Of a stretch of DNA of 64,000 nucleotides, positions 1 through 64,000 are shown piece by piece. Below the pieces are notes generated by a model. It made no database searches. It saw only the letters and a list, made by a program, of their open reading frames with translations, and was not told where the DNA came from. The position numbers were made by a program, and so were the translations under genes. Source of the DNA: Candidatus Poribacteria bacterium (lineage in GTDB: Bacteria > Poribacteria > WGA-4E > PCPOR2b); the NCBI GenBank assembly GCA_965218095.1, contig OZ244587.1, positions 3,392,001-3,456,000 on the forward strand, read 5' to 3'. How positions within the stretch are numbered: the first letter of the stretch is position 1; every line of letters starts with the position of its first letter.

Positions 1-241
1 CGAAACTAACTGGCACCGCTTCTGCGCCAAGGACCTCAAGCTGGTGGGGAGTTGGGGCATTACCGCCAACGACCTCCCGTTGGGAATCGACACCCTTGAC
101 CGCGCCCGAGCCCGCTATCCCTGGCGTCGGATGCAGACCGAGTTTCCCTTCACCGAAGCGGGAGTAACGGCGGCGGTGCAGAGCGCCCTGGAGATGCGGT
201 GCGTCAAGGCCACGATTGTGCCGAATGAAGGTATCGGCTGA
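1..241 (+). CDS. 3' end of a probable zinc-binding dehydrogenase (5' part outside window)
   Basis: Frame open from the window edge; ...DLKLVGSWG...FPFTEAGVTAAVQSALEMRCVKATIVP resembles an MDR-family C-terminus. Confidence 0.55.
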   Translation, partial: ETNWHRFCAKDLKLVGSWGITANDLPLGIDTLDRARARYPWRRMQTEFPFTEAGVTAAVQSALEMRCVKATIVPNEGIG

Positions 242-369
242 CGCCAACCAATTAGGGGAAAATGATGAGTGACGAGTGATGAGCGATAAACGCCGTCGCT
301 TCTCACTTGTCACTCATTATGTCCAATAGGTTATGGGTAAAACTATGCGAAAACTTGCCGTCTGGGCGC

Positions 370-2421
370 TTAACTGGCATTTTCATTCGCATACTGATCC
401 CGCAGAACGCGGCGCATGACCTTGTTGGATGCGGTGCGAGGGAGAGCGTCAACGATAACGAAGTCGTGAATCCTGAAAAGCGGGTTGAGATGTTCCCGAA
501 TCGCCGTTTGTAACGAAGTCATCAAGGCTTCCTTTGTCGTATCCACATCTGGCACAAGTATAGCATAAATCACCAGTTGGCTGGGTCCCCCGTCCGGGGG
601 AGACACCGCAATAGCCGCAGTTTCGCGGATGCCGCTGACGGAATTGAGTGTCTGTTCGATTTCCGCTGAACTGACTTTAATCCCACCGAGATTCATCGTG
701 TCATCCACGCGTCCGTGGATGCGGTAGTAGCCGCCGTTCAACCGCTCGACCTGATCGCCGTGGCGGCGGAGGGGCAGCGTCCCCGGCAGTTGGGGCGTTC
801 CGTCGAAATACACCTCATAATGGTCTCTGTTCAGCAACTCGGTGGAGAGGCCAATGGAGGGCGGTATGACAAATACCTCTCCGTTATCAGTCGGCTGACC
901 GCCCTCATCGCAGATGACCAGATCCAATCCCAATGCCGGCGTCGTAAACGTTGCCGGGGCAGCAGGCTGGACTGTCGTGCCGGTGAGATAACCGCCGCCA
1001 ATCTCGGTGCCGCCGCAATACTCAATAATGGGGCGGTATCCCGCCAGGGACATCAGAAACAGCATGTCTTCCGGGTTGGAACATTCGCCTGTAGAACTAA
1101 AGGCTTTGACGGCGCTCCAGTCGAGTTCCTTCATACATTCCGTGTTTTTCCATGCTCTCACCAGACTCGGCATCACGCCAAGCATCGTGACGCGAGTGTT
1201 CTGGACAAACTCGCCAAATTCCCTTCCGATCGGCGCGCCGTTATATAGCGCCATCGTTGCCTGATTGATCAAACTGGCGTAGATAAGCCATGGCCCCATC
1301 ATCCATCCTAGATTCGTTGGCCACGCCAACACATCGCCCGGTTGAATATCATGATGCAGATGCGCATCTACTGCGCATTTAATCGGCGTGGTCTGCGTCC
1401 ACGGAATCGCTTTGGGTTCTCCGGTGGTTCCCGAAGAGAACAGAATGTTCGTGTGCTCATGCGGGTGACGGGCAACTGAGTCAAACTGATCATTATCGCT
1501 GAGAAACCCTTCCCAAGTCAAATCGCCCTCTCGCAACTCAACCGATAGCTCGCCCTTGCAGGAAAGCACAACCGCCTTTGGTGCATTGGCGTCAACGACC
1601 TTCGCATATAACGGCAACTGTTTTCCAGCACGACGGATAGAGTCCTGAGTGAAAATCCCTTTCGCATTTGCGATGCGCAGACGCATCTGGATCTCATCTG
1701 GCGCGAAACTATCGGCAATCGAAATCACGGCACCGCCCGCTTTGATGATTCCCAGATAGATGGGGACCGATTCGGCGTGCATCGGCATATCAACAGCGAT
1801 AGCATCGCCCGGCTGGAAACCGGCCTCCGTCAATCCATTGGCAACCCGATTTGTCAGTGCGTTGAGTTCGTCGTAGGTCATCGTCGAAAGCGTCGAACCT
1901 TCTGACCGAAACACAATTGCGGTGGCATCACTTGGCGCGTTAAAACAACTCTCGACGATGTTGAACCGTGCGTCCACGAGCCACTTGGGGAACTCAGCCC
2001 CCTGAGACAGATCAAGCACCTCGCGGAATTCCTGATGGAATTGAATCCCAAGCTGCTCAATCATCAACTCCCAAAAATCGGTGCGATGGTGTACCGACCA
2101 TGAATGGAGTGCCTCGTAAGAATCGAGATTTCGCTCCCGCATCACCGCCGAAACGTTTGTTTTCTCAACTTCATCTTCAGCCGGAAACCAAGCGGGTGCA
2201 GCGCCTTGTGCGCCATCCCAATCGGCAAAAACGGTTTTGTGCAGGAATTGGTGCAGCGGAAATGGGTGATCGGGGGTTAAAATTGTTTGCGAAATTCTTC
2301 GCCAACAGGCTGTGGCTGGAAGCGATGCGAGTAATGGATTGATACACTTTAGCAGGCGCTCCGATGTCGATTTGTCCAATCCGCATTCGGTGAGGTTTTC
2401 ACACGTCAGTTTCTTTGCCAT
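370..2421 (-). CDS. AMP-binding acyl-CoA synthetase (acetyl-CoA synthetase-like)
   Basis: ILFSSGTTGEPK AMP-binding motif, YCGGTE, GRVDD, LPRTASNKVMRR; start moved to MAKK. Confidence 0.9.
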   Translation of the reverse strand: MAKKLTCENLTECGLDKSTSERLLKCINPLLASLPATACWRRISQTILTPDHPFPLHQFLHKTVFADWDGAQGAAPAWFPAEDEVEKTNVSAVMRERNLDSYEALHSWSVHHRTDFWELMIEQLGIQFHQEFREVLDLSQGAEFPKWLVDARFNIVESCFNAPSDATAIVFRSEGSTLSTMTYDELNALTNRVANGLTEAGFQPGDAIAVDMPMHAESVPIYLGIIKAGGAVISIADSFAPDEIQMRLRIANAKGIFTQDSIRRAGKQLPLYAKVVDANAPKAVVLSCKGELSVELREGDLTWEGFLSDNDQFDSVARHPHEHTNILFSSGTTGEPKAIPWTQTTPIKCAVDAHLHHDIQPGDVLAWPTNLGWMMGPWLIYASLINQATMALYNGAPIGREFGEFVQNTRVTMLGVMPSLVRAWKNTECMKELDWSAVKAFSSTGECSNPEDMLFLMSLAGYRPIIEYCGGTEIGGGYLTGTTVQPAAPATFTTPALGLDLVICDEGGQPTDNGEVFVIPPSIGLSTELLNRDHYEVYFDGTPQLPGTLPLRRHGDQVERLNGGYYRIHGRVDDTMNLGGIKVSSAEIEQTLNSVSGIRETAAIAVSPPDGGPSQLVIYAILVPDVDTTKEALMTSLQTAIREHLNPLFRIHDFVIVDALPRTASNKVMRRVLRDQYANENAS

Positions 2422-2596
2422 CAAAGGGGACCTCCTATAAATTGCTAACGCCGACATTTTAGCAGAAAGTCGGGTTGAAAGCAACATATCCGCACTTGAT
2501 TGTTGCGTCCGCCCGTGATAGAATACGATAAATTTGGCAAGCGAATAAAATCCGCATCGGATTTAGCCAACACCCCATGTATAGAGGATAGTATCC

Positions 2597-3394
2597 ATGC
2601 CCCAAAGTCAATTTCTCAAAATTGCTTTAGAAGCCGCTCACAACGCGGAAGAAGTTATATTAAAGTATTATGCCGATTCCATTCGGGTCGAATTCAAGCC
2701 GGATGCAACACCCGTTACCATTGCAGATAGAGAGGCAGAGCGAGTCATCATCGAAACCATTCAGCGTGCGTTTCCCGACCACGGTTTTTTAGGAGAGGAA
2801 TCCGGTGATACCCACTCCGAATCCGGGTATCGGTGGATTATTGACCCGATCGATGGGACGAAGAATTACATCCGCAAAATCCCCCTGTTTGCCACACAGA
2901 TAGCTCTCATGAAAGATGGGGAGCGCATTTTGGGGGTTTCCAATTCGCCGCTGATTAAAGAGTTGCTTTATGCAGAGCGTGGTGCGGGAGCATTTATGAA
3001 CGGTCAGCCGATTCGTGTGAGCGAAGTAGCAGAAGTGTCCGATGCCATGATTTGCCACGGCGGCCTTGATTGGTTCGATTCAATAGGAATGCAGACGAAT
3101 ATCTGGAAACTGATAACCGACTCAAGTCGATCGCGCGGCTTCGGTGATTTCTACATTTTCCACACGCTTGCTTCCGGGCGGACGGATATCGCGGTGGAGG
3201 GTGGCCACTTGATGGCTTGGGATATTGCCGCTTTGGCGGTCATCATTGAGGAGGCAGGGGGCAAAATTACGGACATGGGGCGGAATGCGCTAACTCTCAG
3301 TCCATCGCCGGTCATCGCAACAAATGGTGTGTTACATGAACAGGTGTTAGACTATTTTAGAGACGTAACCTCAGATACGAACAACGCAACCTAA
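2597..3394 (+). CDS. Inositol monophosphatase family protein (HisN-like histidinol-phosphatase)
   Basis: PVTIADREAE, GEE, WIIDPIDGTKNY and WDIAAL motifs. Confidence 0.88.
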   Translation: MPQSQFLKIALEAAHNAEEVILKYYADSIRVEFKPDATPVTIADREAERVIIETIQRAFPDHGFLGEESGDTHSESGYRWIIDPIDGTKNYIRKIPLFATQIALMKDGERILGVSNSPLIKELLYAERGAGAFMNGQPIRVSEVAEVSDAMICHGGLDWFDSIGMQTNIWKLITDSSRSRGFGDFYIFHTLASGRTDIAVEGGHLMAWDIAALAVIIEEAGGKITDMGRNALTLSPSPVIATNGVLHEQVLDYFRDVTSDTNNAT

Positions 3395-3404
3395 CATCCA
3401 AGCT

Positions 3405-4103
3405 CTATCCGACTGTCTGACTGTCTTCCAACATGCCTAACGCCGACCGCCCAATCGGGAGAAGCCCAAACTCTTGTCCCGCCTCCACCATGGTATCCCA
3501 AATGTATGCCCCCAGCGATTGTGCGCCGATGATGGAAAAGGTGGGGAGTTCATCAATGTCCCGGCGGATGATCAACTGTGCCGTCTTGACGAGGCTGCTC
3601 TGTTTCGCTGCTCCGTCCGGAAACGCCATGGGGTGAAAATCCAGCCCACACACCTTGCTCAAGAGTTCTTGGCTGGCGGGACCAATCACCCGGATTTCTG
3701 ACCATCCGTGGGTGATATCTGTGACCGTGACAAATTGTTCGGATTTTTCCACTGTTGTCGTCAACTTCTTCCGTGCCGCAGTCTCTCCGCCGGGCGGTGT
3801 GCTGATGAAAAAGAAGTTGCTTCGCAAGCGATAGATTCGATTAAATCCTTCCCCAATCGCGAGTGTAGGTACATCGAAGGCTGCGCTCAAGACGGATTCA
3901 GCCCCATCCCCCTCGATTGTCAGTTTGCCATTTGGGCTCTCGTCAGCTAGGACGACACCCTCCCGGGCGGCAGTGATTTCATCCTCCAGCGTAGTATAGA
4001 CCTCCGGGATGCGCCATCGGCGTTGTTCGGTGAATTGCGCACCGAGGCGTTGGGCGATTGTGTGCAGGGGCGTCAATTTGATGGGTTTGTTGGAGGTGCT
4101 CAC
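3405..4103 (-). CDS. Sarcosine oxidase gamma-subunit-like / GcvT N-terminal domain protein
   Basis: TPLH, IRVIGPASQELLSKVCGLDFHP; last gene of the sox operon. Confidence 0.75.
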   Translation of the reverse strand: MSTSNKPIKLTPLHTIAQRLGAQFTEQRRWRIPEVYTTLEDEITAAREGVVLADESPNGKLTIEGDGAESVLSAAFDVPTLAIGEGFNRIYRLRSNFFFISTPPGGETAARKKLTTTVEKSEQFVTVTDITHGWSEIRVIGPASQELLSKVCGLDFHPMAFPDGAAKQSSLVKTAQLIIRRDIDELPTFSIIGAQSLGAYIWDTMVEAGQEFGLLPIGRSALGMLEDSQTVG

Positions 4104-7045
4104 ATTCGTAACCTTTCTCCGTCGGAGTCGTAAAAGGCGTCATGATGGACGCGGGCTTCCTCCAGGTTTCCGTTCATGCGAATTGTAAAGGAAGCGCCGT
4201 TTTGAGCGCCCAAATCTGCCGGCAGCCAACAGAGCCCAATCGCCTCCTCCAGGGTCGGGCTGAACCGACTGGAGGTGACCCAGCCGATGATCTCCGGTTT
4301 CCCGTTCGATCCAGGCTCGACGATCTGCAGCCCTTCATCGGGGACAGCGTCGGGATTAGCCGTTTTGAATCCCACCAGAAGTTGCTTGGGACCTTCGGCG
4401 GAAATCCGCATCAGGGACAGTTTCCCAAGGAAATCGGGCTTGTTCAGCTTTACCGCCCATTCCATATTGGCGGAAAGTGGGTCAGACATGGCGTCGGTGT
4501 CCTGTCCAACGATGATGTGCGCTTTTTCCAGTCTTAGTATACGTTGCGTCTCCACGCCAAACGGGACAATACCAAACTCTCTGCCGGCGTCCATCAGCGC
4601 CTCCCATACATGGAGGGCGTAACCGGACGGACAGTGGATTTCGTAGGAGAGTTCGCCGGTGAAACCGATACGCAGCAATCGGCAGGGGACGCCCGCGACT
4701 TTTGCGGAGCGGATGCGCATGTACGGGAAGGCTTTGTTGTCAAGGTTGCGTTCAGTCAATTTGTTCAACACCTCCCGTGACCGGGGCCCCGCCAAGTTGA
4801 AGGCAGAGTAGGTATCGGTCAGGTCGGTCAGATGGACGCCTTCGCCCCATCCGGATTGCAACCACCATTGCAGCCACTCAAACACAGCGGCCGCGCCGGT
4901 AGAGGTGGTGGTCATATACCACTCTTCGTCTTTCAGGTGAGCACAGACGCCATCGTTTATCACCACACCTTCGTCGTTGCACATCACGCCGTAGCGCACT
5001 CGCCCAACGCGAAGATTCCGCCACTGGTTGATGTAGATGCGTTCAAGCAGATCGGGGACGCCGGGACCGGTAAGCTGTAGTTTGCCCAGTGGGCTTACGT
5101 CGATTAACCCGACTCGTTTACGCACAGCCAGCGCTTCCACCGCTGGATCGCCATAGTAGTTGGGACGCAGCCACAGTCCAGCCACCATCATTTTCGCGCC
5201 CCGATCCAGATGCCACTCATGGATGGGGGTCACCTGCACCGGCTCCATGTTCTGTCCTGCTAGTGCGCCCAGCGTCACCGGCGTGGTGGGAGCACGCGCA
5301 GTCGTCGTGCCGGTTTCCTGCACCGTCCAACTATTAGCGCGCGCGCAGAGGTGGATGGTGTTCATCGAACACATCTTGCCCTGACATGGACCCATTGAAA
5401 TGGTACTGTACCGCTTGAGCAGTTCAACGCTGTCGTAGCCCTCTGCGGTGGCAGTTTCAAGGTCTTCGTCGGTGACATCTTCGCAATAGCATACGAACCG
5501 TTTCTTTTTTCCGGAGATTCTCACCCGATCGGAAGTACGACGAGGTTCGTGAAACGTGGAACGTGAAACGTGAAGGGGTTGATCTGTCGATTCGTTCGCA
5601 CTTCCCAAGCCGATAAAAGCAGCGGCGTTCAAGCCAGCCAGCCGTCCTTCGGAGATTTGCGCATCAACGGTGTGTGTCCCTGCTGCCCGTCCTGCCACAT
5701 AAAGCCCCGGCGGGGTGGACACCAGCAATATTTCCGCTCGTTCTTCGTTGTATTCCGATTTTCCACCTGCCATATAAACCAATTCAGTGGCAGGCGTCCA
5801 CCCCATGCTGGTCACAATCAGATCACATTTCAGCGACTGCGCCGTGGATGGGTCGATTTCGCCCCCGATAGAATCGGGACTCAAAGCAGCTTGTGCGTCA
5901 ATACGGGCAATCCTTGCGCCCTTTACCGAGCCGGCGCCGAGGGCTTCTAAGATGGTATGCCGATAGAAAACCGGAACCCCGGCATTAGCCAATCCATCCC
6001 TATAGGGGCTAGAGCAGGCATCCTGATCTCGTTCATCCACGATAGCTGCCACGTTCACCCCCAGCGCATGGAGGTCAGCAGCGATGTCCCAGCCATCGCC
6101 GTTGGCCGTCACAACCACAGCCTGTTTGCCGGGGACGACGCCATAGAGATGAATCAGACGCTGCACGGCGCTCCCCAACATCACGCCCGGCAGATCGTTG
6201 TTGTCGAAGATAAGCGGGGTTTCGTAGGCGCCAGTCGCTGTGACCAGCGATTTCGTTCTAATCTTGAACAGGCATGTCCCCCTGACGGCAGAAATCCAGT
6301 TGTCCTGGTACCAACCGAGGACAGCGGTATCGGTGAAGACCGTGACATTTGGCTGCTGATTGAGTGCTTCTAATAGATCAGGCAAGGGAGAGTGAAGGGG
6401 GAAGGTGAAGCGGAGGTGACCGCCCAGGTCCGGGTTCTCGTCAAAAAGCAACACTCGGGCACCCTCTTCGGCTGCTACGAGCGCCGCGCTTATTCCTGCC
6501 GGCCCGCCGCCGGTTACAACGACATCGGTATGCAGATACTGCTTGTCAAACTCGCCTGGGGGCGTTTCAATATCGACTTCGCCCAGTCCGGCGACATGAC
6601 GTAACGCACGCTCGTATAAGGGCCACAGCCGCTGGGGCCGAATGAAAGTCTTATAGTAAAAACCGACCGGCATAAAGCGAGTTCCCATTTGGGTCAGGGA
6701 CAGCAGATCCCGATTGAGCGAGGGCCAGACGTTCTGTGCTCGCACGTTCATGCCTGCGTTGACCGGTCTGGTACAGGCGCGGACGTTTGGTTCATCACCG
6801 ATTTGTACTAGGCAGTTGGGGCAGTGTCCAGCGCAACAGAGCAACCCACGCGGACGGTGATATTTGAATGAGCGGCTCAACACTTTTACACCCGCCGCTG
6901 TCAGAGCTGAAGTGATAGTATCACCAGGGTGGGCGGTGTACTCCACCCCATCAAAAGTGAACCGAATCGTGGTAGAGCGATCGATGACCTCACCGGGTTT
7001 CGGGGGAAGCCGATTGGGTGTTGTTTTCGGTTGTTCAGTTTGCAT
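4100..7045 (-). CDS. soxA: Sarcosine oxidase alpha subunit family
   Basis: SRSFKYHRPRG, CCAGHCPNC 2Fe-2S, GGGPAG FAD motif, MGPCQGKMC, C-terminal GcvT-like domain. Confidence 0.92.
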   Translation of the reverse strand: MQTEQPKTTPNRLPPKPGEVIDRSTTIRFTFDGVEYTAHPGDTITSALTAAGVKVLSRSFKYHRPRGLLCCAGHCPNCLVQIGDEPNVRACTRPVNAGMNVRAQNVWPSLNRDLLSLTQMGTRFMPVGFYYKTFIRPQRLWPLYERALRHVAGLGEVDIETPPGEFDKQYLHTDVVVTGGGPAGISAALVAAEEGARVLLFDENPDLGGHLRFTFPLHSPLPDLLEALNQQPNVTVFTDTAVLGWYQDNWISAVRGTCLFKIRTKSLVTATGAYETPLIFDNNDLPGVMLGSAVQRLIHLYGVVPGKQAVVVTANGDGWDIAADLHALGVNVAAIVDERDQDACSSPYRDGLANAGVPVFYRHTILEALGAGSVKGARIARIDAQAALSPDSIGGEIDPSTAQSLKCDLIVTSMGWTPATELVYMAGGKSEYNEERAEILLVSTPPGLYVAGRAAGTHTVDAQISEGRLAGLNAAAFIGLGSANESTDQPLHVSRSTFHEPRRTSDRVRISGKKKRFVCYCEDVTDEDLETATAEGYDSVELLKRYSTISMGPCQGKMCSMNTIHLCARANSWTVQETGTTTARAPTTPVTLGALAGQNMEPVQVTPIHEWHLDRGAKMMVAGLWLRPNYYGDPAVEALAVRKRVGLIDVSPLGKLQLTGPGVPDLLERIYINQWRNLRVGRVRYGVMCNDEGVVINDGVCAHLKDEEWYMTTTSTGAAAVFEWLQWWLQSGWGEGVHLTDLTDTYSAFNLAGPRSREVLNKLTERNLDNKAFPYMRIRSAKVAGVPCRLLRIGFTGELSYEIHCPSGYALHVWEALMDAGREFGIVPFGVETQRILRLEKAHIIVGQDTDAMSDPLSANMEWAVKLNKPDFLGKLSLMRISAEGPKQLLVGFKTANPDAVPDEGLQIVEPGSNGKPEIIGWVTSSRFSPTLEEAIGLCWLPADLGAQNGASFTIRMNGNLEEARVHHDAFYDSDGERLRM

Positions 7046-7130
7046 TTTTAAGTGGTGAATTGTCTGCTGTATTTCTCCAGTTACCGCACCGGATAGGAAA
7101 TGATGAAATGGGGAGATGACGCATCACGTT

Positions 7131-7397
7131 TCACGCATCACGTTTCACGTAAAGGTAAGTCTTTATCACCTCATTTGTCCGTGTATGCCGATCGGCCAAA
7201 AACCAGAGGCAGCAGCCGGACTCGTGATACCACCACTCCGTTTGCATGCCCATGGTGTTATTACGCAGATAGAGGTAGTCTGCTAACTCCGCATCGCTAG
7301 GAGCCGTGAGTTCTTTGGGACGCGGGTTGTATTCTCCGCCAAAACGGAACTCGCTGACGTTTCGAGACCCACAGTTGGGACAGGTTAAAAGTAGCAT
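7131..7397 (-). CDS. soxD: Sarcosine oxidase delta subunit
   Basis: CPNCG...EF.FGGE...EWWYHESGC Zn-binding pattern. Confidence 0.9.
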   Translation of the reverse strand: MLLLTCPNCGSRNVSEFRFGGEYNPRPKELTAPSDAELADYLYLRNNTMGMQTEWWYHESGCCLWFLADRHTRTNEVIKTYLYVKRDA

Positions 7398-7436
7398 GAG
7401 TCACTCCTATGCACGGATTACCCAATTAAGTCTAAG

Positions 7437-8654
7437 TCAAAGGTAATGAGGTTTTTGGGCTGATACCAAAAATTCATAAAGTTCTTTCTTTGAATTTCGT
7501 TTACGTAACGTATCTATCTTGACCGAAGTAAATCCATGCTGCTGCAATAGGCTCGCATAGATTGCCTCCACCGGAACTAACGTCTCGTAGAACTTGGAAT
7601 TGCCTACGACATAAAAAACGGCGCCGCCCTCAGTGAGTTGGGGATAGACAGATTCGATGTGCATTGCAATGTCAACGAAATACTTATGAACATAGTTCGC
7701 CAAAACCTGGCTTTCTTTGGCAATTGAATGAATCATCAACTCAAATCCGGGATAATCGATCCGTATCTCAGACGGTTTCCACTTTCCCACCCGGCTTGTT
7801 GCGATTCCCCACGTTCCGCCAATTGCCTGCCAGTCAAGCTCTCCCGCGTCGCGGGCCTCCGAAAGGTAGCCTAGCCAATACATATAAGGTCTCAGTTCAC
7901 GAATATAACTCATTCGGTTTGGATACGGCGGTGAGGTGATTACGCAATCATAGCGCCTGTCACTGAGTTTTTGAACGTGCCGTGAGTCAGCCACAGCTAC
8001 TCGAACCTGTCCCTTGAGGGCATGGCTGGCAGATTCAATGACCTCTTCGACGCTCCTGGCGAAGTGCGCTAAAAGGAAATCGTCAAAATTCTCATCAAAC
8101 TGAAGTTGCTGGGAATCACCCTTAAAAGACATTGACTGATGATTGAAAGCTGCGTTTGACCATTGGATCACAACACGGCAAAAGGCGACGAGTAGCAAAT
8201 CCTTCGCTGGCACGCTGTCTGGAAACAGATGATGGAGTGCTTGATAAATGCGAGCGAGAAGCAACCGCCGCCCTTCTGACCACCATCGTTCAATATTCTG
8301 AATCGGCGGCAACCAGAGACCATCATCGCTATTTCTCCTTGCCTCATCAAGGGTTCTCTTTGCTGCGGCTTGTACTTCCAGCAGTTGAGTGGCAGTATAA
8401 TTTTGGGTTTTGACGCGAGCTAACCAGACCAAGAACGGGTTTATATCCAGCAAATCACATTCTAACCCACGCTCGCGACAGACGAGACCTGTTGTGCCCG
8501 TTCCAGAAAACGGATCGAGCACATACCCAACCGATGAATACTCCTCCAGAATTTTATGGACCACTTTAATAGAATAGGCTGGCGTCAGCCGGAGCCATCC
8601 ATGCCTGCCGTTTTTTAAGTTGTGCCTAAAGGTTAGATCCGTCCTCTGTTTCAT
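7437..8654 (-). CDS. DNA methyltransferase (N4-C/N6-A type)
   Basis: VLDPFSGTGTT SAM-binding motif and ITSPPY catalytic motif; probable start MKQRTD. Confidence 0.88.
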   Translation of the reverse strand: MKQRTDLTFRHNLKNGRHGWLRLTPAYSIKVVHKILEEYSSVGYVLDPFSGTGTTGLVCRERGLECDLLDINPFLVWLARVKTQNYTATQLLEVQAAAKRTLDEARRNSDDGLWLPPIQNIERWWSEGRRLLLARIYQALHHLFPDSVPAKDLLLVAFCRVVIQWSNAAFNHQSMSFKGDSQQLQFDENFDDFLLAHFARSVEEVIESASHALKGQVRVAVADSRHVQKLSDRRYDCVITSPPYPNRMSYIRELRPYMYWLGYLSEARDAGELDWQAIGGTWGIATSRVGKWKPSEIRIDYPGFELMIHSIAKESQVLANYVHKYFVDIAMHIESVYPQLTEGGAVFYVVGNSKFYETLVPVEAIYASLLQQHGFTSVKIDTLRKRNSKKELYEFLVSAQKPHYL

Positions 8655-8976
8655 TTCTCGTTCCCAAGAGCGTTTGAGAGATGGTCGAATCAATATCAAG
8701 GTAATCCGCAACCTGATACAGCCAATCAGAAACCCGCTCCTTTTGAGTCTCGTTACCAAGTGAAGCCAACTCGATACGCCCATCGAGCGATAACGTCCGC
8801 GTGCGTCCTGATAGTGTCTGAACCTGATAGGACCACTTCGCTTGGTTTTCGGTTAAGCCCAAATCGTATAGACTTTGAAAATCTTCCAAAGCGACATTTT
8901 TACCCGTCCCCAACTTCGGTCTATAGTTCTTACAAACCCGTAACTGTGAGAAAGATGACCTAACGTAAATGCTCAA
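8626..8976 (-). pseudogene. Short ORF, probable deleted remnant of the restriction-endonuclease partner gene
   Basis: 116 aa, directly upstream of the MTase (YRPKLG...WSYQV...RTLSLDGRI); too short for a full REase; identity inferred. Confidence 0.45.
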
Positions 8977-10211
8977 TGCCCCACCGCTGCCGCGCCTTTC
9001 TCCCCGACCAAATCATGCTCTTCAAAACGTGAGAGGCGGAAGGGGGCGATAAGGTCCGGGGTTTTGCCGGTAGCAATCAATTCCGCCAACGTTTTCCCGG
9101 CGATGGGCGACGCCTTGAACCCGTAAGTTCCCCAACCGACATTGACCAGAAATCCCTCGACGGGTGTAAACCCCATAATCGGACTATAGTCGGGGGGCAT
9201 TTCACAAATCCCCGCCCATTGTCGCAGCACACGGACGTGGCTCAACGACGGAAAGAGCTCGAGGACATGCCCTGCAATGCCTTCGAGGAACGTGAGGGAG
9301 CCAGCCATTGAATAGGAGGAGAAAGGGTCTACGCTGGCGCCCATCACCAACTCGCCCCGATCGGTCTGGCTGATGTAGACGTGCAAGCTGCCGGAGACAA
9401 CGACCACGTCTAGGAAGGGCTTGAGCGGTTCGGTGACGCAGGCTTGTAAGGGAATGGTGGTCAGGGGCAACTTAACCCCCACCATCGCCGTAATCGTCGA
9501 AGCCCAACCGGCGGTTGCGTTGAGGACAGTTCCGGTTCTGATATGGCCGCAGGTCGTCTCAACGCCCGTGACTTTCCCGTTTTCCATCGAAAGTCCGGTG
9601 GCTTCCGTCTGCTGATGAATGTGGACGCCGCGCACGTCCGCCTGATGGGCATAGCCCCAGACGACCGCATCGTGGCGGATGATGCCGCCGGGAGGGTGAT
9701 AGAGCGCTGCCAGAATCGGATAGCGGGGATGGTCGCTCACGTCGAGATAGGGGCAGAGGCGCTTGATTTCATCAGGCCAGATTAGGCGTGAGTCTACGTC
9801 TTCGATCTGGTTGACCTCCGCCCGACGGCGCATGGTGCTGATGGCGCCGTCGGTATGGGCGAGGGTCAGGTGTCCCCGCTGACTAAACATCACATTGAAA
9901 TCGAGTTCTCCCGACAGTTGTTCGTAGAGCTTGACGCTCTCGTCGTAAAAGCGCACGCCTTCCGGGGTGAGGTAGTTGCTGCGGATAATGGCGGTGTTGC
10001 GCCCGCTTCCGCCGGCGCCGATGTAGTTTTTCTCCAGCACCGCCACATCGGTGACGCCGTGCTCTTTGGCGAGATAATAGGCGCAGGCGAGCCCATGCGC
10101 CCCCCCGCCGATGATGACGACATCGTAGCGTTCTTTCAGTTCATGCGACCGCCACATTCTCGGCGGCGGTCTGTGGCCATTGAAGGCTTGTCGGATGAGT
10201 TTGAGTGACAT
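8973..10211 (-). CDS. soxB: Sarcosine oxidase beta subunit
   Basis: IIGGGAHGLA, GGSGRNTAIIRSNY, GWGTYGFKA, ends GAAAVGH. Confidence 0.93.
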   Translation of the reverse strand: MSLKLIRQAFNGHRPPPRMWRSHELKERYDVVIIGGGAHGLACAYYLAKEHGVTDVAVLEKNYIGAGGSGRNTAIIRSNYLTPEGVRFYDESVKLYEQLSGELDFNVMFSQRGHLTLAHTDGAISTMRRRAEVNQIEDVDSRLIWPDEIKRLCPYLDVSDHPRYPILAALYHPPGGIIRHDAVVWGYAHQADVRGVHIHQQTEATGLSMENGKVTGVETTCGHIRTGTVLNATAGWASTITAMVGVKLPLTTIPLQACVTEPLKPFLDVVVVSGSLHVYISQTDRGELVMGASVDPFSSYSMAGSLTFLEGIAGHVLELFPSLSHVRVLRQWAGICEMPPDYSPIMGFTPVEGFLVNVGWGTYGFKASPIAGKTLAELIATGKTPDLIAPFRLSRFEEHDLVGEKGAAAVGH

Positions 10212-10282
10212 TTATTTTCCGTAAAACGTGATGCGTAAAACGTAAGATAATTCAGACAGGGGCGAAGTTAGAACAGACTTAT

Positions 10283-11134
10283 CTACCTGGCCTCCCCCTT
10301 CCGAGACCGCTCCTGTAACTCATAGAGCGACGCACTCTTCTCTTTGTAGCGGGGGATAGGAAACTCCTTCATCGTAAAACGCGCAACCTCGGTTTGATCG
10401 CCACGCACCAGCCGCGTGTACGCTTCGATACGGCTGGTCATCTCCCCGTAATAGATGGGAAAGGCGTCAGCCGCCCGGTAACTGAGGATGAGCGTGCGTC
10501 GCGGACGATTCGACCGGTTGGCGATCGAGGCATGCGGGGTCATGCAGTGCATGAAGATGGCCGCGCCAGCTTTGCCCTTAATCAGCACCGCATGCGAGCT
10601 ATCGACCGCTTCCGTGGCTCCACCTTGAAAGTACCCGTCGCGCGCATGAGCAAGCAATGGCTCCTCGTGGCGGCCGGGTTGCATCTGCAGACAGCCGTTC
10701 TCCACATCGGCGTCATCCAGGTAAAACAGCACAGCGAGCGAATCTCGGTTCGTCAACGGGTAATAAGACAGGTCTTGGTGCCACTCCACGACTGACCCGA
10801 TTTCGGGAGGTTTCATATTGAGCTTGCTGTAGTGAAACAGAAGGTTGGGACCAAGCAACTGCTCGACGCTGTCCAACAATTTGTCGGACTCGGATAACTC
10901 TCTGAACAGGGGGTAATGGGAGCACGGCTCATAAAGCCGACGGACTTTGGCGCCATCCCGGGGCTGGTCCGGCTCCATTTCCATTCGGTCTTTATCATGA
11001 TTGACAAGTGTGGCGCCGTGAATAATCTTCTCGGTTTCGGTCAGTAACTCGGCAACCTCATCCGAATTCAAGAAATCCGGGTAAACGGTGTATCCGTTCT
11101 GATGGTATTCAGTGATTTGGGCTTCGGTTAACAT
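10283..11134 (-). CDS. Phytanoyl-CoA dioxygenase (PhyH) family
   Basis: WHQD, LDDA.VENGCL, distal H (TPHAS), R in RRTL. Confidence 0.9.
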   Translation of the reverse strand: MLTEAQITEYHQNGYTVYPDFLNSDEVAELLTETEKIIHGATLVNHDKDRMEMEPDQPRDGAKVRRLYEPCSHYPLFRELSESDKLLDSVEQLLGPNLLFHYSKLNMKPPEIGSVVEWHQDLSYYPLTNRDSLAVLFYLDDADVENGCLQMQPGRHEEPLLAHARDGYFQGGATEAVDSSHAVLIKGKAGAAIFMHCMTPHASIANRSNRPRRTLILSYRAADAFPIYYGEMTSRIEAYTRLVRGDQTEVARFTMKEFPIPRYKEKSASLYELQERSRKGEAR

Positions 11135-11209
11135 CACGATCTCCTACTCAATGCTAATGCTGCGGGGTTATCCTGGTTCGTTATCTAATCTTGCGGCCAA
11201 GACCCATCC

Positions 11210-11274
11210 CTAACCCCTTGAGAAGGGGGGACAGACAACATTCCCCTTCTCAGACCCCCTTGACAGGGGGTTAG
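11210..11274. repeat. Miniature inverted-repeat element (CTAACCCC...GGGGTTAG), copy 1
   Basis: Terminal inverted repeats with internal hairpins; related copy at 43353-43419. Confidence 0.65.
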
Positions 11275-11291
11275 ACGTTGAGACTCAAAAA

Positions 11292-11325
11292 AATCCCAAT
11301 GTCTTTAGACTTGGGAGTATGTCAA
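11292..11325 (+). mobile_element. Probable IS200/IS605-family end relic
   Basis: AATCCCAATGTCTTTAGACTTGGGAGTATGTCAA: subterminal hairpin followed by TCAA. Confidence 0.5.
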
Positions 11326-11660
11326 TATACCGATTTAGGATTGGAGTTGCACATTGAGGGGAAGGAAGAAAAGAACTTTCTTCCTCATCCTTCCTTTCTT
11401 CCTTTTCCTCCAACTTAACACAGATTATGCGAAAAGTCAAACATAAATCGGCCCAACGGAGATCGGTTGTCCGCTGGGCAACCTGCAGGTCTTGCTAGAC
11501 GCCTTCGGTAAGGGTAATCTGGTAAACTTTTGCTGTGATGCCGCCGGCAATCATCAGCGGCAAATCCGCGCCAATTGGCCGGTGGTCATGTGCCACCACG
11601 ATGATTGCACGGTGGTGAATTGGGTCAGCAGAGGCTTCAATCGCTTTCATTCGTCTTTGC

Positions 11661-12086
11661 CTATTTCGTGATAATCAGATAAAGACCACTACAGACAAGA
11701 AACACGCCGATAACATACCGCAAAGTGAGCGGTTCTTTCAGCAGCACCAAGCCAGCCAAACTCGCCAGCAATATTCCCCCAAGCCGGATGACGGGTGAGC
11801 CAACAGAAATTGGTACCCCTGCACCAAAGGTGGCGTACAGCCCCAAAGTCACCCCACTAAATGCGAATCCTACGCCTAAAGCCGCCAAGACACCCGATGT
11901 TTGGGCATATTGCGGTACGCCGAAAGCCCATTGCCACAGCGCCCAACCGAGCCCTGTCAGGAATGTGCTGCTTCCGTACAATAATAGCGCCACACTGTTG
12001 GAGAGCTTACCTGCTGCCAGTTTGACGAAAAGATCAGCGGCGGCCAATGCGAATGCTGTGGCCACTGCATATTTAATCCAAGCCAA
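11661..12086 (-). CDS. EamA/DMT-family small membrane transporter
   Basis: About 5 hydrophobic helices; LLKEPLT...IGV motif. Confidence 0.8.
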   Translation of the reverse strand: MAWIKYAVATAFALAAADLFVKLAAGKLSNSVALLLYGSSTFLTGLGWALWQWAFGVPQYAQTSGVLAALGVGFAFSGVTLGLYATFGAGVPISVGSPVIRLGGILLASLAGLVLLKEPLTLRYVIGVFLVCSGLYLIITK

Positions 12087-12371
12087 ATTTGACTCCTATC
12101 AGCAACTCCAACTGCCCTACCCGTGAAAAGGCAGTAATTTCTGGTTAAGATTTTGCTGTGCGGTAAATCTGCCTTTTTTGGGGGCAATTGGAGCATTGAC
12201 AATTGTAGATTCAAATCAAATGTACTTTACCAAAGTTAACGGATTTTCTGTAAAGATTTTTATCATCAGTTACCCATAAATCGGTAGCCATAAAAATTGG
12301 TGTAACAATTCATAAATTTGGGCGATGAGCAATTTTCTAACCAGAAATTACTGAGCGGCAACGTAAAACAC

Positions 12372-14042
12372 CTATCTGATGCGGAAATGGCTTCCCGCAA
12401 TGAAGCGAGTGCCGCCGAAGTTATTCCCGTCGGGCAAGGTGTAGTAATAGGCGATGAAGATGCGTCCATCATCGAGCTCACAGCCGACAGGGTAGCCCAG
12501 ATCGCCGTGACTAGCATCATCACGGATAACAAATTCCTCGCTCCACGTCACGCCCCCGTCCGAGCTAAGGACGCCACCGATGCCCATCGGCAGCCGCCGC
12601 CGAGCAAACACGACGAGGATACGACCATCCTTGAGTTGCATCGGCCATGGCGAGCGGTAAATGACCCCACCGCCGCGGGGATCCTTCCAACACCCACCCC
12701 CCGTCCCTACGATGGGCACAGGTGCGCTCCAAGTCTCACCGCTATCCTTCGACACTGACATGCATATCGCGTTCTTGAGGCCGTCCACGATCTGGTCACT
12801 CCGTGCGATGTGCAGGAAGTAGCATTGCAAGTCGCCATTGGGTGACAGTAGTAGACCAGCATACGTGAAGCGTCGGTCTACAGCCACGCGACTCAAGAAA
12901 TTCCACATGATGCCGTTATCTGTGGATGCGTAGATGGCCGGTCCGCCCGGCTGTGCAATGCTCATTGCTGCTAGCAGCGTTTTACCGTCTGGCATGCGCA
13001 CGACCGGGTGACAGTCCTTATGCACCCAGACCTTCTCGCCGTCCGGATGCTTGATGATGGTCGGCGCCTCTTCCCATGTTCTACCCTTGTCCGGTGAGCG
13101 TAGAGCAAAGCAGACTGGCACGCCGCCCCGATCCTCCGGCAGGTAGGTCCGGCCAAAGAAAAACACCGACTCCGGCTGGAACATATCGTACTGCTCGCGC
13201 GGCGCGCCCTTCTGGTAGAGGAAAGCGCGCTTCTCCTCCGACGACATCGTTTCGTCGTATACGGTCACGTCGTCTCCTTCAGGCCACGTCGCCCCACCGT
13301 CGACAGAGCGCTGAAGGAGGGCGACCGCGCGGCTGTGATACCCCCCTAAGTCATGCCTCACGTCGGAGGGAACTTGATAGTTACACAGCGCGTGGTTGTG
13401 CCCAACGACAATCTCCCTGTCGCTGAAAGACTTAAAGATTGCCTGCCGTGGATGGCCACAATATGTTTTCTCGTCATAGTGGAGCTTGAAGTGCTGCACG
13501 TCGTATATCTCCGGACGTGGCGCCAGGGAGGACTTCTGCTGTTGCTTAACTTTGTCGAGCGCTTCCTTGGCGGCATCGTGGCCCCGCTCATCGTCGCCTT
13601 CCTTTGCTAGTTGAACCCTGCGGAGAGTCACTTGGCTGGGGCTTTTAATCTTCAAGGCTTGCGCCAGATACCCCTCGTTGATGGCTATTTTTAACAGATT
13701 CTGACTGCGACTGAAACGCACGAGGTAATCGCCTGTCGGAACATCACCGTAGTTTGAGATGTATAGACAACGGATCTTCTGTCCATCTTCAAATGTGACT
13801 TCGAGGGTGTCTCCCAGTTCCCATCTAAGTGCGGTAAATTGAGAAGGTTCGATATTGGTCACGGCGTTACTATGATCGTCGCTTTCAATGATTTGAGCGA
13901 CGATTTGGCTTTCGCTTTCAGCTTCGATGTCGCCCGCCGTGCCGTGCTCACTTTCTGACTGGAGGGATTTCCCGCCGGGAGTGATCAACCCTATCGTCAG
14001 GATGGTCAAAGCGAAAACATGAAAAGGCGTGTTGTGTTTCAT
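12372..14042 (-). CDS. Secreted BNR/Asp-box (sialidase-fold) protein with an N-terminal SAM hydroxide adenosyltransferase C-terminal-like domain
   Basis: Signal peptide; Asp boxes SVDGGATW, SPDKGRTW, STDNGIMW, SKDSGETW, SSDGGVTW; YGDVPTGD...LKIAINEG segment. Confidence 0.8.
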   Translation of the reverse strand: MKHNTPFHVFALTILTIGLITPGGKSLQSESEHGTAGDIEAESESQIVAQIIESDDHSNAVTNIEPSQFTALRWELGDTLEVTFEDGQKIRCLYISNYGDVPTGDYLVRFSRSQNLLKIAINEGYLAQALKIKSPSQVTLRRVQLAKEGDDERGHDAAKEALDKVKQQQKSSLAPRPEIYDVQHFKLHYDEKTYCGHPRQAIFKSFSDREIVVGHNHALCNYQVPSDVRHDLGGYHSRAVALLQRSVDGGATWPEGDDVTVYDETMSSEEKRAFLYQKGAPREQYDMFQPESVFFFGRTYLPEDRGGVPVCFALRSPDKGRTWEEAPTIIKHPDGEKVWVHKDCHPVVRMPDGKTLLAAMSIAQPGGPAIYASTDNGIMWNFLSRVAVDRRFTYAGLLLSPNGDLQCYFLHIARSDQIVDGLKNAICMSVSKDSGETWSAPVPIVGTGGGCWKDPRGGGVIYRSPWPMQLKDGRILVVFARRRLPMGIGGVLSSDGGVTWSEEFVIRDDASHGDLGYPVGCELDDGRIFIAYYYTLPDGNNFGGTRFIAGSHFRIR

Positions 14043-14379
14043 AGGAAATCTCCTTAGAATTTCGGGTGATAGTTATCGGTGGATGTATCGGGATCGATGA
14101 GATGCCGCCGTTTCATATCAGGGTTGTACCAGACAGCGAACCAATCGAAGCCCTTCTCCCAGTGTCCGTCTTGCCGTTGTTTCCGAATCTGTCCGCGGAT
14201 CCGTCGTCTTCGCTCATGCAGATTAAATGCTGTCCGTCGTCCACCGGCAACACCGACAACCTGCCGATTACCGATTCGGTCTATCGTGTTCTGAACGAGC
14301 ACAGCCTGCCCCGATCTATCGGGGGACTCCCGGACCGGGGTTCCACATTCTACAATACGAACTGAAAAAGTCGTATGAA

Positions 14380-15153
14380 TTATCGCATACCGAGCTGGAT
14401 CTTCAGCAACCGGTGGAGTTCTTCGATGGGACGTTTATGGTCATCGACCCGCAGATCGATATACCGATCATTGAAGCCGCTGTATCCGCCGCCCTCGCGC
14501 ACGACAAGCAACGCCGCGGATTGCTGTCCACGCCGATCTCCACCTGTTTCTTGTCCCGCGATAAGGGCAGCCATGAGCTTTTCTGCCAACTCCCCCTCCG
14601 TCTCTTCAAACGCTTCGCCGATCGCTTTGACGACTTCTCCGCTGACCAAGATGTTGCCCTGTGCGGTGTGGTTTTCCCCTTTGACTCCGCCCGCCCATTC
14701 CAGACATTCATCGCCGGTGTAGTTAGCCGGATTGCCTTTTGCGTCAATGATACCGACCTGACGCTGCGATCTGCCATTGTCGTCTGCGATTAACCGATCC
14801 AGCGCTTGTTGCGCGGTGAGTCCGCTTTCAAGCATCTCCAGGCCTTTTGGCCCATAAGTCGTGTTCCCCCACGCCTGGGTTGCGATTGCGCCGACGCCTG
14901 CCTTTGCCCAGGGGACAACAGATCCAACGGCGAAGAATTTAGACTGAACGGCAACCCCGAGATCTCCATTCTCCGGATCGCGCCCAACGATTGAAAAAGT
15001 TGCCACAGGGGAAACGTGGGATCTGACACTTGGCTGATAACATCCAATGCCAGCGAATGCGATAATACCCATACAGGTTGTCATACAAACAAGCCAGATA
15101 GCGTGCAAACATCCTTCCATTCTTCCCTTCCTTCCTTTCCTTCCATTCCTCAC
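14380..15153 (-). CDS. DUF1028 / Ntn-hydrolase-like protein (start uncertain)
   Basis: TFSIVGRDPENGDLGVAVQSKF, GGDRRGQQSAAL, DLRVDDH. Confidence 0.88.
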   Translation of the reverse strand: MRNGRKGRKGRMEGCLHAIWLVCMTTCMGIIAFAGIGCYQPSVRSHVSPVATFSIVGRDPENGDLGVAVQSKFFAVGSVVPWAKAGVGAIATQAWGNTTYGPKGLEMLESGLTAQQALDRLIADDNGRSQRQVGIIDAKGNPANYTGDECLEWAGGVKGENHTAQGNILVSGEVVKAIGEAFEETEGELAEKLMAALIAGQETGGDRRGQQSAALLVVREGGGYSGFNDRYIDLRVDDHKRPIEELHRLLKIQLGMR

Positions 15154-16472
15154 GACTTTGGTTCGATCTCGTCCTGACCATTATCAAATCGTATCGTCAT
15201 CGCCGCTGCATGCCCATCAAGCCCTTCGACCTGCGCCAACTTGACCACAGCCGGTGTTACTTTTTCTAACGCGGTTTTGGTATAAAAGATAACACTTGTC
15301 TTTTTCAGGAAGTCATCGACGCTCAACGGCGATGCATATCTTGCCGCCCCGCCTGTCGGCAGCACATGGTTGGGACCGGCGATGTAATCGCCGACAGATT
15401 CCGGGGTGTAGGGACCAAGCATGATTGCGCCGGCGTTACGAATTGCGCCGATCCACTCAAACGGGTTTTCCACCTCTAACTCAACGTGTTCAGGAGCAAT
15501 ATCGTTAGCAAGTGCAACCGCTTCATCCAGATCCGCAACGACGAACGCTACACCGTAGTTTTCAAAAGCGCCAGTCAATTCAGCTTGGCGCGGCAATTCC
15601 TTCATCTGCGATTCAATCTCACTGCAAACCTGTTCAGCAAGCCCCCGCGATGTGGTGACAAGAATCGCCGAGCAATCTTCACTGTGTTCTGCCTGCGAAA
15701 TCAAATCCGCGGCGATATAAGTAGGTTCTGCGGTTTGATCAGCAATGACGAGGACTTCACTTGGGCCCGCCAGTTTGTCGATATCCACTAGACCGTAGAC
15801 CTCCTTCTTGGCGAGTTGGACATAAAGATTGCCCGGTCCCACAATTTTGTCCACTTTCGGGATGGCATCCGTCCCATAAGCCATTGTACCGACCGCCTGG
15901 GCGCCGCCACATTTGTAAATCTCGCCAACCCCGCATTCTGCCGCGGCGACAAGCATGTGCGGATCAATCTTCCGATTTCGCATCGGTCCCATGAAGGCCG
16001 CAATCTCCTCAACGCCCGCGACTTTCGCAGGAACCACACACATCATCAGTGAGGAAACCAACAACTGACTCACGGAAGGCACGCATACGCCGACGCGCTT
16101 CAGCGGACGGATGAGGTGTCCTAAAAGGACCCCATCCGCTTCGGTGGACAGCCACGAATTCCGCGACTGCTTCTGATGAAACCACTCAATGTTCGTCTGC
16201 GCCAGCTTGACCGCATCAAGGAATTCCGAATCGACCTGCGCGTATGCGTCATTGATTTCCTCGTCTGTGACTCGCAACTCTTTGACGGATATTCGTGGAG
16301 CGTCAAACCTGCGCGTATATTTGATGACGGCTTTATCGCCATTTTTCTGGACATCCTGCAATATCCGACGGACGGTTCTCAGAATGCTCTGGTCTTCCAA
16401 CTGGCCGCGAAGATTGAGCTTTTCGATGAAAACCTTTGCCTCTTCGGAATGTGCATCAAGAATTCTGATCAT
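15150..16472 (-). CDS. hisD: Histidinol dehydrogenase
   Basis: GGAQA, KIVGPGNLYV, AGPSE, SQAEH, APEH, GDYIAGPNHVLPT. Confidence 0.96.
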   Translation of the reverse strand: MIRILDAHSEEAKVFIEKLNLRGQLEDQSILRTVRRILQDVQKNGDKAVIKYTRRFDAPRISVKELRVTDEEINDAYAQVDSEFLDAVKLAQTNIEWFHQKQSRNSWLSTEADGVLLGHLIRPLKRVGVCVPSVSQLLVSSLMMCVVPAKVAGVEEIAAFMGPMRNRKIDPHMLVAAAECGVGEIYKCGGAQAVGTMAYGTDAIPKVDKIVGPGNLYVQLAKKEVYGLVDIDKLAGPSEVLVIADQTAEPTYIAADLISQAEHSEDCSAILVTTSRGLAEQVCSEIESQMKELPRQAELTGAFENYGVAFVVADLDEAVALANDIAPEHVELEVENPFEWIGAIRNAGAIMLGPYTPESVGDYIAGPNHVLPTGGAARYASPLSVDDFLKKTSVIFYTKTALEKVTPAVVKLAQVEGLDGHAAAMTIRFDNGQDEIEPKS

Positions 16473-16829
16473 GACAAGCTCCTTGTCCCTTGTCAAAACG
16501 GGGTTTTACCTTGTGTTCTGTCTGTTTTGATGAAATGTATTTTCCAATTGACACTTTAGTCCGAATATGTTAGATTTCAGCAGAAATATTACATGATAAG
16601 GAGCTATAAATCAAACAAAAGTTCATTATTTGTTTGGAAACTTTCCTTTGGATATGATACCATAGCACGAGTCGAAATTCCCCCTAATTTGAGTGCTGAT
16701 GTTCACCTTCGTCTTGAACTAGGCGCATTTGAACATTTTTTTAAGGCGTTGAAAACCTTCAAAAGGTGTCATTAAAGGGTTAACCAACCTTGTCCGTGTG
16801 CTGAACAGTTTCTTACAGGAGTAAATAGC

Positions 16830-17834
16830 ATGCAGAGACAATGTATCAGTATCCTCATCTTCTTTGTTACGGTCACTTTTCTGCTTGTCGGGGCAGGCTC
16901 CCAGAGCGTCCGCGCCGCAAAGTCCAAACGGATTGGATTAATTTATGATGTCGGTGGGCGTGGCGATCTCTCATTTTGTGACGCCGCATACGCTGGCGCC
17001 AAGAAAGCTGTCGATCTGTGGAAACTCGACCTTAAAGAAATCACCCCCGGACAGAGTACAGACATCGAAAGAGTCTTGAGACAACTCGCTCGGTTAAAAT
17101 TTGATCTCATCATCGGGGTCGGTTTTCTCTTTCAAGAACCGATGAGTCGAGTCGCTGCCGAATTTCCAAACGCAAGGTTTGCAATCGTTGATGTCGAAGC
17201 CGAAGGGCAGAATGTTGCCTCGCTGATTTTCAAAGCGCATGAGGGCGCCTACCTTGTCGGCGCAATTGCTGCGCTGAAAACGGAGACGAATAAGATTGGA
17301 TTTATCGGTGGGATGAATATCCCGCTGTTGCATAGCTTTGAGGCGGGCTATCGCGCTGGCGCAAAGGCAATCAACCCGGAGGTTGAAGTATTTGTTGATT
17401 ACGCGGGCGTTACGCCCCAAGCCTTCAGCGACCCCGCTAAAGGGAAAGAACTCGGGCTGGGGCAGTACAACAAAGGTGTGGACGTAATCATGGCGGGGGC
17501 AGGTGCAACGAGTCTGGGCATCCTTGAAGCCGCGAAAAAAGAGAAGAAATACATCATCTGGGTAGATGCAAACGGGAATCACCTCGCGCCGGGGTTTGTC
17601 CTGACGAGCATGATCAAGGGTGTGGAATTGTCAGTGTACCAAACAATCGAGAGCGTCGTTGAGGGAAAATTTACCGGTGGAACAAAGGTATACGGTCTGA
17701 AGGAGGGTGGGATTGAATACATTGTTGATGACAACAATCGGGAGTTGTTTTCTGAGGGGATCTTGAAGCGCGTTGAAAGACTCAAACAGAAAATTATCAA
17801 CGGAAAGATTGTTGTGCCGTCGGAAAGAAAATAA
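16830..17834 (+). CDS. BMP family ABC transporter substrate-binding protein
   Basis: GGRGDLSF, IGFIGGMNIP, FSDPAKGKEL; N-terminal signal sequence. Confidence 0.9.
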   Translation: MQRQCISILIFFVTVTFLLVGAGSQSVRAAKSKRIGLIYDVGGRGDLSFCDAAYAGAKKAVDLWKLDLKEITPGQSTDIERVLRQLARLKFDLIIGVGFLFQEPMSRVAAEFPNARFAIVDVEAEGQNVASLIFKAHEGAYLVGAIAALKTETNKIGFIGGMNIPLLHSFEAGYRAGAKAINPEVEVFVDYAGVTPQAFSDPAKGKELGLGQYNKGVDVIMAGAGATSLGILEAAKKEKKYIIWVDANGNHLAPGFVLTSMIKGVELSVYQTIESVVEGKFTGGTKVYGLKEGGIEYIVDDNNRELFSEGILKRVERLKQKIINGKIVVPSERK

Positions 17835-18473
17835 AGTGAGATTTGCGTTCGCCAAGGGAAAGATTACCTTCGGACAAACCGGGTTTTATCAGGAGCATCC
17901 CTGATTAAGGTTCGCGGTGCGACGCCCCCCTCTGTCTCTCCCCCCAAACTTGGGTGGAGACCAAACGTGCGATGAATTGCACGACTACGAAGTAATCAGC
18001 ACAAGTCGTCAATATCCATTTTTTTATCAAATGGCTGAAACCGACAAAGGAGGATATAAAATGAGATGTCCAAATGGTATTACAATTCTCAGTCTCGTGT
18101 TTCTGTTTGCAATGAGCGGTTCGATGGCGCAAGGCGCCGTTGCCGGTGCACAGATTGAGTTTATCGCTGACGAAGCCAACTTCGTCAACGGTGACTGGAA
18201 GAGCATCGGCGTAGCCGGCAAGAAACTGAAAGGTGGGGCGGTGTCAAAACACGGTATTAGAAGCATTTGAGAAAAACTATATGCGCGGCTATCAAGGGGG
18301 TTAACAGACCTCTTTGATTGTCCGCATTCGTGGGTACGAAACACCAAAGCGGATGGTCAATTGAAGGTGGATAACCCCTTCGTCGATATTATTGCTAGAA
18401 ACTGTCAAAGTCGAGTCTGAAGGTGTCTCATACCAGACCGTTCACGGTTCAATTCGACAGGTGTGAACCATTA

Positions 18474-19007
18474 TCATGGCTGATGTTCACCTTCTTGATG
18501 GTGTTTCCTGCGTTGATGATGCCTTCTGCCCCGACGGTGTTGAGCGTCTCTATCGAAACGCTTGCCGCGATGATTAAGCCGTTCTTGATGACGACTGTGT
18601 CCCCAATGGTGGGAACTCATCAGTTTCGCCCGCTGTTGCTTCGTCAATATCTTTGCCACTTGAAGATGGCGGCGCGTCATCTTTTCACGGATTTGTTTCT
18701 CCACCGAAGCAATCTCATTGGTCTTGGCAATAATGGCATCTTCATCGAGTTCGTCCGCTGTCCACAATTGCCTCAATTCCAACTTTTTGATTTTCATCTC
18801 GGACCGTAAAGGCAGCACTTGCTTGGCGACATCAATGCGGAGTGACTGCAATTTTTCAACCTGTTGTTCGGTCAATGTTTTCCTCAACTCACGCGGGAGA
18901 TGGAATTTGACGCCCCTGCTATGTTTGCCAAACGGCTGTGAAAGGCCGACGGAGGCGATAAGACCGACGATAAGGCAGGTGATGAGTATGCTGACAACAA
19001 CTTTCAT
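18474..19007 (-). CDS. Spy/CpxP-like periplasmic helical protein with His/Arg-rich tail
   Basis: Signal peptide; LTEQQ and LTKQQ (LTxxQ) motifs. Confidence 0.8.
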   Translation of the reverse strand: MKVVVSILITCLIVGLIASVGLSQPFGKHSRGVKFHLPRELRKTLTEQQVEKLQSLRIDVAKQVLPLRSEMKIKKLELRQLWTADELDEDAIIAKTNEIASVEKQIREKMTRRHLQVAKILTKQQRAKLMSSHHWGHSRHQERLNHRGKRFDRDAQHRRGRRHHQRRKHHQEGEHQP

Positions 19008-19163
19008 TTTGAAACACTCCTTCGATTTAGTAATGATAATTTGTTTTTCTGTGTTGCTGTTCCTTTAGACAAGCAATGACAGAAATTGTTCGTACAAAAT
19101 ACGCATTTGTTGTCGATTTGCTAGAAGCCGCACCACCATTATGGTGAAGAGAAAGAAACCATC

Positions 19164-19199
19164 ACGCCGTCAGTGTCTTTTTTCACTGGCGGCTTTTTT
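19164..19199 (+). terminator. Rho-independent terminator upstream of cas6
   Basis: GCCGTCAGTG-loop-CACTGGCGGC stem followed by a T6 run. Confidence 0.65.
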
Positions 19200-19330
19200 G
19201 TTCCACCATTATCAGACGTTTTCACTTGACATTTAACGCAGCGTCAGTTTGTAATTGGCTATGCTTTTTGCAACCAATCATCTCCCAATGACGCGATCAA
19301 AAGCGGACAATATGAGAAAAGGAAACGACA

Positions 19331-20314
19331 ATGAACCCACTTCAAAACTTCCGCCTCGCACGCTACCGTGTGATTTTAACAGCGCTTTCGACGATTTTGA
19401 TGCCGCCCTACGCCGGCTCCACATACCGTGGCGGATTCGGTCACGCATTCCGCAAGATGGTTTGTACCCAGGGTCCAATCGACTGTGGAGATTGCACGCT
19501 CAAAGCGGTCTGCCCATACCCATATATCTTCGAGACCGCCCCATTCGAGGGCGCGCAGCAGCTACGAACCTACGGCGACGTGCCGCGCCCGTTTGTCATT
19601 GACCCACTCGGAACACGCGGCGAATACCGGCGGGGCGAATCATTTGCGTTTCGTCTCACCCTCATTGGTCGCGCCATCGACTATCTCCCCTATTTTCTGG
19701 TCAGCTTCCGCGAGTTAGGAGAGATTGGTATCGGCAAAAGACGCGGGCGTTTCCAGTTGACCCAAGTCATCGCGGATGAGGAAGGTTTTATCTTTCCACA
19801 ATCCTGTAAATCCTTGAATCCTGATGGGGAATCGATCTACACATCGGAGACGCAAACGGTACACAATCTCGATAACGCCCTGAGTTTCGACGACATTCAG
19901 CGGGAAGCGGAATCTTTGCCAACCGACTCATTGACCGTGCACCTACTCACCCCAACACGCATCACGCACGAGGGGGAGTTGACGGACAAACTCCCGTTCC
20001 ACATCTTCTGGCGACGGTTGATTGGACGCATCTCCGCGTTGGCGTATTTCCACTGTGGCGAATCGCTGAAACTGGATTTTAAGGGGCTCATCGCGCAGGC
20101 GGAGACGGTCGAGACGGTTCAGAGCGGGTTACGTTGGCACGATTGGACGCGCTATTCGTCGCGTCAGAATCAGAAGATGCAACTCGGCGGGTTGGTCGGG
20201 AGTGTGACGTATGCAGGGGATTTGGGGGTGTTCACCCCGTTTATGGCGTTGGGTGCGTTTCTGCATGTGGGCAAAAACGCGACCTTTGGACTTGGAAAGT
20301 ATCAAATTCGATGA
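19331..20314 (+). CDS. cas6: CRISPR endoribonuclease Cas6
   Basis: GSTYRGGFG, C..C....C.Y, PRPFV, TPTRI, C-terminal Gly-rich loop HVGKNATFGLG. Confidence 0.95.
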   Translation: MNPLQNFRLARYRVILTALSTILMPPYAGSTYRGGFGHAFRKMVCTQGPIDCGDCTLKAVCPYPYIFETAPFEGAQQLRTYGDVPRPFVIDPLGTRGEYRRGESFAFRLTLIGRAIDYLPYFLVSFRELGEIGIGKRRGRFQLTQVIADEEGFIFPQSCKSLNPDGESIYTSETQTVHNLDNALSFDDIQREAESLPTDSLTVHLLTPTRITHEGELTDKLPFHIFWRRLIGRISALAYFHCGESLKLDFKGLIAQAETVETVQSGLRWHDWTRYSSRQNQKMQLGGLVGSVTYAGDLGVFTPFMALGAFLHVGKNATFGLGKYQIR

Positions 20315-20503
20315 GGTTTTGCTTGCGATGTCAAATTTTTTGAAAGAGACTAACTTAGGCGATGCAGAGATCGCACAAATCTTTGAGGGGTGCGTGGAAA
20401 ATTTGGCAATTCGAGCACAACGACGCCCTGGGCCCACATCAAAGTTCAGGCAGGACGTTAGTCGAGAGGCAATGGCAGATTCTGAATAAGGAGATCACAC
20501 CAA

Positions 20504-21475
20504 ATGTCTACCAAGATGGAAAGAATTTACTGGATAGATCGGCAAATTCGATCGGAAAGGTATCCAAACGTCCATAAAGTCAAGGAACAGTTTGAACTCC
20601 GCAGCACTCGGATCGTCTACGAAGATAGGAAATTTATGATAAATTGCCTTCACGCGCCTATCAAATATTGCAGACGCAGAGAAGGATGGTACTATACGGA
20701 TGCCACCTATTTCCTCCCCGCGATAATGCTGACAAGGGAAGAAATCACAGCTTTTTTTCTGGGGGAAGAGTTATTCAGGCGGTATCTAGGCACCCCCTTT
20801 GAAACGCCTCTTCGGCTTGCACTTGATAAGATAAAACAACACCTACCGGAGCATGTAGGCTACGACGCGCAAAAGGAAACCTCTGCGTTTGCCTTCACAG
20901 GTGGCGGCAGAGCGATGGTCGATCCAGAATTATTGCTCGAACTCAATGACGCTATCCTTTCAAAACGCTCGATTGAGATAGAATATTATTCAGCGAGTCG
21001 CGGTCAAACAAACACGCGAACCGTTAATCCATACCACCTCCATAACATCCATGGCGATTGGTATCTGATCGCCTATTGTCACACACGGCGCGAACCGCGC
21101 GACTTCCTCACCAACCGCATCAAAGCGCGTAAACGCCTACCATCTACCTTCCAAGTTGCCTCGGATTTTTCCCTCAATGCGTACTTAGAGACCGGATTTC
21201 TCGCAGAACGGGCGACAGAGCCTGATAATATCGTCATCAAATTTGATGAGTATCAGGCACGTTGGATAAGAGAGCGTCAGTGGCACTCCAGTCAACAAAT
21301 TGAGGAGTTACCATCCGGTGGACTGATATTGCGACTGAGAGTCGGTGGATTGGGTGAAGTGAAGCGGTGGGTCATGGGCTATGGACCACATGCGGAAGTT
21401 CTCGAACCTGAAAGGCTCCGTCGTGAAATCAAGGAAGAAGTAAAAAAAATGAAAGAAATCTACCGTAAAAAGTAA
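20504..21475 (+). CDS. HTH-WYL-WCX transcriptional regulator
   Basis: N-terminal wHTH; RTVNPYHL...DWYLIAYC; WVMGYG..AEVLEP..LR. Confidence 0.93.
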   Translation: MSTKMERIYWIDRQIRSERYPNVHKVKEQFELRSTRIVYEDRKFMINCLHAPIKYCRRREGWYYTDATYFLPAIMLTREEITAFFLGEELFRRYLGTPFETPLRLALDKIKQHLPEHVGYDAQKETSAFAFTGGGRAMVDPELLLELNDAILSKRSIEIEYYSASRGQTNTRTVNPYHLHNIHGDWYLIAYCHTRREPRDFLTNRIKARKRLPSTFQVASDFSLNAYLETGFLAERATEPDNIVIKFDEYQARWIRERQWHSSQQIEELPSGGLILRLRVGGLGEVKRWVMGYGPHAEVLEPERLRREIKEEVKKMKEIYRKK

Positions 21476-21546
21476 AGTGCGCTTATATTGCACTGTGGGA
21501 TGGTATAATAACCGCCGATTGGAGATCAAACATGCTTTCAAACGGA

Positions 21547-21607
21547 TGCGTTTCTGCATGTGGGCCAAAACGCGACGTTTGGGTTGGGGAAGTATCAGGT
21601 TGGATAA
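21547..21607 (+). pseudogene. Duplicated, diverged 3' end of cas6
   Basis: Encodes AFLHVGQNATFGLGKYQVG* versus AFLHVGKNATFGLGKYQIR* at 20254-20314. Confidence 0.85.
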
Positions 21608-21621
21608 AGCGTGGAGGTAAG

Positions 21622-21647
21622 GTAGGGGTAGCCCTTGTGGCTACCCT
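21622..21647 (+). repeat. GTAG-type REP-like palindrome
   Basis: GTAG followed by GGGTAGCC-cttgt-GGCTACCC. Confidence 0.6.
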
Positions 21648-21722
21648 CTTAAGGCTCATTTCCGCGTACCGTAAAGGAAAAAATGTGACACGCGCCTGAA
21701 AAATTACAGTATTTTCCGATCA

Positions 21723-21755
21723 CCGACATGTTCTGACGGGAATAGAGGTTATAAT
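21723..21755 (+). promoter_or_regulatory. Promoter of the cas10d operon with a candidate WYL-regulator site
   Basis: CCGACA-N5-TGACGG imperfect palindrome, then N10, then TATAAT; GGAGG RBS before ATG 21802. Confidence 0.65.
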
Positions 21756-21801
21756 ATGGAACAATCAATTCAAGAGTTTGTTTCCACGGAGGTATTGAAA
21801 T

Positions 21802-24582
21802 ATGGATTATCAAGCATTCAGAACAAGGGCTGTCAAATTCATGCTCAACCGCGATTGGAAGAAAAAAACCGCAAAGCGGAGAAATTTTGAGCAAAGCTTA
21901 TTTGACCACACAGTTATTGAAATTGACGCTCTTATTACATTGTTGCCACTGCTTCAGCACACCTTCTCACCTCCACTAACAGAGCCCGAGGAACAAGTGC
22001 TCCTAACCAGTGTTCTCGCACATGATGTTGGTAAAGAACTTGATGAGTGGCAGGAATACGTGATGGGGAGGCGTGACTTCCTCTCCGATGTAAATCGAGA
22101 GTTAGCCGAGGAAGTGGTCCCCGAGTTGGCGAGTCAATTCGAGTTCAGCGGTGTTGAGGAGATACTATCGTCGGTCCTTTTACACATGCGTTATGAAAGG
22201 ACACCAGTGAATGTAACAAGTCGCCTTTTGTTTGGTCAGCATACAAATCCACGTTGGAAAACATTGGCAGACATTGTTGATGCAGTGGATAATCTGTGCT
22301 CAGCAAAAGGTCTTTTTGCCGGATTACAATGCGTGGCAGAGAAAACCTGTATATCTAACCATCTCCACACTGTCTACCATCTCGTGCAAACACGAGGCGT
22401 CTCAACAACGCTGTTACATCGCGCCGCAATTGATGCCTTCATCGAATGTGGCTGGAGTCCGTTGTTACACTATAGCAACGGCACAATTTACGTAGCAAGC
22501 AGCGCGACCCAACCGCTAGAGCCGGGCGTTGACGAAATTCAAGACCAAATGGTGGAGCGTCTCAGAGAAGCGATGCCTGATAAAATAGCGAAATTAATCG
22601 TTGGCAATCCAACAAGTAGCATAATGCCAAAACCTAATCTATTTGACTACCGCGATTTGGAAACATGTTTATCCGTTGCCGCGAGCCGCATCACCCGCAA
22701 AAGCTTTTTCAACAGGCCTGAATCAAAGCGGGTTGAGGTCATTGGCAAATATTTGCTTCTTTTAGAATGCTTAATTGAAAATGAACCTAAATCTGCTTTC
22801 ACTGAATCTAACAAGAAATGGAAAATGAACGACCGCCCAGACATAGATGATGAAACTCTTGCATTGCAAATGTCGAGGATAGCCACAGCACAACCTGAAA
22901 TGTGTGTCTTCAAATTCTTCAAAGCAGTTTTGGCAGATGGTCTTCTCGGTAAACAGGTCACACCGGAAGCGGAAGAGATCTATGCCGATTTCGCAGAAGG
23001 TGGCGGGAAAAAGAAAGTACCGAAAGTAACCCCACAAAGCGTCGCCCGAACGGAATACGACGCCGTTTTTGGTGAAGGGGCTTACGCCGAGTTGCAGTCT
23101 ACAGCAAACTTAATGCCTGCTCGTGACATGGCGTTTACCGTTGACCGATTTTGGTCACTGGATGGCTCACAATTTGGACTTGATGTACCGACAGTTGAAA
23201 TTCTGCTTGACGACACCAAACGTGAGGAGATTCTCATTGATACCCTTGTAGATATTGCGAACAAAGTTTACACTGCAATACCCGTTGAAAACCGACCGGC
23301 ACGTGCAACGCCGGAAGATTTTGCGCGATGTTTCATGCCAGATCTGATTCATCCATCGCCCAAGCTGAATCTCGACGAACTGATTGCACAGCAGATGCAA
23401 GCATACGGGCAAACAAAAGCAAATGCTCGGAAGGAGAAAGGTTTGCATCTTTGCCCAATCTGCAATCAAACGTTTGATGGAGGCACAAAGGCGAAAGCTG
23501 ATTTCGTTGGAAACCCTGAGGGGCATACAAATCGCGGCGTTTCGCACGGCGGGGCCGGACAGATTGTCATCTGCGATGCCTGTAAGTATGAGAGGTTTCT
23601 CCAACAACTGTTGCTCGGTTCGCAGGTCGCCGATATTCTCGTACTGTTCCCGCGCATGAACATCGGTCACAGTAGTGGGGAAGCGTTACGCAAAAAGGCG
23701 ATTCAGATTTGGGACAAGGCTTCAATCCGAATGACTGGAGATAATCCGAACCCGGACCAACACATTACACTCAGCCTAACTAATCTAATCGCAAGAAATA
23801 TGAGCAAGAACAATTACGATGTCTATCGGCTGACGCACAATGAAATCGTTGAGTTGCTAACTTATGAGTCCACGGAAGATACAAAGAAAAAGCACAGAAA
23901 AATTTTGGATAAAGAACTCAAAGAATACTTCTCAACGGATGAACTAAGTGTCGAGGATCTGAATGAAGAGTGGGCAACTAATTTTCAAACGGTGGAAGAC
24001 GCGGTTCAGGCATTAACTGAAGGTAGAATTCAAGATGATGAAGCCCGCCGAATCCAAGCGAAGGCTTTTAATTTGATTCCACAATTTCACATAGCTTGCC
24101 AAACTCCGCATATGATTCTTGTTCCGACAACCAACCTTTTGGATTCCAAGAAATCTGCTTTTCAAAAGAAAGTTGGAAAAAATTGGGAATCAGACACAAA
24201 CGCAGGAATTCGGGAACTGTATTTGACGCTCATACTCGGACTTTCACTCGACTGCTCGGTTGCTGTTGTGAAAGCAGGTGAGGTTATTACATTCGAGGAT
24301 AGCGAAGGTGTTGCGAAAGTTCCGTCCGCACCTGCCCTTCGCGATCTGGTTGGTGCGGATTGGGTCTCAATAGAGGCAGCAGAGAAATGGCTTGACGCTA
24401 TCGGTGCGGCAGCACTGCTTGCCAATTCAACGGAATATCCCGAACGTTACAACCTCTACCAAATTCTCAAAAGTCCAACGTTGGGGCATGTACTTCGCCG
24501 AATTGAGCAGAAAAGCGACAACGGCCAAGCGTACATGTACCATTTCCATTTACTTGAACAAATGAAGGAGGTTCTCAGATGA
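21802..24582 (+). CDS. cas10d: Type I-D large subunit Cas10d with N-terminal HD nuclease
   Basis: SLFDH...LAHDVGK HD domain, CPIC...CDAC Zn finger, 926 aa, upstream of csc2/csc1; cas3 lacks HD. Confidence 0.85.
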   Translation: MDYQAFRTRAVKFMLNRDWKKKTAKRRNFEQSLFDHTVIEIDALITLLPLLQHTFSPPLTEPEEQVLLTSVLAHDVGKELDEWQEYVMGRRDFLSDVNRELAEEVVPELASQFEFSGVEEILSSVLLHMRYERTPVNVTSRLLFGQHTNPRWKTLADIVDAVDNLCSAKGLFAGLQCVAEKTCISNHLHTVYHLVQTRGVSTTLLHRAAIDAFIECGWSPLLHYSNGTIYVASSATQPLEPGVDEIQDQMVERLREAMPDKIAKLIVGNPTSSIMPKPNLFDYRDLETCLSVAASRITRKSFFNRPESKRVEVIGKYLLLLECLIENEPKSAFTESNKKWKMNDRPDIDDETLALQMSRIATAQPEMCVFKFFKAVLADGLLGKQVTPEAEEIYADFAEGGGKKKVPKVTPQSVARTEYDAVFGEGAYAELQSTANLMPARDMAFTVDRFWSLDGSQFGLDVPTVEILLDDTKREEILIDTLVDIANKVYTAIPVENRPARATPEDFARCFMPDLIHPSPKLNLDELIAQQMQAYGQTKANARKEKGLHLCPICNQTFDGGTKAKADFVGNPEGHTNRGVSHGGAGQIVICDACKYERFLQQLLLGSQVADILVLFPRMNIGHSSGEALRKKAIQIWDKASIRMTGDNPNPDQHITLSLTNLIARNMSKNNYDVYRLTHNEIVELLTYESTEDTKKKHRKILDKELKEYFSTDELSVEDLNEEWATNFQTVEDAVQALTEGRIQDDEARRIQAKAFNLIPQFHIACQTPHMILVPTTNLLDSKKSAFQKKVGKNWESDTNAGIRELYLTLILGLSLDCSVAVVKAGEVITFEDSEGVAKVPSAPALRDLVGADWVSIEAAEKWLDAIGAAALLANSTEYPERYNLYQILKSPTLGHVLRRIEQKSDNGQAYMYHFHLLEQMKEVLR

Positions 24583-25217
24583 GACAGTTAATCGTAACCA
24601 AGGGGGAGCGGTTTGATATCGAAACCGTTCCCCCCAAAATTGAGCGCATTGCCGATGCCTTTGACCGGTATCTTGATGAGTATAACCCCAAAACAAGGCG
24701 AACTATGCACGGCGTTATGGGACCTGTGCAAAGGATTCTTGACGGAGCGCGTGTCCGAAAAGAGGACGCCAAAACATTGGTGGGAAGGGCGGTACGCGCT
24801 CATGAAATGAACGAGAATAACCGCGGGTATTTATCGCCATCCGCGCTTGAGGCTCTTGAGACGGGGACGCAGGATTTATTGGTATTGTGTAACGAAGTGC
24901 CTATCACAACCGTCTCCAAGGTTACTGAGCGCGTCCGTTACACCGTCTACTACATGCGAAGAAAAAAGGATATTGAGTGGTTGGAGCAGACACGCAAGAC
25001 GTTTATCGAGTTTCTGCGAAAACGTTACGCCGATGAAACTACGCTCACTACAGCGTGGGGAGAGAAATCATTGAAATTCGATGACGTTCGTTTTCCCTCT
25101 CGGAAAAATCAGGCGTTTAAGCGGGCAAACGACGTAAAGAAGGGAGATATTACCAGTTTCTGGGAATCTACCGATACAGAACCCATCATCGAAGAAGAGG
25201 AGGACGACAATGAGTAG
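24579..25217 (+). CDS. Putative stand-alone Cas11d-like small subunit with C-terminal extension
   Basis: Own RBS (AAGGAGG), ATGA overlap with cas10d stop, helical, located between cas10d and cas7. Confidence 0.6.
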   Translation: MRQLIVTKGERFDIETVPPKIERIADAFDRYLDEYNPKTRRTMHGVMGPVQRILDGARVRKEDAKTLVGRAVRAHEMNENNRGYLSPSALEALETGTQDLLVLCNEVPITTVSKVTERVRYTVYYMRRKKDIEWLEQTRKTFIEFLRKRYADETTLTTAWGEKSLKFDDVRFPSRKNQAFKRANDVKKGDITSFWESTDTEPIIEEEEDDNE

Positions 25218-26145
25218 CTTAGACCTTTTGAAACCCTTCACCATAGACAAACCGCAACCGCTGATCGGTGCGAAGACAGTTCAAATCCTACTGATGCGCG
25301 AAATACTGGATTACACGGTTCTACGCACAGAAGAAACACGCGAACTCAACACAGTCGCTACGCCCCTCTCACTTAACAATGGTGACAATACCATCATGCG
25401 AGTTGCATTTCTGGCAACGAAGCAGAAAGCGGCTGAATCACGACAGCTAGAGCAACTCCTGCGAACAGGAACGTCTGAAGCAGATTTGTCAGTAACAGAA
25501 TGCTATCTGAAAGACAAGCTCTGCCTCGAATGTCCTCGCTGTACCTTATTTGGCGCGACAAACACAGAATCTGGACGTGAAAATCGAGCCAACATCAAGC
25601 ACCGCATCGAGTATTCGACAGCATTTTCCTTGCTCCCATTTGAGGACATTGAATCGTCAACGACGTTCAACGCAATTAACGACCTCAACCAAACGACCGG
25701 ACAAGCATTAGGTAGCCGCTACGCTGTCGTACCTGCGACCGTATTTCCAAGCATCGTCAGCTTGCGGAGCGCGACGCTCACCGAGGTAATTTTGACCATC
25801 AAAACGTTGTTGGCAAGCAAGAGCTACGGTGCAGAATCCCGAATCGGCGGAGATGTGCGTAACTCTGTTTTCGGTATCATCGGTGGTTGGGAGGAAGTCA
25901 TCACGCCCCTTGAACTCACACTTGAACTCTATGACCAACGCGACAACTTGGTCGGCGATACCTTCAAAACGATTGCCAAGAAGTATAAACCGTTGGCAGG
26001 CAATCCTGACCACGTGACCATTTTCTCGCCTGATGAGGTGGATGCAACCGTCGGAGCCGCTGCGAACACACCGCTCGATAAATCGTTATTGACGACAGCT
26101 TATAACGATGCGAAAACCTACGTCAAAGCCCAGCAGAAAAAATGA
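25210..26145 (+). CDS. csc2: Type I-D Cas7/Csc2
   Basis: RTEETRELN, KQKAAESR, CLECPRCTLFG, FNAIND, YGAESR. Confidence 0.9.
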   Translation: MSSLDLLKPFTIDKPQPLIGAKTVQILLMREILDYTVLRTEETRELNTVATPLSLNNGDNTIMRVAFLATKQKAAESRQLEQLLRTGTSEADLSVTECYLKDKLCLECPRCTLFGATNTESGRENRANIKHRIEYSTAFSLLPFEDIESSTTFNAINDLNQTTGQALGSRYAVVPATVFPSIVSLRSATLTEVILTIKTLLASKSYGAESRIGGDVRNSVFGIIGGWEEVITPLELTLELYDQRDNLVGDTFKTIAKKYKPLAGNPDHVTIFSPDEVDATVGAAANTPLDKSLLTTAYNDAKTYVKAQQKK

Positions 26146-26151
26146 GCGTTC

Positions 26152-26187
26152 AAGAAACCGAGTTTTTTCGGAAAAACTCGGTTTCTT
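26152..26187. repeat. REP-like palindrome AAGAAACCGAGTTTT-n-AAAACTCGGTTTCT (copy 1)
   Basis: Perfect 16-bp arms; same element at 30174 and 30815. Confidence 0.9.
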
Positions 26188-26216
26188 CATACACATCAGC
26201 CAAGCGAGGTGACAAC

Positions 26217-26969
26217 ATGGCAAACGCTATTCGGCTTTATGAACATGGCGTGCGCGTATTTGCAGGACGACTGTATAACCACGATTACCTCTGGTTCTCA
26301 TCCAACGAAATCAGCAAAGTCTCAACAACCCAACCCATCCTGCACAACTACGCACTCTGTTATGCAATTTCGCAACGCTCCTACGGTGTCTATCTCGGTA
26401 CAACACCAAAATATGTTGAAGATCCGGATGGCGAATTCAATGCGATGCCGCTCTACGCAACGCCCGCCCACGCTGACTCCGAGCACGTATCGCGCACGAC
26501 TATCACCTTCAATGCCGTTGATTCACGCACATTGACAACAGGTGATAGCAAATCAATGAATACACCGAATTTGGGAAAGCGAGTCTACATCAATCCGGCG
26601 TGGGAATCAACGGAGGTAGAACGTCCAGAAAAAGGCTATCAATTTTACGTTTTCACATTCGACAACTATCGCCCACCAGGGGTAACACGGCTCGGTAAGA
26701 AAGGTGCTTCAATGCGCATTCGGTGGGATGAGGTACACCAACCTGTCGCAATCCACCGTGAAGGTAAACAAAGCCCAACACACCCAATTAACCCTTTGGA
26801 TGTCAACGGACACCTCGTCAGCTATGATCCGGTGATGATTCCCCCACATCTGTTATTTCGGACAGCAACCCTCGCCGCAGATTGGTGGGTGTTCTTCAGT
26901 CCCGGCAGAGCGCGGCATACCATACACGTCCCCAAACGTGTTTTGAACCGAATCGGAGGTGTATCATGA
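26217..26969 (+). CDS. csc1: Type I-D Cas5/Csc1
   Basis: WFSSNEIS, LHNYALCYA, YATPA, RLGKK, HPINPLD; GAGGTG RBS before ATG 26217. Confidence 0.9.
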   Translation: MANAIRLYEHGVRVFAGRLYNHDYLWFSSNEISKVSTTQPILHNYALCYAISQRSYGVYLGTTPKYVEDPDGEFNAMPLYATPAHADSEHVSRTTITFNAVDSRTLTTGDSKSMNTPNLGKRVYINPAWESTEVERPEKGYQFYVFTFDNYRPPGVTRLGKKGASMRIRWDEVHQPVAIHREGKQSPTHPINPLDVNGHLVSYDPVMIPPHLLFRTATLAADWWVFFSPGRARHTIHVPKRVLNRIGGVS

Positions 26970-28993
26970 GAATACAAGGCTATTCTTACAAACAGGTTGT
27001 TGTCGAAGATGTGAAAACCCGCCTTTATCCACATCAAGCTGCCATGTACAACGAGTGGCCCAACCACACCGGATTTCTACTCGTGACAAAAACGGGAAGT
27101 GGCAAAACACGGGCGACAGCGTTACCCGTACTGAAAAATCACGAATCTGCTGTTTTCGCCTACCCGACAAACGCGCTGATTCAAGACCAATCGCGGGCGA
27201 TTCAGCAATTGATGGACGATGAATATATCGCCTACCGAGAATTGACACCGCAGAATGCAACCGACAAGTTTGGTAAAGAAGAATATCAACTTGTCCAAAT
27301 TAACGCGCAGACGCTGGTAGATTTTGCAAAGGCGTGGGGAATGGGTGAAAAGCAAAAAGGGGCTGCACTTATAAGGCTAATTCAACAGGACAAGCAAAAA
27401 ATTGTATTGATTAACCCCGACATTCTTTATCTTCTGTACTCGTTGCGCTACCGTGGCAGCCAAGAGGCTTTATCATATTTGCAAGCATACAAGACAATTG
27501 TATTTGACGAGTTTCATCTCTACAACGGCGTTGAATTAGCCCACGCGCTTTTCCTTATCTTTTTGGCACAACGTATGGGGGCGTTTCAACGAGTTGTGTT
27601 GCTCTCTGCCACTCCGAATGAAGATGTCAAAACCTATCTTGATCGACTGCTCAACCCGCTTGTCATTGATGCGGATGTAAAAGTTCCGCAGCCCGTTTGT
27701 GGCAAGCGAGCGGTCGCATATGATGTAGAGCTCAATGCTTTGCCTTTGCCCGTTACTAAGGATGTCGTCGAAACGGCACAATCGAAGATCCTTGAACTTC
27801 AGAGCGAATTATACCGACTCCAAACAGAAAACTGGGAAGCGAACAAAGCGGGAGATTATGTGCCTTGTGTTGTTATCCTCAATTCGGTCGTCAATGCCAT
27901 CGCACTGGAGGATACCCTTGTTGAAGCGGGGATATCCCGCACAGAAATCGCACCGATTCGCGGGCTTTCAGCGCGGAGTAGTCGAGACGTGAGAGGCAAA
28001 ACGCTTGTCATCGGCACAGCGGCAATCGAAGTCGGAATTGATTTCAAAACCGATTATCTGATTTTCGAGGCGGGCAATCAAGCGTCGTTCATGCAGCGAT
28101 TTGGACGGCTTGGGAGGCATAGTGCCGGACAGGCATTCCTACTCGCTGACCCGCGTGAATATCAAGCGGTCAAATCTCTTGGGGATGACATCTCCCGCGA
28201 TGATCTAGAGCAGGGCATCAAAACTATCTATCCCGGACAGGATGCGAAAGAGTGGTTTGTTGATACGCAGTGTGGTGCGTTTACGGTGCTCGCCCAAGCT
28301 GAGAACTTCCGCAGTCGAATTATCGACGATTGGCCTGCTGATGAATCAATGAAAACTGAACTTGAGGCGTGGCTAGACGCCGCTTTGACAGACTATGCAA
28401 CACATATGAATCTATCTCAGATGAAACGTGCTCGATTGAAACTTCGACGCAAGCCAACGTGGTTTGAGCATTACAAAGCGTTGGACTCATTTCGCACATC
28501 GTTACCGAGTCAGGAGGTTTGGGATGTTCGGGAAAAAGAGAACGAGCGCGATTGGTCTTACGATGCCGACGTCAAGATGTTGCTCACTCGTGCCGAGCGG
28601 TTGTGGTATAATGAAAGACATGACCGGCTCTACGTCAAAGGCTACGGAAAGTATCGCCAAGTCTGGTTTGCCAAAACCTTCGACGATGAACGTGAAGATG
28701 ACTGTTGTGGCATACTTCGCACAACTGCCGATTATTCAAGGGAAGATATGCAGTTCATGCAGGAAGGTCATTTGACATCAGTTTCGCATGTGATGGCAAA
28801 ACAGAAATACAAAGAGCGTGTTACCGGCCATGTATTTGTTCTCGCACCCATAGATTTAATCCCAAAATTGGACTGGCGACTGGCGTGGTTTAGATGCGGA
28901 TCGCGTGGGAAATACATCATTGCATTTGATGGAGACGCCCTTCTACTGAAAGAAATCTATGATCGGGTACTGAAGGAAAGAAACAGAAAATGA
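26966..28993 (+). CDS. cas3: Type I-D helicase Cas3' (no HD domain)
   Basis: TGSGKT, YPTNAL, DEFH, LSAT, IEVGIDF, QRFGRLGR; GGAGG RBS before ATG 26966. Confidence 0.93.
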   Translation: MRIQGYSYKQVVVEDVKTRLYPHQAAMYNEWPNHTGFLLVTKTGSGKTRATALPVLKNHESAVFAYPTNALIQDQSRAIQQLMDDEYIAYRELTPQNATDKFGKEEYQLVQINAQTLVDFAKAWGMGEKQKGAALIRLIQQDKQKIVLINPDILYLLYSLRYRGSQEALSYLQAYKTIVFDEFHLYNGVELAHALFLIFLAQRMGAFQRVVLLSATPNEDVKTYLDRLLNPLVIDADVKVPQPVCGKRAVAYDVELNALPLPVTKDVVETAQSKILELQSELYRLQTENWEANKAGDYVPCVVILNSVVNAIALEDTLVEAGISRTEIAPIRGLSARSSRDVRGKTLVIGTAAIEVGIDFKTDYLIFEAGNQASFMQRFGRLGRHSAGQAFLLADPREYQAVKSLGDDISRDDLEQGIKTIYPGQDAKEWFVDTQCGAFTVLAQAENFRSRIIDDWPADESMKTELEAWLDAALTDYATHMNLSQMKRARLKLRRKPTWFEHYKALDSFRTSLPSQEVWDVREKENERDWSYDADVKMLLTRAERLWYNERHDRLYVKGYGKYRQVWFAKTFDDEREDDCCGILRTTADYSREDMQFMQEGHLTSVSHVMAKQKYKERVTGHVFVLAPIDLIPKLDWRLAWFRCGSRGKYIIAFDGDALLLKEIYDRVLKERNRK

Positions 28994-29086
28994 ACCCAGC
29001 AAACAAAATTCAGTTACTCCATCAAAGCCGCTCCAATCGTCAAAAACTTTACACACCTGTGCGACACATGCGAAAGGCCAATCCCT

Positions 29087-30175
29087 ATGCAATCACTCAT
29101 CGTTGATGATTTTGGCGCATACCTCGGCAAACGCTCCGAGCGCGTCAGCGTCCGATACCGAGACAAAGAACGAGAAAAAGAAGAACACGCCCTCATGGAC
29201 CTCGACCACATCGTCATCGCCTCGCGGGGTGTCAGTATGTCCTCAGACCTCATCGAAGCGTGTACCGAGCGCGGCATCGAAATCTCGTTTCTCAGTTTCA
29301 ACGGCAAACCGTATGCGAAACTCAACAGCCCGTCACTGACAGCGACCGTAATTTCAAGACGCGAACAACTCGCCGCATATAACGATGAACGCGGCGTCGA
29401 GATTACCAAACGGTTCGCCACAGGCAAGTTACGGAATCAGATTAACCTCGTCCGCTATTTCGGCAAATACCGCAAGAAACGTGCGCCGAAGAAGTACGCG
29501 GAGCTAGTCGAGCGGCTCACAAAAATTGAGGTGATTATTGATGAACTCCAGTGCGTGGGGATGGGTGCAACCGATGCGCCGTCAATTGATGGTGCACGCG
29601 GCACGTTACTCAACCTCGAAGGACGCGCCGGCGCTCTCTATTGGGAATGCGTCCAACGGCTGCTGCCCGCCGGACGTTTCACAACCCGAAACCATCAAGG
29701 CGCGGTTGATGACGTGAACGCGCTGCTCAACTACGGCTACGGGATACTCTACTCACAGGTCTGGAGCGCACTCACGTTAGCTGGACTCGAACCATTTGCG
29801 GGGTTCCTACACGTTGACCGCCCCGGCAAACCATCGTTGGTGTTGGATTTTATCGAGGAGTTCCGTCAGCCGATCGTTGACCGGGTTGTGTTTGCAATGA
29901 TCAACAAGAGATTCAAGGTCGAGTGGGAAGCGCCGGATAGCGACGCCGCCAAAGCCGCGCGCCAGTCCGCAACGACCGAAATTCCGACACAGCGCCGTTT
30001 AAGCAGAGACACCCGACGCGCATTTGCCGACCGGCTACTGGCACGCCTTCAGGAGACCGAGCGATTCGAGCGAAAGGAACAGAAACTCTGCAACATTATC
30101 CAACTCCAAGCCCGCCATCTGGCGATGTTCCTGCGCCGTGAACGGGATTATCAGTCGTTGGTTGCCCGCTGGTAA
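29087..30175 (+). CDS. cas1: CRISPR integrase Cas1
   Basis: EGRAG..YW, NALLNYGYGIL, GFLH, LDFIEEFRQPIVDR. Confidence 0.96.
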   Translation: MQSLIVDDFGAYLGKRSERVSVRYRDKEREKEEHALMDLDHIVIASRGVSMSSDLIEACTERGIEISFLSFNGKPYAKLNSPSLTATVISRREQLAAYNDERGVEITKRFATGKLRNQINLVRYFGKYRKKRAPKKYAELVERLTKIEVIIDELQCVGMGATDAPSIDGARGTLLNLEGRAGALYWECVQRLLPAGRFTTRNHQGAVDDVNALLNYGYGILYSQVWSALTLAGLEPFAGFLHVDRPGKPSLVLDFIEEFRQPIVDRVVFAMINKRFKVEWEAPDSDAAKAARQSATTEIPTQRRLSRDTRRAFADRLLARLQETERFERKEQKLCNIIQLQARHLAMFLRRERDYQSLVARW

Positions 30176-30208
30176 GAAACCGAGTTTTTTCCTCAAAACT
30201 CGGTTTCT
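30174..30208. repeat. REP-like palindrome (copy 2), left flank of the RAYT gene
   Basis: AGAAACCGAGTTTT...AAAACTCGGTTTCT. Confidence 0.9.
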
Positions 30209-30221
30209 GGAGGCGTCACAG

Positions 30222-30788
30222 ATGCGAAACATCCAATTTAGAGCCGGATATTATTACCATTTATACAACCGTGGTGTGGATCGTCAACCCATCTTCTTCG
30301 ATGAGGAAAACTGGGGATACTTTATAAAACGTTTGCGTCATTACTGCATACCTGATCTGATTGAAATTGTCGCTTATTGTCTCATGCCGAATCATTACCA
30401 CATTCTCGCTTATCTGAAAGATGACAACCTGAGCACGAAAATCATGCAACCATTCACCGTGTCCTACACCAAAGCTGTGAATCGGCAACAAGACCGCGTG
30501 GGCCCAGTTTTCCAAGGCACCTTTAAGGCAAAGTTAGTAGACAAAAACGAGTATCTTCTACATCTTTCACGCTATCTTCACCTGAATCCAGTATTGGCGG
30601 GGATAGTTGGTAATCCTGCAAGCTGGACATTTTCTAGCTATCAGGACTACGTTGGCTTGCGTAACGGAACTTTATCCAAACCTGATATCGTACTGTCCCA
30701 GTTTCCTTCGCGCCAGGCTTATGCTAAATTTGTCCGTGCGTATTCTGAGACCGACAGGGAGTTAATTGAGCATTTGATGTTAGATTAG
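30222..30788 (+). CDS. REP-associated tyrosine transposase (RAYT; Y1 HUH)
   Basis: YYHLYNRG...IF, AYCLMPNHYH (HUH), YLHLNPV, W..SSY; GGAGG RBS. Confidence 0.92.
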   Translation: MRNIQFRAGYYYHLYNRGVDRQPIFFDEENWGYFIKRLRHYCIPDLIEIVAYCLMPNHYHILAYLKDDNLSTKIMQPFTVSYTKAVNRQQDRVGPVFQGTFKAKLVDKNEYLLHLSRYLHLNPVLAGIVGNPASWTFSSYQDYVGLRNGTLSKPDIVLSQFPSRQAYAKFVRAYSETDRELIEHLMLD

Positions 30789-30814
30789 AAAACAAAGAAA
30801 CCGGATAGGAGGCA

Positions 30815-30849
30815 AAGAAACCGAGTTTTCAAGAAAAAACTCGGTTTCT
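30815..30849. repeat. REP-like palindrome (copy 3), right flank of the RAYT gene
   Basis: AGAAACCGAGTTTT...AAAACTCGGTTTCT. Confidence 0.9.
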
Positions 30850-30856
30850 ACATACT

Positions 30857-31108
30857 ATGCACACCTACGTCATCTACGACATTGTCAAAGACCGCATCCG
30901 CAAAAAAATCGCGGATGTCTGCCTCGATTACGGCTTAAAACGCATCCAATACAGCGCGTTCCTAGGCGACATCAATACCACACGACAGCGGGCGTTAGAG
31001 GAGAAACTCACGGAACAACTCGGCAGAGCGGAAGGGAAGATCGAAATCCTCAGCGTGTGCGCGAAGGACTTCGACAAGCGAACCGTTATTGAGGAGGCTG
31101 GAGAATGA
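30857..31108 (+). CDS. cas2: Cas2
   Basis: VIYDI, YGLKRIQYSAF. Confidence 0.95.
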   Translation: MHTYVIYDIVKDRIRKKIADVCLDYGLKRIQYSAFLGDINTTRQRALEEKLTEQLGRAEGKIEILSVCAKDFDKRTVIEEAGE

Positions 31109-31677
31109 ACATACGAGTCAGTGACATCAAGCAGTACTTCTACTGCCCAAGGGTGGTCTACCACACCTACTTGACACCCGTCCACCGGCCCGTCACGCAT
31201 CCGATGCAACTGGGCGCCGTCGAACACGAGGTGCTCAGTGTCTTGGAGCGGCGTCGAACCCTCTCCCGCTATGGGCTTGACGCTGGAAGCCGTAAATTCC
31301 ATCTCTCACTGCACGCCGAGTCTCTCGGATTGACAGGCGTACTCGACCTGCTGATTGAGACGGAAGATGGCGCGTTTCCGGTCGAGTTTAAGTCCACGAC
31401 TCAACGGCTGAACCTGAACGCGAAATACCAATTGACGGCGTATGCGATGCTGGTGGAGGCGTGTCTCGGTCATTCAGTTTCTCAAGGGTTTATCTATCGG
31501 ATTCCGACACAGCGCATCACAGCGGTTCCGATTTCAGAGACACTTCGTCGGAAGACCCACCACGCCATCGAGCAGATACGGGGTATGCTTTCAGACGAGC
31601 GGCTGCCATCGCCGACGCCACAGCGAGGAAAATGTGTCGAGTGCGAATTTCGTCGATTCTGTGGCGATGTGTTGTGA
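31105..31677 (+). CDS. cas4: Cas4 exonuclease
   Basis: YCPR, GVLD...PVEFK, QLTAYA, C-terminal CVECEFRRFC (4Fe-4S ligands). Confidence 0.95.
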   Translation: MNIRVSDIKQYFYCPRVVYHTYLTPVHRPVTHPMQLGAVEHEVLSVLERRRTLSRYGLDAGSRKFHLSLHAESLGLTGVLDLLIETEDGAFPVEFKSTTQRLNLNAKYQLTAYAMLVEACLGHSVSQGFIYRIPTQRITAVPISETLRRKTHHAIEQIRGMLSDERLPSPTPQRGKCVECEFRRFCGDVL

Positions 31678-32072
31678 GCGTTTCGCAAATCGGTTTTCTG
31701 CGGAAAAGAGGGGGGGATTTGCGAAAGGCTTACAGCGGCATAAAATTCGGACGAACCGTTGATTGTCAGACCTTGACGCCCGGTAATTGACGCCTTCGAC
31801 ACAGCGTTCGAGTCACATTTCAGCACGAGATAGTCGCTATTTTCGATAGGCTGTCTCCGTATTTCATAAAGTTTATGTGTCGTTCCCCGGCAAACTGGCG
31901 ATTTGCGAACAACCGTACAAGAACCCGCCAAAACCTGACGCCGACTGAACACTTCACACATATACACTTTACCATTGACACGGCAACACGGATATGCCAT
32001 GATAATAGAAATAACATACAAACGCAGATTCCTTCTACGTTTAGGCGATTTACGATTCGCTAGAGTAGGTCA
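31678..32072 (+). promoter_or_regulatory. CRISPR leader with a sigma70-like promoter
   Basis: Non-coding region between cas4 and the first repeat; TTGACA (31975)-N17-CATGAT (31998). Confidence 0.75.
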
Positions 32073-33438
32073 GTTTCAACCTTTGCCCCGATGAAAAGGG
32101 GACTGAAAGTGACGAGATTCAGATCCCTCTGTAGTAGCACCTGAGTTTCAACCTTTGCCCCGATGAAAAGGGGACTGAAAGTATTCGTCAGTTACTGTAC
32201 AGGTTATCGTAACTGTTGTGTTTCAACCTTTGCCCCGATGAAAAGGGGACTGAAAGTTATCTATATCCGCATCTGTCTCGTCATCAATATCGCGTTTCAA
32301 CCTTTGCCCCGATGAAAAGGGGACTGAAAGGCAAATTGGGCGATGCTCGGTCTATTTCTGCGAGAGTTTCAACCTTTGCCCCGATGAAAAGGGGACTGAA
32401 AGACTCCAATGTGATAGCGTGGACGGCACTGGCTATTCACGTTTCAACCTTTGCCCCGATGAAAAGGGGACTGAAAGTGCCGGTCCAGTGCGTTGTTGCA
32501 GGTCCTGTTCTGCGTTTCAACCTTTGCCCCGATGAAAAGGGGACTGAAAGTCAAGTTGATAACCTTTTCCCTGACTGCTTGTAGCGATGTTTCAACCTTT
32601 GCCCCGATGAAAAGGGGACTGAAAGTGCACTCAAAGAATACATCGTGTTCTCAGATGTCGGTGTGTTTCAACCTTTGCCCCGATGAAAAGGGGACTGAAA
32701 GTGCTCGGCGACTTCGCAAATAGCAACGCCGAACAACCGTTTCAACCTTTGCCCCGATGAAAAGGGGACTGAAAGGGTAGTCTCAGTTTCACTTAATGTC
32801 GCTCCTTTGGGTTTCAACCTTTGCCCCGATGAAAAGGGGACTGAAAGAACGTGATTCAGGTGGCTCTCTTAGAGTTGTTTCCGCCGTTTCAACCTTTGCC
32901 CCGATGAAAAGGGGACTGAAAGCAAGTATCCTATACTTGGTGCTGCAGGACTTGGAGCAGTTTCAACCTTTGCCCCGATGAAAAGGGGACTGAAAGTCTG
33001 AATTGACTGCACGGACCTGGAAATCATATTCGGGTTTCAACCTTTGCCCCGATGAAAAGGGGACTGAAAGGTCATTAAAAATATTACGGAATAGCGCACT
33101 CTCAAGTTTCAACCTTTGCCCCGATGAAAAGGGGACTGAAAGACCGATCCTACATGGCCCGATCTCCCGTCTGTCCCTGAGTTTCAACCTTTGCCCCGAT
33201 GAAAAGGGGACTGAAAGCACTAATTCACCTCAACAGCGTGGTCGTTATATCGGTGGTTTCAACCTTTGCCCCGATGAAAAGGGGACTGAAAGGATAAGCA
33301 CCCGTCACTAATATTGGGGCAGGGGAGGTTTCAACCTTTGCCCCGATGAAAAGGGGACTGAAAGGAAGCCCCTGCGCCACTTCCGACCGCCGTTTTGACG
33401 AGTTTCAACCTTTGCCCCGATGAAAAGGGGACTGAAAG

Positions 33439-36400
33439 GCTTCAGGACATCATCAATAATCTGTTTCCGGGGTCGTTTCAACCTTTGCCCCGATGAAAAG
33501 GGGACTGAAAGCGCGATAGTGTGAAAGAAATGTTTGAGAATGTGGGTTTGTTTCAACCTTTGCCCCGATGAAAAGGGGACTGAAAGTTTCAGGAAGTTGA
33601 CACGGTGGCAGCAGTTCTGGGTTTCAACCTTTGCCCCGATGAAAAGGGGACTGAAAGGAATCAGTGATGGACGCGGTGGTGTCATTTCTGTATCGTTTCA
33701 ACCTTTGCCCCGATGAAAAGGGGACTGAAAGAGCCCGTATCTTGGACGAGCAGGTGTTCGGTATCAGTTTCAACCTTTGCCCCGATGAAAAGGGGACTGA
33801 AAGGACCGACTTTGTGCATCTCCCGATAGGCGGAGAGTCAAGTTTCAACCTTTGCCCCGATGAAAAGGGGACTGAAAGTTCACATACGCGCCGAGAGGGA
33901 TTCGCTTCTCGACTGCGTTTCAACCTTTGCCCCGATGAAAAGGGGACTGAAAGGATACCAACATTCGATCACTTCATAGGTGTCTTGGCGGGTTTCAACC
34001 TTTGCCCCGATGAAAAGGGGACTGAAAGACATCGTCAAGCCATTCTATATACTTCTCATCAGAATGTTTCAACCTTTGCCCCGATGAAAAGGGGACTGAA
34101 AGACTCGCATCTATCGGGAGAACGGGCAGACGCTTTAGTTTCAACCTTTGCCCCGATGAAAAGGGGACTGAAAGATAAAGTCTTGCACGAGCACGGAGGC
34201 GCGACCAAGTTTCAACCTTTGCCCCGATGAAAAGGGGACTGAAAGTGACCACTTTCGTCGCGGCGGCAGGAAAGCCGTCTGGGTTTCAACCTTTGCCCCG
34301 ATGAAAAGGGGACTGAAAGATATCAGGATTGAGAAGCCGATACCATGCATGACCCTGTTTCAACCTTTGCCCCGATGAAAAGGGGACTGAAAGAGTGTTC
34401 GGACGGTCGATGCCTCGACCATTTTTGTTAGTTTCAACCTTTGCCCCGATGAAAAGGGGACTGAAAGGGTCCCCATCATGCAACTCATTGTGATGGATCT
34501 GAAGTGTTTCAACCTTTGCCCCGATGAAAAGGGGACTGAAAGCGCTTAGGGCGATACTTGTCGGTGCGTACCCGAAATAAGTTTCAACCTTTGCCCCGAT
34601 GAAAAGGGGACTGAAAGGCGACATCCAGTTCTGGGGTAACGATACCCGCGGCTGTTTCAACCTTTGCCCCGATGAAAAGGGGACTGAAAGTGCAGAAGAT
34701 TTGGAAGGGGAGTTTAGGATTATATTGTTTCAACCTTTGCCCCGATGAAAAGGGGACTGAAAGTGAAGCTGAAACTTGGCAAATGCGAAATGTTTTGATG
34801 TTTCAACCTTTGCCCCGATGAAAAGGGGACTGAAAGCTCTCAAGTATCAACGCACTATTCGACCGTGCCCCGTTTCAACCTTTGCCCCGATGAAAAGGGG
34901 ACTGAAAGTTACCCAGTGGCTTGGTAATGTCTCAAGGCCTGTTGCGTTTCAACCTTTGCCCCGATGAAAAGGGGACTGAAAGTTTGCTTTTAACATGTTT
35001 AGGAATGCCGCTGCGTGGTGTTTCAACCTTTGCCCCGATGAAAAGGGGACTGAAAGGACACAAAGAAGAATATGTGAAAGTGTATCCTTCGGGTAAGTTT
35101 CAACCTTTGCCCCGATGAAAAGGGGACTGAAAGCAGAGCCGGTAGCCGTTCAGCCGAATAATCGTAGTTTCAACCTTTGCCCCGATGAAAAGGGGACTGA
35201 AAGGCTTCAGGACATCATCAATAATCTGTTTCCGGGGTCGTTTCAACCTTTGCCCCGATGAAAAGGGGACTGAAAGCGCGATAGTGTGAAAGAAATGTTT
35301 GAGAATGTGGGTTTGTTTCAACCTTTGCCCCGATGAAAAGGGGACTGAAAGTTTCAGGAAGTTGACACGGTGGCAGCAGTTCTGGGTTTCAACCTTTGCC
35401 CCGATGAAAAGGGGACTGAAAGGAATCAGTGATGGACGCGGTGGTGTCATTTCTGTATCGTTTCAACCTTTGCCCCGATGAAAAGGGGACTGAAAGAGCC
35501 CGTATCTTGGACGAGCAGGTGTTCGGTATCAGTTTCAACCTTTGCCCCGATGAAAAGGGGACTGAAAGGACCGACTTTGTGCATCTCCCGATAGGCGGAG
35601 AGTCAAGTTTCAACCTTTGCCCCGATGAAAAGGGGACTGAAAGTTCACATACGCGCCGAGAGGGATTCGCTTCTCGACTGCGTTTCAACCTTTGCCCCGA
35701 TGAAAAGGGGACTGAAAGGATACCAACATTCGATCACTTCATAGGTGTCTTGGCGGGTTTCAACCTTTGCCCCGATGAAAAGGGGACTGAAAGACATCGT
35801 CAAGCCATTCTATATACTTCTCATCAGAATGTTTCAACCTTTGCCCCGATGAAAAGGGGACTGAAAGACTCGCATCTATCGGGAGAACGGGCAGACGCTT
35901 TAGTTTCAACCTTTGCCCCGATGAAAAGGGGACTGAAAGATAAAGTCTTGCACGAGCACGGAGGCGCGACCAAGTTTCAACCTTTGCCCCGATGAAAAGG
36001 GGACTGAAAGTGACCACTTTCGTCGCGGCGGCAGGAAAGCCGTCTGGGTTTCAACCTTTGCCCCGATGAAAAGGGGACTGAAAGATATCAGGATTGAGAA
36101 GCCGATACCATGCATGACCCTGTTTCAACCTTTGCCCCGATGAAAAGGGGACTGAAAGAGTGTTCGGACGGTCGATGCCTCGACCATTTTTGTTAGTTTC
36201 AACCTTTGCCCCGATGAAAAGGGGACTGAAAGGGTCCCCATCATGCAACTCATTGTGATGGATCTGAAGTGTTTCAACCTTTGCCCCGATGAAAAGGGGA
36301 CTGAAAGCGCTTAGGGCGATACTTGTCGGTGCGTACCCGAAATAAGTTTCAACCTTTGCCCCGATGAAAAGGGGACTGAAAGGCGACATCCAGTTCTGGG

Positions 36401-36931
36401 GTAACGATACCCGCGGCTGTTTCAACCTTTGCCCCGATGAAAAGGGGACTGAAAGTGCAGAAGATTTGGAAGGGGAGTTTAGGATTATATTGTTTCAACC
36501 TTTGCCCCGATGAAAAGGGGACTGAAAGTGAAGCTGAAACTTGGCAAATGCGAAATGTTTTGATGTTTCAACCTTTGCCCCGATGAAAAGGGGACTGAAA
36601 GCTCTCAAGTATCAACGCACTATTCGACCGTGCCCCGTTTCAACCTTTGCCCCGATGAAAAGGGGACTGAAAGTTACCCAGTGGCTTGGTAATGTCTCAA
36701 GGCCTGTTGCGTTTCAACCTTTGCCCCGATGAAAAGGGGACTGAAAGTTTGCTTTTAACATGTTTAGGAATGCCGCTGCGTGGTGTTTCAACCTTTGCCC
36801 CGATGAAAAGGGGACTGAAAGGACACAAAGAAGAATATGTGAAAGTGTATCCTTCGGGTAAGTTTCAACCTTTGCCCCGATGAAAAGGGGACTGAAAGCA
36901 GAGCCGGTAGCCGTTCAGCCGAATAATCGTA
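33439..36931 (+). repeat. Tandem duplication of a 24-spacer block (period 1765 bp)
   Basis: Spacers in 33439-35166 recur in the same order in 35204-36931. Confidence 0.95.
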
Positions 36932-39900
36932 GTTTCAACCTTTGCCCCGATGAAAAGGGGACTGAAAGGCAGAGAGCTTCCGACCTTTGCCACGATTCCA
37001 GGTAGGTTTCAACCTTTGCCCCGATGAAAAGGGGACTGAAAGCTAGGCGAATGCCGGTCTTTTCGGCTATCAGGTTGATGTTTCAACCTTTGCCCCGATG
37101 AAAAGGGGACTGAAAGATATTGACACCACCCCCCCGATTATCCCAATAATCCCAGTTTCAACCTTTGCCCCGATGAAAAGGGGACTGAAAGTTCACCACA
37201 ACAGCGTGGTCGGTACAATTCTTCTAATGGTTTCAACCTTTGCCCCGATGAAAAGGGGACTGAAAGATGACCTCCATGGTTTGGATTAGCTCCGGCAACA
37301 GCGGTTTCAACCTTTGCCCCGATGAAAAGGGGACTGAAAGAGCCTTGCTTTTCAGGCTGCCGTCGCCATCTGGCCTGTGTTTCAACCTTTGCCCCGATGA
37401 AAAGGGGACTGAAAGTCGTCAAATTGCCAACCACATCGGTCTGCTTCGTAGCCGTTTCAACCTTTGCCCCGATGAAAAGGGGACTGAAAGAACCAGTCGT
37501 AGGATTCCCCCAGAACTTGAGATTGCCAGTTTCAACCTTTGCCCCGATGAAAAGGGGACTGAAAGACTCACGGGACTTCTGGAGATGTTTTCTGGTGTAT
37601 GCTGTTTCAACCTTTGCCCCGATGAAAAGGGGACTGAAAGACTCACGGGACTTCTGGAGATGTTTTCTGGTGTATGCTGTTTCAACCTTTGCCCCGATGA
37701 AAAGGGGACTGAAAGTGGCAATTACAATGAGATTTATGGTAATCGCTTTGGTATGTTTCAACCTTTGCCCCGATGAAAAGGGGACTGAAAGATTGATGTT
37801 GCCTAATAATCTCCCTCCCTGGTCCGTAGTTTCAACCTTTGCCCCGATGAAAAGGGGACTGAAAGTCAAAGTAAGAGCCAAGGTCCTGGACGCTTTGAGC
37901 AAGTTTCAACCTTTGCCCCGATGAAAAGGGGACTGAAAGTAGCGTCATGGAGAATTGAGAACATCCGCCGCTCCGAGTTTCAACCTTTGCCCCGATGAAA
38001 AGGGGACTGAAAGAGACGGAACGGGCATCCTGCCGGAAGGACTTCAAGCCGTTTCAACCTTTGCCCCGATGAAAAGGGGACTGAAAGGGTGACGGCGTGG
38101 AAGTAAACGCTCATATCCGGTGGTAGTTTCAACCTTTGCCCCGATGAAAAGGGGACTGAAAGCAGAAAGAATTAGTTGTACAGCATCAATAATCATAGTG
38201 GTTTCAACCTTTGCCCCGATGAAAAGGGGACTGAAAGGCTGTTGTGGCTTGGACTGTGCTATCTACTGCAGTGTTTCAACCTTTGCCCCGATGAAAAGGG
38301 GACTGAAAGCAGCCGACCAAATACCGCTTCCTTTGGTAATTAGACGCGTTTCAACCTTTGCCCCGATGAAAAGGGGACTGAAATCGAAGAACAAGGCACA
38401 CTTTGCGAAATGGTATACAGAGTTTCAACCTTTGCCCCGATGAAAAGGGGACTGAAAGCCCGACGACCGTAACCCTGTCCTTATCCCACCCTTCCGTTTC
38501 AACCTTTGCCCCGATGAAAAGGGGACTGAAATCGAAGAACAAGGCACACTTTGCGAAATGGTATACAGAGTTTCAACCTTTGCCCCGACGAAAAGGGGAC
38601 TGAAATACGAGTAGTCCGTTGGCCTTCGTCGATTTCGCTGCGTGGTTTCAACCTTTGCCCCGACGAAAAGGGGACTGAAATACTCGTCGATCAGCGCCCG
38701 GCACGTCGCGGTCCCGGCGTTTCAACCTTTGCCCCGACGAAAAGGGGACTGAAATTGTTGTAATGCCATGTCTCATTGAGAAATGGTAAACCTGTTTCAA
38801 CCTTTGCCCCGACGAAAAGGGGACTGAAAGCATCATCAATCGGATCAATACTAAACAGCGTTCCGTTGTTTCAACCCTTGCCCCGACGAAAAGGGGACTG
38901 AAAGTAATTCTTTGATTGGAGATTCATAGATGGCTAGCGTTGTTTCAACCCTTGCCCCGACGAAAAGGGGACTGAAAGCCACAATAAGTGGGTGGCTCGC
39001 CTCTGTGGCATGATAGTTTCAACCCTTGCCCCGATGAAAAGGGGACTGAAAGTGGTCGGGAAAGTGCTGCAGCGTACTGAGTCCGACATGGTTTCAACCC
39101 TTGCCCCGATGAAAAGGGGACTGAAATGCTCACCTGCGGCTTTGGTCTTCATCACCTGCTCACGTTTCAACCTTTGCCCCGACGAAAAGGGGACTGAAAT
39201 AGACATCTATTTGGCGACTATCATTCTCTTCAATCCAAGTTTCAACCTTTGCCCCGACGAAAAGGGGACTGAAATACTTCTTGAATTGCGTGATCGGGCT
39301 TTTGAGGCTTCAGGTTTCAACCTTTGCCCCGACGAAAAGGGGACTGAAATAAAAGGAGTCGAACATGACCCACTATCAATTAACTCAGTTTCAACCTTTG
39401 CCCCGACGAAAAGGGGACTGAAATTCACGCCAATACTCCCCAACTGGTGGGCAATCACCTGGTTTCAACCTTTGCCCCGACGAAAAGGGGACTGAAATAC
39501 TTTCCCACTTTCGCTTCCCTCCTTCTCTCCTTTAGTTTCAACCTTTGCCCCGACGAAAAGGGGACTGAAATAAGACGAACAAATGCCTACCGCTCGGCTC
39601 ACGTGCGGTTTCAACCTTTGCCCCGACGAAAAGGGGACTGAAATTGAACTCATGGTATTTTGACCGATTCTTTCCTCCGCTGTTTCAACCTTTGCCCCGA
39701 CGAAAAGGGGACTGAAATCTCCGAATGCAATGCTGTCACCCATGCAGCCAAGCAGTTTCAACCTTTGCCCCGACGAAAAGGGGACTGAAATCATGTAGAA
39801 GCCAAGGGGATAATCTATTGCTACAGGTTTCAACCTTTGCCCCGACGAAAAGGGGACTGAAATTGCACTCCAAAAAGGAATGCCATCTCGGACATCGCTG

Positions 39901-40792
39901 TTTCAACCTTTGCCCCGACGAAAAGGGGACTGAAATCTCCGAATGCAATGCTGTCACCCATGCAGCCAAGCAGTTTCAACCTTTGCCCCGACGAAAAGGG
40001 GACTGAAATGCGTAATATTGTCATGACCAGATAGGCATTCGTCTAGTTTCAACCTTTGCCCCGACGAAAAGGGGACTGAAATTTTCCCGTCAAGTTCCGA
40101 CCAATGCCGATGGTCACTGTTTCAACCTTTGCCCCGACGAAAAGGGGACTGAAATGGGAAATGGGGGAACGTGGCGTGGAGTGCGGTTATAATGCACTCT
40201 GCATGTTTCAACCTTTGCCCCGACGAAAAGGGGACTGAAAGCCTCACACTTTCTCACCTGCGCCTTCCTCCTATAGTGGTTTCAACCTTTGCCCCGACGA
40301 AAAGGGGACTGAAAGTATCTAACATGCTTGACTTGCAACCTAGTAGCAGAATTGTTTCAACCCTTGCCCCGATGAAAAGGGGACTGAAAGACGATTTTAG
40401 CGTTCCCTACCGGGACACAACAAATGGTTTCAACCCTTGCCCCGATGAAAAGGGGACTGAAAGCATCTTTGATTTGTTCATTATGTTCATAAGATTTGGG
40501 TTTCAACCCTTGCCCCGACGAAAAGGGGACTGAAAGTTGCAACGACGAGGCAAAAGAGCGAATAGAGGGGCTAAAAAGGGCAAAATTTCATGACGCACGC
40601 GGGGCAGCCCGGCGTAGTGCTAGCAAGGCGTTAGAAGCGCTTGAGATCATATTTGAAGCCTTGCCCCTCACTCTCGCCAAGGCCACACCCAAAACGCTTG
40701 AGGATTTCAAGAAGATCCCAAGCCGAGACATCCGCCGTCTCCTCGACAGGTTTCAATTCGTGCCCCGACGAAAAGGGGACTGAAAGTAGTTT

Positions 40793-40818
40793 TGCTATAC
40801 TATATGATCGAAAGGAGG
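40793..40818 (+). promoter_or_regulatory. Extended -10 (TGcTATACT) and AGGAGG RBS inside the giant spacer
   Basis: TG at 40793, TATACT at 40796-40801, AGGAGG at 40813-40818, 8 nt before ATG 40827. Confidence 0.65.
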
Positions 40819-40826
40819 TTTTCATC

Positions 40827-42686
40827 ATGTCAAGTTTCCGTACCATTTCACGGCTACTCATTTGTCTGTTTCTCCTGTGCAGCTCTGCCATCGCACAAAT
40901 CGTCGAAATTCCCGACCCTAACCTCGCGGCGGCGATACGGGATAACCTCGGCTTAAACCCAAACGAACCAATACAGCAAGAAGATTTGTTGCGCCTCACC
41001 AGTCTTGAAGCAATAGACAGAGGCATCAAAGACCTCACAGGTCTCGAGTATATGACAAATCTTAGAGGATTTAATCTCTACAAAAACGAAATCGTTGACA
41101 TAAGCCCACTGGCGAGTCTAACCAAACTCACATGGTTTAACCTCTTGAGCAACCAGATAGTTGATCTAACTCCCCTCCGTAAACTCGTAAGACTAAGAAC
41201 CATCATACTTAGCAACAACCGAATTAAAGATGTTCATCCACTCGGATCTCTCACAAATCTAGTTTATCTAAATCTACGCCACAATCAGATTACAGATTTC
41301 ACACCACTTGCCAATCTAGTAAACCTTGAAAGACTTAGAATCGAGTACAATCCCAGCACCGATATCAGTTTTGCCAATGGTCTAAACCTAATCGAGTTTA
41401 TTTATCACGAAATCTGTGACCTGCCGAGACTTCCAATTCAAGAACGCATAGATAATCGAAGTTTCCCATCGATCTTTCAAGCATGGAATGGACTGATAGA
41501 TGATTCATTAACAGAAGACGATCGAACAGCACTCCATGATATCTATTGGGGACCATATTTTAGGCTCGATTGGCGAGAAGGCTTCCAGCTAGTCGGCGAC
41601 TTAAAAGCCTCCCGGGCGAGCCGTGACCTATTGCTCACCAAAAATCCCAACATGCTGATCGTTACTCATATTTTCATGCGAGGCGGCTCCATAACGAATT
41701 TCTTCCCCGAAAACTTTCCCTACTGGATTAGAGATGAAAACGGCAACCCTATCGTCGGAGGACCGAATTCATTTCTCCTGGATTTCACACACCCCGGCAT
41801 GCAAGATATAATTGTTCAACAAGCCATCGCACTCTCAAGATGTGGGTTGTTTGATGGTATCCTCATCGACTGGTGGCGTGAGGATGTAAACGTTTTACGC
41901 GATCATCGAAGCTTTGAGGCAGAGCAACAAGCGCGAGATATAATTATTCAAGCCGTCCGCGCTGCGGTTGGCCCTGATTTTTTAATCATAGTCAACAGCA
42001 ATCGGAGTAAAATTCCACGCACGGGGCCTGGCAATATCAACGGCATCTTCATGGAAACCCATCGCGACCACGACGACGGCTACACACATGAGTCCCTTAT
42101 GCGGATTGAAAGCACCCTGCTCTGGGCAGAAGAAAACCTCAGGGCGCCACAGCTTAACTGTTTAGAGAACACAAGCGTTAAATATGGCGCACCAGACTCC
42201 CCCGAGAACCAACAATGGATGCGAGTCTTCACCACCCTGACCCTCACCCACTCCGATGGGTATGTGCTCTCAGTGTTTGGCGACTTGCACGCGCATATTT
42301 GGTATGACTTCTGGGGCGCCGACCTCGGACGCCCCATTGGACCAAAGGGTCAACCCTACCAAAACCACGAGGGAGTCTTTATCCGAGAGTTCACCAACGG
42401 CTGGGCGGTCTACAACCGCAGCAGCAAACCCCAAGAAATCACCCTGCCGAGCCCCGCCACAGGTGTCGAAAGCCAACACACCGGCGCCACCCACCAGCTT
42501 CCTGACCTCGACGGCGAAATCTACCTCAAATCCCCCGTATCGCCATACGACCTGAACAAAGATGGCATGGTGAATATCTTCGATTTAATCATCGTCGCCA
42601 ATCGGTTCGGCGCCCCCACTGGCGATGTCAACGGAGATGGGACCACCGACATCTTCGACCTCGTTCTCGTTAGCCAGAATTTCTAA
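40827..42686 (+). CDS. Secreted internalin-like LRR protein with a putative glycoside-hydrolase-like domain and dockerin-like C-terminus, embedded between CRISPR repeats
   Basis: Signal peptide; IPDPNL cap; 22-aa LRRs (L..L.L..NQI.DL.PL); FDGILIDWW; DLNKDGMVNIFDL / DVNGDGTTDIFDL. Confidence 0.88.
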   Translation: MSSFRTISRLLICLFLLCSSAIAQIVEIPDPNLAAAIRDNLGLNPNEPIQQEDLLRLTSLEAIDRGIKDLTGLEYMTNLRGFNLYKNEIVDISPLASLTKLTWFNLLSNQIVDLTPLRKLVRLRTIILSNNRIKDVHPLGSLTNLVYLNLRHNQITDFTPLANLVNLERLRIEYNPSTDISFANGLNLIEFIYHEICDLPRLPIQERIDNRSFPSIFQAWNGLIDDSLTEDDRTALHDIYWGPYFRLDWREGFQLVGDLKASRASRDLLLTKNPNMLIVTHIFMRGGSITNFFPENFPYWIRDENGNPIVGGPNSFLLDFTHPGMQDIIVQQAIALSRCGLFDGILIDWWREDVNVLRDHRSFEAEQQARDIIIQAVRAAVGPDFLIIVNSNRSKIPRTGPGNINGIFMETHRDHDDGYTHESLMRIESTLLWAEENLRAPQLNCLENTSVKYGAPDSPENQQWMRVFTTLTLTHSDGYVLSVFGDLHAHIWYDFWGADLGRPIGPKGQPYQNHEGVFIREFTNGWAVYNRSSKPQEITLPSPATGVESQHTGATHQLPDLDGEIYLKSPVSPYDLNKDGMVNIFDLIIVANRFGAPTGDVNGDGTTDIFDLVLVSQNF

Positions 42687-42748
42687 ATAGGGTTTGTTTC
42701 AATCCTTGCCCCGACGAAAAGGGGACTGAAAGCAACCAAGGAGGTTTT

Positions 42749-42934
42749 ATGACATTACGAATTTGGGAAGCAATTATTGGCGTGCTTTTCTACATCGCCG
42801 CTGGCATTATTGTCGGGGGCATAATCCTATTGATTTTCTATGTTAGACATGAATTAGGACTTTCTGATTCATTCTGGCCCGCCGAACTCGAAGATGTATT
42901 CGAGAAAATTCGAGATAAGAGGAAGGAGAATTAA
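42749..42934 (+). CDS. Small single-pass membrane protein (61 aa) embedded between CRISPR repeats
   Basis: AAGGAGG RBS; about 24-residue hydrophobic stretch and charged C-terminus. Confidence 0.7.
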   Translation: MTLRIWEAIIGVLFYIAAGIIVGGIILLIFYVRHELGLSDSFWPAELEDVFEKIRDKRKEN

Positions 42935-43082
42935 GATGAACAAGACTTTTATCGACGACCATTTAGTTTCAACCTTTGCCCCGACGAAAAGGGGACTGAA
43001 AGCCGGCGACGCCTACACCGTTGGATTCGGATTCGCGCCGTTTCAATCCTTGCCCCGATGAAAAGGGGACTGAAAGAGCACA

Positions 43083-43120
43083 AAACTAGGCGACCGCCCC
43101 GAAGGACAATCGCCTAGTTT
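43083..43120 (+). terminator. Terminator-like hairpin formed by a spacer and the start of the next repeat
   Basis: AAACTAGGCGA...TCGCCTAGTTT 11-bp inverted repeat. Confidence 0.5.
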
Positions 43121-43352
43121 CAATCCTTATCCCGACGAAAAGGGGACTGAAAGAGCACTTTCCCACTTTCACCCCCTCTCACCTGCTTCTTGTTTCAATC
43201 CTTGCCCCGACGAAAAGGAGACTGAAAGAGCACAAAAAAAGGTGACCGCCCCGAAGGACAATCGCCTAGTTTCAATCCGTTCAAAGCATTACGTCGTCAA
43301 ATGGAGCCCTGTCGCGTTGGGCAAAGGAAGGCACAGCATGAAGGTGTATTTG

Positions 43353-43419
43353 CTAACCCCCCTGACAAGGGGGGACGGGAAAACGCCTCCCTTGTCAGAC
43401 CCCCTTCTCAGGGGGTTAC
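43353..43419. repeat. Miniature inverted-repeat element, copy 2
   Basis: CTAACCCCCCTGACAAGGGGGG...CAGACCCCCTTCTCAGGGGGTTA, related to 11210-11274. Confidence 0.65.
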
Positions 43420-43540
43420 GACATCCCGATGAAGTTGGGATTTTTCAAAGCTGTCCCTTTGCCGGGCTTTGTCTTCCATGAGAACGTGCAGGAAGCATCA
43501 ACGGCGGACAACTTCGAGGTGGTGGTCAAGAACGAATAAG

Positions 43541-44806
43541 TTAGTCTCTCACCCTGATTATATCCGCACCAATCCCCGCAAGTTTCTTTTCGATCAATTC
43601 ATATCCGCGATCGATATGGTAGACGCGGGAAACCACCGTTTCTCCTTCAGCCGCTATGCCAGCAAGAACCAAAACCGCCCCGGCACGCAGATCCGATGCC
43701 ATAACAGGGGCGCCGCTCAGTTTAGGCGCACCGCGTACCACCGCCCGGTTTCCTTCGACGCGAATATCCGCACCCATGCGATTGAGTTCGCTGGCATGCA
43801 TGAAACGATCTGAGTAGATGCCTTCTGCGATAACGCTGACACCTGGCATAATACTGAGAAGTCCCATCATCTGCGCTTGCATATCGGTTGGAAAGCCCGG
43901 GTATATATCGGTGATCACATTGACAGCTTGGAGGCACCGTGGCGTCGTCACGCGAACCCCATTATCCGCCCAATCCAGTTGAACGCCTGCCTTAAGTAGT
44001 TTTTCGCACACGGCGCCGAGGTGCTCCGGTAGCGCATGCTTGACAAAAACATTCCCCTTCGTGATGGCGCCCGCAACCATGAATGTTCCCGCCTCGATAC
44101 GGTCTGGAATGACAGTATGTTCCGTGCCGCGAAGTCGCTTGACGCCATGTATCGTCAAGGTGGAAGTCCCGGCCCTTTTGACCTTTGCTCCCATTGCATT
44201 GAGGAAATTCGCTAGGTCAGCGACCTCCGGCTCACAGGCAGCGCCACGGATAATCGTCGTGCCTTCCGCCAGCGTTGCCGCCATCATGACGTTTGCCGTT
44301 GCACCGACGCTTGAACCGTGTGGTCCTCTCAGATACATCTCCGCACCGACCAGCCGATCCGCTCGCGCAACGATATAGCCGCCGTCAATCTCAATCTCTG
44401 CACCGAGTTGCTCCAACCCTTTCAGGTGCAGATCTATCGGACGTGGACCGATTGCACAACCGCCAGGGAAAGAGACCTTTGCCATGCCTAAACGCGCAGC
44501 GAGCGGCCCCAGCACATAGATCGACGCCCGCATTTTCCGGACGAGATCGTAAGGGGCTTCATAAGCAATCCGGTTTCCCGGTTCGATATAGAGGCTTGAA
44601 TTTTTGAACTTTGCCGTTGCCCCTAGCACCTCAAGCACCGCGCACAGGGTATCAATATCCCTCAGATTTGGAACATTGTGGATGACACTTGCGCTGTCTG
44701 CCAAAATCGCGGCGGCGACAGCGATGGGAAGCGTCGCATTTTTAGAACCGCTGACTGAAATTGTGCCTTCGAGTCGTTTGCCGCCGTTGATGATTAACTT
44801 ATCCAT
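43541..44806 (-). CDS. murA: UDP-N-acetylglucosamine 1-carboxyvinyltransferase
   Basis: GSKNA, MRAS, PGGCAIGPRPIDLH, SVGAT, PGFPTDMQAQ, HIDRGYE. Confidence 0.97.
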   Translation of the reverse strand: MDKLIINGGKRLEGTISVSGSKNATLPIAVAAAILADSASVIHNVPNLRDIDTLCAVLEVLGATAKFKNSSLYIEPGNRIAYEAPYDLVRKMRASIYVLGPLAARLGMAKVSFPGGCAIGPRPIDLHLKGLEQLGAEIEIDGGYIVARADRLVGAEMYLRGPHGSSVGATANVMMAATLAEGTTIIRGAACEPEVADLANFLNAMGAKVKRAGTSTLTIHGVKRLRGTEHTVIPDRIEAGTFMVAGAITKGNVFVKHALPEHLGAVCEKLLKAGVQLDWADNGVRVTTPRCLQAVNVITDIYPGFPTDMQAQMMGLLSIMPGVSVIAEGIYSDRFMHASELNRMGADIRVEGNRAVVRGAPKLSGAPVMASDLRAGAVLVLAGIAAEGETVVSRVYHIDRGYELIEKKLAGIGADIIRVRD

Positions 44807-45230
44807 TATGAATTCTCCTCAGCTTAGAATAGATTCGCGATGTATATAGGCATCAACGGCGCCAGGTCATTAATCGTTTCGTTGAAGGGGTTGTACGGCT
44901 GTCAACCCTCAAAACCGACGTGTCGGAACAACCGCATGTCGTGGAAACACCTCACGGATTTCATCCGCTTAGGGTCTACATTCGCTGGTCCCTGGAACAC
45001 GAAGGCCGGTCGTCCGTTGAGGTTGAGAATTGGATGGCCCGCAATGTAGCGACGATGAGTTTGAACAGGATCATGACCAGGTTGGAAGAAAAATGATTAA
45101 TACCAGTTTTCGATCAGATCCTTAGTAACCTTTAGATCTGGTATAAGGAAGCGTTACTCCTTGTGATCACCCGTTGAAGAGGATTGTGCCTCCGATAAAT
45201 CGGGAAAAGTCCACGTACAATCCGAAATCG

Positions 45231-46139
45231 TCAACCCAAAATCGCTTGACACTGCTCCCTTGCTTCCACCAGTTCTTCCACCTGTCCGCCTCGGACTTCC
45301 AAAACCACTGGGATATCCGGTGAAATCCCCGCCAGAATCTCCTCGAAATCAAGGTCTCCAAAGCCGGGTGGGTGATACGCCTCAAGGTCTTTGAGATCGT
45401 GGAGGTTAATGCCAATGAGGTCCCCTTTGTACACCTCCAGCCAACGATTTGACCAACAGAGTCCAATCCGCTCCTGTAATGCGGCATGTCCGACATCGTG
45501 CCAATACCGCATGTTACTCCCCTCAAACTTCTCCAAAAACAATCCGGCCTCGTCAAAGTTAGGGATTTGATAATAGCGGGGTCGATTCTCGATTGCCAGG
45601 TAGAGCTCCATGCGCAACGCCGTTTCGTTCAACGTATCGAGGCTGAACATCACAGCGTCCTGATGCTTCGCCTCCTTGCGTTTACGCCATTCAGTTGCTT
45701 CCTCGACCTTCACCCCGAACGCCTCAAATTCTCGTTCACCATACTCATACAGATCATACATGAGGTAAGAGCGATCGTAGGTATCCACCTCGCCCAAATG
45801 GAGCACAACGATCGTGACCTCAAGATCGACTGCCAACTCCATCGTCTGGATCGTTTGCTTGACAGCCTCCCTTCGCTCATCCGCATCTAGGCTTGATAGG
45901 TGAATCGGGTCATTTTCCGCGTCGGACTGCGGAATACCGGGCAGAGTGGGACAAAAGTTGTGGATGGAGCAGATCTGGATTTCGTTCAAGTGGGGCTTGA
46001 TTTGCTCGATCTGTTCCCGCGTCAGGTGTCGGCTCAGTTCAATAGCATCAAACCCAGGTTCTTTAAGTTCGTCAAGCATCGCCGCTCCATCAGGTTGCTT
46101 CAGGGCATTCCACATCGTCGAAATCGCTATCATCCTCAC
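45231..46139 (-). CDS. Sugar phosphate isomerase/epimerase (AP-endonuclease-2 TIM barrel) family
   Basis: SIHNFCP, AIENR, WHDVGHA, LHD...HPPGFG, VLE. Confidence 0.85.
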   Translation of the reverse strand: MRMIAISTMWNALKQPDGAAMLDELKEPGFDAIELSRHLTREQIEQIKPHLNEIQICSIHNFCPTLPGIPQSDAENDPIHLSSLDADERREAVKQTIQTMELAVDLEVTIVVLHLGEVDTYDRSYLMYDLYEYGEREFEAFGVKVEEATEWRKRKEAKHQDAVMFSLDTLNETALRMELYLAIENRPRYYQIPNFDEAGLFLEKFEGSNMRYWHDVGHAALQERIGLCWSNRWLEVYKGDLIGINLHDLKDLEAYHPPGFGDLDFEEILAGISPDIPVVLEVRGGQVEELVEAREQCQAILG

Positions 46140-46744
46140 ACCTCCTTTACGATGACCTTCTTGCCAACAACTTCAAGCCTGCCTGCCGCATACCACTTGA
46201 TGACCTGCGGATAGAGCTTATGCTCCTCGACCTTAATGCGCGTGTGCAGGATGTCCTCGTCATCGTCATCGTATACAGGAACCGCAGCCTGCGCGATGAT
46301 TGGTCCTGAATCAACCCCCTCGTCGACAAAATGGATGGTCACGCCGCTGACCTTCACACCGTGCACGAGGGTATCACGTACCGGGTGCGCTCCCGGAAAG
46401 GCAGGCATCAGTGCAGCATGGGTGTTGATGATGCGGTTTCGATACTTTTGCACAAATGCGGACTGAAACAGCTTCATAAAGCCTGCCAGAACGATTAGCT
46501 CGACTTCATACTTGTCAACGATTCTTGAAATTTCTGCATCAAACGTATTGCGATTGGGAAAATCTCTGACCCTGACGACACAGGTGGGAATGCCTGCTTT
46601 CTTCGCACGAGTGAGTGCGTAGGCTTTTCTTCGATCGCTGATGACCACGGCGATCTTAACCCCGCTGTCATTACCTTGGTGGAGCTGATCGATTAGGGTC
46701 TGTAAATTGGTGCCGCTACCAGAAACTAAAACTGCTATTTTCAT
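46136..46744 (-). CDS. purN: Phosphoribosylglycinamide formyltransferase
   Basis: SGSGTNLQ, LAGFM, INTH, GVTIHFVDEGVDSGPII. Confidence 0.96.
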   Translation of the reverse strand: MKIAVLVSGSGTNLQTLIDQLHQGNDSGVKIAVVISDRRKAYALTRAKKAGIPTCVVRVRDFPNRNTFDAEISRIVDKYEVELIVLAGFMKLFQSAFVQKYRNRIINTHAALMPAFPGAHPVRDTLVHGVKVSGVTIHFVDEGVDSGPIIAQAAVPVYDDDDEDILHTRIKVEEHKLYPQVIKWYAAGRLEVVGKKVIVKEV

Positions 46745-47115
46745 GTTCTCTGATAGATCTCCTTTGCAAACTCACGTGTACACCTAGCGAAGAAAATCGC
46801 TGATTTCGACCTCCGCCGCTGTGGAAAAAAGATCCTTCGATTCATCAGTGACCAGTTGAAATGTCTTCTTGGCTTCTCTCGACGTAAAACGATTATAAGC
46901 CATCTTCCGTCTTCCCTTCGTGCGATGACGTGTGAAGTTATTGACACCTGATGGATTATTTCTATTGTAGCATATGAGCAAGCCGGACGTAAAGCGTAAT
47001 TCGAGATTTTTTGTTTGACCACATGTTCGTAGGGTGATATAATGCTTAACCGACCAATTACGATTGGATACAGCAGGCAACCCTTGCCGTCACCAATGCG
47101 GTCTCCAGGTCTGGC

Positions 47116-47361
47116 TTGTTTGAAAACGCCGAAAGTCAGGGCGTTGGCGATCTCATCTTAAAGACGGAGGTCTTGTCTGTTGAGACAGAGCGGTTCGGTC
47201 ATCCGAGCAGCGTGACGCTCGACGAGCGAGGTGCGTGGCAAGCTCTACGACGCCGTCATGTGTTTGTCTACTACTCCGGTCACGGTGCGCCGCACCCTGA
47301 GAGTGAGCGTGGATACCTGATTCCTGTCGATGCAGGGGCAAGCAGATCTTGTTTTGGTTAG
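47116..47361 (+). pseudogene. Caspase-like (peptidase C14) gene fragment
   Basis: VFVYYSGHGAP....GYLIPVDA His motif; the catalytic Cys half is missing. Confidence 0.7.
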
Positions 47362-47440
47362 ATTGAATTGAGGTATGGAACGTGAAACATGAAACGTAAA
47401 AAATCTGTATCTACCACGCAAACAGAATTCGGAGGAGCTC

Positions 47441-48247
47441 ATGCGGCAAGCATCCGCAGTCGGAATGATTAACACATTTCGGCTTGATGATAAAGTCAGC
47501 ATCGTGACAGGCGCCAGTCGCGGAATTGGGCTGGCAATGGCAGAAGGCCTGGCTGGGGCGGGTTCGGATCTGGTCATTGTGGGGCGAAACATCGAAACGC
47601 TCAACCCCGTCGCTGAACGAATCGCGAATGAAAGTGGTCGGCAGGTGCTCCCAATCCAAACTGACATTGGCAATATGGATGAAATCGAGCCGCTTGTCAA
47701 GCAGGCCATGGATCGATTTGGCAAAATCAACGTCCTCGTCAACAACGCCGGGATTAACGCCCGCAACCCTGCTGAAGCGTATACCGAAGCAGATTGGGAT
47801 GCCGTCACCGATGTCAACATCAAGGGAACCTTTTTTCTGACGCAAGCGTGCGGGAAGGTGATGATTGAGCAGAAGGGGGGCAAGATTATCAACACGCTTT
47901 CCTTGACTTCGGCGGTTGGGCTTCCCACTGTTATTGCGTACACGGCGGCAAAAGGGGGGTTGATGCAGCTCACGAAGTTGCTCGCCGTTGAATGGGCGGT
48001 CCATAACATTCAGGTCAACGGCATCGCCCCTGGTTTTATCCGAACGGAACTGACCAAACCGTTGCAAGAAGATAGCCGTAACCAATGGGTGCTGAATCGC
48101 ACGCCGGCCTATCGCTGGGGAGAACCGGAAGATCTGGCTGGCTTGACCATTTACCTTGCATCTGCTGCTTCCGATTTCGTCACAGGACAGGTGATTTTTG
48201 TCGACGGCGGTTATATGGCGGGAAGTGATTGGCGGTATCAGGCTTAG
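47441..48247 (+). CDS. Short-chain dehydrogenase (KduD / gluconate 5-dehydrogenase-like)
   Basis: TGASRGIG, NNAG, YTAAK, NGIAPG. Confidence 0.92.
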   Translation: MRQASAVGMINTFRLDDKVSIVTGASRGIGLAMAEGLAGAGSDLVIVGRNIETLNPVAERIANESGRQVLPIQTDIGNMDEIEPLVKQAMDRFGKINVLVNNAGINARNPAEAYTEADWDAVTDVNIKGTFFLTQACGKVMIEQKGGKIINTLSLTSAVGLPTVIAYTAAKGGLMQLTKLLAVEWAVHNIQVNGIAPGFIRTELTKPLQEDSRNQWVLNRTPAYRWGEPEDLAGLTIYLASAASDFVTGQVIFVDGGYMAGSDWRYQA

Positions 48248-48454
48248 ATTCATCCAACCTTGCGAGGGTTTGATGAAGATTAAGAAAATAATTTGTAGTG
48301 GTCAACATGATGATCGACACCTCGATCGGCGTGGCCCCGATGGATCGGGAGGCGAGCCATTGCCAAATCATGGGATTACCGAAATAAATAATGAAGTTCC
48401 ATAAACCTTCGCAAAATTCAATCAATGAAAAGCACGTTTGAACGGAGGACTTTT

Positions 48455-49714
48455 ATGAAAATCACGGAGATTGAACCTATCGCGTTGCGTGTGCCTTACG
48501 AAGAACGCATTCGCAAGAGATATTACCATTTTGCTATGAACGAAGAGGTTACAGTCTATGAATTTCATACGGATACCGGCTTGATTGGGCTCGGAGAGAA
48601 CCCCGGTCCGCCCTTTGAGCAGGAGCTCCTCGATGCCTACCTCGGCACCAATCCGTTCGATCATGTTATGGGGCGAGGACGGTTCAACCTCGATATGGCT
48701 TGCTATGACCTGATGGGCAAACATTTGGGGCTACCGGCCTGGAAACTGATGGGGCAGCAGGTACGCCAATGGGTATCGATGGGCTGGTGGATGCCCTGCA
48801 TGTCTCCCGAAGATTCGGCCGCCGAAGTACAGGTAGCTGCTGAGCGCGGGTATCGCGGACTCAAGTGCAAGGCCAGAGCATTTTATGATGTGGTCGAGCA
48901 ATCGCATGCCATTCAGGAGGTGGCGCCGCCGGACTTTCGGGTGGAGTACGATTTCAACGGCGCATTGATTAACGTGGAGAAGGCACTGCCTATCCTGCGC
49001 GAGTTGGAGAAGATTCCGGTGGTCAAAGGCGTGGAAGAACCAATCTTTGCTTATGATGTCGAGGGTTGGCGACGACTCCACCGGGAGATTCGCATTCCCT
49101 TCTACCTGCACGGCATCGGCGTCATCCAAGAGGGGGCTTCACGCACGCCTTCGGGACCCTGGATTGGGCTCCGCGCGGGCGATTTCGATGGCGCGCTTTG
49201 TAGTCATGAATCTGTCAGGAGCGCGTTGGCGTCCTGTTGGGCGTTTGCCGCCGCAAACACGCCTATTCTGTTACAGTACGTGGGCACCGGCATTACCGCA
49301 GCGTTTGCCTGTCATCTGGGAGCGGTGATGCCGACAGCGACCCTGCCGGGCGTGACGGCAAGCCACACCTACGAAGATGACCTGATTACGGAAGCGCATA
49401 CGATCCAGCGAGGGTTCATGAAGGTCCCTGAAGGTCCAGGCCTGGGTGTGGAGTTGGATGAGGATGCTGTTAAGCGTTATGCCCAGACCCCTGTGCCGGA
49501 ATGGCCCCGACATCTCTCCGTAGTTTCGCTGCCCGGTGGAGTCAAGCACTATTACCGGAATTTACGGCAAGCTGAGGGGCTCATGAAACAGGGGGTGGAC
49601 GAATCTTTTGCACCCGGTGTCCGGCTGGACGAATGGGAGGACGATGGTAGCGAAGAGTTCGATAGCCTCTGGAAGCAGCTCCAGGAGACCGATTGGCCGG
49701 TGTGGGAGACGTAA
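48455..49714 (+). CDS. Mandelate racemase / muconate lactonizing enzyme family
   Basis: G.GE, DMACYDLMGK.LGLP, KCK, DFN, EEP, PEGPGLGVELD. Confidence 0.88.
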   Translation: MKITEIEPIALRVPYEERIRKRYYHFAMNEEVTVYEFHTDTGLIGLGENPGPPFEQELLDAYLGTNPFDHVMGRGRFNLDMACYDLMGKHLGLPAWKLMGQQVRQWVSMGWWMPCMSPEDSAAEVQVAAERGYRGLKCKARAFYDVVEQSHAIQEVAPPDFRVEYDFNGALINVEKALPILRELEKIPVVKGVEEPIFAYDVEGWRRLHREIRIPFYLHGIGVIQEGASRTPSGPWIGLRAGDFDGALCSHESVRSALASCWAFAAANTPILLQYVGTGITAAFACHLGAVMPTATLPGVTASHTYEDDLITEAHTIQRGFMKVPEGPGLGVELDEDAVKRYAQTPVPEWPRHLSVVSLPGGVKHYYRNLRQAEGLMKQGVDESFAPGVRLDEWEDDGSEEFDSLWKQLQETDWPVWET

Positions 49715-49746
49715 ATTTCAATGTTCAGAAATGAGGAAGTACAACG

Positions 49747-51180
49747 ATGAAGAAAACTCCGAGACAACTGCTTACACTTATCTTTTTGATTTCAGGGGTG
49801 ATTTGGCAGATGACGCATGCGGATTCCGGGGTGGCTAACCCGCTGGGTGTGACTGGAGAGGGACTGCTAGGCGTCGAATCCATCGCGGACCTAGACCGGC
49901 GGGCAAGTCTCCACTTTGCCATTATGAGCGACAACAAGGGCGACTCACCCCTCAGTAGCGTGGAATTTGCCCGAATGACTGCCTGGATTCGGGAAGGAAA
50001 TTCCACCTTTGTGGTGGGCTTGGGAGACCACCTCAAATATCGCTGGGAAAATACCTTCATCCCCTGGCTACAATCCGAGCCCTGGTGGCGCGAGCACTTC
50101 TACCCCAACGTTGCGGATGGTGAGAACGAATACTACAGTCCGACCCACAGACAGTCGGACTACGGCGAGGGTGCACCGTTACTCGACTTGGTGGAACTGG
50201 AAGCCCATGCCAGCGTTATTCGTCCGAACAAATCAGAATACTATGCCCAGATTTCAGTCGGAGATTATACCGTTCATCTGATTCAAATCCACTTTTCAGA
50301 TCAGCCCGAGGATGCAGCGGTAGCGTTCCCGGAAACCAGCCGGGTGTGGATGATCGAAACCCTCAAAGGCATCGAGAAAGGGGACAAGGACTTCATCATG
50401 GTGGGGGCGCATTCACGGGCGGGGTCATGGGACATGGTACTTTCTCCAGAACGACGTGAATTCCTGTTCAACAAGGTGGATCTGATTCTCTCTGCTACGA
50501 CCCACAGATTTGAGGCATGGGTGCCGGAGGGATTTGAGGAGGGACGCGCTGTCTGCATCAACACCGGGGCTGTGAACTATCCTGGACACATGACCCCCAA
50601 CGGTTATGTCGAAATCCATGTAATCGAATCGGCGGGCGTTGTGGGACAGTACATTGACCTCACGCAGCCCAGTCGGCGGCTCCAGCGGACGCCCTTTGCC
50701 TGGATTAAACCCAAAGACGGCCCCATGCGCCACCTCAACCTCCGACCACCTGCCGCCGATGACGCCAGTGTCGAACCAATTGCCAATCTCAGCGAACCTC
50801 TCGACGTAGTACAGATCAATCAGGCGCTCTCTGCGCTGCTCAGAGAAAAAACTGGCGCCGATTTTGCCCTGGTGGGTGCACGAAATGGCCTTGACCGGGG
50901 ACCGATAACTCAAGAGCAGGCGTGGCGGGTTTTTGAGAAGAACATTAACCTCCAGGTCATTCGCGTCCCCATGGCCAAACTGAACACCGTCCTCGATCTT
51001 CTGAAACAACTGCCCGTTCCCCTGGGCAAAGACCACATCCGTATTGCAGCGCCCCATCCCAACATCACCTACATCATCAATTATGCTGGCCTTACGTGCG
51101 ATGCCGTTGAGCCCCAGGCGTTGGACGAAAAGGGGCTGCGGCAGGTTAATTTGCTCATCGAATGGCTGAACGCCCGGTGA
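49747..51180 (+). CDS. Secreted metallophosphoesterase-like protein with 5'-nucleotidase-C-like tail
   Basis: Signal peptide; FAIMSDNKG and GLGDH motifs; later motifs divergent. Confidence 0.6.
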   Translation: MKKTPRQLLTLIFLISGVIWQMTHADSGVANPLGVTGEGLLGVESIADLDRRASLHFAIMSDNKGDSPLSSVEFARMTAWIREGNSTFVVGLGDHLKYRWENTFIPWLQSEPWWREHFYPNVADGENEYYSPTHRQSDYGEGAPLLDLVELEAHASVIRPNKSEYYAQISVGDYTVHLIQIHFSDQPEDAAVAFPETSRVWMIETLKGIEKGDKDFIMVGAHSRAGSWDMVLSPERREFLFNKVDLILSATTHRFEAWVPEGFEEGRAVCINTGAVNYPGHMTPNGYVEIHVIESAGVVGQYIDLTQPSRRLQRTPFAWIKPKDGPMRHLNLRPPAADDASVEPIANLSEPLDVVQINQALSALLREKTGADFALVGARNGLDRGPITQEQAWRVFEKNINLQVIRVPMAKLNTVLDLLKQLPVPLGKDHIRIAAPHPNITYIINYAGLTCDAVEPQALDEKGLRQVNLLIEWLNAR

Positions 51181-51299
51181 CCTTATGTCAAGGCGATTGG
51201 ATATTTTCTATTTTCTGAATATTGACCTCACGAATAAGACAGGGCGTATTTTAGCTTGCCCAACGATATTGACTGTCAATGCGCAAAAGGAGGCTAACA

Positions 51300-51680
51300 A
51301 TGATTAATAAAATTCACAAGATAGCTCTGGTTACTGACGACGTCGAGGGTGCTGTCAAATTTTATACCCAGACACTGGGACTGGAAATTATCGAGCGTTT
51401 CCCCGTCGAAGACGATGAGGACTACGTTTTTCTGAAAGCCGGCGACATGATCTTAGAACTGATGCCGAAAAAATCAATACAGGCGGAAGAAGGCTTCCAC
51501 CATATATCCTTCAGGGTCGATAGCGTCGATACCAGCGTGCAAGCGTTGAAGGACAAGGGAGTACCCATCGAGGTAGAACCGTTCGACACCGGTGTCGGAG
51601 GCATTCGTCTGGCGTTCTTCAAAGGTCCGAATGAGATGCTTTTGCAGTTGTTCGAGCGGAATCCACAGGAAGGAAGATAA
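51300..51680 (+). CDS. VOC / glyoxalase family protein
   Basis: FYTQTLGL, ILEL, HHISFRV, AFFKGP. Confidence 0.88.
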   Translation: MINKIHKIALVTDDVEGAVKFYTQTLGLEIIERFPVEDDEDYVFLKAGDMILELMPKKSIQAEEGFHHISFRVDSVDTSVQALKDKGVPIEVEPFDTGVGGIRLAFFKGPNEMLLQLFERNPQEGR

Positions 51681-52070
51681 TGTCTACGCTGTCCATACCA
51701 CGCCACCGTTTGGGGCGAACAGAACTAAATATTCCTGTCATCCTGTTCGGGACTATGGGATTCAGTAACCATTTTGGATTCGTTTCCGATGAAGACGCTG
51801 TTGCCCTAATCAAGCACGCCATCAGCATTGGCGTCAATCACTTTGACGGCGCTCGCTGCTATGGGAATTCAATGCGTAAACTCGGCCTGGCGCTAAAGGA
51901 AATCCCCCGCGAGGACGTAATTATTACGGGGCGTGTCTGTTGCCATTCCGGGGCGGAATGGGGCGGATACGGTGAGGGGACGCCGGATTACTCTGCCGTG
52001 CGCGTGATTGCAGACGTCGAAGATTAGTTGCAATTGCTCGGCGCCGACTATTCTTACAGTGTACTACATC
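51680..52070 (+). pseudogene. Truncated aldo/keto reductase
   Basis: LGRTEL...GVNHFDGARCYG; TAG at 52025, reading continues LQLLGADY, then similarity ends. Confidence 0.75.
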
Positions 52071-52122
52071 GGAGTCAGTGCATATTCGAAGGTTTATGAA
52101 TACTCAGATTGGAGGATATATC

Positions 52123-53127
52123 ATGGCAAAATATCGAGTTGGCGTTATTGGGTGTCGCGGTATCGGCGCCAGGCATGCATCCGGTTTGGTTGGTCTGACC
52201 AATGTAGAGTTGGTTGCTGCTTGCGATATTTCGCAAAGTACACTGGAAAGCTTCAAGGAACATTGGAAGGATGAGTGGCCGAACATTGCGCTCTACACAG
52301 ACCACCAGGAAATGCTGGCGAGGGAAAACCTGGATATCGTGACGGTGGCAACCTCTGACCATCGGCACGCCGATCTGGTGGTGAACGCCGCCAATGCGGG
52401 CGCGAAGGGCGTTTTCTGCGAAAAGCCGATGGCGACGAGTCTGGTTGATGCCGATCGTATGATTGAAGCCGTCGAGCGCAATGGCGCAATTTTGTCCATT
52501 GACCATACCCGCAGATGGCAGCCGCTGTGGCGGCATACCAAAGAAGAGGTGGTCGGAGGGGGCGCGATCGGACCAGTCCAGTACATCATCGGCACATTGA
52601 GTGGGAGGCGTGCCATGCTGTTCCGCAACGGCACTCACCTAATCGACGCGATTTGCTATTTCGCGGAATCTGACCCGGAGTGGGTTGTCGCCGAGTTGGA
52701 AGCCGGGTACGAAGATTACTGGGAATATCGGGGTGATGGTGGGCATGATCCGAAAACGGAGCCCGCAGTCAGCGGTTACATCCATTTTGCCAACGGCGTC
52801 CGCGGATTTTACGCGGGCGGATCTAAGACCACCCCGGCCCCGAAATTCCGCGTTGAAATCGTTGGCGCCACGGGCTATATCCTTATTGATAACCAAAAAG
52901 CAATCATCCAGAAAGGGGATACGTCCGAGGCCATCAAGCCGCCAGTGTGGCCGGTCGAGGGAATACCCGCCGGCGTCCAGGAATTGGTTCGCTTGGTTGA
53001 TGAGGGTGGGGAACCCCTATCATCGGGCAAAGATGGACACAAGGTTGTCGAGATCATCATCGGCTTTTTGGAATCCCAACGCCGGGACAACGCGAAAGTC
53101 CCTATACCCGTTCCTCGCAATCGATGA
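52123..53127 (+). CDS. Gfo/Idh/MocA oxidoreductase
   Basis: GVIGCRGIG, FCEKPMA, GTHLID. Confidence 0.92.
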   Translation: MAKYRVGVIGCRGIGARHASGLVGLTNVELVAACDISQSTLESFKEHWKDEWPNIALYTDHQEMLARENLDIVTVATSDHRHADLVVNAANAGAKGVFCEKPMATSLVDADRMIEAVERNGAILSIDHTRRWQPLWRHTKEEVVGGGAIGPVQYIIGTLSGRRAMLFRNGTHLIDAICYFAESDPEWVVAELEAGYEDYWEYRGDGGHDPKTEPAVSGYIHFANGVRGFYAGGSKTTPAPKFRVEIVGATGYILIDNQKAIIQKGDTSEAIKPPVWPVEGIPAGVQELVRLVDEGGEPLSSGKDGHKVVEIIIGFLESQRRDNAKVPIPVPRNR

Positions 53128-53930
53128 GGCGAATACGGATGTTCAAAATGGCACTGACAACCGCACAGAAAGACTTCTTTGATCACAACGGTTACGTGGT
53201 GATACGACAACTATTTTCTGACGAAGCGATTCAGCTGCTTCGTCAGCGGGCGGACGAGATTGCGACGGGAAAGGCGCCCCATGTGCCGGACGACTGTGTA
53301 CAGGTCGAGCCGAAGATTCAGCACGGTGAGGTCACGGTTGAGGACAGGGTGCTTTCTATCCGAAAACTGTATAAACTGCATTGGGTTGATGATGTGATGC
53401 AGGCCCATGCCACTCATCCGAAGATCGTGGACATTATCGAAGATCTGTTTGATTGGCCTAATATCAAGGTCTACAACGACCAGCTCTTTATGAAGGCGCC
53501 GCAGCACGGCTCCCGTCAGGGGTATCATCAAGACTCCCAGTCATGGAAGCAATGGATTTTTCCCCATGACCTGATCAGTTGCTGGGCGGCGCTGGACGAC
53601 GCGACGATCGAAAACGGGTGTCTGTGGATGATCCCCGGTAGCCACAAATCGGGACTTCTTGACAGAGAACGGTTGCGGGAAATTGAACAGATGGCGCAGG
53701 AAGAAAAGCTCGGTGAAGCCGGGCTCCGGGAAGATCCGGTAGAGTTGAAAGCTGGCGACTGTTCCTTCCATCACAGTCTGATCCTCCATTGCAGCCATGC
53801 CAATCGATCTTCCCGTCGCCGACGGGGGTATGCGACGCACTACATGCGGTCGGAATCCCAGTATGTCGGCACAGACAAAAAACCGAAATATATTCTCGTG
53901 CGAGGGCGAGAATTTGCCGGGTGCGTTTAA
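53124..53930 (+). CDS. Phytanoyl-CoA dioxygenase (PhyH) family (start uncertain)
   Basis: YHQD, ALDDATIENGCLWMIPGSHK, LHCS..N.S...RR. Confidence 0.92.
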   Translation: MRRIRMFKMALTTAQKDFFDHNGYVVIRQLFSDEAIQLLRQRADEIATGKAPHVPDDCVQVEPKIQHGEVTVEDRVLSIRKLYKLHWVDDVMQAHATHPKIVDIIEDLFDWPNIKVYNDQLFMKAPQHGSRQGYHQDSQSWKQWIFPHDLISCWAALDDATIENGCLWMIPGSHKSGLLDRERLREIEQMAQEEKLGEAGLREDPVELKAGDCSFHHSLILHCSHANRSSRRRRGYATHYMRSESQYVGTDKKPKYILVRGREFAGCV

Positions 53931-53959
53931 CGACTATTTTTACAGTGAAAAGAAACCTT

Positions 53960-54976
53960 ATGAGCGAAATCGGAAGCAGACTGGTATTTGTCGGGACGAA
54001 CAGCGTGGAGGTTGAAACCTTTGATGTCCCTGATCCGGGGCCGGGGCAGATCCTGGTGCGTGTCCATCGCAGTCAAGTCAGTGCGGGAAGTGAGAAGAAC
54101 GCCCTACTTGGGGCTTCAAGTTCAGACGCCCGCCGTCCTACGGGCTATACAACGGTCGGTGAAGTACTTGCCGTCGGATCGGGGCGGGAAGATTTTGACC
54201 CCGACGACAGGGTTCTCGCTTTCGGAAACCATGGATCCCATTGGCTGGTTGATCCGGCTGCGGACACCGAAGCAGGTTCGCCAATTCAACGCGTTGAATA
54301 CGACATCACTGATGAGCAAGCAGCCTTTGCGGTTCTTGGTGACGTGTCCCTCCATGGCGTTCGGCGTGCCCAGCTTCAGATTGATGAATCCGTCACCATT
54401 TTTGGGGGTGGCGTGGTCGGACAACTGGTAACGGCTTTCTGTCGTCTTTCTGGGGCTTACCCGATCATCGCTATCGATTTAGACGCCGAGCGCCTGAGCC
54501 TGGCGAAGAAGAGTGGGGCAACACACACCGTGCATGCGTCAAATGTTGATCCGGTTGAAACCGTCCGTGAAATCACCGGCGATGGTGCGCAGTGCGTTTT
54601 CCACGCAACCCGTGACCCAAAGGTTCTCGTCCCTTGCATGAAGGCGGCCTCAAACCGGGGAAAAGTGGTTCTGGTCGGAAGCCCGCCGGGGACTGTAGAA
54701 ATCGGGCTTCAGGTCGAACTGCTCCGTCGGGAACTGGATATCCGAGGCGTCTACGAGCGGGGGCTGGAAAATAATCCGCATCCGTATTGGCCATGGACAC
54801 GCCAACGCAATCGAAAGGCGGTCATGCGGTTAATCGCTAACGGAGACCTTCAGGTAGACCATCTCATCAGCCATGTGGCCAAACCTGAAGAAGCAAATGA
54901 GATCTTTCAAAAAATCCTGGATGGTCCTGAAGGCTGGATGAGCGTGTTCTTTGATTGGACCCACAAACAGCCGTAG
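53960..54976 (+). CDS. Zinc-binding alcohol dehydrogenase-like (MDR) protein
   Basis: SQVSAGSE, GYTTVGEV, GGGVVGQL. Confidence 0.85.
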   Translation: MSEIGSRLVFVGTNSVEVETFDVPDPGPGQILVRVHRSQVSAGSEKNALLGASSSDARRPTGYTTVGEVLAVGSGREDFDPDDRVLAFGNHGSHWLVDPAADTEAGSPIQRVEYDITDEQAAFAVLGDVSLHGVRRAQLQIDESVTIFGGGVVGQLVTAFCRLSGAYPIIAIDLDAERLSLAKKSGATHTVHASNVDPVETVREITGDGAQCVFHATRDPKVLVPCMKAASNRGKVVLVGSPPGTVEIGLQVELLRRELDIRGVYERGLENNPHPYWPWTRQRNRKAVMRLIANGDLQVDHLISHVAKPEEANEIFQKILDGPEGWMSVFFDWTHKQP

Positions 54977-55034
54977 GCGTACGATTCTTCTGTTACGGAA
55001 TGACATCTTTCACTTCGCGTCAGAGGGGAAAACA

Positions 55035-56252
55035 ATGAACGACAAAAGACATTATCGCCATCGCGCATTGACCATCTGCACACTTGGGGGTACAGGACAC
55101 GGCAAAACAACGCTGACCACAGCGATGATAAAGGTAGTTTCACGAATTGGCTCAACACAAATGAGTGCGGAGGGATTTGAAATGCAGGAGCCGACGCACC
55201 ATTCGATAGGGACGCAGGTTTACATTAGTCATAGAGCGGTCGATTATGAGACAAGTGGCAGACACTACATGCATATTGACAACCTGAGTCATGCAGACAA
55301 TGTTAAGATGTTAGTCAGTGGTGCGCTGCCGATTCGTGGGGCGATTTGGGTGGTCAATGCGGTTGATGGTGTAACGGAGGAAGCCGAAGCCCAGATCCGT
55401 CTTGCGAGTCAAGTCCGTGTGCCTGCGATTGTCACGTTCCTGAACAAGAGCGAGAAAGCCAAAGATCTAGAATTAATCGAGATCTGCGAGATGGAGATTC
55501 GTGAGATGCTCACGAATTGCGGTTACGCAGATGAGGAATCGCCTATTATCATTGGCGATGCTGCGAAGGCACTCAGCTATAAAGGGCAGAACCTTAATTC
55601 AGATCACTGGAAACCGATCGTCGATCTCATCTTTGCGATGAATCGATGCATACCTCAGCCGCTCAACCCATTAGATCTACCGCTGCTAATGCCCATCCGC
55701 AAGGTCATCAACGACCCTAAAGGCGCCTCATCGTTGTACGGTGAGTTGCTTCAAGGAAGACTCGCAGTTGGCAACCCGGTTGATGTTGTCGGTAAAGGAG
55801 ATCGAATCAAGACCCGCTGCGTCGAGTTGCGACATGGCGACGTTTCTTCCCCGGCTGGCGAGAAAGATAACGGAGATAGCGAAAGTGGAGAACATGAAAT
55901 TAAAGTTGATGCAGAGCCAGGATGGATCACGCCAGGGCAGGTCGTTTCGGAGCCAAAGCGCATCAAGTCACACGCCGACTTTGAAGCTGCAGTTTACGTC
56001 ATGACGCAGGAGGAGTGCGGGACGCATATTCCCCTCGTTGGGAACGATAAGCCGGAGATTCACCTCTGGACAATCGACGTTACCGGCCATCTACACCTGC
56101 CATCAGAGGTTGCCATTATCAATCCAGGTGAACACGCAACAATACGAATCTCACTCGATACACCGATGGCGATGGAGGTCGGCACACAGTTTGAGATCAA
56201 GAAGATGGGGATAAAGATTGGGATGGGGGTCGTGACGGAGATCGTGGCGTAG
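55035..56252 (+). CDS. Diverged elongation factor Tu paralogue
   Basis: GHGKTTLT, YET..RHY.H.D, FLNK, E.CEMEIREML, PLLMPI, three-domain EF-Tu layout ending G.GVVTEI. Confidence 0.88.
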   Translation: MNDKRHYRHRALTICTLGGTGHGKTTLTTAMIKVVSRIGSTQMSAEGFEMQEPTHHSIGTQVYISHRAVDYETSGRHYMHIDNLSHADNVKMLVSGALPIRGAIWVVNAVDGVTEEAEAQIRLASQVRVPAIVTFLNKSEKAKDLELIEICEMEIREMLTNCGYADEESPIIIGDAAKALSYKGQNLNSDHWKPIVDLIFAMNRCIPQPLNPLDLPLLMPIRKVINDPKGASSLYGELLQGRLAVGNPVDVVGKGDRIKTRCVELRHGDVSSPAGEKDNGDSESGEHEIKVDAEPGWITPGQVVSEPKRIKSHADFEAAVYVMTQEECGTHIPLVGNDKPEIHLWTIDVTGHLHLPSEVAIINPGEHATIRISLDTPMAMEVGTQFEIKKMGIKIGMGVVTEIVA

Positions 56253-56418
56253 CATCAATCTGTTGGAATAGAAACTGAGGTATTATTTCACAAAACGTGC
56301 TTGAAGACAAGAAAAAATGCTCTGCCACGAAAACCGTGGATTTGCCAATCCACACCGAGCGGTGTGTGTCGATCATCATGTTGACTAAAACCTGCGCCAT
56401 TTACTAGCGTGAAAAGTT

Positions 56419-56530
56419 TCAACCGGTTCTATGCGAAAAATAAAGGCCTATTGCCAACCCTTCATCGCGGAATGCGTTTATTACTTCGTCGGTAATGTCT
56501 GCATGTGGATTGCTGTGAATGTGGATTGCT
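56419..56530 (-). pseudogene. Alpha-L-fucosidase (GH29)-like fragment
   Basis: ADITDEVINAFRDEGLAIGLYFSH matches the GH29 AFR..GL..GLYFS pattern. Confidence 0.5.
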
Positions 56531-56575
56531 GTGAAAAGGACACTCTGGACTCGTGATTTTATAATCTGACAGTAT

Positions 56576-59007
56576 TCAATTCCGCAACGGTTTCCCCGTC
56601 TTGAGGGTATGCTCAATCCGCTGCTGCGTTTTTTCCTCACCGCATAAACTCAGAAGCGCTTCCCGCTCAAGGTCGAGAATGTACTGCTCGGACACAAACT
56701 GCGCTGCGGAAAGTTCACCGCCGGAAAGGACATACGCCAACTGATTGGCGATCTTCACGTCGTAGTCGCTGACATTCTCCGCACGATGCCTGAGATGAAC
56801 CTCCAGCTTGAGCCACGCGATTCCTGATTCGCCCTGCACAAAAACCTTCCTCGGCTGCGGTTGCTGATACCCGTTTGCTGCCATCGCCTGTACTCTCTGT
56901 TTGGCATCGTAGAGGTGATGCGCCCGATTGATCGAAATCCCGTCCGTATCATGGAGATAGCCGAGCGTTTTCGCATGTGCGCCACTCTCAGACACTTTGC
57001 AGTAGGCGATTGTTTCAAAAGCGTGCTTGAGGTACGGAAATGCATCCGTGCTAGCATCCAACGGCATAGCTTCCAAGCAGCGGATGGCGATCTCCTTTGT
57101 GCCACCGCCGGCGGGGATGAGGCCCACACGGACTTCGACGAGCCCCATGTAGGTTTCAGCCGCAGAATAGACCCCATCTGCACTAAGCGCAATCTCACAG
57201 CCACCCCCGAAGGTCATACCCGCGGGGGCAGCAACGACCGGTTTCGGGGAAAGCCTAAGCCGCATGTTTGCGCTTTGGAAGGCACGGACCATCGCGTCGA
57301 TGGCGTCCCAGTCTTTGTTTTGCGCCCGTTTAAGCATCAGAGCGAGATTGGCACCGACCGAAAAGTTGTCGGCGTGATTCCCGATGACGAGTCCCGCAAA
57401 ATTCCGATCCACCTCATCAAGGGCTTCGACTATCATCTCGATGATTGGGTGATCTATCGCGTTCATCTTGGTATGAAACTCAAGGCATGCCACGCTATCT
57501 CCGATATCAACGAGACTCGCGTCCGAATTTGATTTCACGACCTTTCCGTTTGCCTTGAGATCGGAGAGGTTGATAACCTCCGGGCGGCTTTCGATCTCAC
57601 GATAGTTGTTCGCGCCGAGATCGAAATAGGCTTTGACTTTGGAGTGCGAAAACTCTGTTTTCGCGTAGAATGAATTATGCCCTGCCTCCAGCAGATTGGC
57701 GACGAGCGGCGGGATGGGGTGTCCTTCAGATTTTATTGGTTCAACGGATTCCGGCACACCGATCGCATCCCACGTTTCAAAAATCCCAAGTTCCCAGTTG
57801 AACCCCCACTTCATCACGTTGTCAATACTAACCAGATCGTCGGAGATCTCGGAGATACGCGCCGCCGCATAAATCATGGTGTTGCTGAGGCACCTCCACG
57901 CAAACTGTCCCGCGCGGTCTTCACTGTAAACGAGTTGCTTAATCCGTTCCCCTGCGTCAGCAACCCGTTTGACCGTATTGAGCGAATCAAACTGGACTTT
58001 GGAACGTGGCACGTATTCAAGTGTGTTATAGTCGAGTGTCCAGATCTCGCTGCCCGCTTCCCCGCGACGTTTTGATAGAAGCCCTGACCCTTTTTATCAC
58101 CGAGCCAGCCCTTTTCAATCATTTGTGAAATGAAATTGGGAATGCGAAAGATCTCACGTCGCTCATCATCGGGGACAGATTCGTAGAGGTTGTTCACCAC
58201 ATCGACGAGAATATCAATCCCAATAAGGTCGCCTAAGCGAAAGGTCGCGCTTAGGGGGCGTCCCATCGGCGGACCCGTAATTGCATCGACCTCATCGATC
58301 GTGTATCCTTCTTCGAGCATCAGGTGGGTGGCGTACATAATCGTGAAGGCGCCGACCCGGTTGGCGATGAAGTTCGGCGTATCTTTACAGCGGACGATTC
58401 CTTTGCCGAGAACTCGCTCCGCGAAATCGGAGATGAATTCGACCAGATCTTGGCGGGTTTTATCTGTCGGAATGATTTCGATCAGGTGCATGTAACGCGG
58501 TGGATTGAAGAAATGCGTTCCCAAAAAGCATTCTTTGTAATCCTCCGAGAGGTTTTCAGCGATGGCGCAGATCGAGATTCCCGATGTATTGGTGCTGACA
58601 AGTGTACCGTGAATGCGATGCTGATCAATCAGCGCGTGAACCCCCTTCTTGACATCAAGGTCTTCGACTACCGCCTCAATGATCCAGTCCGCCTCCACCA
58701 GCCAGTCAGCGCGATCACTCAAATTCCCCACCCGAATCAACTGTGCGGTGTCGGGGGCGTAAAACGGAGATCGGGTTTTCGCGCTTTTCATCCAATCTAG
58801 CGCGGCTTGCGAAATCCGATTCCGCACGGCGAGGCTATCAAGCGTTAGGTTATTGGCGCGTTCTTCAGCTGTGAGTTCGGTGGGGGAAATATCCAGCAGG
58901 TCGCACGGAATCCCGACGTTGGCGATATGGGCGGCAATCTGCGAACCCATCGTTCCGGCGCCAATCACAGTGACTTTCCTTATTTTTCGGTATTTCTTAT
59001 GTTTCAA
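56576..59007 (-). pseudogene. 3-hydroxyacyl-CoA dehydrogenase / enoyl-CoA hydratase (FadN-like), split by a 1-nt frameshift
   Basis: GAGTMG, HFFNPPRYM, FIANR in one frame; FSVGANL, GGGCE in another; frames join at the T run 58070-58073. Confidence 0.88.
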
Positions 59008-59682
59008 ACGAATCACCCTTTCCGTTAAAGCAACAAAAAAGCCCGGTGAGTGCCGGGCGAAATTTGGAAACGTTGTACTTTCGCAATATGCTACATCCCC
59101 CAAACCATCATCGTTTTTCCGCGATAGCTTTCTGCCCGACGGAAAATCTTCTCCTCCCACGCTTTGGCCACGTCTCGGTCAAAGATTACCAGATGCCCCT
59201 CTTCGGTACGGTACGGATCAACCCGAGATCTCGCACATACTGGATGTCGTCTGTGGGAATGAGATTCGGATTGCCCGTTCCCGCTAACATCAGTTCAATT
59301 ACTCACTGGACGCGAGTTTCGGACAGCTTATCCACCAACTGGTCAATGGTGGAAGGCAATAGTGTTTTTCAGGCCGAACAGGACCTGCGGTATTAAAAAA
59401 ACGCATCTCAAACCTTCTCTCGTCTCAATAGCCGAAGGAAAAACTAGCGATAGATAGAATACAACAGCTTTTAACAGATGTCAAGCAGACAAAAAGGGTG
59501 TTTTTCGGTGGATTTTTGTATTGGTCAGGAAGATGGTAGACATTATCTCCTACAATTTGCGGCTTGGATTTGGCGAGCAAAAGTGTCGATCATCCTATTG
59601 ACCATTACATTTTCGGTGAATTTTCCAAAAACTGTTTCCGCTACTTGCCCATTTGGCTCGAGCCAAGACTGTTTCGTTTCTG

Positions 59683-61236
59683 TCATTCTTCCGGCTTGCA
59701 ATTCCCTGATTTTCTCATTTCCTCATCCTCCTGTCTGCTGAATTGCGTGAGTACATCCCCGATTTTATCTTGCAGCGCACGACGTGGATTGGAAGCGCTG
59801 ACATAATGACTCATTAAAATGGAGAAAGCCAGTATTTCACCATCCGCTGTTGGGGTATAGCCGGCGAGCGCCGTGACGCCTCTCAACGTCCCCGTTTTGG
59901 CGCGTAAAACCCCTTCTGAAGCCATGCCTTTCATCCGCCGTTTTAGCGTCCCATCAACGCCGCCGATCGGCAGGGAGGCAAGATATTCAGGCATCACCTC
60001 AAAGTTACGGAACATATAGAGGAGTAAATCCGTCAGCATAGAAGCTGTTACTAAATTATAGCGGGAAACCCCCGACCCATCAGCAAAGGTATAACGCCCC
60101 GTATCCATCCCAATTTCGTTTAGAAATTCGCTGATCACTTTTAGCCCTTTTTCCGCCGTACCAGGAGTTCCTTTTATTTCTGCGCCAATTGTTTTTAAGA
60201 GGAGTTCGGCGATCAAGTTATCACTTGGTTTGTTCATTTCCCAGAGAATGCGAGATAGCGGCGGCGATATGTGATTTGCGATCTCTGTTAAACCTTCAGG
60301 AACTTCACCATAACGCACATTTCCTTGAAGTGCAACGCCTCTCTGTGCAAGCATCTCTTTTAGCAAAGTCCCACAGTAGAGCGCCGGGTCAACCACATCC
60401 ATACGTCGGATCTTCTCAACACTACCCATTGCCATCGATCCACAAATTGTCAAAACGTTTGCCGCAACGGGTTCCCCCTGTCGTTTGATATTCAGGCGTG
60501 CTTTTTCTGAGGGAGCAACTGTTATTGCTTCATTGATCACTTCCATATATCGCGTTGGTGGTTGAAGATGGGTGTGAACCGAATCGCCGACTTTACTGCC
60601 GGGTGATATGCGCACAAGCACACCGTTATGATTAATCGTCAGCGCACTCAAATGTGAGTAATATCCACCAAGAGGCCCATCGTCCCACATCCAACCTTTG
60701 CCCTTTCTGACGTCGTCAAAATAGGTTTCGTCTACGACAATATCGCCCTGTATATCTTTAACACCCGTTTCCACCAATTTTTCAGTCATCTTCTCCAAAT
60801 CATCATTGGTAAACACCGGATCGCCGCTGCCTTTGAGATACATATTGCCCAGAATGTGACTATCTTCAAGACTATCAACATAAAGCGTAGTATGGAAACG
60901 ATAGTTTGGTTTCAGTTTTACAAGCGCGGTTGCGGCGGTAATCAGTTTCATTGTTGATGCAGGGTGATACAATTTATCGGCGTCTTTCTCATAGAGCACC
61001 TCTCCCGTCGCAAGCGAAATGACTTTCATCCCAACATTCGAGGGAACAAGAAGCGGATCGCGCAGAATGGTTTCAATTTCACCCTGCAATCGCTGGACGG
61101 GTTTCGATGGGTGTTCGGCTTCGGGCACAGGAACTTCGATTGTTGAAGTTGTCCCACAACTGTATAATACAGCACCACAAAACAGTAAGAATAACCAGCG
61201 ACAAGAAGAAAGCTGATCGCGGATATGTTTAATCAT
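59683..61236 (-). CDS. dacB: D-alanyl-D-alanine carboxypeptidase/endopeptidase (PBP4, peptidase S13)
   Basis: PASTMK (SxxK), SDN, DGSG.SR, KTG; lipoprotein-like N-terminus. Confidence 0.93.
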   Translation of the reverse strand: MIKHIRDQLSSCRWLFLLFCGAVLYSCGTTSTIEVPVPEAEHPSKPVQRLQGEIETILRDPLLVPSNVGMKVISLATGEVLYEKDADKLYHPASTMKLITAATALVKLKPNYRFHTTLYVDSLEDSHILGNMYLKGSGDPVFTNDDLEKMTEKLVETGVKDIQGDIVVDETYFDDVRKGKGWMWDDGPLGGYYSHLSALTINHNGVLVRISPGSKVGDSVHTHLQPPTRYMEVINEAITVAPSEKARLNIKRQGEPVAANVLTICGSMAMGSVEKIRRMDVVDPALYCGTLLKEMLAQRGVALQGNVRYGEVPEGLTEIANHISPPLSRILWEMNKPSDNLIAELLLKTIGAEIKGTPGTAEKGLKVISEFLNEIGMDTGRYTFADGSGVSRYNLVTASMLTDLLLYMFRNFEVMPEYLASLPIGGVDGTLKRRMKGMASEGVLRAKTGTLRGVTALAGYTPTADGEILAFSILMSHYVSASNPRRALQDKIGDVLTQFSRQEDEEMRKSGNCKPEE

Positions 61237-61289
61237 AGAGAAATTGATCTTAACCCTCGAATTTTTGCCCTGACAATACCATATTATCT

Positions 61290-62398
61290 GAGGGGTGTGC
61301 ATAAATATAGTTGACATAATCAAGCCAAAAGGGTTTCCTATTGTTATCATAGCAAAAGGAGCCCCAATATGGTACAAAGACCAATGTTGGCTGATTATGT
61401 CACTCTTATTATGCAACTCTTTGAGCAGTTTATGCAACACCGTATTGACAAACCAGGTGTCACACACGCAAAACCATTGACATATTCAACCACCTCGTTT
61501 ATCATTTTCTTCATGTTGATGCAGTTTCACGGCATCTATGGCTTCAAAACGCAATGGCGGTGGCTAATCAATCACCCAGAAGTGTTACAAATGCTGGGGT
61601 GGCAACAGCCCCCTCATCGAACCACGATTGCACGTCGCTATAAGGCATTATATGAAGTGATAGAGGCATTTGTATTGTTTATCGGTCAGTATGCCACTGA
61701 CTTGTCCCAACAATTCAACTTGGCTCATCTGGTAGCCGACAAAAGTTTATTTAAGGCACGAGGACCCGTCTGGCATCAAACTGACCGCAAAGCAGGAAAA
61801 GTACCTAAACATCTACGCAACCTCGACACCGATGCCACGTGGAGCAAGAGTGGTTATCATGGCTGGGTCTATGGCTACGGACTTCACATTATCTGCACAC
61901 AAGGTGCGTTCCCAACACTGATAACTGTGCACCGTGCGTCGGTCTCCGAAAGTTGGGCGATAGATGCTAAAGCGTCTGAGATTCTGACACAACTTTCACC
62001 GCAGACACTCACTGCCGATGATGCCTATACCCAAGCAGACCGTATCCGTCGTTGGGCGAAGGCACAAGTCGCTTTGATTACCCCGGCACTTAGATGGACA
62101 AAGGGACGGTTTGCCAAGGCGTATCATCGATTTATCAACCAACCCAAGCAGCGTCTCTGTTTAAGCAAACGTCGCAGTTCGGTTGAACCGTTGTTTGACT
62201 TGATTGCTAAAGTGATAGGCACCACTCCTCAACAGAAGCAGTTACCGGTCAAGGGGTTTTTCAATGTACGCTGTTGTTTAGCTATCGGGGTGTTATCAGT
62301 GCAAGTGGCTATGATTGCCAATGCCATATGGAAGTTACCTGCTCGCAATATCTCTCATATGGCGGCTGTTTTCCAATGAACTACTATGCACACCCCTC
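61290..62398 (+). mobile_element. Insertion sequence (1109 bp) with 14-bp TIRs and 9-bp TSD
   Basis: GAGGGGTGTGCATA...TATGCACACCCCTC; ATATTATCT at 61281-61289 and 62399-62407. Confidence 0.93.
61369..62379 (+). CDS. DDE transposase (DDE_Tnp_1-like)
   Basis: ADKS, DTDATW...GWVYGYGLH, ADDAY, RRSSVEPLF. Confidence 0.9.
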   Translation: MVQRPMLADYVTLIMQLFEQFMQHRIDKPGVTHAKPLTYSTTSFIIFFMLMQFHGIYGFKTQWRWLINHPEVLQMLGWQQPPHRTTIARRYKALYEVIEAFVLFIGQYATDLSQQFNLAHLVADKSLFKARGPVWHQTDRKAGKVPKHLRNLDTDATWSKSGYHGWVYGYGLHIICTQGAFPTLITVHRASVSESWAIDAKASEILTQLSPQTLTADDAYTQADRIRRWAKAQVALITPALRWTKGRFAKAYHRFINQPKQRLCLSKRRSSVEPLFDLIAKVIGTTPQQKQLPVKGFFNVRCCLAIGVLSVQVAMIANAIWKLPARNISHMAAVFQ

Positions 62399-62813
62399 AT
62401 ATTATCTTAATTATACCAAGATACTAAAATAAGACTATTAGGAGGAAGACAATGACTAACGCGAAAACACAATCAACCTCAAAAGAGAGTGGATTGCTGT
62501 TTCCTGTATCTGATTTCACCAACCCAACCGATCTGGTAGTCAAGCTACGGGCTCCCGGAGACCCGCTATCCCAACTCGCAAAGAATAAATCGTTGTTATG
62601 ACTGGATCTTTGGTCTCAAACTAGCACCATTAGTTATTATCCTCCACGCCTTTGAAGGCGTTTACACTTTTGAACTGAAATCCCTGCAACGCATCGCTGC
62701 CCTGAAGGAAGTTTATGATATGGACTATGACATTCATGCGAGCGATCGGTTCATTGAGGAGACATCACAAACCAAGTGAAAATTTTAGATTGTCACTTGA
62801 TAATCCGACGGTG

Positions 62814-64000
62814 CTAAACCACCCCATTCCGTCGCAATTCCGCAATCGCACTGCCATCCAGCGAAAGTGCATTGGTGAGAATCTTATCGGTGTGCTCCCC
62901 CAGCAGCGGCGGCGGCAGACGCATTTTCGCCGGCGTTTTTGAAAGATTGAGCGGTGTACCAGCCAGCCGCACAGTTTCCGCTGTCGGGTGCGGCATCTCC
63001 ACCAGCATACCTCGCGCCAGCGCCTGTGAGTCAGCGAAAACCTTATCGAGGGTATTGACTGGTCCTGCGGGGACATCGGCATCGGCGCAGAGTTGCAGCC
63101 ATTGGGCGATGGTCTTCTGGTGGAACAAATCTTCCAACATCGGGATTAACACCGCGCGGTGGGCGACGCGCTGCGGATTGGTCGAAAACCGTTTGTCCTT
63201 TGCCCATGCGTTCACCCCCGCCGCCCCACAGAAACGCCTCCACTGCCCATCGTTGCCGATGGCTAAGATTAGGTAATCGTCCGCCGCCTCAAACGCCTGA
63301 TATGGGACAATGCTGGAATGCGCGTTGCCCCAACGTTTTGGCGCCTCGTCCGAGCAGAGGTAATTGCTGCCGACGTTCGCTAGCAGCGCAATCTGCGAAT
63401 CGAGCAGCGCCATGTCAAGGTGCTGTCCCTCACCGGTACGCTCGCGGGCGAACAGCGCGGCGAGGATGGCGTTGCACGCAAACAGCGCCGTGGCGACATC
63501 CACGATGGCGACCCCAACTTTCAAGGGCGGACCGTCGCACTCACCGGTGATAGACATGAAGCCTCCTCGCCCCTGGATGAGGAAGTCGTAGCCGGGCAAC
63601 TCACGGTCGGGACCGGTGTGTCCAAAGCCGCTGATGGAGCAGTAGATCAAGCGCGGGTTGATCACTTTCAGTTCTGCGTAACCCAAACCCATTTCATCCA
63701 AGCCGCCGATACGAAAATTCTCGATCAACACATCACTACGCTCCACGAGTTTCCGTGCGATGCCGATGCCCCGCTCATGCTTGAGGTTAAGCGTGAGACT
63801 TTTCTTGTTGCGGTTGCAGCAGAGGTAATACGCCGACTCGCCGCCGACAAACGGTGGGCCCCAGTGGCGGGTTTCATCGCCGACGCCAGGGCGTTCAACT
63901 TTGATGACCTCCGCGCCTAAATCGCCCAGCATCATCGCACAGTAAGGTCCCGCCAAGTGCCGTGACAAGTCCAGTACCCGTATACTGTCCAATGTACCAA
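62814..64000 (-). CDS. CoA-transferase family III (CaiB/BaiF); start at or beyond the window edge
   Basis: VLDLSRHLAGP, GAEVIKVE, NRNKKS, ISGFG, PPLLGEHT. Confidence 0.93.
   Translation of the reverse strand, partial: GTLDSIRVLDLSRHLAGPYCAMMLGDLGAEVIKVERPGVGDETRHWGPPFVGGESAYYLCCNRNKKSLTLNLKHERGIGIARKLVERSDVLIENFRIGGLDEMGLGYAELKVINPRLIYCSISGFGHTGPDRELPGYDFLIQGRGGFMSITGECDGPPLKVGVAIVDVATALFACNAILAALFARERTGEGQHLDMALLDSQIALLANVGSNYLCSDEAPKRWGNAHSSIVPYQAFEAADDYLILAIGNDGQWRRFCGAAGVNAWAKDKRFSTNPQRVAHRAVLIPMLEDLFHQKTIAQWLQLCADADVPAGPVNTLDKVFADSQALARGMLVEMPHPTAETVRLAGTPLNLSKTPAKMRLPPPLLGEHTDKILTNALSLDGSAIAELRRNGVV

What the first reader, a model, noticed from the sequence alone, without database searches (positions are those of the whole stretch)
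40500..43002. CRISPR array carrying whole genes as 'spacers': a repeat-delimited, integron-like cassette system
Seen: four full-length repeats (40500-40536, 40750-40786, 42696-42732, 42966-43002; each 1-4 substitutions from consensus with the CCCC/GGGG hairpin and GAAAG end intact) enclose three consecutive inserts of 213, 1909 and 233 bp. Ordinary 37-40 bp spacers then resume. All inserts read in the array's sense direction. I see no transposase, TIRs or split repeat, so the repeats themselves are the only boundaries, as for a normal spacer. Known: Cas1-Cas2 normally fixes spacer size near 30-45 bp, and Cas6 cuts every intact repeat. Inference: either the adaptation machinery, or recombination at repeats, captured gene-sized DNA, and Cas6 would release each insert as a monocistronic mRNA with a crRNA 5' handle.
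Basis: partly seen in the sequence, partly recalled or inferred. Interest (0 to 1): 0.95.

Follow-up and report, generated by a model that had tools for sequence, protein, structure and literature searches.

The report
Gene-sized inserts between CRISPR repeats
Near the old end of a sponge symbiont's CRISPR array, three stretches of 213, 1909 and 233 bases sit exactly where 37-base spacers belong, and related genomes show the same oddity with different cargo, so long DNA appears to be captured at CRISPR repeats now and then and kept.

Summary
The window holds a type I-D CRISPR-Cas locus and a 121-repeat array (32073-43228). Its spacers are 33-49 bp, except three consecutive inserts of 213, 1909 and 233 bp between repeats 115 and 118. 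Contigs from two studies bridge the junctions without mismatch.

"Whole genes" is only partly right. Insert 1 is an internal fragment of a phage-like gene. Insert 2 is one intact secreted LRR/GHL15/dockerin gene. Insert 3 is a 61-aa orphan gene plus the cut-off start of another gene.

All six junctions lie at full repeat ends. There is no transposase, terminal inverted repeat or nearby integron integrase.

The pattern recurs. 7 of 13 repeat-bearing relatives (Candidatus Poribacteria) and one Clostridia contig carry non-homologous inserts of 0.2-2.2 kb. All lie within the last six units of the array or in orphan mini-arrays. 12 of 13 confidently called cargos are in sense orientation; the exception is an IS pile.

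Best reading (confidence 0.42): rare repeat-precise integration of unprocessed long DNA by the adaptation integrase, followed by selective retention near the trailer. Cas6 release of mRNAs is plausible but untested. It is not an integron.

The parts
19331..20314 (+). cas6
   Evidence: Pfam CRISPR_Cas6, 2.5e-17
20504..21475 (+). WYL-WCX regulator
   Evidence: Pfam WYL 2.4e-21 and WCX 2.9e-23
21802..24582 (+). cas10d (weak match)
   Evidence: TIGR03174, 33.7 bits, below its 60-bit cut-off
25210..26145 (+). cas7d/csc2
   Evidence: TIGR03157, 97.3 bits, over cut-off
26142..26969 (+). cas5d/csc1
   Evidence: TIGR03159, 92.1 bits, over cut-off
26882..28993 (+). cas3' (type I-D helicase)
   Evidence: TIGR03158, 165.3 bits
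29087..30175 (+). cas1
   Evidence: TIGR00287, 226.8 bits
30222..30788 (+). REP-associated Y1 transposase (RAYT) between cas1 and cas2, flanked by REP hairpins
   Evidence: NF047646 4.1e-19 (68.9 bits, below its 80-bit cut-off); Pfam Y1_Tnp; hairpins read
30857..31108 (+). cas2
   Evidence: Pfam CRISPR_Cas2, 9.5e-16
31105..31677 (+). cas4
   Evidence: TIGR00372, 123.4 bits
32073..43228 (+). CRISPR array, 121 repeats; leader end at 32073, degenerate trailer end at 43228
40500..40536 (+). repeat 115
   Evidence: 2 mismatches to consensus
40537..40749 (+). insert 1: sense-oriented internal fragment of a phage-like gene
   Evidence: 70% aa identity over the whole insert to residues ~68-140 of P0002; nearest Atlas clusters are viral (a lead only)
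40750..40786 (+). repeat 116
   Evidence: 5 mismatches, all in positions 8-12 and 19
40787..42695 (+). insert 2: one complete gene with 40 nt upstream and 9 nt downstream
40827..42686 (+). 619-aa protein: hydrophobic N-terminus read by eye as a signal peptide (no predictor run), then LRR, GHL15 and a dockerin-like C-terminus
   Evidence: Pfam LRR_4 4.6e-22, GHL15 4.2e-10, Dockerin_1 1.8e-6. The 80%-identical paralog at C1:2780397-2782263 is broken; dN/dS 0.27
42696..42732 (+). repeat 117
   Evidence: 3 mismatches
42733..42965 (+). insert 3
42749..42934 (+). 61-aa hydrophobic orphan ORF behind AAGGAGG
   Evidence: no relative in 28 family genomes or in 5.8 billion proteins
42936..42965 (+). first 10 codons of a further ORF behind GGAAGGAG, cut off by repeat 118
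   Evidence: read from the sequence
42966..43002 (+). repeat 118
   Evidence: 1 mismatch
43269..43278 (+). terminal truncated repeat, GTTTCAATCC

Best explanation
The three inserts are oversized spacers. Long, unprocessed pieces of DNA were integrated precisely at a repeat by the type I-D adaptation integrase (Cas1-Cas2, with Cas4), with duplication of the repeat, as for a normal spacer but without the length ruler. The pieces came from different sources: a phage-like gene fragment, a copy of a host-lineage gene, and an orphan-gene piece. Such events are rare. They survive only near the trailer, where they cost no downstream crRNAs, and mainly when the cargo lies in the direction of array transcription. 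Intact sense-oriented genes such as the LRR/GHL15/dockerin gene would be transcribed with, or from within, the pre-crRNA. Cas6 probably cuts them out at the intact flanking repeats. Shown: the anatomy, the precise junctions, the recurrence, the varied cargo, and the position and orientation biases. Inferred: the enzyme, the selection, the transcription and the Cas6 cutting.
For: (1) All six junctions coincide with the ends of full 37-nt repeats, yet the cargo breakpoints are arbitrary.
- Homology of insert 1 to P0002 runs from the first to the last codon of the insert and lies inside that gene.
- Insert 3 ends 10 codons into an ORF.
- In G015, a fragment 95.8% identical in DNA to the 3' part of that genome's own cas-locus WYL gene starts within about 6 nt of a repeat end.
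- In a Clostridia contig, a 501-bp piece holding part of an rve transposase domain lies between two identical repeats.
- Homologous recombination cannot make repeat-to-mid-gene junctions. Random insertion into a spacer would leave spacer remnants, as the IS pile in G022 appears to do.

(2) No other mobility machinery is present: no transposase, no terminal inverted repeats, no integron integrase nearby.

(3) cas1, cas2 and cas4 are intact, and 86 leader-side repeats are identical, so the system appears recently active.

(4) The cargo spectrum resembles what adaptation samples:
- phage-like pieces (P0002-like; a small-terminase-like gene in G019, phrog_2538 5.6e-15);
- Cro/C1-type HTH and family-less ORFs;
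- IS pieces and self DNA from the cas locus itself.

(5) Long inserts are consecutive in G000 (3), G019 (2), L054 (2) and L067 (2). This fits a transient loss of length control.

(6) The cargos of different genomes are not homologous to each other, so the events are independent.
Against: - I know of no adaptation study showing spacers of hundreds of bases. In the passages I read, aberrant lengths differ by a few nucleotides only (PMC5059440).
- The model does not by itself predict the sense bias (12 of 13 confident cargos). Nor does it predict that insert 2 frames one gene so tightly: only 4 of 3000 random 1909-bp pieces of this genome hold a complete ORF of 1860 nt or more. Both need added selection.
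- If integration is leader-proximal, every event must be old, or giant spacers must be purged elsewhere. That is assumed, not shown.
- No PAM could be checked: no protospacers were found and spacer ends carry no motif.
- One junction in G015 is a 5'-truncated repeat, so not every event is clean.
- The flanking repeats differ from each other at 2-3 positions and form a patchwork of variants. That fits recombination between arrays at least as well.
- Joined together, inserts 2 and 3 read like a natural operon junction, and they spell the first 9 nt of the repeat across the join. This hints that they were once contiguous and that the repeat between them arrived later.
Confidence: 0.42

Rival explanations
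1. Recombination at repeats. The cargo entered by homologous or short-homology recombination between array repeats and repeat-bearing DNA. That DNA could be other arrays or array remnants, solitary repeat units in the chromosome or on mobile elements, or circles excised from arrays. Alternatively, gene conversion between two neighbouring spacers and their protospacers on the same target replaced spacer-repeat-spacer with the intervening target DNA.
For: - Repeat-mediated recombination is clearly active in this array. Spacers 19-42 are duplicated as 43-66, and spacers 75=76, 86=88 and 104=107.
- A second assembly of the same array has one spacer more and one fewer next to insert 1.
- The repeat variants in the trailer third form a patchwork, not a ladder.
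- Orphan repeat units exist elsewhere in G000 (C1:3614381, 3615544, 3272368, 2803245) and in relatives. Some flank genes far from cas genes (G007, L054).
- In G015, a truncated repeat separates two cargo pieces.
Against: - Recombination needs cargo that is already flanked by repeats, or two suitably placed spacers. It does not explain how repeat-to-mid-gene junctions first arose.
- No viral contig in IMG/VR carries the repeat core (0 hits with two patterns).
- No G000 spacer matches the inserts above chance.
- No G000 spacer matches any fetched relative locus over more than 18-22 nt, so none is shared with a relative's array.
- Three consecutive events by spacer-pair conversion would need six suitably placed spacers.
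Confidence: 0.25
2. Ordinary decay. The trailer is a graveyard of old array remnants, and unrelated insertions (IS elements, island fragments, rearrangements) accumulated between them because nothing selects against them there. The exact repeat boundaries and the sense bias are partly chance and partly ORF-calling bias.
For: - Every insert lies within the last six units or in small orphan arrays.
- The 2121-bp gap in G022 is plainly an IS pile (DDE_3 and DDE_Tnp_1).
- The gaps in L045 and L048 turned out to be degenerate arrays.
- The 81-bp gaps in G028 contain broken repeats.
- Host REP hairpins occur inside the G023 and G015 cargo.
Against: - Six of six junctions in G000 fall at exact repeat ends. 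No leader-like or spacer-like remnant is present, and coding sequence runs up to the last base of inserts 1 and 3.
- Single repeats separate single cargo units three times in a row.
- 12 of 13 confident cargos are sense (two-sided binomial about 0.003, my arithmetic).
- The 1860-nt ORF is intact although its only close paralog is broken; dS is 0.57 and dN/dS 0.27.
Confidence: 0.15
3. A dedicated cassette platform. The repeats act as recombination or processing sites of a gene-capture system analogous to an integron. Complete genes are taken up in one orientation and expressed from the array promoter, and Cas6 makes monocistronic mRNAs.
For: - Sense orientation in 12 of 13 confident cargos.
- Insert 2 is framed to one gene; 4 of 3000 random fragments do as well.
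- Insert 3 starts 5 nt before a ribosome-binding site, with no room for a promoter.
- Cargo varies between genomes.
- The flanking repeats keep the Cas6 hairpin and handle, while the two terminal repeats have lost stem pairs.
Against: - Several units are gene fragments: insert 1, the G015 WYL piece and the L067 rve piece.
- There is no integrase-type recombinase beside the array.
- The RAYT in the cas operon recognises a different hairpin. It is absent from four of the nine relative cas-array loci compared (L021, L024, L027, L031), and three of those four arrays carry inserts (G015, G022, G024).
- No expression data exist.
Confidence: 0.13
4. Misassembly of a metagenome-assembled genome. Repeats collapsed or joined unrelated contigs.
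For: The genome is a MAG (related records are titled as MAGs), and the array contains a suspicious 24-spacer tandem duplication.
Against: Exact short-read contigs from two studies span repeat-insert-repeat-insert junctions. An independent assembly encodes the repeat-to-insert-1 junction. The same architecture is seen in many other genomes.
Confidence: 0.03

Closest known systems
Canonical spacer acquisition by Cas1-Cas2-Cas4 in type I-D systems
   Same: The inserts sit exactly between full repeats of an array next to intact cas1, cas2 and cas4. The sources look like phage, IS and self DNA. Each unit is bounded only by repeats.
   Different: They are 213-1909 bp against 33-49 bp for the other 117 spacers of this array. 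They carry whole genes, are sense-biased, and are confined to the trailer end. PAM dependence could not be tested.
Casposons (Cas1-family casposase integrating kilobase DNA with a target-site duplication; recalled, not read here)
   Same: A Cas1-type integrase would insert long DNA and duplicate a short target, here the repeat.
   Different: The cargo has no terminal inverted repeats, no casposase or polB, and is not a self-mobilising element.
Integron gene cassettes (features recalled)
   Same: A row of mostly single, same-direction, largely promoterless genes separated by short hairpin-forming repeats downstream of one promoter region. Cargo differs between genomes.
   Different: No intI next to the array. 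The repeats are 37-nt CRISPR repeats, not attC sites. Several units are gene fragments.
Solitary repeat units and crRNA-like regulators (CreTA, CRISIS; passages of bioRxiv 10.1101/2024.12.27.630466) and phage Racr repeats (PMC10651486, abstract start only)
   Same: CRISPR repeats standing next to ordinary genes, in or near CRISPR-cas loci. Orphan repeat units occur in these genomes too.
   Different: Here the genes lie inside the array between full repeats. No spacer or spacer-like sequence is complementary to the cargo or its upstream regions. No viral contig carries the repeat.
CRISPR arrays interrupted by insertion sequences
   Same: In G022, a 2121-bp gap between repeats holds two DDE transposase elements.
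   Different: The G000 inserts have no transposase, inverted repeats or spacer remnant, and the IS case is the one antisense cargo.

Membership tests
CRISPR array, type I-D | Many near-identical direct repeats with unique spacers of similar size | tested here: met
   121 repeats of 37 nt; 117 spacers of 33-49 nt
CRISPR array, type I-D | Adjacent type I-D cas genes (cas10d, csc2, csc1, cas3', cas6, cas1, cas2, cas4) | tested here: met
   Note that cas10d reaches only 33.7 bits, under its 60-bit cut-off
CRISPR array, type I-D | Repeat RNA with a stem-loop that Cas6d cuts to leave an 8-nt 5' handle | tested here: inconclusive
   The CCCC/GGGG stem is predicted and ACTGAAAG is kept. Rfam CRISPR-DR32 and DR10 match only below threshold. 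No RNA data
Canonical Cas1-Cas2 spacer | Length set by the integrase ruler (here 33-40 nt) | tested here: not met
   213, 1909 and 233 bp
Canonical Cas1-Cas2 spacer | Flanked on both sides by complete repeats, with no other boundary element | tested here: met
Canonical Cas1-Cas2 spacer | Protospacer in the source DNA next to the GTN PAM | not testable with these tools
   DNA of the P0002 source could not be fetched. No protospacers for normal spacers
Integron | intI tyrosine recombinase and attI beside the cassette row | tested here: not met
   TIGR02249 finds only sub-threshold, stop-ridden fragments at 0.86-2.75 Mb on the contig; none lies in the window
Integron | attC recombination sites between cassettes | tested here: not met
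   The separators are the array's own 37-nt CRISPR repeats. attC features are recalled; no attC model was run
Integron | Each cassette is a complete, usually promoterless ORF in one orientation | tested here: inconclusive
   True of insert 2 and of part of insert 3. Insert 1 is a fragment
IS or transposon insertion | Transposase, terminal inverted repeats, target-site duplication | tested here: not met
   Met only for the G022 gap
CreTA / crlRNA-regulated gene | A spacer-like sequence partially complementary to the regulated gene's promoter, next to a PAM | tested here: not met
   The best full-length match is 61%, within the shuffled range. No seed match lies in the cargo

The most novel reading that the evidence does not exclude
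Type I-D arrays of Poribacteria, and at least one clostridial array with the same repeat family, work as a gene-capture and expression platform as well as an immune memory. Their Cas1-Cas2(-Cas4) can write 0.2-2 kb of DNA into a repeat. Sense-oriented complete genes are kept because the array promoter transcribes them, and Cas6 releases them as separate mRNAs carrying a crRNA handle. One such gene here is a member of the symbiont's large LRR/GHL15/dockerin surface-protein family, whose only close paralog has since decayed.
Probability: 0.2. Interest if true: 0.9.

Novelty: new variant of a known kind. Interest (0 to 1): 0.66.

Why it matters
If the adaptation integrase made these units, a natural Cas1-Cas2 can insert kilobase DNA site-specifically. 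That bears on the proposed casposon origin of CRISPR and on DNA-writing tools. If recombination made them, CRISPR arrays are a route by which genes enter and persist in genomes. Either way, array-finding software that expects short spacers will split such arrays and miss the genes inside. The strong sense and trailer biases across independent events call for an explanation that can be tested with sponge metatranscriptomes and simple biochemistry. My six literature searches found no description of repeat-bounded genes inside arrays. That library lacks most subscription journals, so this is not proof of absence.

Tried and rejected
**Misassembly.** Rejected. The 'joints' that skip the inserts (40390>42696, 40468>43040 and others) have sides of 21-41 letters. 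Most are under the 31 letters needed, and they run through repeats, so I did not count them as insert-free variants.

**Transposon.** No transposase domains and no terminal inverted repeats.

**Integron.** No intI near the array.

**CreTA/crlRNA-type regulation.** No spacer is complementary to the inserts. The best full-length match is 61%, against up to 67% for shuffles. The one seed hit lies in another spacer.

**Phage-borne repeats.** 0 hits in IMG/VR with two patterns.

**Link to the RAYT gene in the cas operon.** Arrays with inserts occur both with it (G000, G023) and without it (G015, G022, G024). Its REP hairpin also differs from the CRISPR repeat.

**Source of insert 1.** P0002 was not found in IMG/VR, in JGI metagenome contigs or in the 28 family genomes. 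It has no Pfam or PHROG family and no similarity to the G019 terminase-like cargo.

**Relatives of the 61-aa ORF.** None were found. The single metagenome hit, L095, is a membrane segment of a 246-aa protein and is spurious.

**PAM.** No protospacers in G000 or the fetched loci. No motif at spacer ends. The G015 alignment is too ambiguous at the first 6 nt.

**Empty-site comparison for the G007 orphan locus.** Synteny with G004-G006 simply ends at the upstream gene.

**Expression.** No RNA holder was listed.

**Dropped before counting.**
- L045 and L048 gaps: degenerate arrays.
- G028 81-bp gaps and the G007 95-bp gap.
- Cargos with only short or two-strand ORFs: G000 insert 3, G022 367 bp, L054 179 bp, L079, G002a and L067 1587 bp. 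Most of these lean sense.

**Limits.** Supplementary files were not consulted. Structure, complex and representative-protein searches were not used, because they would not bear on the question.


Full report
**What is there**

The window carries a type I-D CRISPR-Cas locus on the + strand:
- cas6, a WYL-WCX regulator, cas10d (a weak match), csc2/cas7d, csc1/cas5d and cas3';
- cas1, then a REP-associated Y1 transposase gene, then cas2 and cas4;
- a leader of about 400 bp;
- an array of 121 repeats of 37 nt from 32073 to 43228, plus a 10-nt truncated repeat at 43269.

Four things fix the + strand as the transcribed one and 43 kb as the trailer. The repeat ends in ACTGAAAG. The 86 repeats nearest the cas genes are identical, while those near 43 kb are degenerate. 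The cas genes lie upstream on the same strand. The only Rfam hits are sub-threshold CRISPR-DR32 and DR10 matches on the + strand.

Record titles of relatives name the lineage as Candidatus Poribacteria. The genome held is one 6.35-Mb contig.

**The observation**

Between repeats 115 and 118 lie 213 bp (40537-40749), 1909 bp (40787-42695) and 233 bp (42733-42965). Every other spacer is 33-40 nt, apart from one of 49 nt.

The four flanking repeats are full length. They differ from the consensus only at positions 8-12 and 19, and they keep the CCCC/GGGG stem and the 8-nt handle. The two terminal repeats have lost stem pairs.

Exact contigs from public runs of two studies cover 40508-40979, 42392-42995, 40510-40830 and 42707-42994. 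One run may be the assembly's own source. A gene call from another assembly (P0001) reads from the repeat into insert 1, with one spacer more and one fewer upstream. The structure is therefore real and shared by more than one population.

**What the inserts are**

- **Insert 1** is open in one + frame from end to end. Over its whole length it is 70% identical to residues ~68-140 of a 222-aa metagenomic protein, P0002.
  - It is an internal gene fragment.
  - P0002 is absent from all 28 family genomes, from IMG/VR and from JGI contigs.
  - P0002 has no Pfam or PHROG family.
  - Its nearest language-model clusters are viral, with small-terminase families close behind. This is a lead, not a test.
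- **Insert 2** holds one intact 619-aa gene (40827-42686) with LRR, GHL15 and a dockerin-like end. A ribosome-binding site precedes it, with 40 nt upstream and 9 nt downstream.
  - Its closest relative anywhere in the family is G000's own paralog at C1:2780397-2782263, at 80% nucleotide identity. Others reach at most 75%.
  - Homology to the paralog covers only the stretch from the ribosome-binding site to the stop. A TGCTATACT motif is shared further upstream.
  - The paralog has a stop at codon 103 and a 1-nt frameshift, while the array copy is intact. dS is 0.57 and dN/dS is 0.27.
- **Insert 3** starts 5 nt before AAGGAGG. It encodes a 61-aa hydrophobic orphan with no relative in 5.8 billion proteins. 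It ends with the first 10 codons of another ORF, which has its own ribosome-binding site and is cut by repeat 118.

None of the inserts has a transposase or terminal inverted repeats. Inserts 1 and 3 occur nowhere else in the genome.

**Recurrence**

- The repeat family occurs in 13 of 28 other genomes of the family.
- I fetched 16 loci from those 13 genomes. Gaps of 367 bp or more lie between repeats in 7 of the 13: G015, G007, G023, G024, G019, G002 and G022.
- A scan of one genome per species for the exact 23-nt repeat core gave 43 loci. All but five were Poribacteria. Further cases were L054 (665 and 179 bp), L072 (716 bp), L079 (1277 bp) and a Clostridia contig, L067 (501 and 1587 bp).
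- The gaps in L045 and L048 proved to be degenerate arrays and were dropped.

The cargos of different genomes share no homology apart from a host REP hairpin. They include:
- a piece 95.8% identical in DNA to the 3' part of G015's own cas-locus WYL gene and its downstream promoter region;
- two paralogous ORFs of 234 and 243 aa with hydrophobic, cysteine-bearing N-termini that I read by eye as lipoprotein signals (G015; no family, no predictor run);
- an endonuclease/exonuclease/phosphatase-family gene (G007);
- a 175-aa ORF with a similar hydrophobic, lipoprotein-like N-terminus by eye (G023);
- a double Cro/C1-type HTH protein (G024);
- a small-terminase-like gene (G019; phrog_2538, 5.6e-15);
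- part of an rve transposase domain between two identical repeats (L067);
- several family-less ORFs;
- in G022, two DDE transposase elements.

**Two biases**

- **Position.** In the long arrays the inserts follow repeats 115-117 of 121, 55 of 59, 52 and 54 of 56, 24 of 27, 22 and 23 of 24, 18 of 20, and 8 of 10. The other cases are mini-arrays of 2-7 repeats, two of which lie among ordinary metabolic genes.
- **Orientation.** I counted cargos with an ORF of 140 aa or more, or with family or homology support. That gives 13 inserts in 9 genomes.
  - 12 read in the array's sense. The exception is the IS pile of G022.
  - Without the two transposase-derived cargos the count is 11 of 11.
  - My arithmetic gives a two-sided binomial of about 0.003, or 0.001 without those two.
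  - Related genomes are not independent, but the cargos are unrelated, so the events are.
  - Smaller cargos mostly lean the same way but were not counted.
- **Tight framing.** Only 4 of 3000 random 1909-bp pieces of this genome contain a complete ORF of 1860 nt or more. About 11-12% of pieces of 730-1007 bp contain ORFs as long as those seen in relatives. For phage-like DNA with short genes that null is too strict.

**Mechanism**

The decisive anatomical point is that full repeat ends are joined to arbitrary, often mid-gene, breakpoints (insert 1, the end of insert 3, the G015 WYL piece, the L067 rve piece).
- Homologous recombination cannot create such junctions.
- Insertion of a mobile element into a spacer leaves the spacer in place, as in G022, where about 35 nt of ordinary sequence precede the IS.
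- Separate arrays with genes between them would show a leader before each downstream repeat. Here coding sequence runs up to the repeat.
- A reaction that cuts at both repeat borders and joins any DNA end is what the Cas1-Cas2 integrase does.

The cargo spectrum (phage-like, IS, self DNA from the cas locus) and the runs of consecutive long units fit occasional integration of unprocessed fragments. This is my best explanation, at 0.42.

It needs added selection to explain three things: the trailer position (a long unit upstream of useful spacers would cost crRNAs), the sense bias, and the intact, tightly framed LRR gene.

The main rival is recombination at repeats (0.25). It is supported by:
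- abundant repeat-mediated rearrangement in this array (27 of 120 spacers are exact duplicates, including a 24-spacer block);
- the patchwork of repeat variants;
- orphan repeat units elsewhere.

That rival leaves unexplained how cargo first became flanked by repeats. Ordinary decay (0.15), a dedicated cassette platform (0.13) and misassembly (0.03) follow.

**Comparison with known systems**

The locus is a bona fide type I-D array. The inserts fail the length criterion of canonical spacers and meet the boundary criterion.
- They are not integron cassettes: there is no intI and no attC.
- They are not IS insertions.
- They are not CreTA/crlRNA modules: nothing is complementary to the cargo (framework from passages of 10.1101/2024.12.27.630466).
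- Functionally the row resembles an integron's cassette array, and the proposed reaction resembles a casposase's. Both comparisons rest on recalled knowledge.
- According to passages of the type I-D review, Cas6d leaves an 8-nt 5' handle and a 29-nt 3' handle, and the PAM is GTN (PMC10212523). The flanking repeats here would support such cutting, but no RNA data exist.
- In the one adaptation paper I read passages of, aberrant spacers differ by a few nucleotides only (PMC5059440).
- Six searches found no report of genes bounded by repeats inside arrays.

**Verdict**

This is a real, reproducible and recurrent feature. It is a new variant of CRISPR array content rather than a new kind of system on present evidence. 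The mechanism is unproven, and the position and orientation biases are strong and unexplained. Interest 0.66.

Noticed in passing
window 30174-30852: A single-copy REP-associated Y1 transposase gene (30222-30788) sits between cas1 and cas2. Hairpins GAAACCGAGTTTT...AAAACTCGGTTTC flank it on both sides. Orthologs of 89-91% identity occupy the same place in 5 of 9 relatives' type I-D loci. The same REP hairpin occurs inside the G023 and G015 cargo.
   Followed up: partly
window 33365-36860 and elsewhere in the array: Spacers 19-42 are repeated exactly as spacers 43-66, a 24-unit tandem block. Also 75=76, 86=88 and 104=107. Only 93 of 120 inter-repeat units are unique. This is either unequal recombination or an assembly duplication; I did not check it against reads.
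   Followed up: partly
window 43077-43122 and 43229-43268: The last and third-last 'spacers' are 94% identical 40-nt copies of a strong hairpin. On the minus strand it reads as a 19-pair terminator with a T run, facing the convergent murA gene (43541-44806). Non-spacer flank sequence seems to have been duplicated together with repeats.
   Followed up: partly
window 42687-42750: The last 4 nt of insert 2 (GTTT) and the first 5 nt of insert 3 (CAACC) together spell the first 9 nt of the repeat. Joined, the two inserts would give a natural 25-nt intergenic region with a ribosome-binding site. Truncated 9-10-nt repeat starts also end the main array (43269) and an orphan mini-array. This may be chance, or a trace of how repeat 117 arrived.
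   Followed up: no
G000:C1:3614381-3615662, outside the window; and L022:6196-7718: An orphan mini-array: a degenerate repeat, a ~1.1-kb antisense gene, a repeat, 38 nt, then a 9-nt repeat start. A 50-nt element precedes it and is 90% identical to the sequence before the orphan repeat-gene-repeat locus of G007, a different genus. The flanking genes are unrelated. It may be a conserved leader or promoter of a crRNA-like RNA.
   Followed up: partly
G000:C1:3272368-3272404 and 2803245-2803340, outside the window: Solitary repeat copies with compensatory stem changes (GCCGC...GCGGAC). One lies beside an IS-like ORF and an AT-rich island. G027 has the same variant as a single copy.
   Followed up: no
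L093 (G015 cas locus), about 1990-2010 in reverse orientation: A repeat-hairpin-like motif, CGCGATGAAAAGCGGAC, lies just upstream of a cas6-like gene (identified by eye from its translation), downstream of the WYL gene and a conserved promoter-like stretch that is also copied into the G015 array. It may be a Cas6 binding site in the cas6 leader.
   Followed up: no
G000:C1:2780300-2780400, outside the window: The broken paralog of the insert-2 gene has about 95 nt inserted between the shared TGCTATACT motif and the ribosome-binding site. The insertion consists of two copies of a hairpin unit, GTTGCTYTGAATC..CCCGAT..ATCGGG.
   Followed up: no
G000:C1:1536854-1537808, 2745024-2745251, 1055430-1055824, outside the window: Sub-threshold matches to the integron-integrase model: one stop-ridden, pseudogene-like match at 1536854-1537808 and short partial matches elsewhere, far from the CRISPR locus.
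   Followed up: no

What the first reader, a model, noticed from the sequence alone, without database searches (positions are those of the whole stretch)
40787..42695. The 1909-bp spacer is trimmed to exactly one expression unit for a secreted LRR protein
Seen: an extended -10 (TGcTATACT) starts 6 bp after the upstream repeat, followed by AGGAGG and ATG 40827, an uninterrupted 619-codon ORF, and TAA ending 9 bp before the next repeat, with no terminator. The protein has a signal peptide, internalin-like LRRs, a GH-like domain and a dockerin-like pair. Inference: such tight fit is unlikely for a random fragment and resembles an integron cassette. The repeat may serve as the mRNA 3' processing site, tying a possible host-interaction protein to CRISPR processing.
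Basis: partly seen in the sequence, partly recalled or inferred. Interest (0 to 1): 0.85.

Follow-up and report, generated by a model that had tools for sequence, protein, structure and literature searches.

The report
Intact gene inside a CRISPR array
A complete gene for a secreted sponge-symbiont surface protein sits where a 37-base spacer should be in a CRISPR array, and similar gene-sized inserts recur at the old ends of related arrays, so these arrays also store working genes by a route not yet known.

Summary
In a 121-repeat type I-D array (32073-43228, + strand) of a Candidatus Poribacteria genome, the spacer 40787-42695 is 1909 bp. It holds one intact co-oriented gene with TGcTATACT, AGGAGG, ATG 40827 and TAA 42684-42686, then 9 bp before the next repeat. 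The protein has a signal peptide, an internalin-like LRR domain, GHL15 and a dockerin. Contigs from two studies bridge both junctions, so it is not an assembly artefact.

The expression signals came with the gene. A broken paralog elsewhere, 80% identical, shares the promoter and ribosome-binding site and has no repeats. dN/dS between the two copies is 0.27.

The insert is not unique. The two neighbouring spacers are 213 and 233 bp, and the second ends in a gene cut after 10 codons. In 17 related arrays, 20 of 549 spacers are 150 bp or longer, and 15 of the 20 lie in the last tenth of their array. They are mostly co-oriented. Some are truncated gene pieces. Two are conserved between species (dN/dS 0.16 and 0.47).

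Best reading: a repeat-directed capture of a gene-sized fragment, kept by selection. It is not an integron-like system by any defining feature. Cas6d trimming of the 3' end is plausible but untested.

The parts
19331..31677 (+). Type I-D cas operon. It contains cas6 (19331-20314), a WYL/WCX regulator (20504-21475), cas10d (21802-24582), csc2/cas7d (25210-26145), csc1/cas5d (26142-26969) and the cas3' helicase (26882-28993). The adaptation genes follow: cas1 (29087-30175), a RAYT-like Y1 transposase gene (30222-30788), cas2 (30857-31108) and cas4 (31105-31677).
   Evidence: Pfam; NCBIfam; ORFs.
32073..43228 (+). CRISPR array of 121 repeats of 37 nt and 120 spacers. Repeats are perfect at the leader end and degenerate at the trailer end.
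   Evidence: The repeats match Rfam CRISPR-DR32 and DR10 on the + strand, below the gathering score.
40537..40749 (+). Over-long spacer 115, 213 bp. One + frame is open throughout. No relative was found.
   Evidence: There was no match in the 80 other genomes of the order and no PHROG hit.
40750..40786 (+). Upstream flanking repeat, with 5 changes from the consensus, all in its 5' part. The hairpin and the ACTGAAAG handle are kept.
40787..42695 (+). Over-long spacer 116, 1909 bp: the insert in question.
40793..40801 (+). Extended -10 element, TGcTATACT. The 12-mer TGCTATACTATA is also found before the paralog and about 22 nt before a tRNA gene. An overlapping candidate promoter is CTGAAA-17-TATGAT (40780-40808), whose -35 lies in the repeat.
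40814..40819 (+). Ribosome-binding site AGGAGG.
   Evidence: it is conserved in the paralog.
40827..42686 (+). Gene for a 619-aa secreted protein: signal peptide, internalin-like LRR domain, GHL15 domain and a dockerin pair.
   Evidence: dN/dS is 0.27 against the paralog.
42696..42732 (+). Downstream flanking repeat. The expected Cas6d cut is between 42724 and 42725. That would leave the hairpin on the mRNA 3' end and the 8-nt handle on the next RNA. This is inferred.
   Evidence: The type I-D processing rule comes from PMC10212523 (passages seen).
42733..42965 (+). Over-long spacer 117, 233 bp. It has AGGAGG, a 61-aa membrane-type ORF (42749-42934), then a second ribosome-binding site and ATG 42936. 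That second gene is cut by the repeat after 10 codons.
   Evidence: There was no match in the 80 other genomes.
43040..43278 (+). Trailer end. The unit of repeat plus hairpin-bearing spacer (43040-43126) is duplicated at 43192-43278 at 94% identity. It ends in a partial repeat, GTTTCAATCC.

Best explanation
The 1909-bp 'spacer' is a whole working gene captured between two repeats of the old, trailer-proximal part of a type I-D CRISPR array.

Shown. The gene is a duplicate of a poribacterial LRR-GHL15-dockerin gene. It arrived with its own extended -10 promoter and ribosome-binding site. It is intact, whereas its only close paralog is broken. Most of the divergence between the two copies happened under purifying selection. 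The arrangement is real DNA seen in samples of two studies. It is one case of a recurrent class: gene-sized inserts that sit exactly in spacer position, cluster at trailer ends and are mostly co-oriented with the array. Some are cut arbitrarily and some are conserved between species.

Inferred origin. A repeat-directed insertion placed the fragment. My first choice, at about 40%, is an aberrant integration of a kilobase-long fragment by the Cas1-Cas2-Cas4 adaptation machinery. The alternative, at about 30%, is recombination or element integration at repeats. Selection then kept inserts that carry an intact, co-oriented and harmless or useful gene near the end of the array, where little crRNA production can be disturbed.

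Inferred working. Transcription starts near 40808 from the gene's own promoter. The protein is exported by the Sec route and docks by its dockerin to one of the cohesin proteins of the cell. Cas6d probably cuts the transcript in the downstream repeat at 42724/42725. That would give a hairpin-ended 3' end 38 nt after the stop codon and would separate the mRNA from the small downstream ORF. The repeats are then passive flanks plus a likely RNA-processing site, not parts of a dedicated cassette system.
For: Anatomy is, and protein domains. The genome has 8 cohesin matches over the cut-off.

The paralog is 80% identical over insert positions 28-1889 and shares the promoter 12-mer and the ribosome-binding site. 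It carries an in-frame TAG and a frameshift. dN/dS is 0.27 over 614 codons. Both junctions are bridged by contigs with 0 differences in two studies.

Recurrence: 20 of 549 spacers in 17 arrays are 150 bp or longer, in 11 of the 17 arrays. Fifteen of the 20 lie in the last 10% of their array.

Orientation of the longest ORF is + in 16, - in 4 and none in 4 of 24 intervals. One + interval, L039_2005, later proved to rest on a false repeat match.

Arbitrary cuts are seen in three inserts. The window's 233-bp spacer ends in a cut gene. L036_513 is a 3' piece of that genome's own WYL/WCX gene, 95.8% identical to the source. L033_1538 is an internal piece of a large methyltransferase gene, open at its 3' end.

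The contents are mixed: a phage-type small terminase subunit (E 5.6e-15) alongside host genes, much as spacers sample DNA.

Inserts are conserved between species. L042_1007 and L048_1099 are 90% identical with dN/dS 0.16. L042_718 and L051_721 are 88% identical with dN/dS 0.47.

The flanking repeats keep the Cas6d hairpin and handle. Type I-D processing leaves an 8-nt 5' handle and a 29-nt 3' handle (PMC10212523, passages).
Against: No RNA data exist, so expression, the start site and the Cas6d cut are all untested.

No case of kilobase-long integration by Cas1-Cas2 is known to me, and the spacer length ruler argues against it.

In the one insert whose source is identifiable (L036_513), the three bases before the fragment in the source read GAC, not the GTN PAM of studied type I-D systems. 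The PAM of this system is unknown.

The trailer-end clustering and the tight 3' junctions need the extra assumption of selection.

The array copy has not changed more slowly than the broken paralog: 34 against 25 unique residue changes, P 0.30. Selection on the array copy itself since its capture is therefore not shown.

dS is uneven along the gene, 0.20 in the LRR part and 0.7-1.6 in the C-terminal part. The pair has exchanged sequence, so the capture cannot be dated.
Confidence: 0.55

Rival explanations
1. The insert is a remnant of a mobile element or of recombination at repeats. An element carrying a repeat-like site integrated into a trailer-end repeat, or DNA recombined with dispersed repeat copies. 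Later deletions left only a cargo gene with its own promoter next to the junction. The neighbouring 213-bp and 233-bp pieces would be other remnants.
For: Trailer-end bias has a precedent. Phage phiAP1.1 integrates into CRISPR repeats and is mostly found in the degenerate terminal repeat (bioRxiv 10.1101/2020.10.09.333658, passages). An 899-bp plasmid-like fragment lies between two repeats in S. solfataricus locus F (PMC4390879, passage).

The 213-bp and 233-bp spacers have no relative in the 80 other genomes of the order. One long spacer in a relative encodes a phage-type small terminase subunit.

Eight of 16 ATG ORFs in inserts have a hydrophobic N-terminus, against 87 of 598 crude genome ORFs. 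That is typical of accessory cargo genes.

The array shows recombination between its own repeats: a tandem duplication of 24 units. Orphan repeat copies exist in the genome.
Against: No integrase, phage or plasmid gene lies in or next to the 1909-bp insert.

The gene belongs to a chromosomal poribacterial family with at least 2833 members and has an 80% identical chromosomal paralog.

The repeat was not found in 2.9 million viral contigs.

L036_513 is a copy of the host's own cas-locus gene, not of an element.
Confidence: 0.25
2. A dedicated gene-cassette platform. CRISPR repeats would act as recombination sites and RNA-processing sites for gene cassettes, as attC sites do in integrons. The units could be moved by Cas1-Cas2 acting like a casposase, or by the Y1 (RAYT-like) transposase encoded between cas1 and cas2. 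The array transcript or the cassette's own promoter would supply expression, and Cas6d would cut out each mRNA.
For: Inserts are co-oriented, with short 5' leaders and stop codons 9-33 bp before the next repeat in 7 of 24 intervals (P 7e-6). It is 5 of 22 after merging homologues (P 5e-4).

Two inserts are conserved between species under purifying selection. Exported or membrane proteins are enriched among them.

A single-copy RAYT-like gene sits between cas1 and cas2. It is conserved at 89-93% identity in 6 of 11 related cas loci held and is present in 13 of 81 genomes of the order.
Against: No insert was found in two different contexts, so no mobility is shown.

The paralog and the 54 other family matches have no flanking repeats. 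Several inserts are arbitrary gene fragments.

Loci with and without the RAYT-like gene both have long spacers. The gene here has its own promoter, unlike most integron cassettes. The 40-bp criterion was chosen after the fact, and ORF calling was crude.
Confidence: 0.1
3. Inert passenger. The fragment was captured recently by any route, is silent or useless, and is intact only because too little time has passed. The tight fit would be luck among many such events.
For: There are no expression data. The relative-rate test shows no slower change in the array copy. With about 20 long spacers seen, one good fit by chance is not absurd, since the per-fragment chance is 1-5%.
Against: The flanking repeats differ from each other at 2 positions and from the consensus at 3-5 positions, so the event is not very recent. 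The arrangement is identical in samples of two studies. Other inserts of the class are kept between species with dN/dS 0.16. The excess of tight junctions is not explained by luck. The other copy of this gene pair is the broken one.
Confidence: 0.08
4. Assembly artefact: a chimeric join inside repeats of a long-read assembly.
For: CRISPR arrays are hard to assemble. The array holds a 24-unit tandem duplication that might itself be an artefact.
Against: Independent contigs from runs of two studies cross both repeat-gene junctions with 0 differences.
Confidence: 0.01

Closest known systems
Long fragment between two CRISPR repeats in Sulfolobus solfataricus locus F (899 bp, pNOB8-like), described in the Sulfolobales review PMC4390879 (passage seen)
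   Same: Foreign DNA far longer than a spacer lies exactly between two repeats, without a transposase.
   Different: That fragment is a plasmid piece and is not reported as an intact expressed gene. Here the insert is a complete cellular gene with promoter, and the pattern recurs in many arrays with a position and orientation bias.
Prophage integration into CRISPR repeats (phiAP1.1 in Streptococcus pyogenes; bioRxiv 10.1101/2020.10.09.333658, passages seen)
   Same: The insertion site is the repeat itself, with a preference for the degenerate terminal repeat. The inserted DNA ends up flanked by repeats.
   Different: That case is a whole 40-kb-class prophage with an integrase and attP, in a type II-A array. 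Here there are 0.2-2 kb pieces, no integrase and a type I-D array.
IS and transposon insertions in CRISPR arrays. There were 59 cases in a curation (PMC4852346). Long spacers were mostly transposon-like (14 among the listed data sets, PMC4524480). Passages of both were seen. For Tn7-like elements that target CRISPR repeats (PMC11837452) only the listing and abstract were seen.
   Same: The array is interrupted by kilobase-sized DNA. One relative (L043_2121) is exactly this, with two transposase genes on the opposite strand.
   Different: The 1909-bp insert has no transposase and no terminal inverted repeats, and no spacer halves are left at its ends.
Integron gene cassettes (recalled knowledge, not tested against a paper here)
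   Same: One ORF per unit, all units co-oriented, a very short gap between the stop codon and the next recombination site, and many exported small proteins.
   Different: There is no attC, no IntI integrase and no attI/Pc. This gene has its own promoter, no unit was seen in two contexts, and some units are gene fragments.
Engineered Cas6/Csy4 sites used to cut operon transcripts into separate mRNAs (recalled: Qi et al. 2012, not read here)
   Same: A Cas6-type hairpin placed between cistrons would give defined mRNA ends. The layout gene-repeat-small ORF-repeat matches that design.
   Different: That is a synthetic device. Natural use for a protein-coding mRNA is not shown here or, as far as my searches went, elsewhere.
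Poribacterial LRR-GHL15-dockerin protein family
   Same: The gene product is an ordinary member. There are 2833 proteins with E at most 1e-20, the best non-self hits are 53-56% identical, and the sources name Candidatus Poribacteria.
   Different: It is shorter than most (619 aa against 850-1080 aa, with fewer LRRs). It is the only member in this genome that lies in the array.

Membership tests
Type I-D CRISPR-Cas locus | The signature genes csc2 (cas7d), csc1 (cas5d) and cas10d, with a separate cas3' helicase | tested here: met
   Csc2 PF18320 139.6 bits. Csc1 TIGR03159 92.1 bits over a cut-off of 41.4. Cas10d TIGR03174 only 33.7 bits, under its cut-off of 60. The helicase has DEAD and Cas3-like_C_2 domains.
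Type I-D CRISPR-Cas locus | A 37-nt repeat with a short stem-loop followed by an 8-nt handle | tested here: met
   A 4-bp stem with an 8-nt loop, then ACTGAAAG, in the consensus repeat and in both flanking repeats. Rule from PMC10212523.
Ordinary CRISPR spacer | Lies between two full repeats of the array | tested here: met
Ordinary CRISPR spacer | Length within the narrow range of the array (33-40 nt here) | tested here: not met
   1909 bp. 116 of the 120 spacers are 33-40 nt, one is 49 nt and three are 213, 1909 and 233 bp.
Ordinary CRISPR spacer | Taken next to a PAM (GTN in studied type I-D systems) | tested here: inconclusive
   The source flank of this insert is unknown. In the one related insert with a known source the flank reads GAC. 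The PAM of this system is not known.
Integron gene cassette | An attC recombination site at the 3' end of each cassette | tested here: not met
   The 3' neighbour is a CRISPR repeat with a 4-bp stem. It has none of the attC architecture as I recall it.
Integron gene cassette | An adjacent IntI tyrosine recombinase with attI and the Pc promoter | tested here: not met
   None among the 20 ORFs of the window scanned with Pfam. The array is preceded by cas genes.
Integron gene cassette | The same cassette is found in different contexts (mobility) | tested here: not met
   All-against-all comparison of 24 inserts found only orthologous positions in related species. The paralog has no repeats.
IS or transposon insertion | A transposase gene, terminal inverted repeats and target-site duplication | tested here: not met
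   The only Pfam hits are LRR, GHL15 and dockerin. The ends TAGTTTTGC... and ...ATAGGGTTT are not inverted repeats.
Prophage or plasmid remnant | Element genes (integrase, structural, replication) in or beside the insert | tested here: inconclusive
   There are none in the 1909-bp insert. The neighbours have no PHROG hit and no relatives, so a foreign origin is possible but unshown.
LRR-GHL15-dockerin proteins of Poribacteria | The domain order signal peptide, LRR, GHL15, dockerin | tested here: met

The most novel reading that the evidence does not exclude
Type I-D arrays of Poribacteria double as a gene-capture platform. CRISPR repeats would serve both as insertion sites and as Cas6d processing signals for co-oriented gene cassettes. 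These are mostly exported or membrane proteins, stored at the trailer end and kept by selection. The units would be moved by the adaptation integrase or by the cas-linked Y1 (RAYT-like) transposase. This would be a natural, CRISPR-based analogue of the integron.
Probability: 0.12. Interest if true: 0.9.

Novelty: new variant of a known kind. Interest (0 to 1): 0.6.

Why it matters
CRISPR arrays are treated as stores of short guide sequences, and long interruptions are usually written off as transposons. Here an intact cellular gene for a probable host-interaction or glycan-degrading surface protein lives in spacer position, while its only close paralog is dead. Related arrays hold further inserts that are conserved between species.

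If the pattern holds up, two things follow. The old ends of arrays would be places where genes are captured and kept. Cas6 cleavage could define the ends of protein-coding mRNAs in nature.

It also gives a concrete test bed for whether Cas1-Cas2 can integrate kilobase-long DNA in cells. That question bears on the link between CRISPR adaptation and casposons.

Tried and rejected
- Assembly artefact: rejected by bridging contigs.
- RNA evidence: no RNA holder was listed, so expression could not be tested.
- Close relatives of the gene with their flanks: none in JGI metagenome contigs. Genome contigs gave only 40-55% identical relatives in Candidatus Poribacteria assemblies. DNA search of 40 relatives gave at best 67-75% partial matches. 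The donor locus stays unknown.
- One contig of run X4 (record 23) is about 95% identical over 42411-42686 and stops matching at the stop codon. This hints at a closer copy with another 3' flank, which I could not fetch.
- Repeat in viral contigs: 0 hits.
- Self-targeting: no normal spacer matches the genome outside the array.
- PAM test: not GTN in the single testable case.
- Relative-rate test: not significant.
- Link between the RAYT-like gene and long spacers: none seen.
- Recombination at the repeat-like hairpin next to the WYL gene as the source of the L036 junction: the homology ends about 60 nt before that hairpin. This is not supported.
- L039_2005 was dropped as an insert, because one of its 'repeats' is a false match inside a coding region.
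- Literature searches for long or giant spacers, or for genes inside arrays, found no report of intact cellular genes in spacer position. Searches for Cas6 and mRNA and for RAYT with cas1 found nothing relevant. Subscription journals and supplements were not searchable, so this is not proof of absence.
Full report
WHAT IS THERE

The window is G000:C1:3392001-3456000 of a complete 6.35-Mb genome. Relatives found with the protein are titled Candidatus Poribacteria.

Positions 19331-31677 hold a type I-D cas operon: cas6, a WYL/WCX regulator, cas10d, csc2, csc1, cas3', cas1, cas2 and cas4. It is followed by a leader and an array of 121 repeats of 37 nt on the + strand, 32073-43228. The first 85 repeats are identical, and the last ones are degenerate. 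The leader is therefore on the left and the oldest spacers are on the right.

Of the 120 spacers, 116 are 33-40 nt and one is 49 nt. Spacers 115, 116 and 117 are 213, 1909 and 233 bp.

The upstream repeat ends at 40786. TGCTATACT lies at 40793-40801, AGGAGG at 40814-40819 and ATG at 40827. The frame is open for 619 codons and ends in TAA at 42684-42686. Nine bases follow, then the next repeat at 42696.

The protein has a Sec-type signal peptide, read by eye with a hydrophobicity score of 2.68. It has an internalin-like cap and LRR domain (InlA E 4e-67; LRR_4 78 bits). It also has a GHL15 domain (40.4 bits) and a dockerin (28.5 bits, cut-off 22.9). The genome has 8 cohesin matches over the cut-off, so a docking partner exists.

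Contigs from runs of two studies cross both junctions without a difference. The arrangement is therefore real DNA.

WHERE THE GENE COMES FROM

The genome holds 54 further matches to the protein. The family is huge in Poribacteria: 2833 proteins at E 1e-20 or better, with the best non-self hits 53-56% identical and mostly 850-1080 aa long.

One paralog, at G000:C1:2780397-2782263, is 80% identical in DNA over insert positions 28-1889. It shares GGAGGTTTTCATCATG. About 110 nt upstream it has the same 12-mer, TGCTATACTATA, and an extra palindrome-rich stretch of about 88 nt separates the two. That 12-mer occurs 5 times in the genome, once about 22 nt before a tRNA gene, which fits a real promoter. 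So the expression signals travelled with the gene.

The paralog has no repeats near it, and it carries an in-frame TAG and a frameshift. No repeat copy lies within 3 kb of any other family match.

dN/dS between the two copies is 0.27 (dN 0.152, dS 0.572, 614 codons). dS is 0.20 in the LRR part and 0.7-1.6 in the C-terminal part. The pair has therefore exchanged sequence, and the capture cannot be dated. With six outgroup proteins, the array copy has 34 unique residue changes and the paralog 25 (P 0.30). Purifying selection on the array copy after capture is likely, but not shown separately.

THE NEIGHBOURS SHOW THAT TRIMMING IS NOT THE RULE

The 233-bp spacer starts with AGGAGG and a 61-aa membrane-type ORF (42749-42934). 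It then carries a second ribosome-binding site and ATG 42936, whose frame is cut by the repeat after 10 codons. The 213-bp spacer is open in one + frame. Neither has a relative in the 80 other genomes of the order or a PHROG hit.

THE CLASS IS RECURRENT

I fetched arrays with the same repeat family from the family's genomes.

- Frequency: across 17 arrays with at least 9 spacers there are 549 spacers. Twenty are 150 bp or longer, and they occur in 11 of the 17 arrays.
- Position: 15 of the 20 lie in the last tenth of their array.
- Comparison: one study found 14 long spacers in its listed data sets, mostly transposon-like (PMC4524480, passages).
- Only one long spacer here is a transposon: L043_2121, with two transposase genes on the opposite strand.
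- Complete genes: an Exo_endo_phos gene in L032, lipoprotein-type ORFs in L036 and L037, and a phage-type small terminase/HTH gene in L042 and L048.
- Plain fragments: L036_513 is the 3' part of that genome's own WYL/WCX gene, 95.8% identical to the source. L033_1538 is an internal piece of a large methyltransferase gene, open at its 3' end.

Two inserts are shared by different species of one genus, with the same boundaries. L042_1007 and L048_1099 are 90% identical with dN/dS 0.16. L042_718 and L051_721 are 88% identical with dN/dS 0.47, and their 232-nt upstream part is 95% identical. Such inserts are therefore old, and at least one is under clear purifying selection.

NON-RANDOM FEATURES

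Among the 24 intervals of 150-3000 bp, the longest ORF is co-oriented in 16, opposite in 4 and absent in 4.

- One co-oriented interval, L039_2005, was later dropped, which leaves 15 co-oriented against 4 opposite.
- Of the four opposite ones, one is the transposon pair and one lies between two half repeats outside an array.
- In a third, L038_732, the co-oriented ORF is the one with a Pfam hit.

A co-oriented complete ORF stops 9-33 bp before the downstream repeat in 7 of 24 intervals. Random fragments of this genome give 1-5% each, so 0.67 are expected (P 7e-6). After merging the two homologous pairs it is 5 of 22 (P 5e-4). Counting only ORFs with family or homology support it is 3 of 22 (P 0.03). 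The 40-bp threshold was set after seeing the data, and the ORF calling was crude.

Eight of 16 ATG ORFs in inserts have a hydrophobic N-terminus, against 87 of 598 crude genome ORFs.

HOW IT MOST LIKELY WORKS

The insert occupies exactly a spacer's place, with full repeats on both sides and at most 15 bases not accounted for by the gene unit. That points to a repeat-directed event rather than a random break.

The contents of the class are a mix of foreign and own DNA, and some pieces are cut anywhere. That looks like what the adaptation machinery samples, so my first choice is an aberrant integration of long DNA by Cas1-Cas2-Cas4 (about 40%). Three things count against it. The spacer length ruler should prevent it. 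No precedent is known to me. The flank reads GAC, not GTN, in the one case with a known source.

The second choice is recombination or element integration at repeats (about 25-30%). It has a precedent for terminal-repeat preference and for a long plasmid piece between repeats.

Under either origin, selection would remove inserts that disturb the array or are useless. What remains would be co-oriented inserts near the trailer end that often carry a working gene.

A dedicated cassette system is the boldest reading the data allow (about 10-12%). It fits the orientation, the tight 3' junctions and the type of proteins. It lacks any sign of mobility, and it fails every integron criterion.

EXPRESSION IS INFERRED, NOT SHOWN

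Transcription from the gene's own promoter should start near 40808. The downstream repeat keeps the hairpin and the handle. In type I-D systems Cas6d cuts after the stem-loop, leaving an 8-nt 5' handle and a 29-nt 3' handle (PMC10212523). The expected mRNA 3' end is therefore 42724, 38 nt after the stop codon. The RNA of the small downstream ORF would begin at 42725. No RNA run was available.

COMPARISON WITH WHAT IS KNOWN, AND VERDICT

Long DNA in arrays is known as transposons, prophages and one plasmid fragment. An intact cellular gene in spacer position did not turn up in my searches, nor did a lineage-wide class of such inserts with position and orientation biases. Those searches do not cover subscription journals or supplements.

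I file this as a new variant of a known kind. Interest is 0.6.

Noticed in passing
window 30222-30788 (+), between cas1 and cas2: There is a gene for a RAYT-like Y1 (IS200-type) transposase. NCBIfam REP_Tyr_transpos gives 68.9 bits, under its cut-off of 80. Pfam Y1_Tnp gives 30.4 bits, over its cut-off of 23. It is single-copy in this genome. It is 89-93% identical in 6 of 11 related cas loci held, always between cas1 and cas2 or cas4. It is present once in 12, and twice in one, of the 13 genomes that have it, out of 81 in the order. It looks like a cas-linked domesticated gene rather than an insertion sequence.
   Followed up: partly
window 19285-19310 (+), just before the cas6 start codon at 19331; also L056 (G019): A repeat-like hairpin, GACGCGATCAAAAGCGGAC, sits in the 5' leader of cas6. 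It mimics the stem-loop of the CRISPR repeat. A near-identical element lies next to the WYL gene in G019. It may be a Cas6 binding site for self-regulation.
   Followed up: no
window 33402-35166 and 35167-36931: Spacers 19-42 are repeated exactly as spacers 43-66, a tandem duplication of 24 repeat-spacer units. Spacers 75 and 76, 86 and 88, and 104 and 107 are also identical pairs. This is either recombination between repeats or an assembly error. It was not checked against reads.
   Followed up: partly
window 43040-43278: The last repeat-spacer unit is duplicated at 94% identity. Its 'spacer' holds a 13-bp-stem hairpin (CTAGGCGA...TCGCCTAG) that reads as a terminator on the minus strand. The array ends in a partial repeat, GTTTCAATCC.
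   Followed up: partly
G000:C1:2780300-2780400 (outside the window), 5' leader of the broken paralog: An extra stretch of about 88 nt, rich in CCCGAT/ATCGGG palindromes, separates the shared promoter from the shared ribosome-binding site. It looks like a small inserted palindromic element.
   Followed up: no
L042 10210-10441 and L051 6536-6767: The 232 nt upstream of a 154-aa ORF inside a long spacer are 95% identical between two species, while the ORF itself is 78% identical in protein. The conserved part may be a non-coding RNA or a regulatory region.
   Followed up: no
L036 (G019), array-strand 12178-12690, and L056 3568-4013: A long spacer is a 95.8% identical copy of the 3' part of the same genome's WYL/WCX regulator gene from its own cas locus. 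This is a self-derived insert in the array.
   Followed up: yes
G000:C1:2803251-2803343, 3272368-3272404, 3614381-3614417 (outside the window): Orphan repeat copies and mini-arrays lie far from any cas gene. One is a repeat plus a 38-nt spacer plus a partial repeat.
   Followed up: partly
window 43343-43391 (+): A weak match to the c-di-GMP-I-GGC riboswitch model (23.6 bits against a gathering score of 59). It is probably chance.
   Followed up: no
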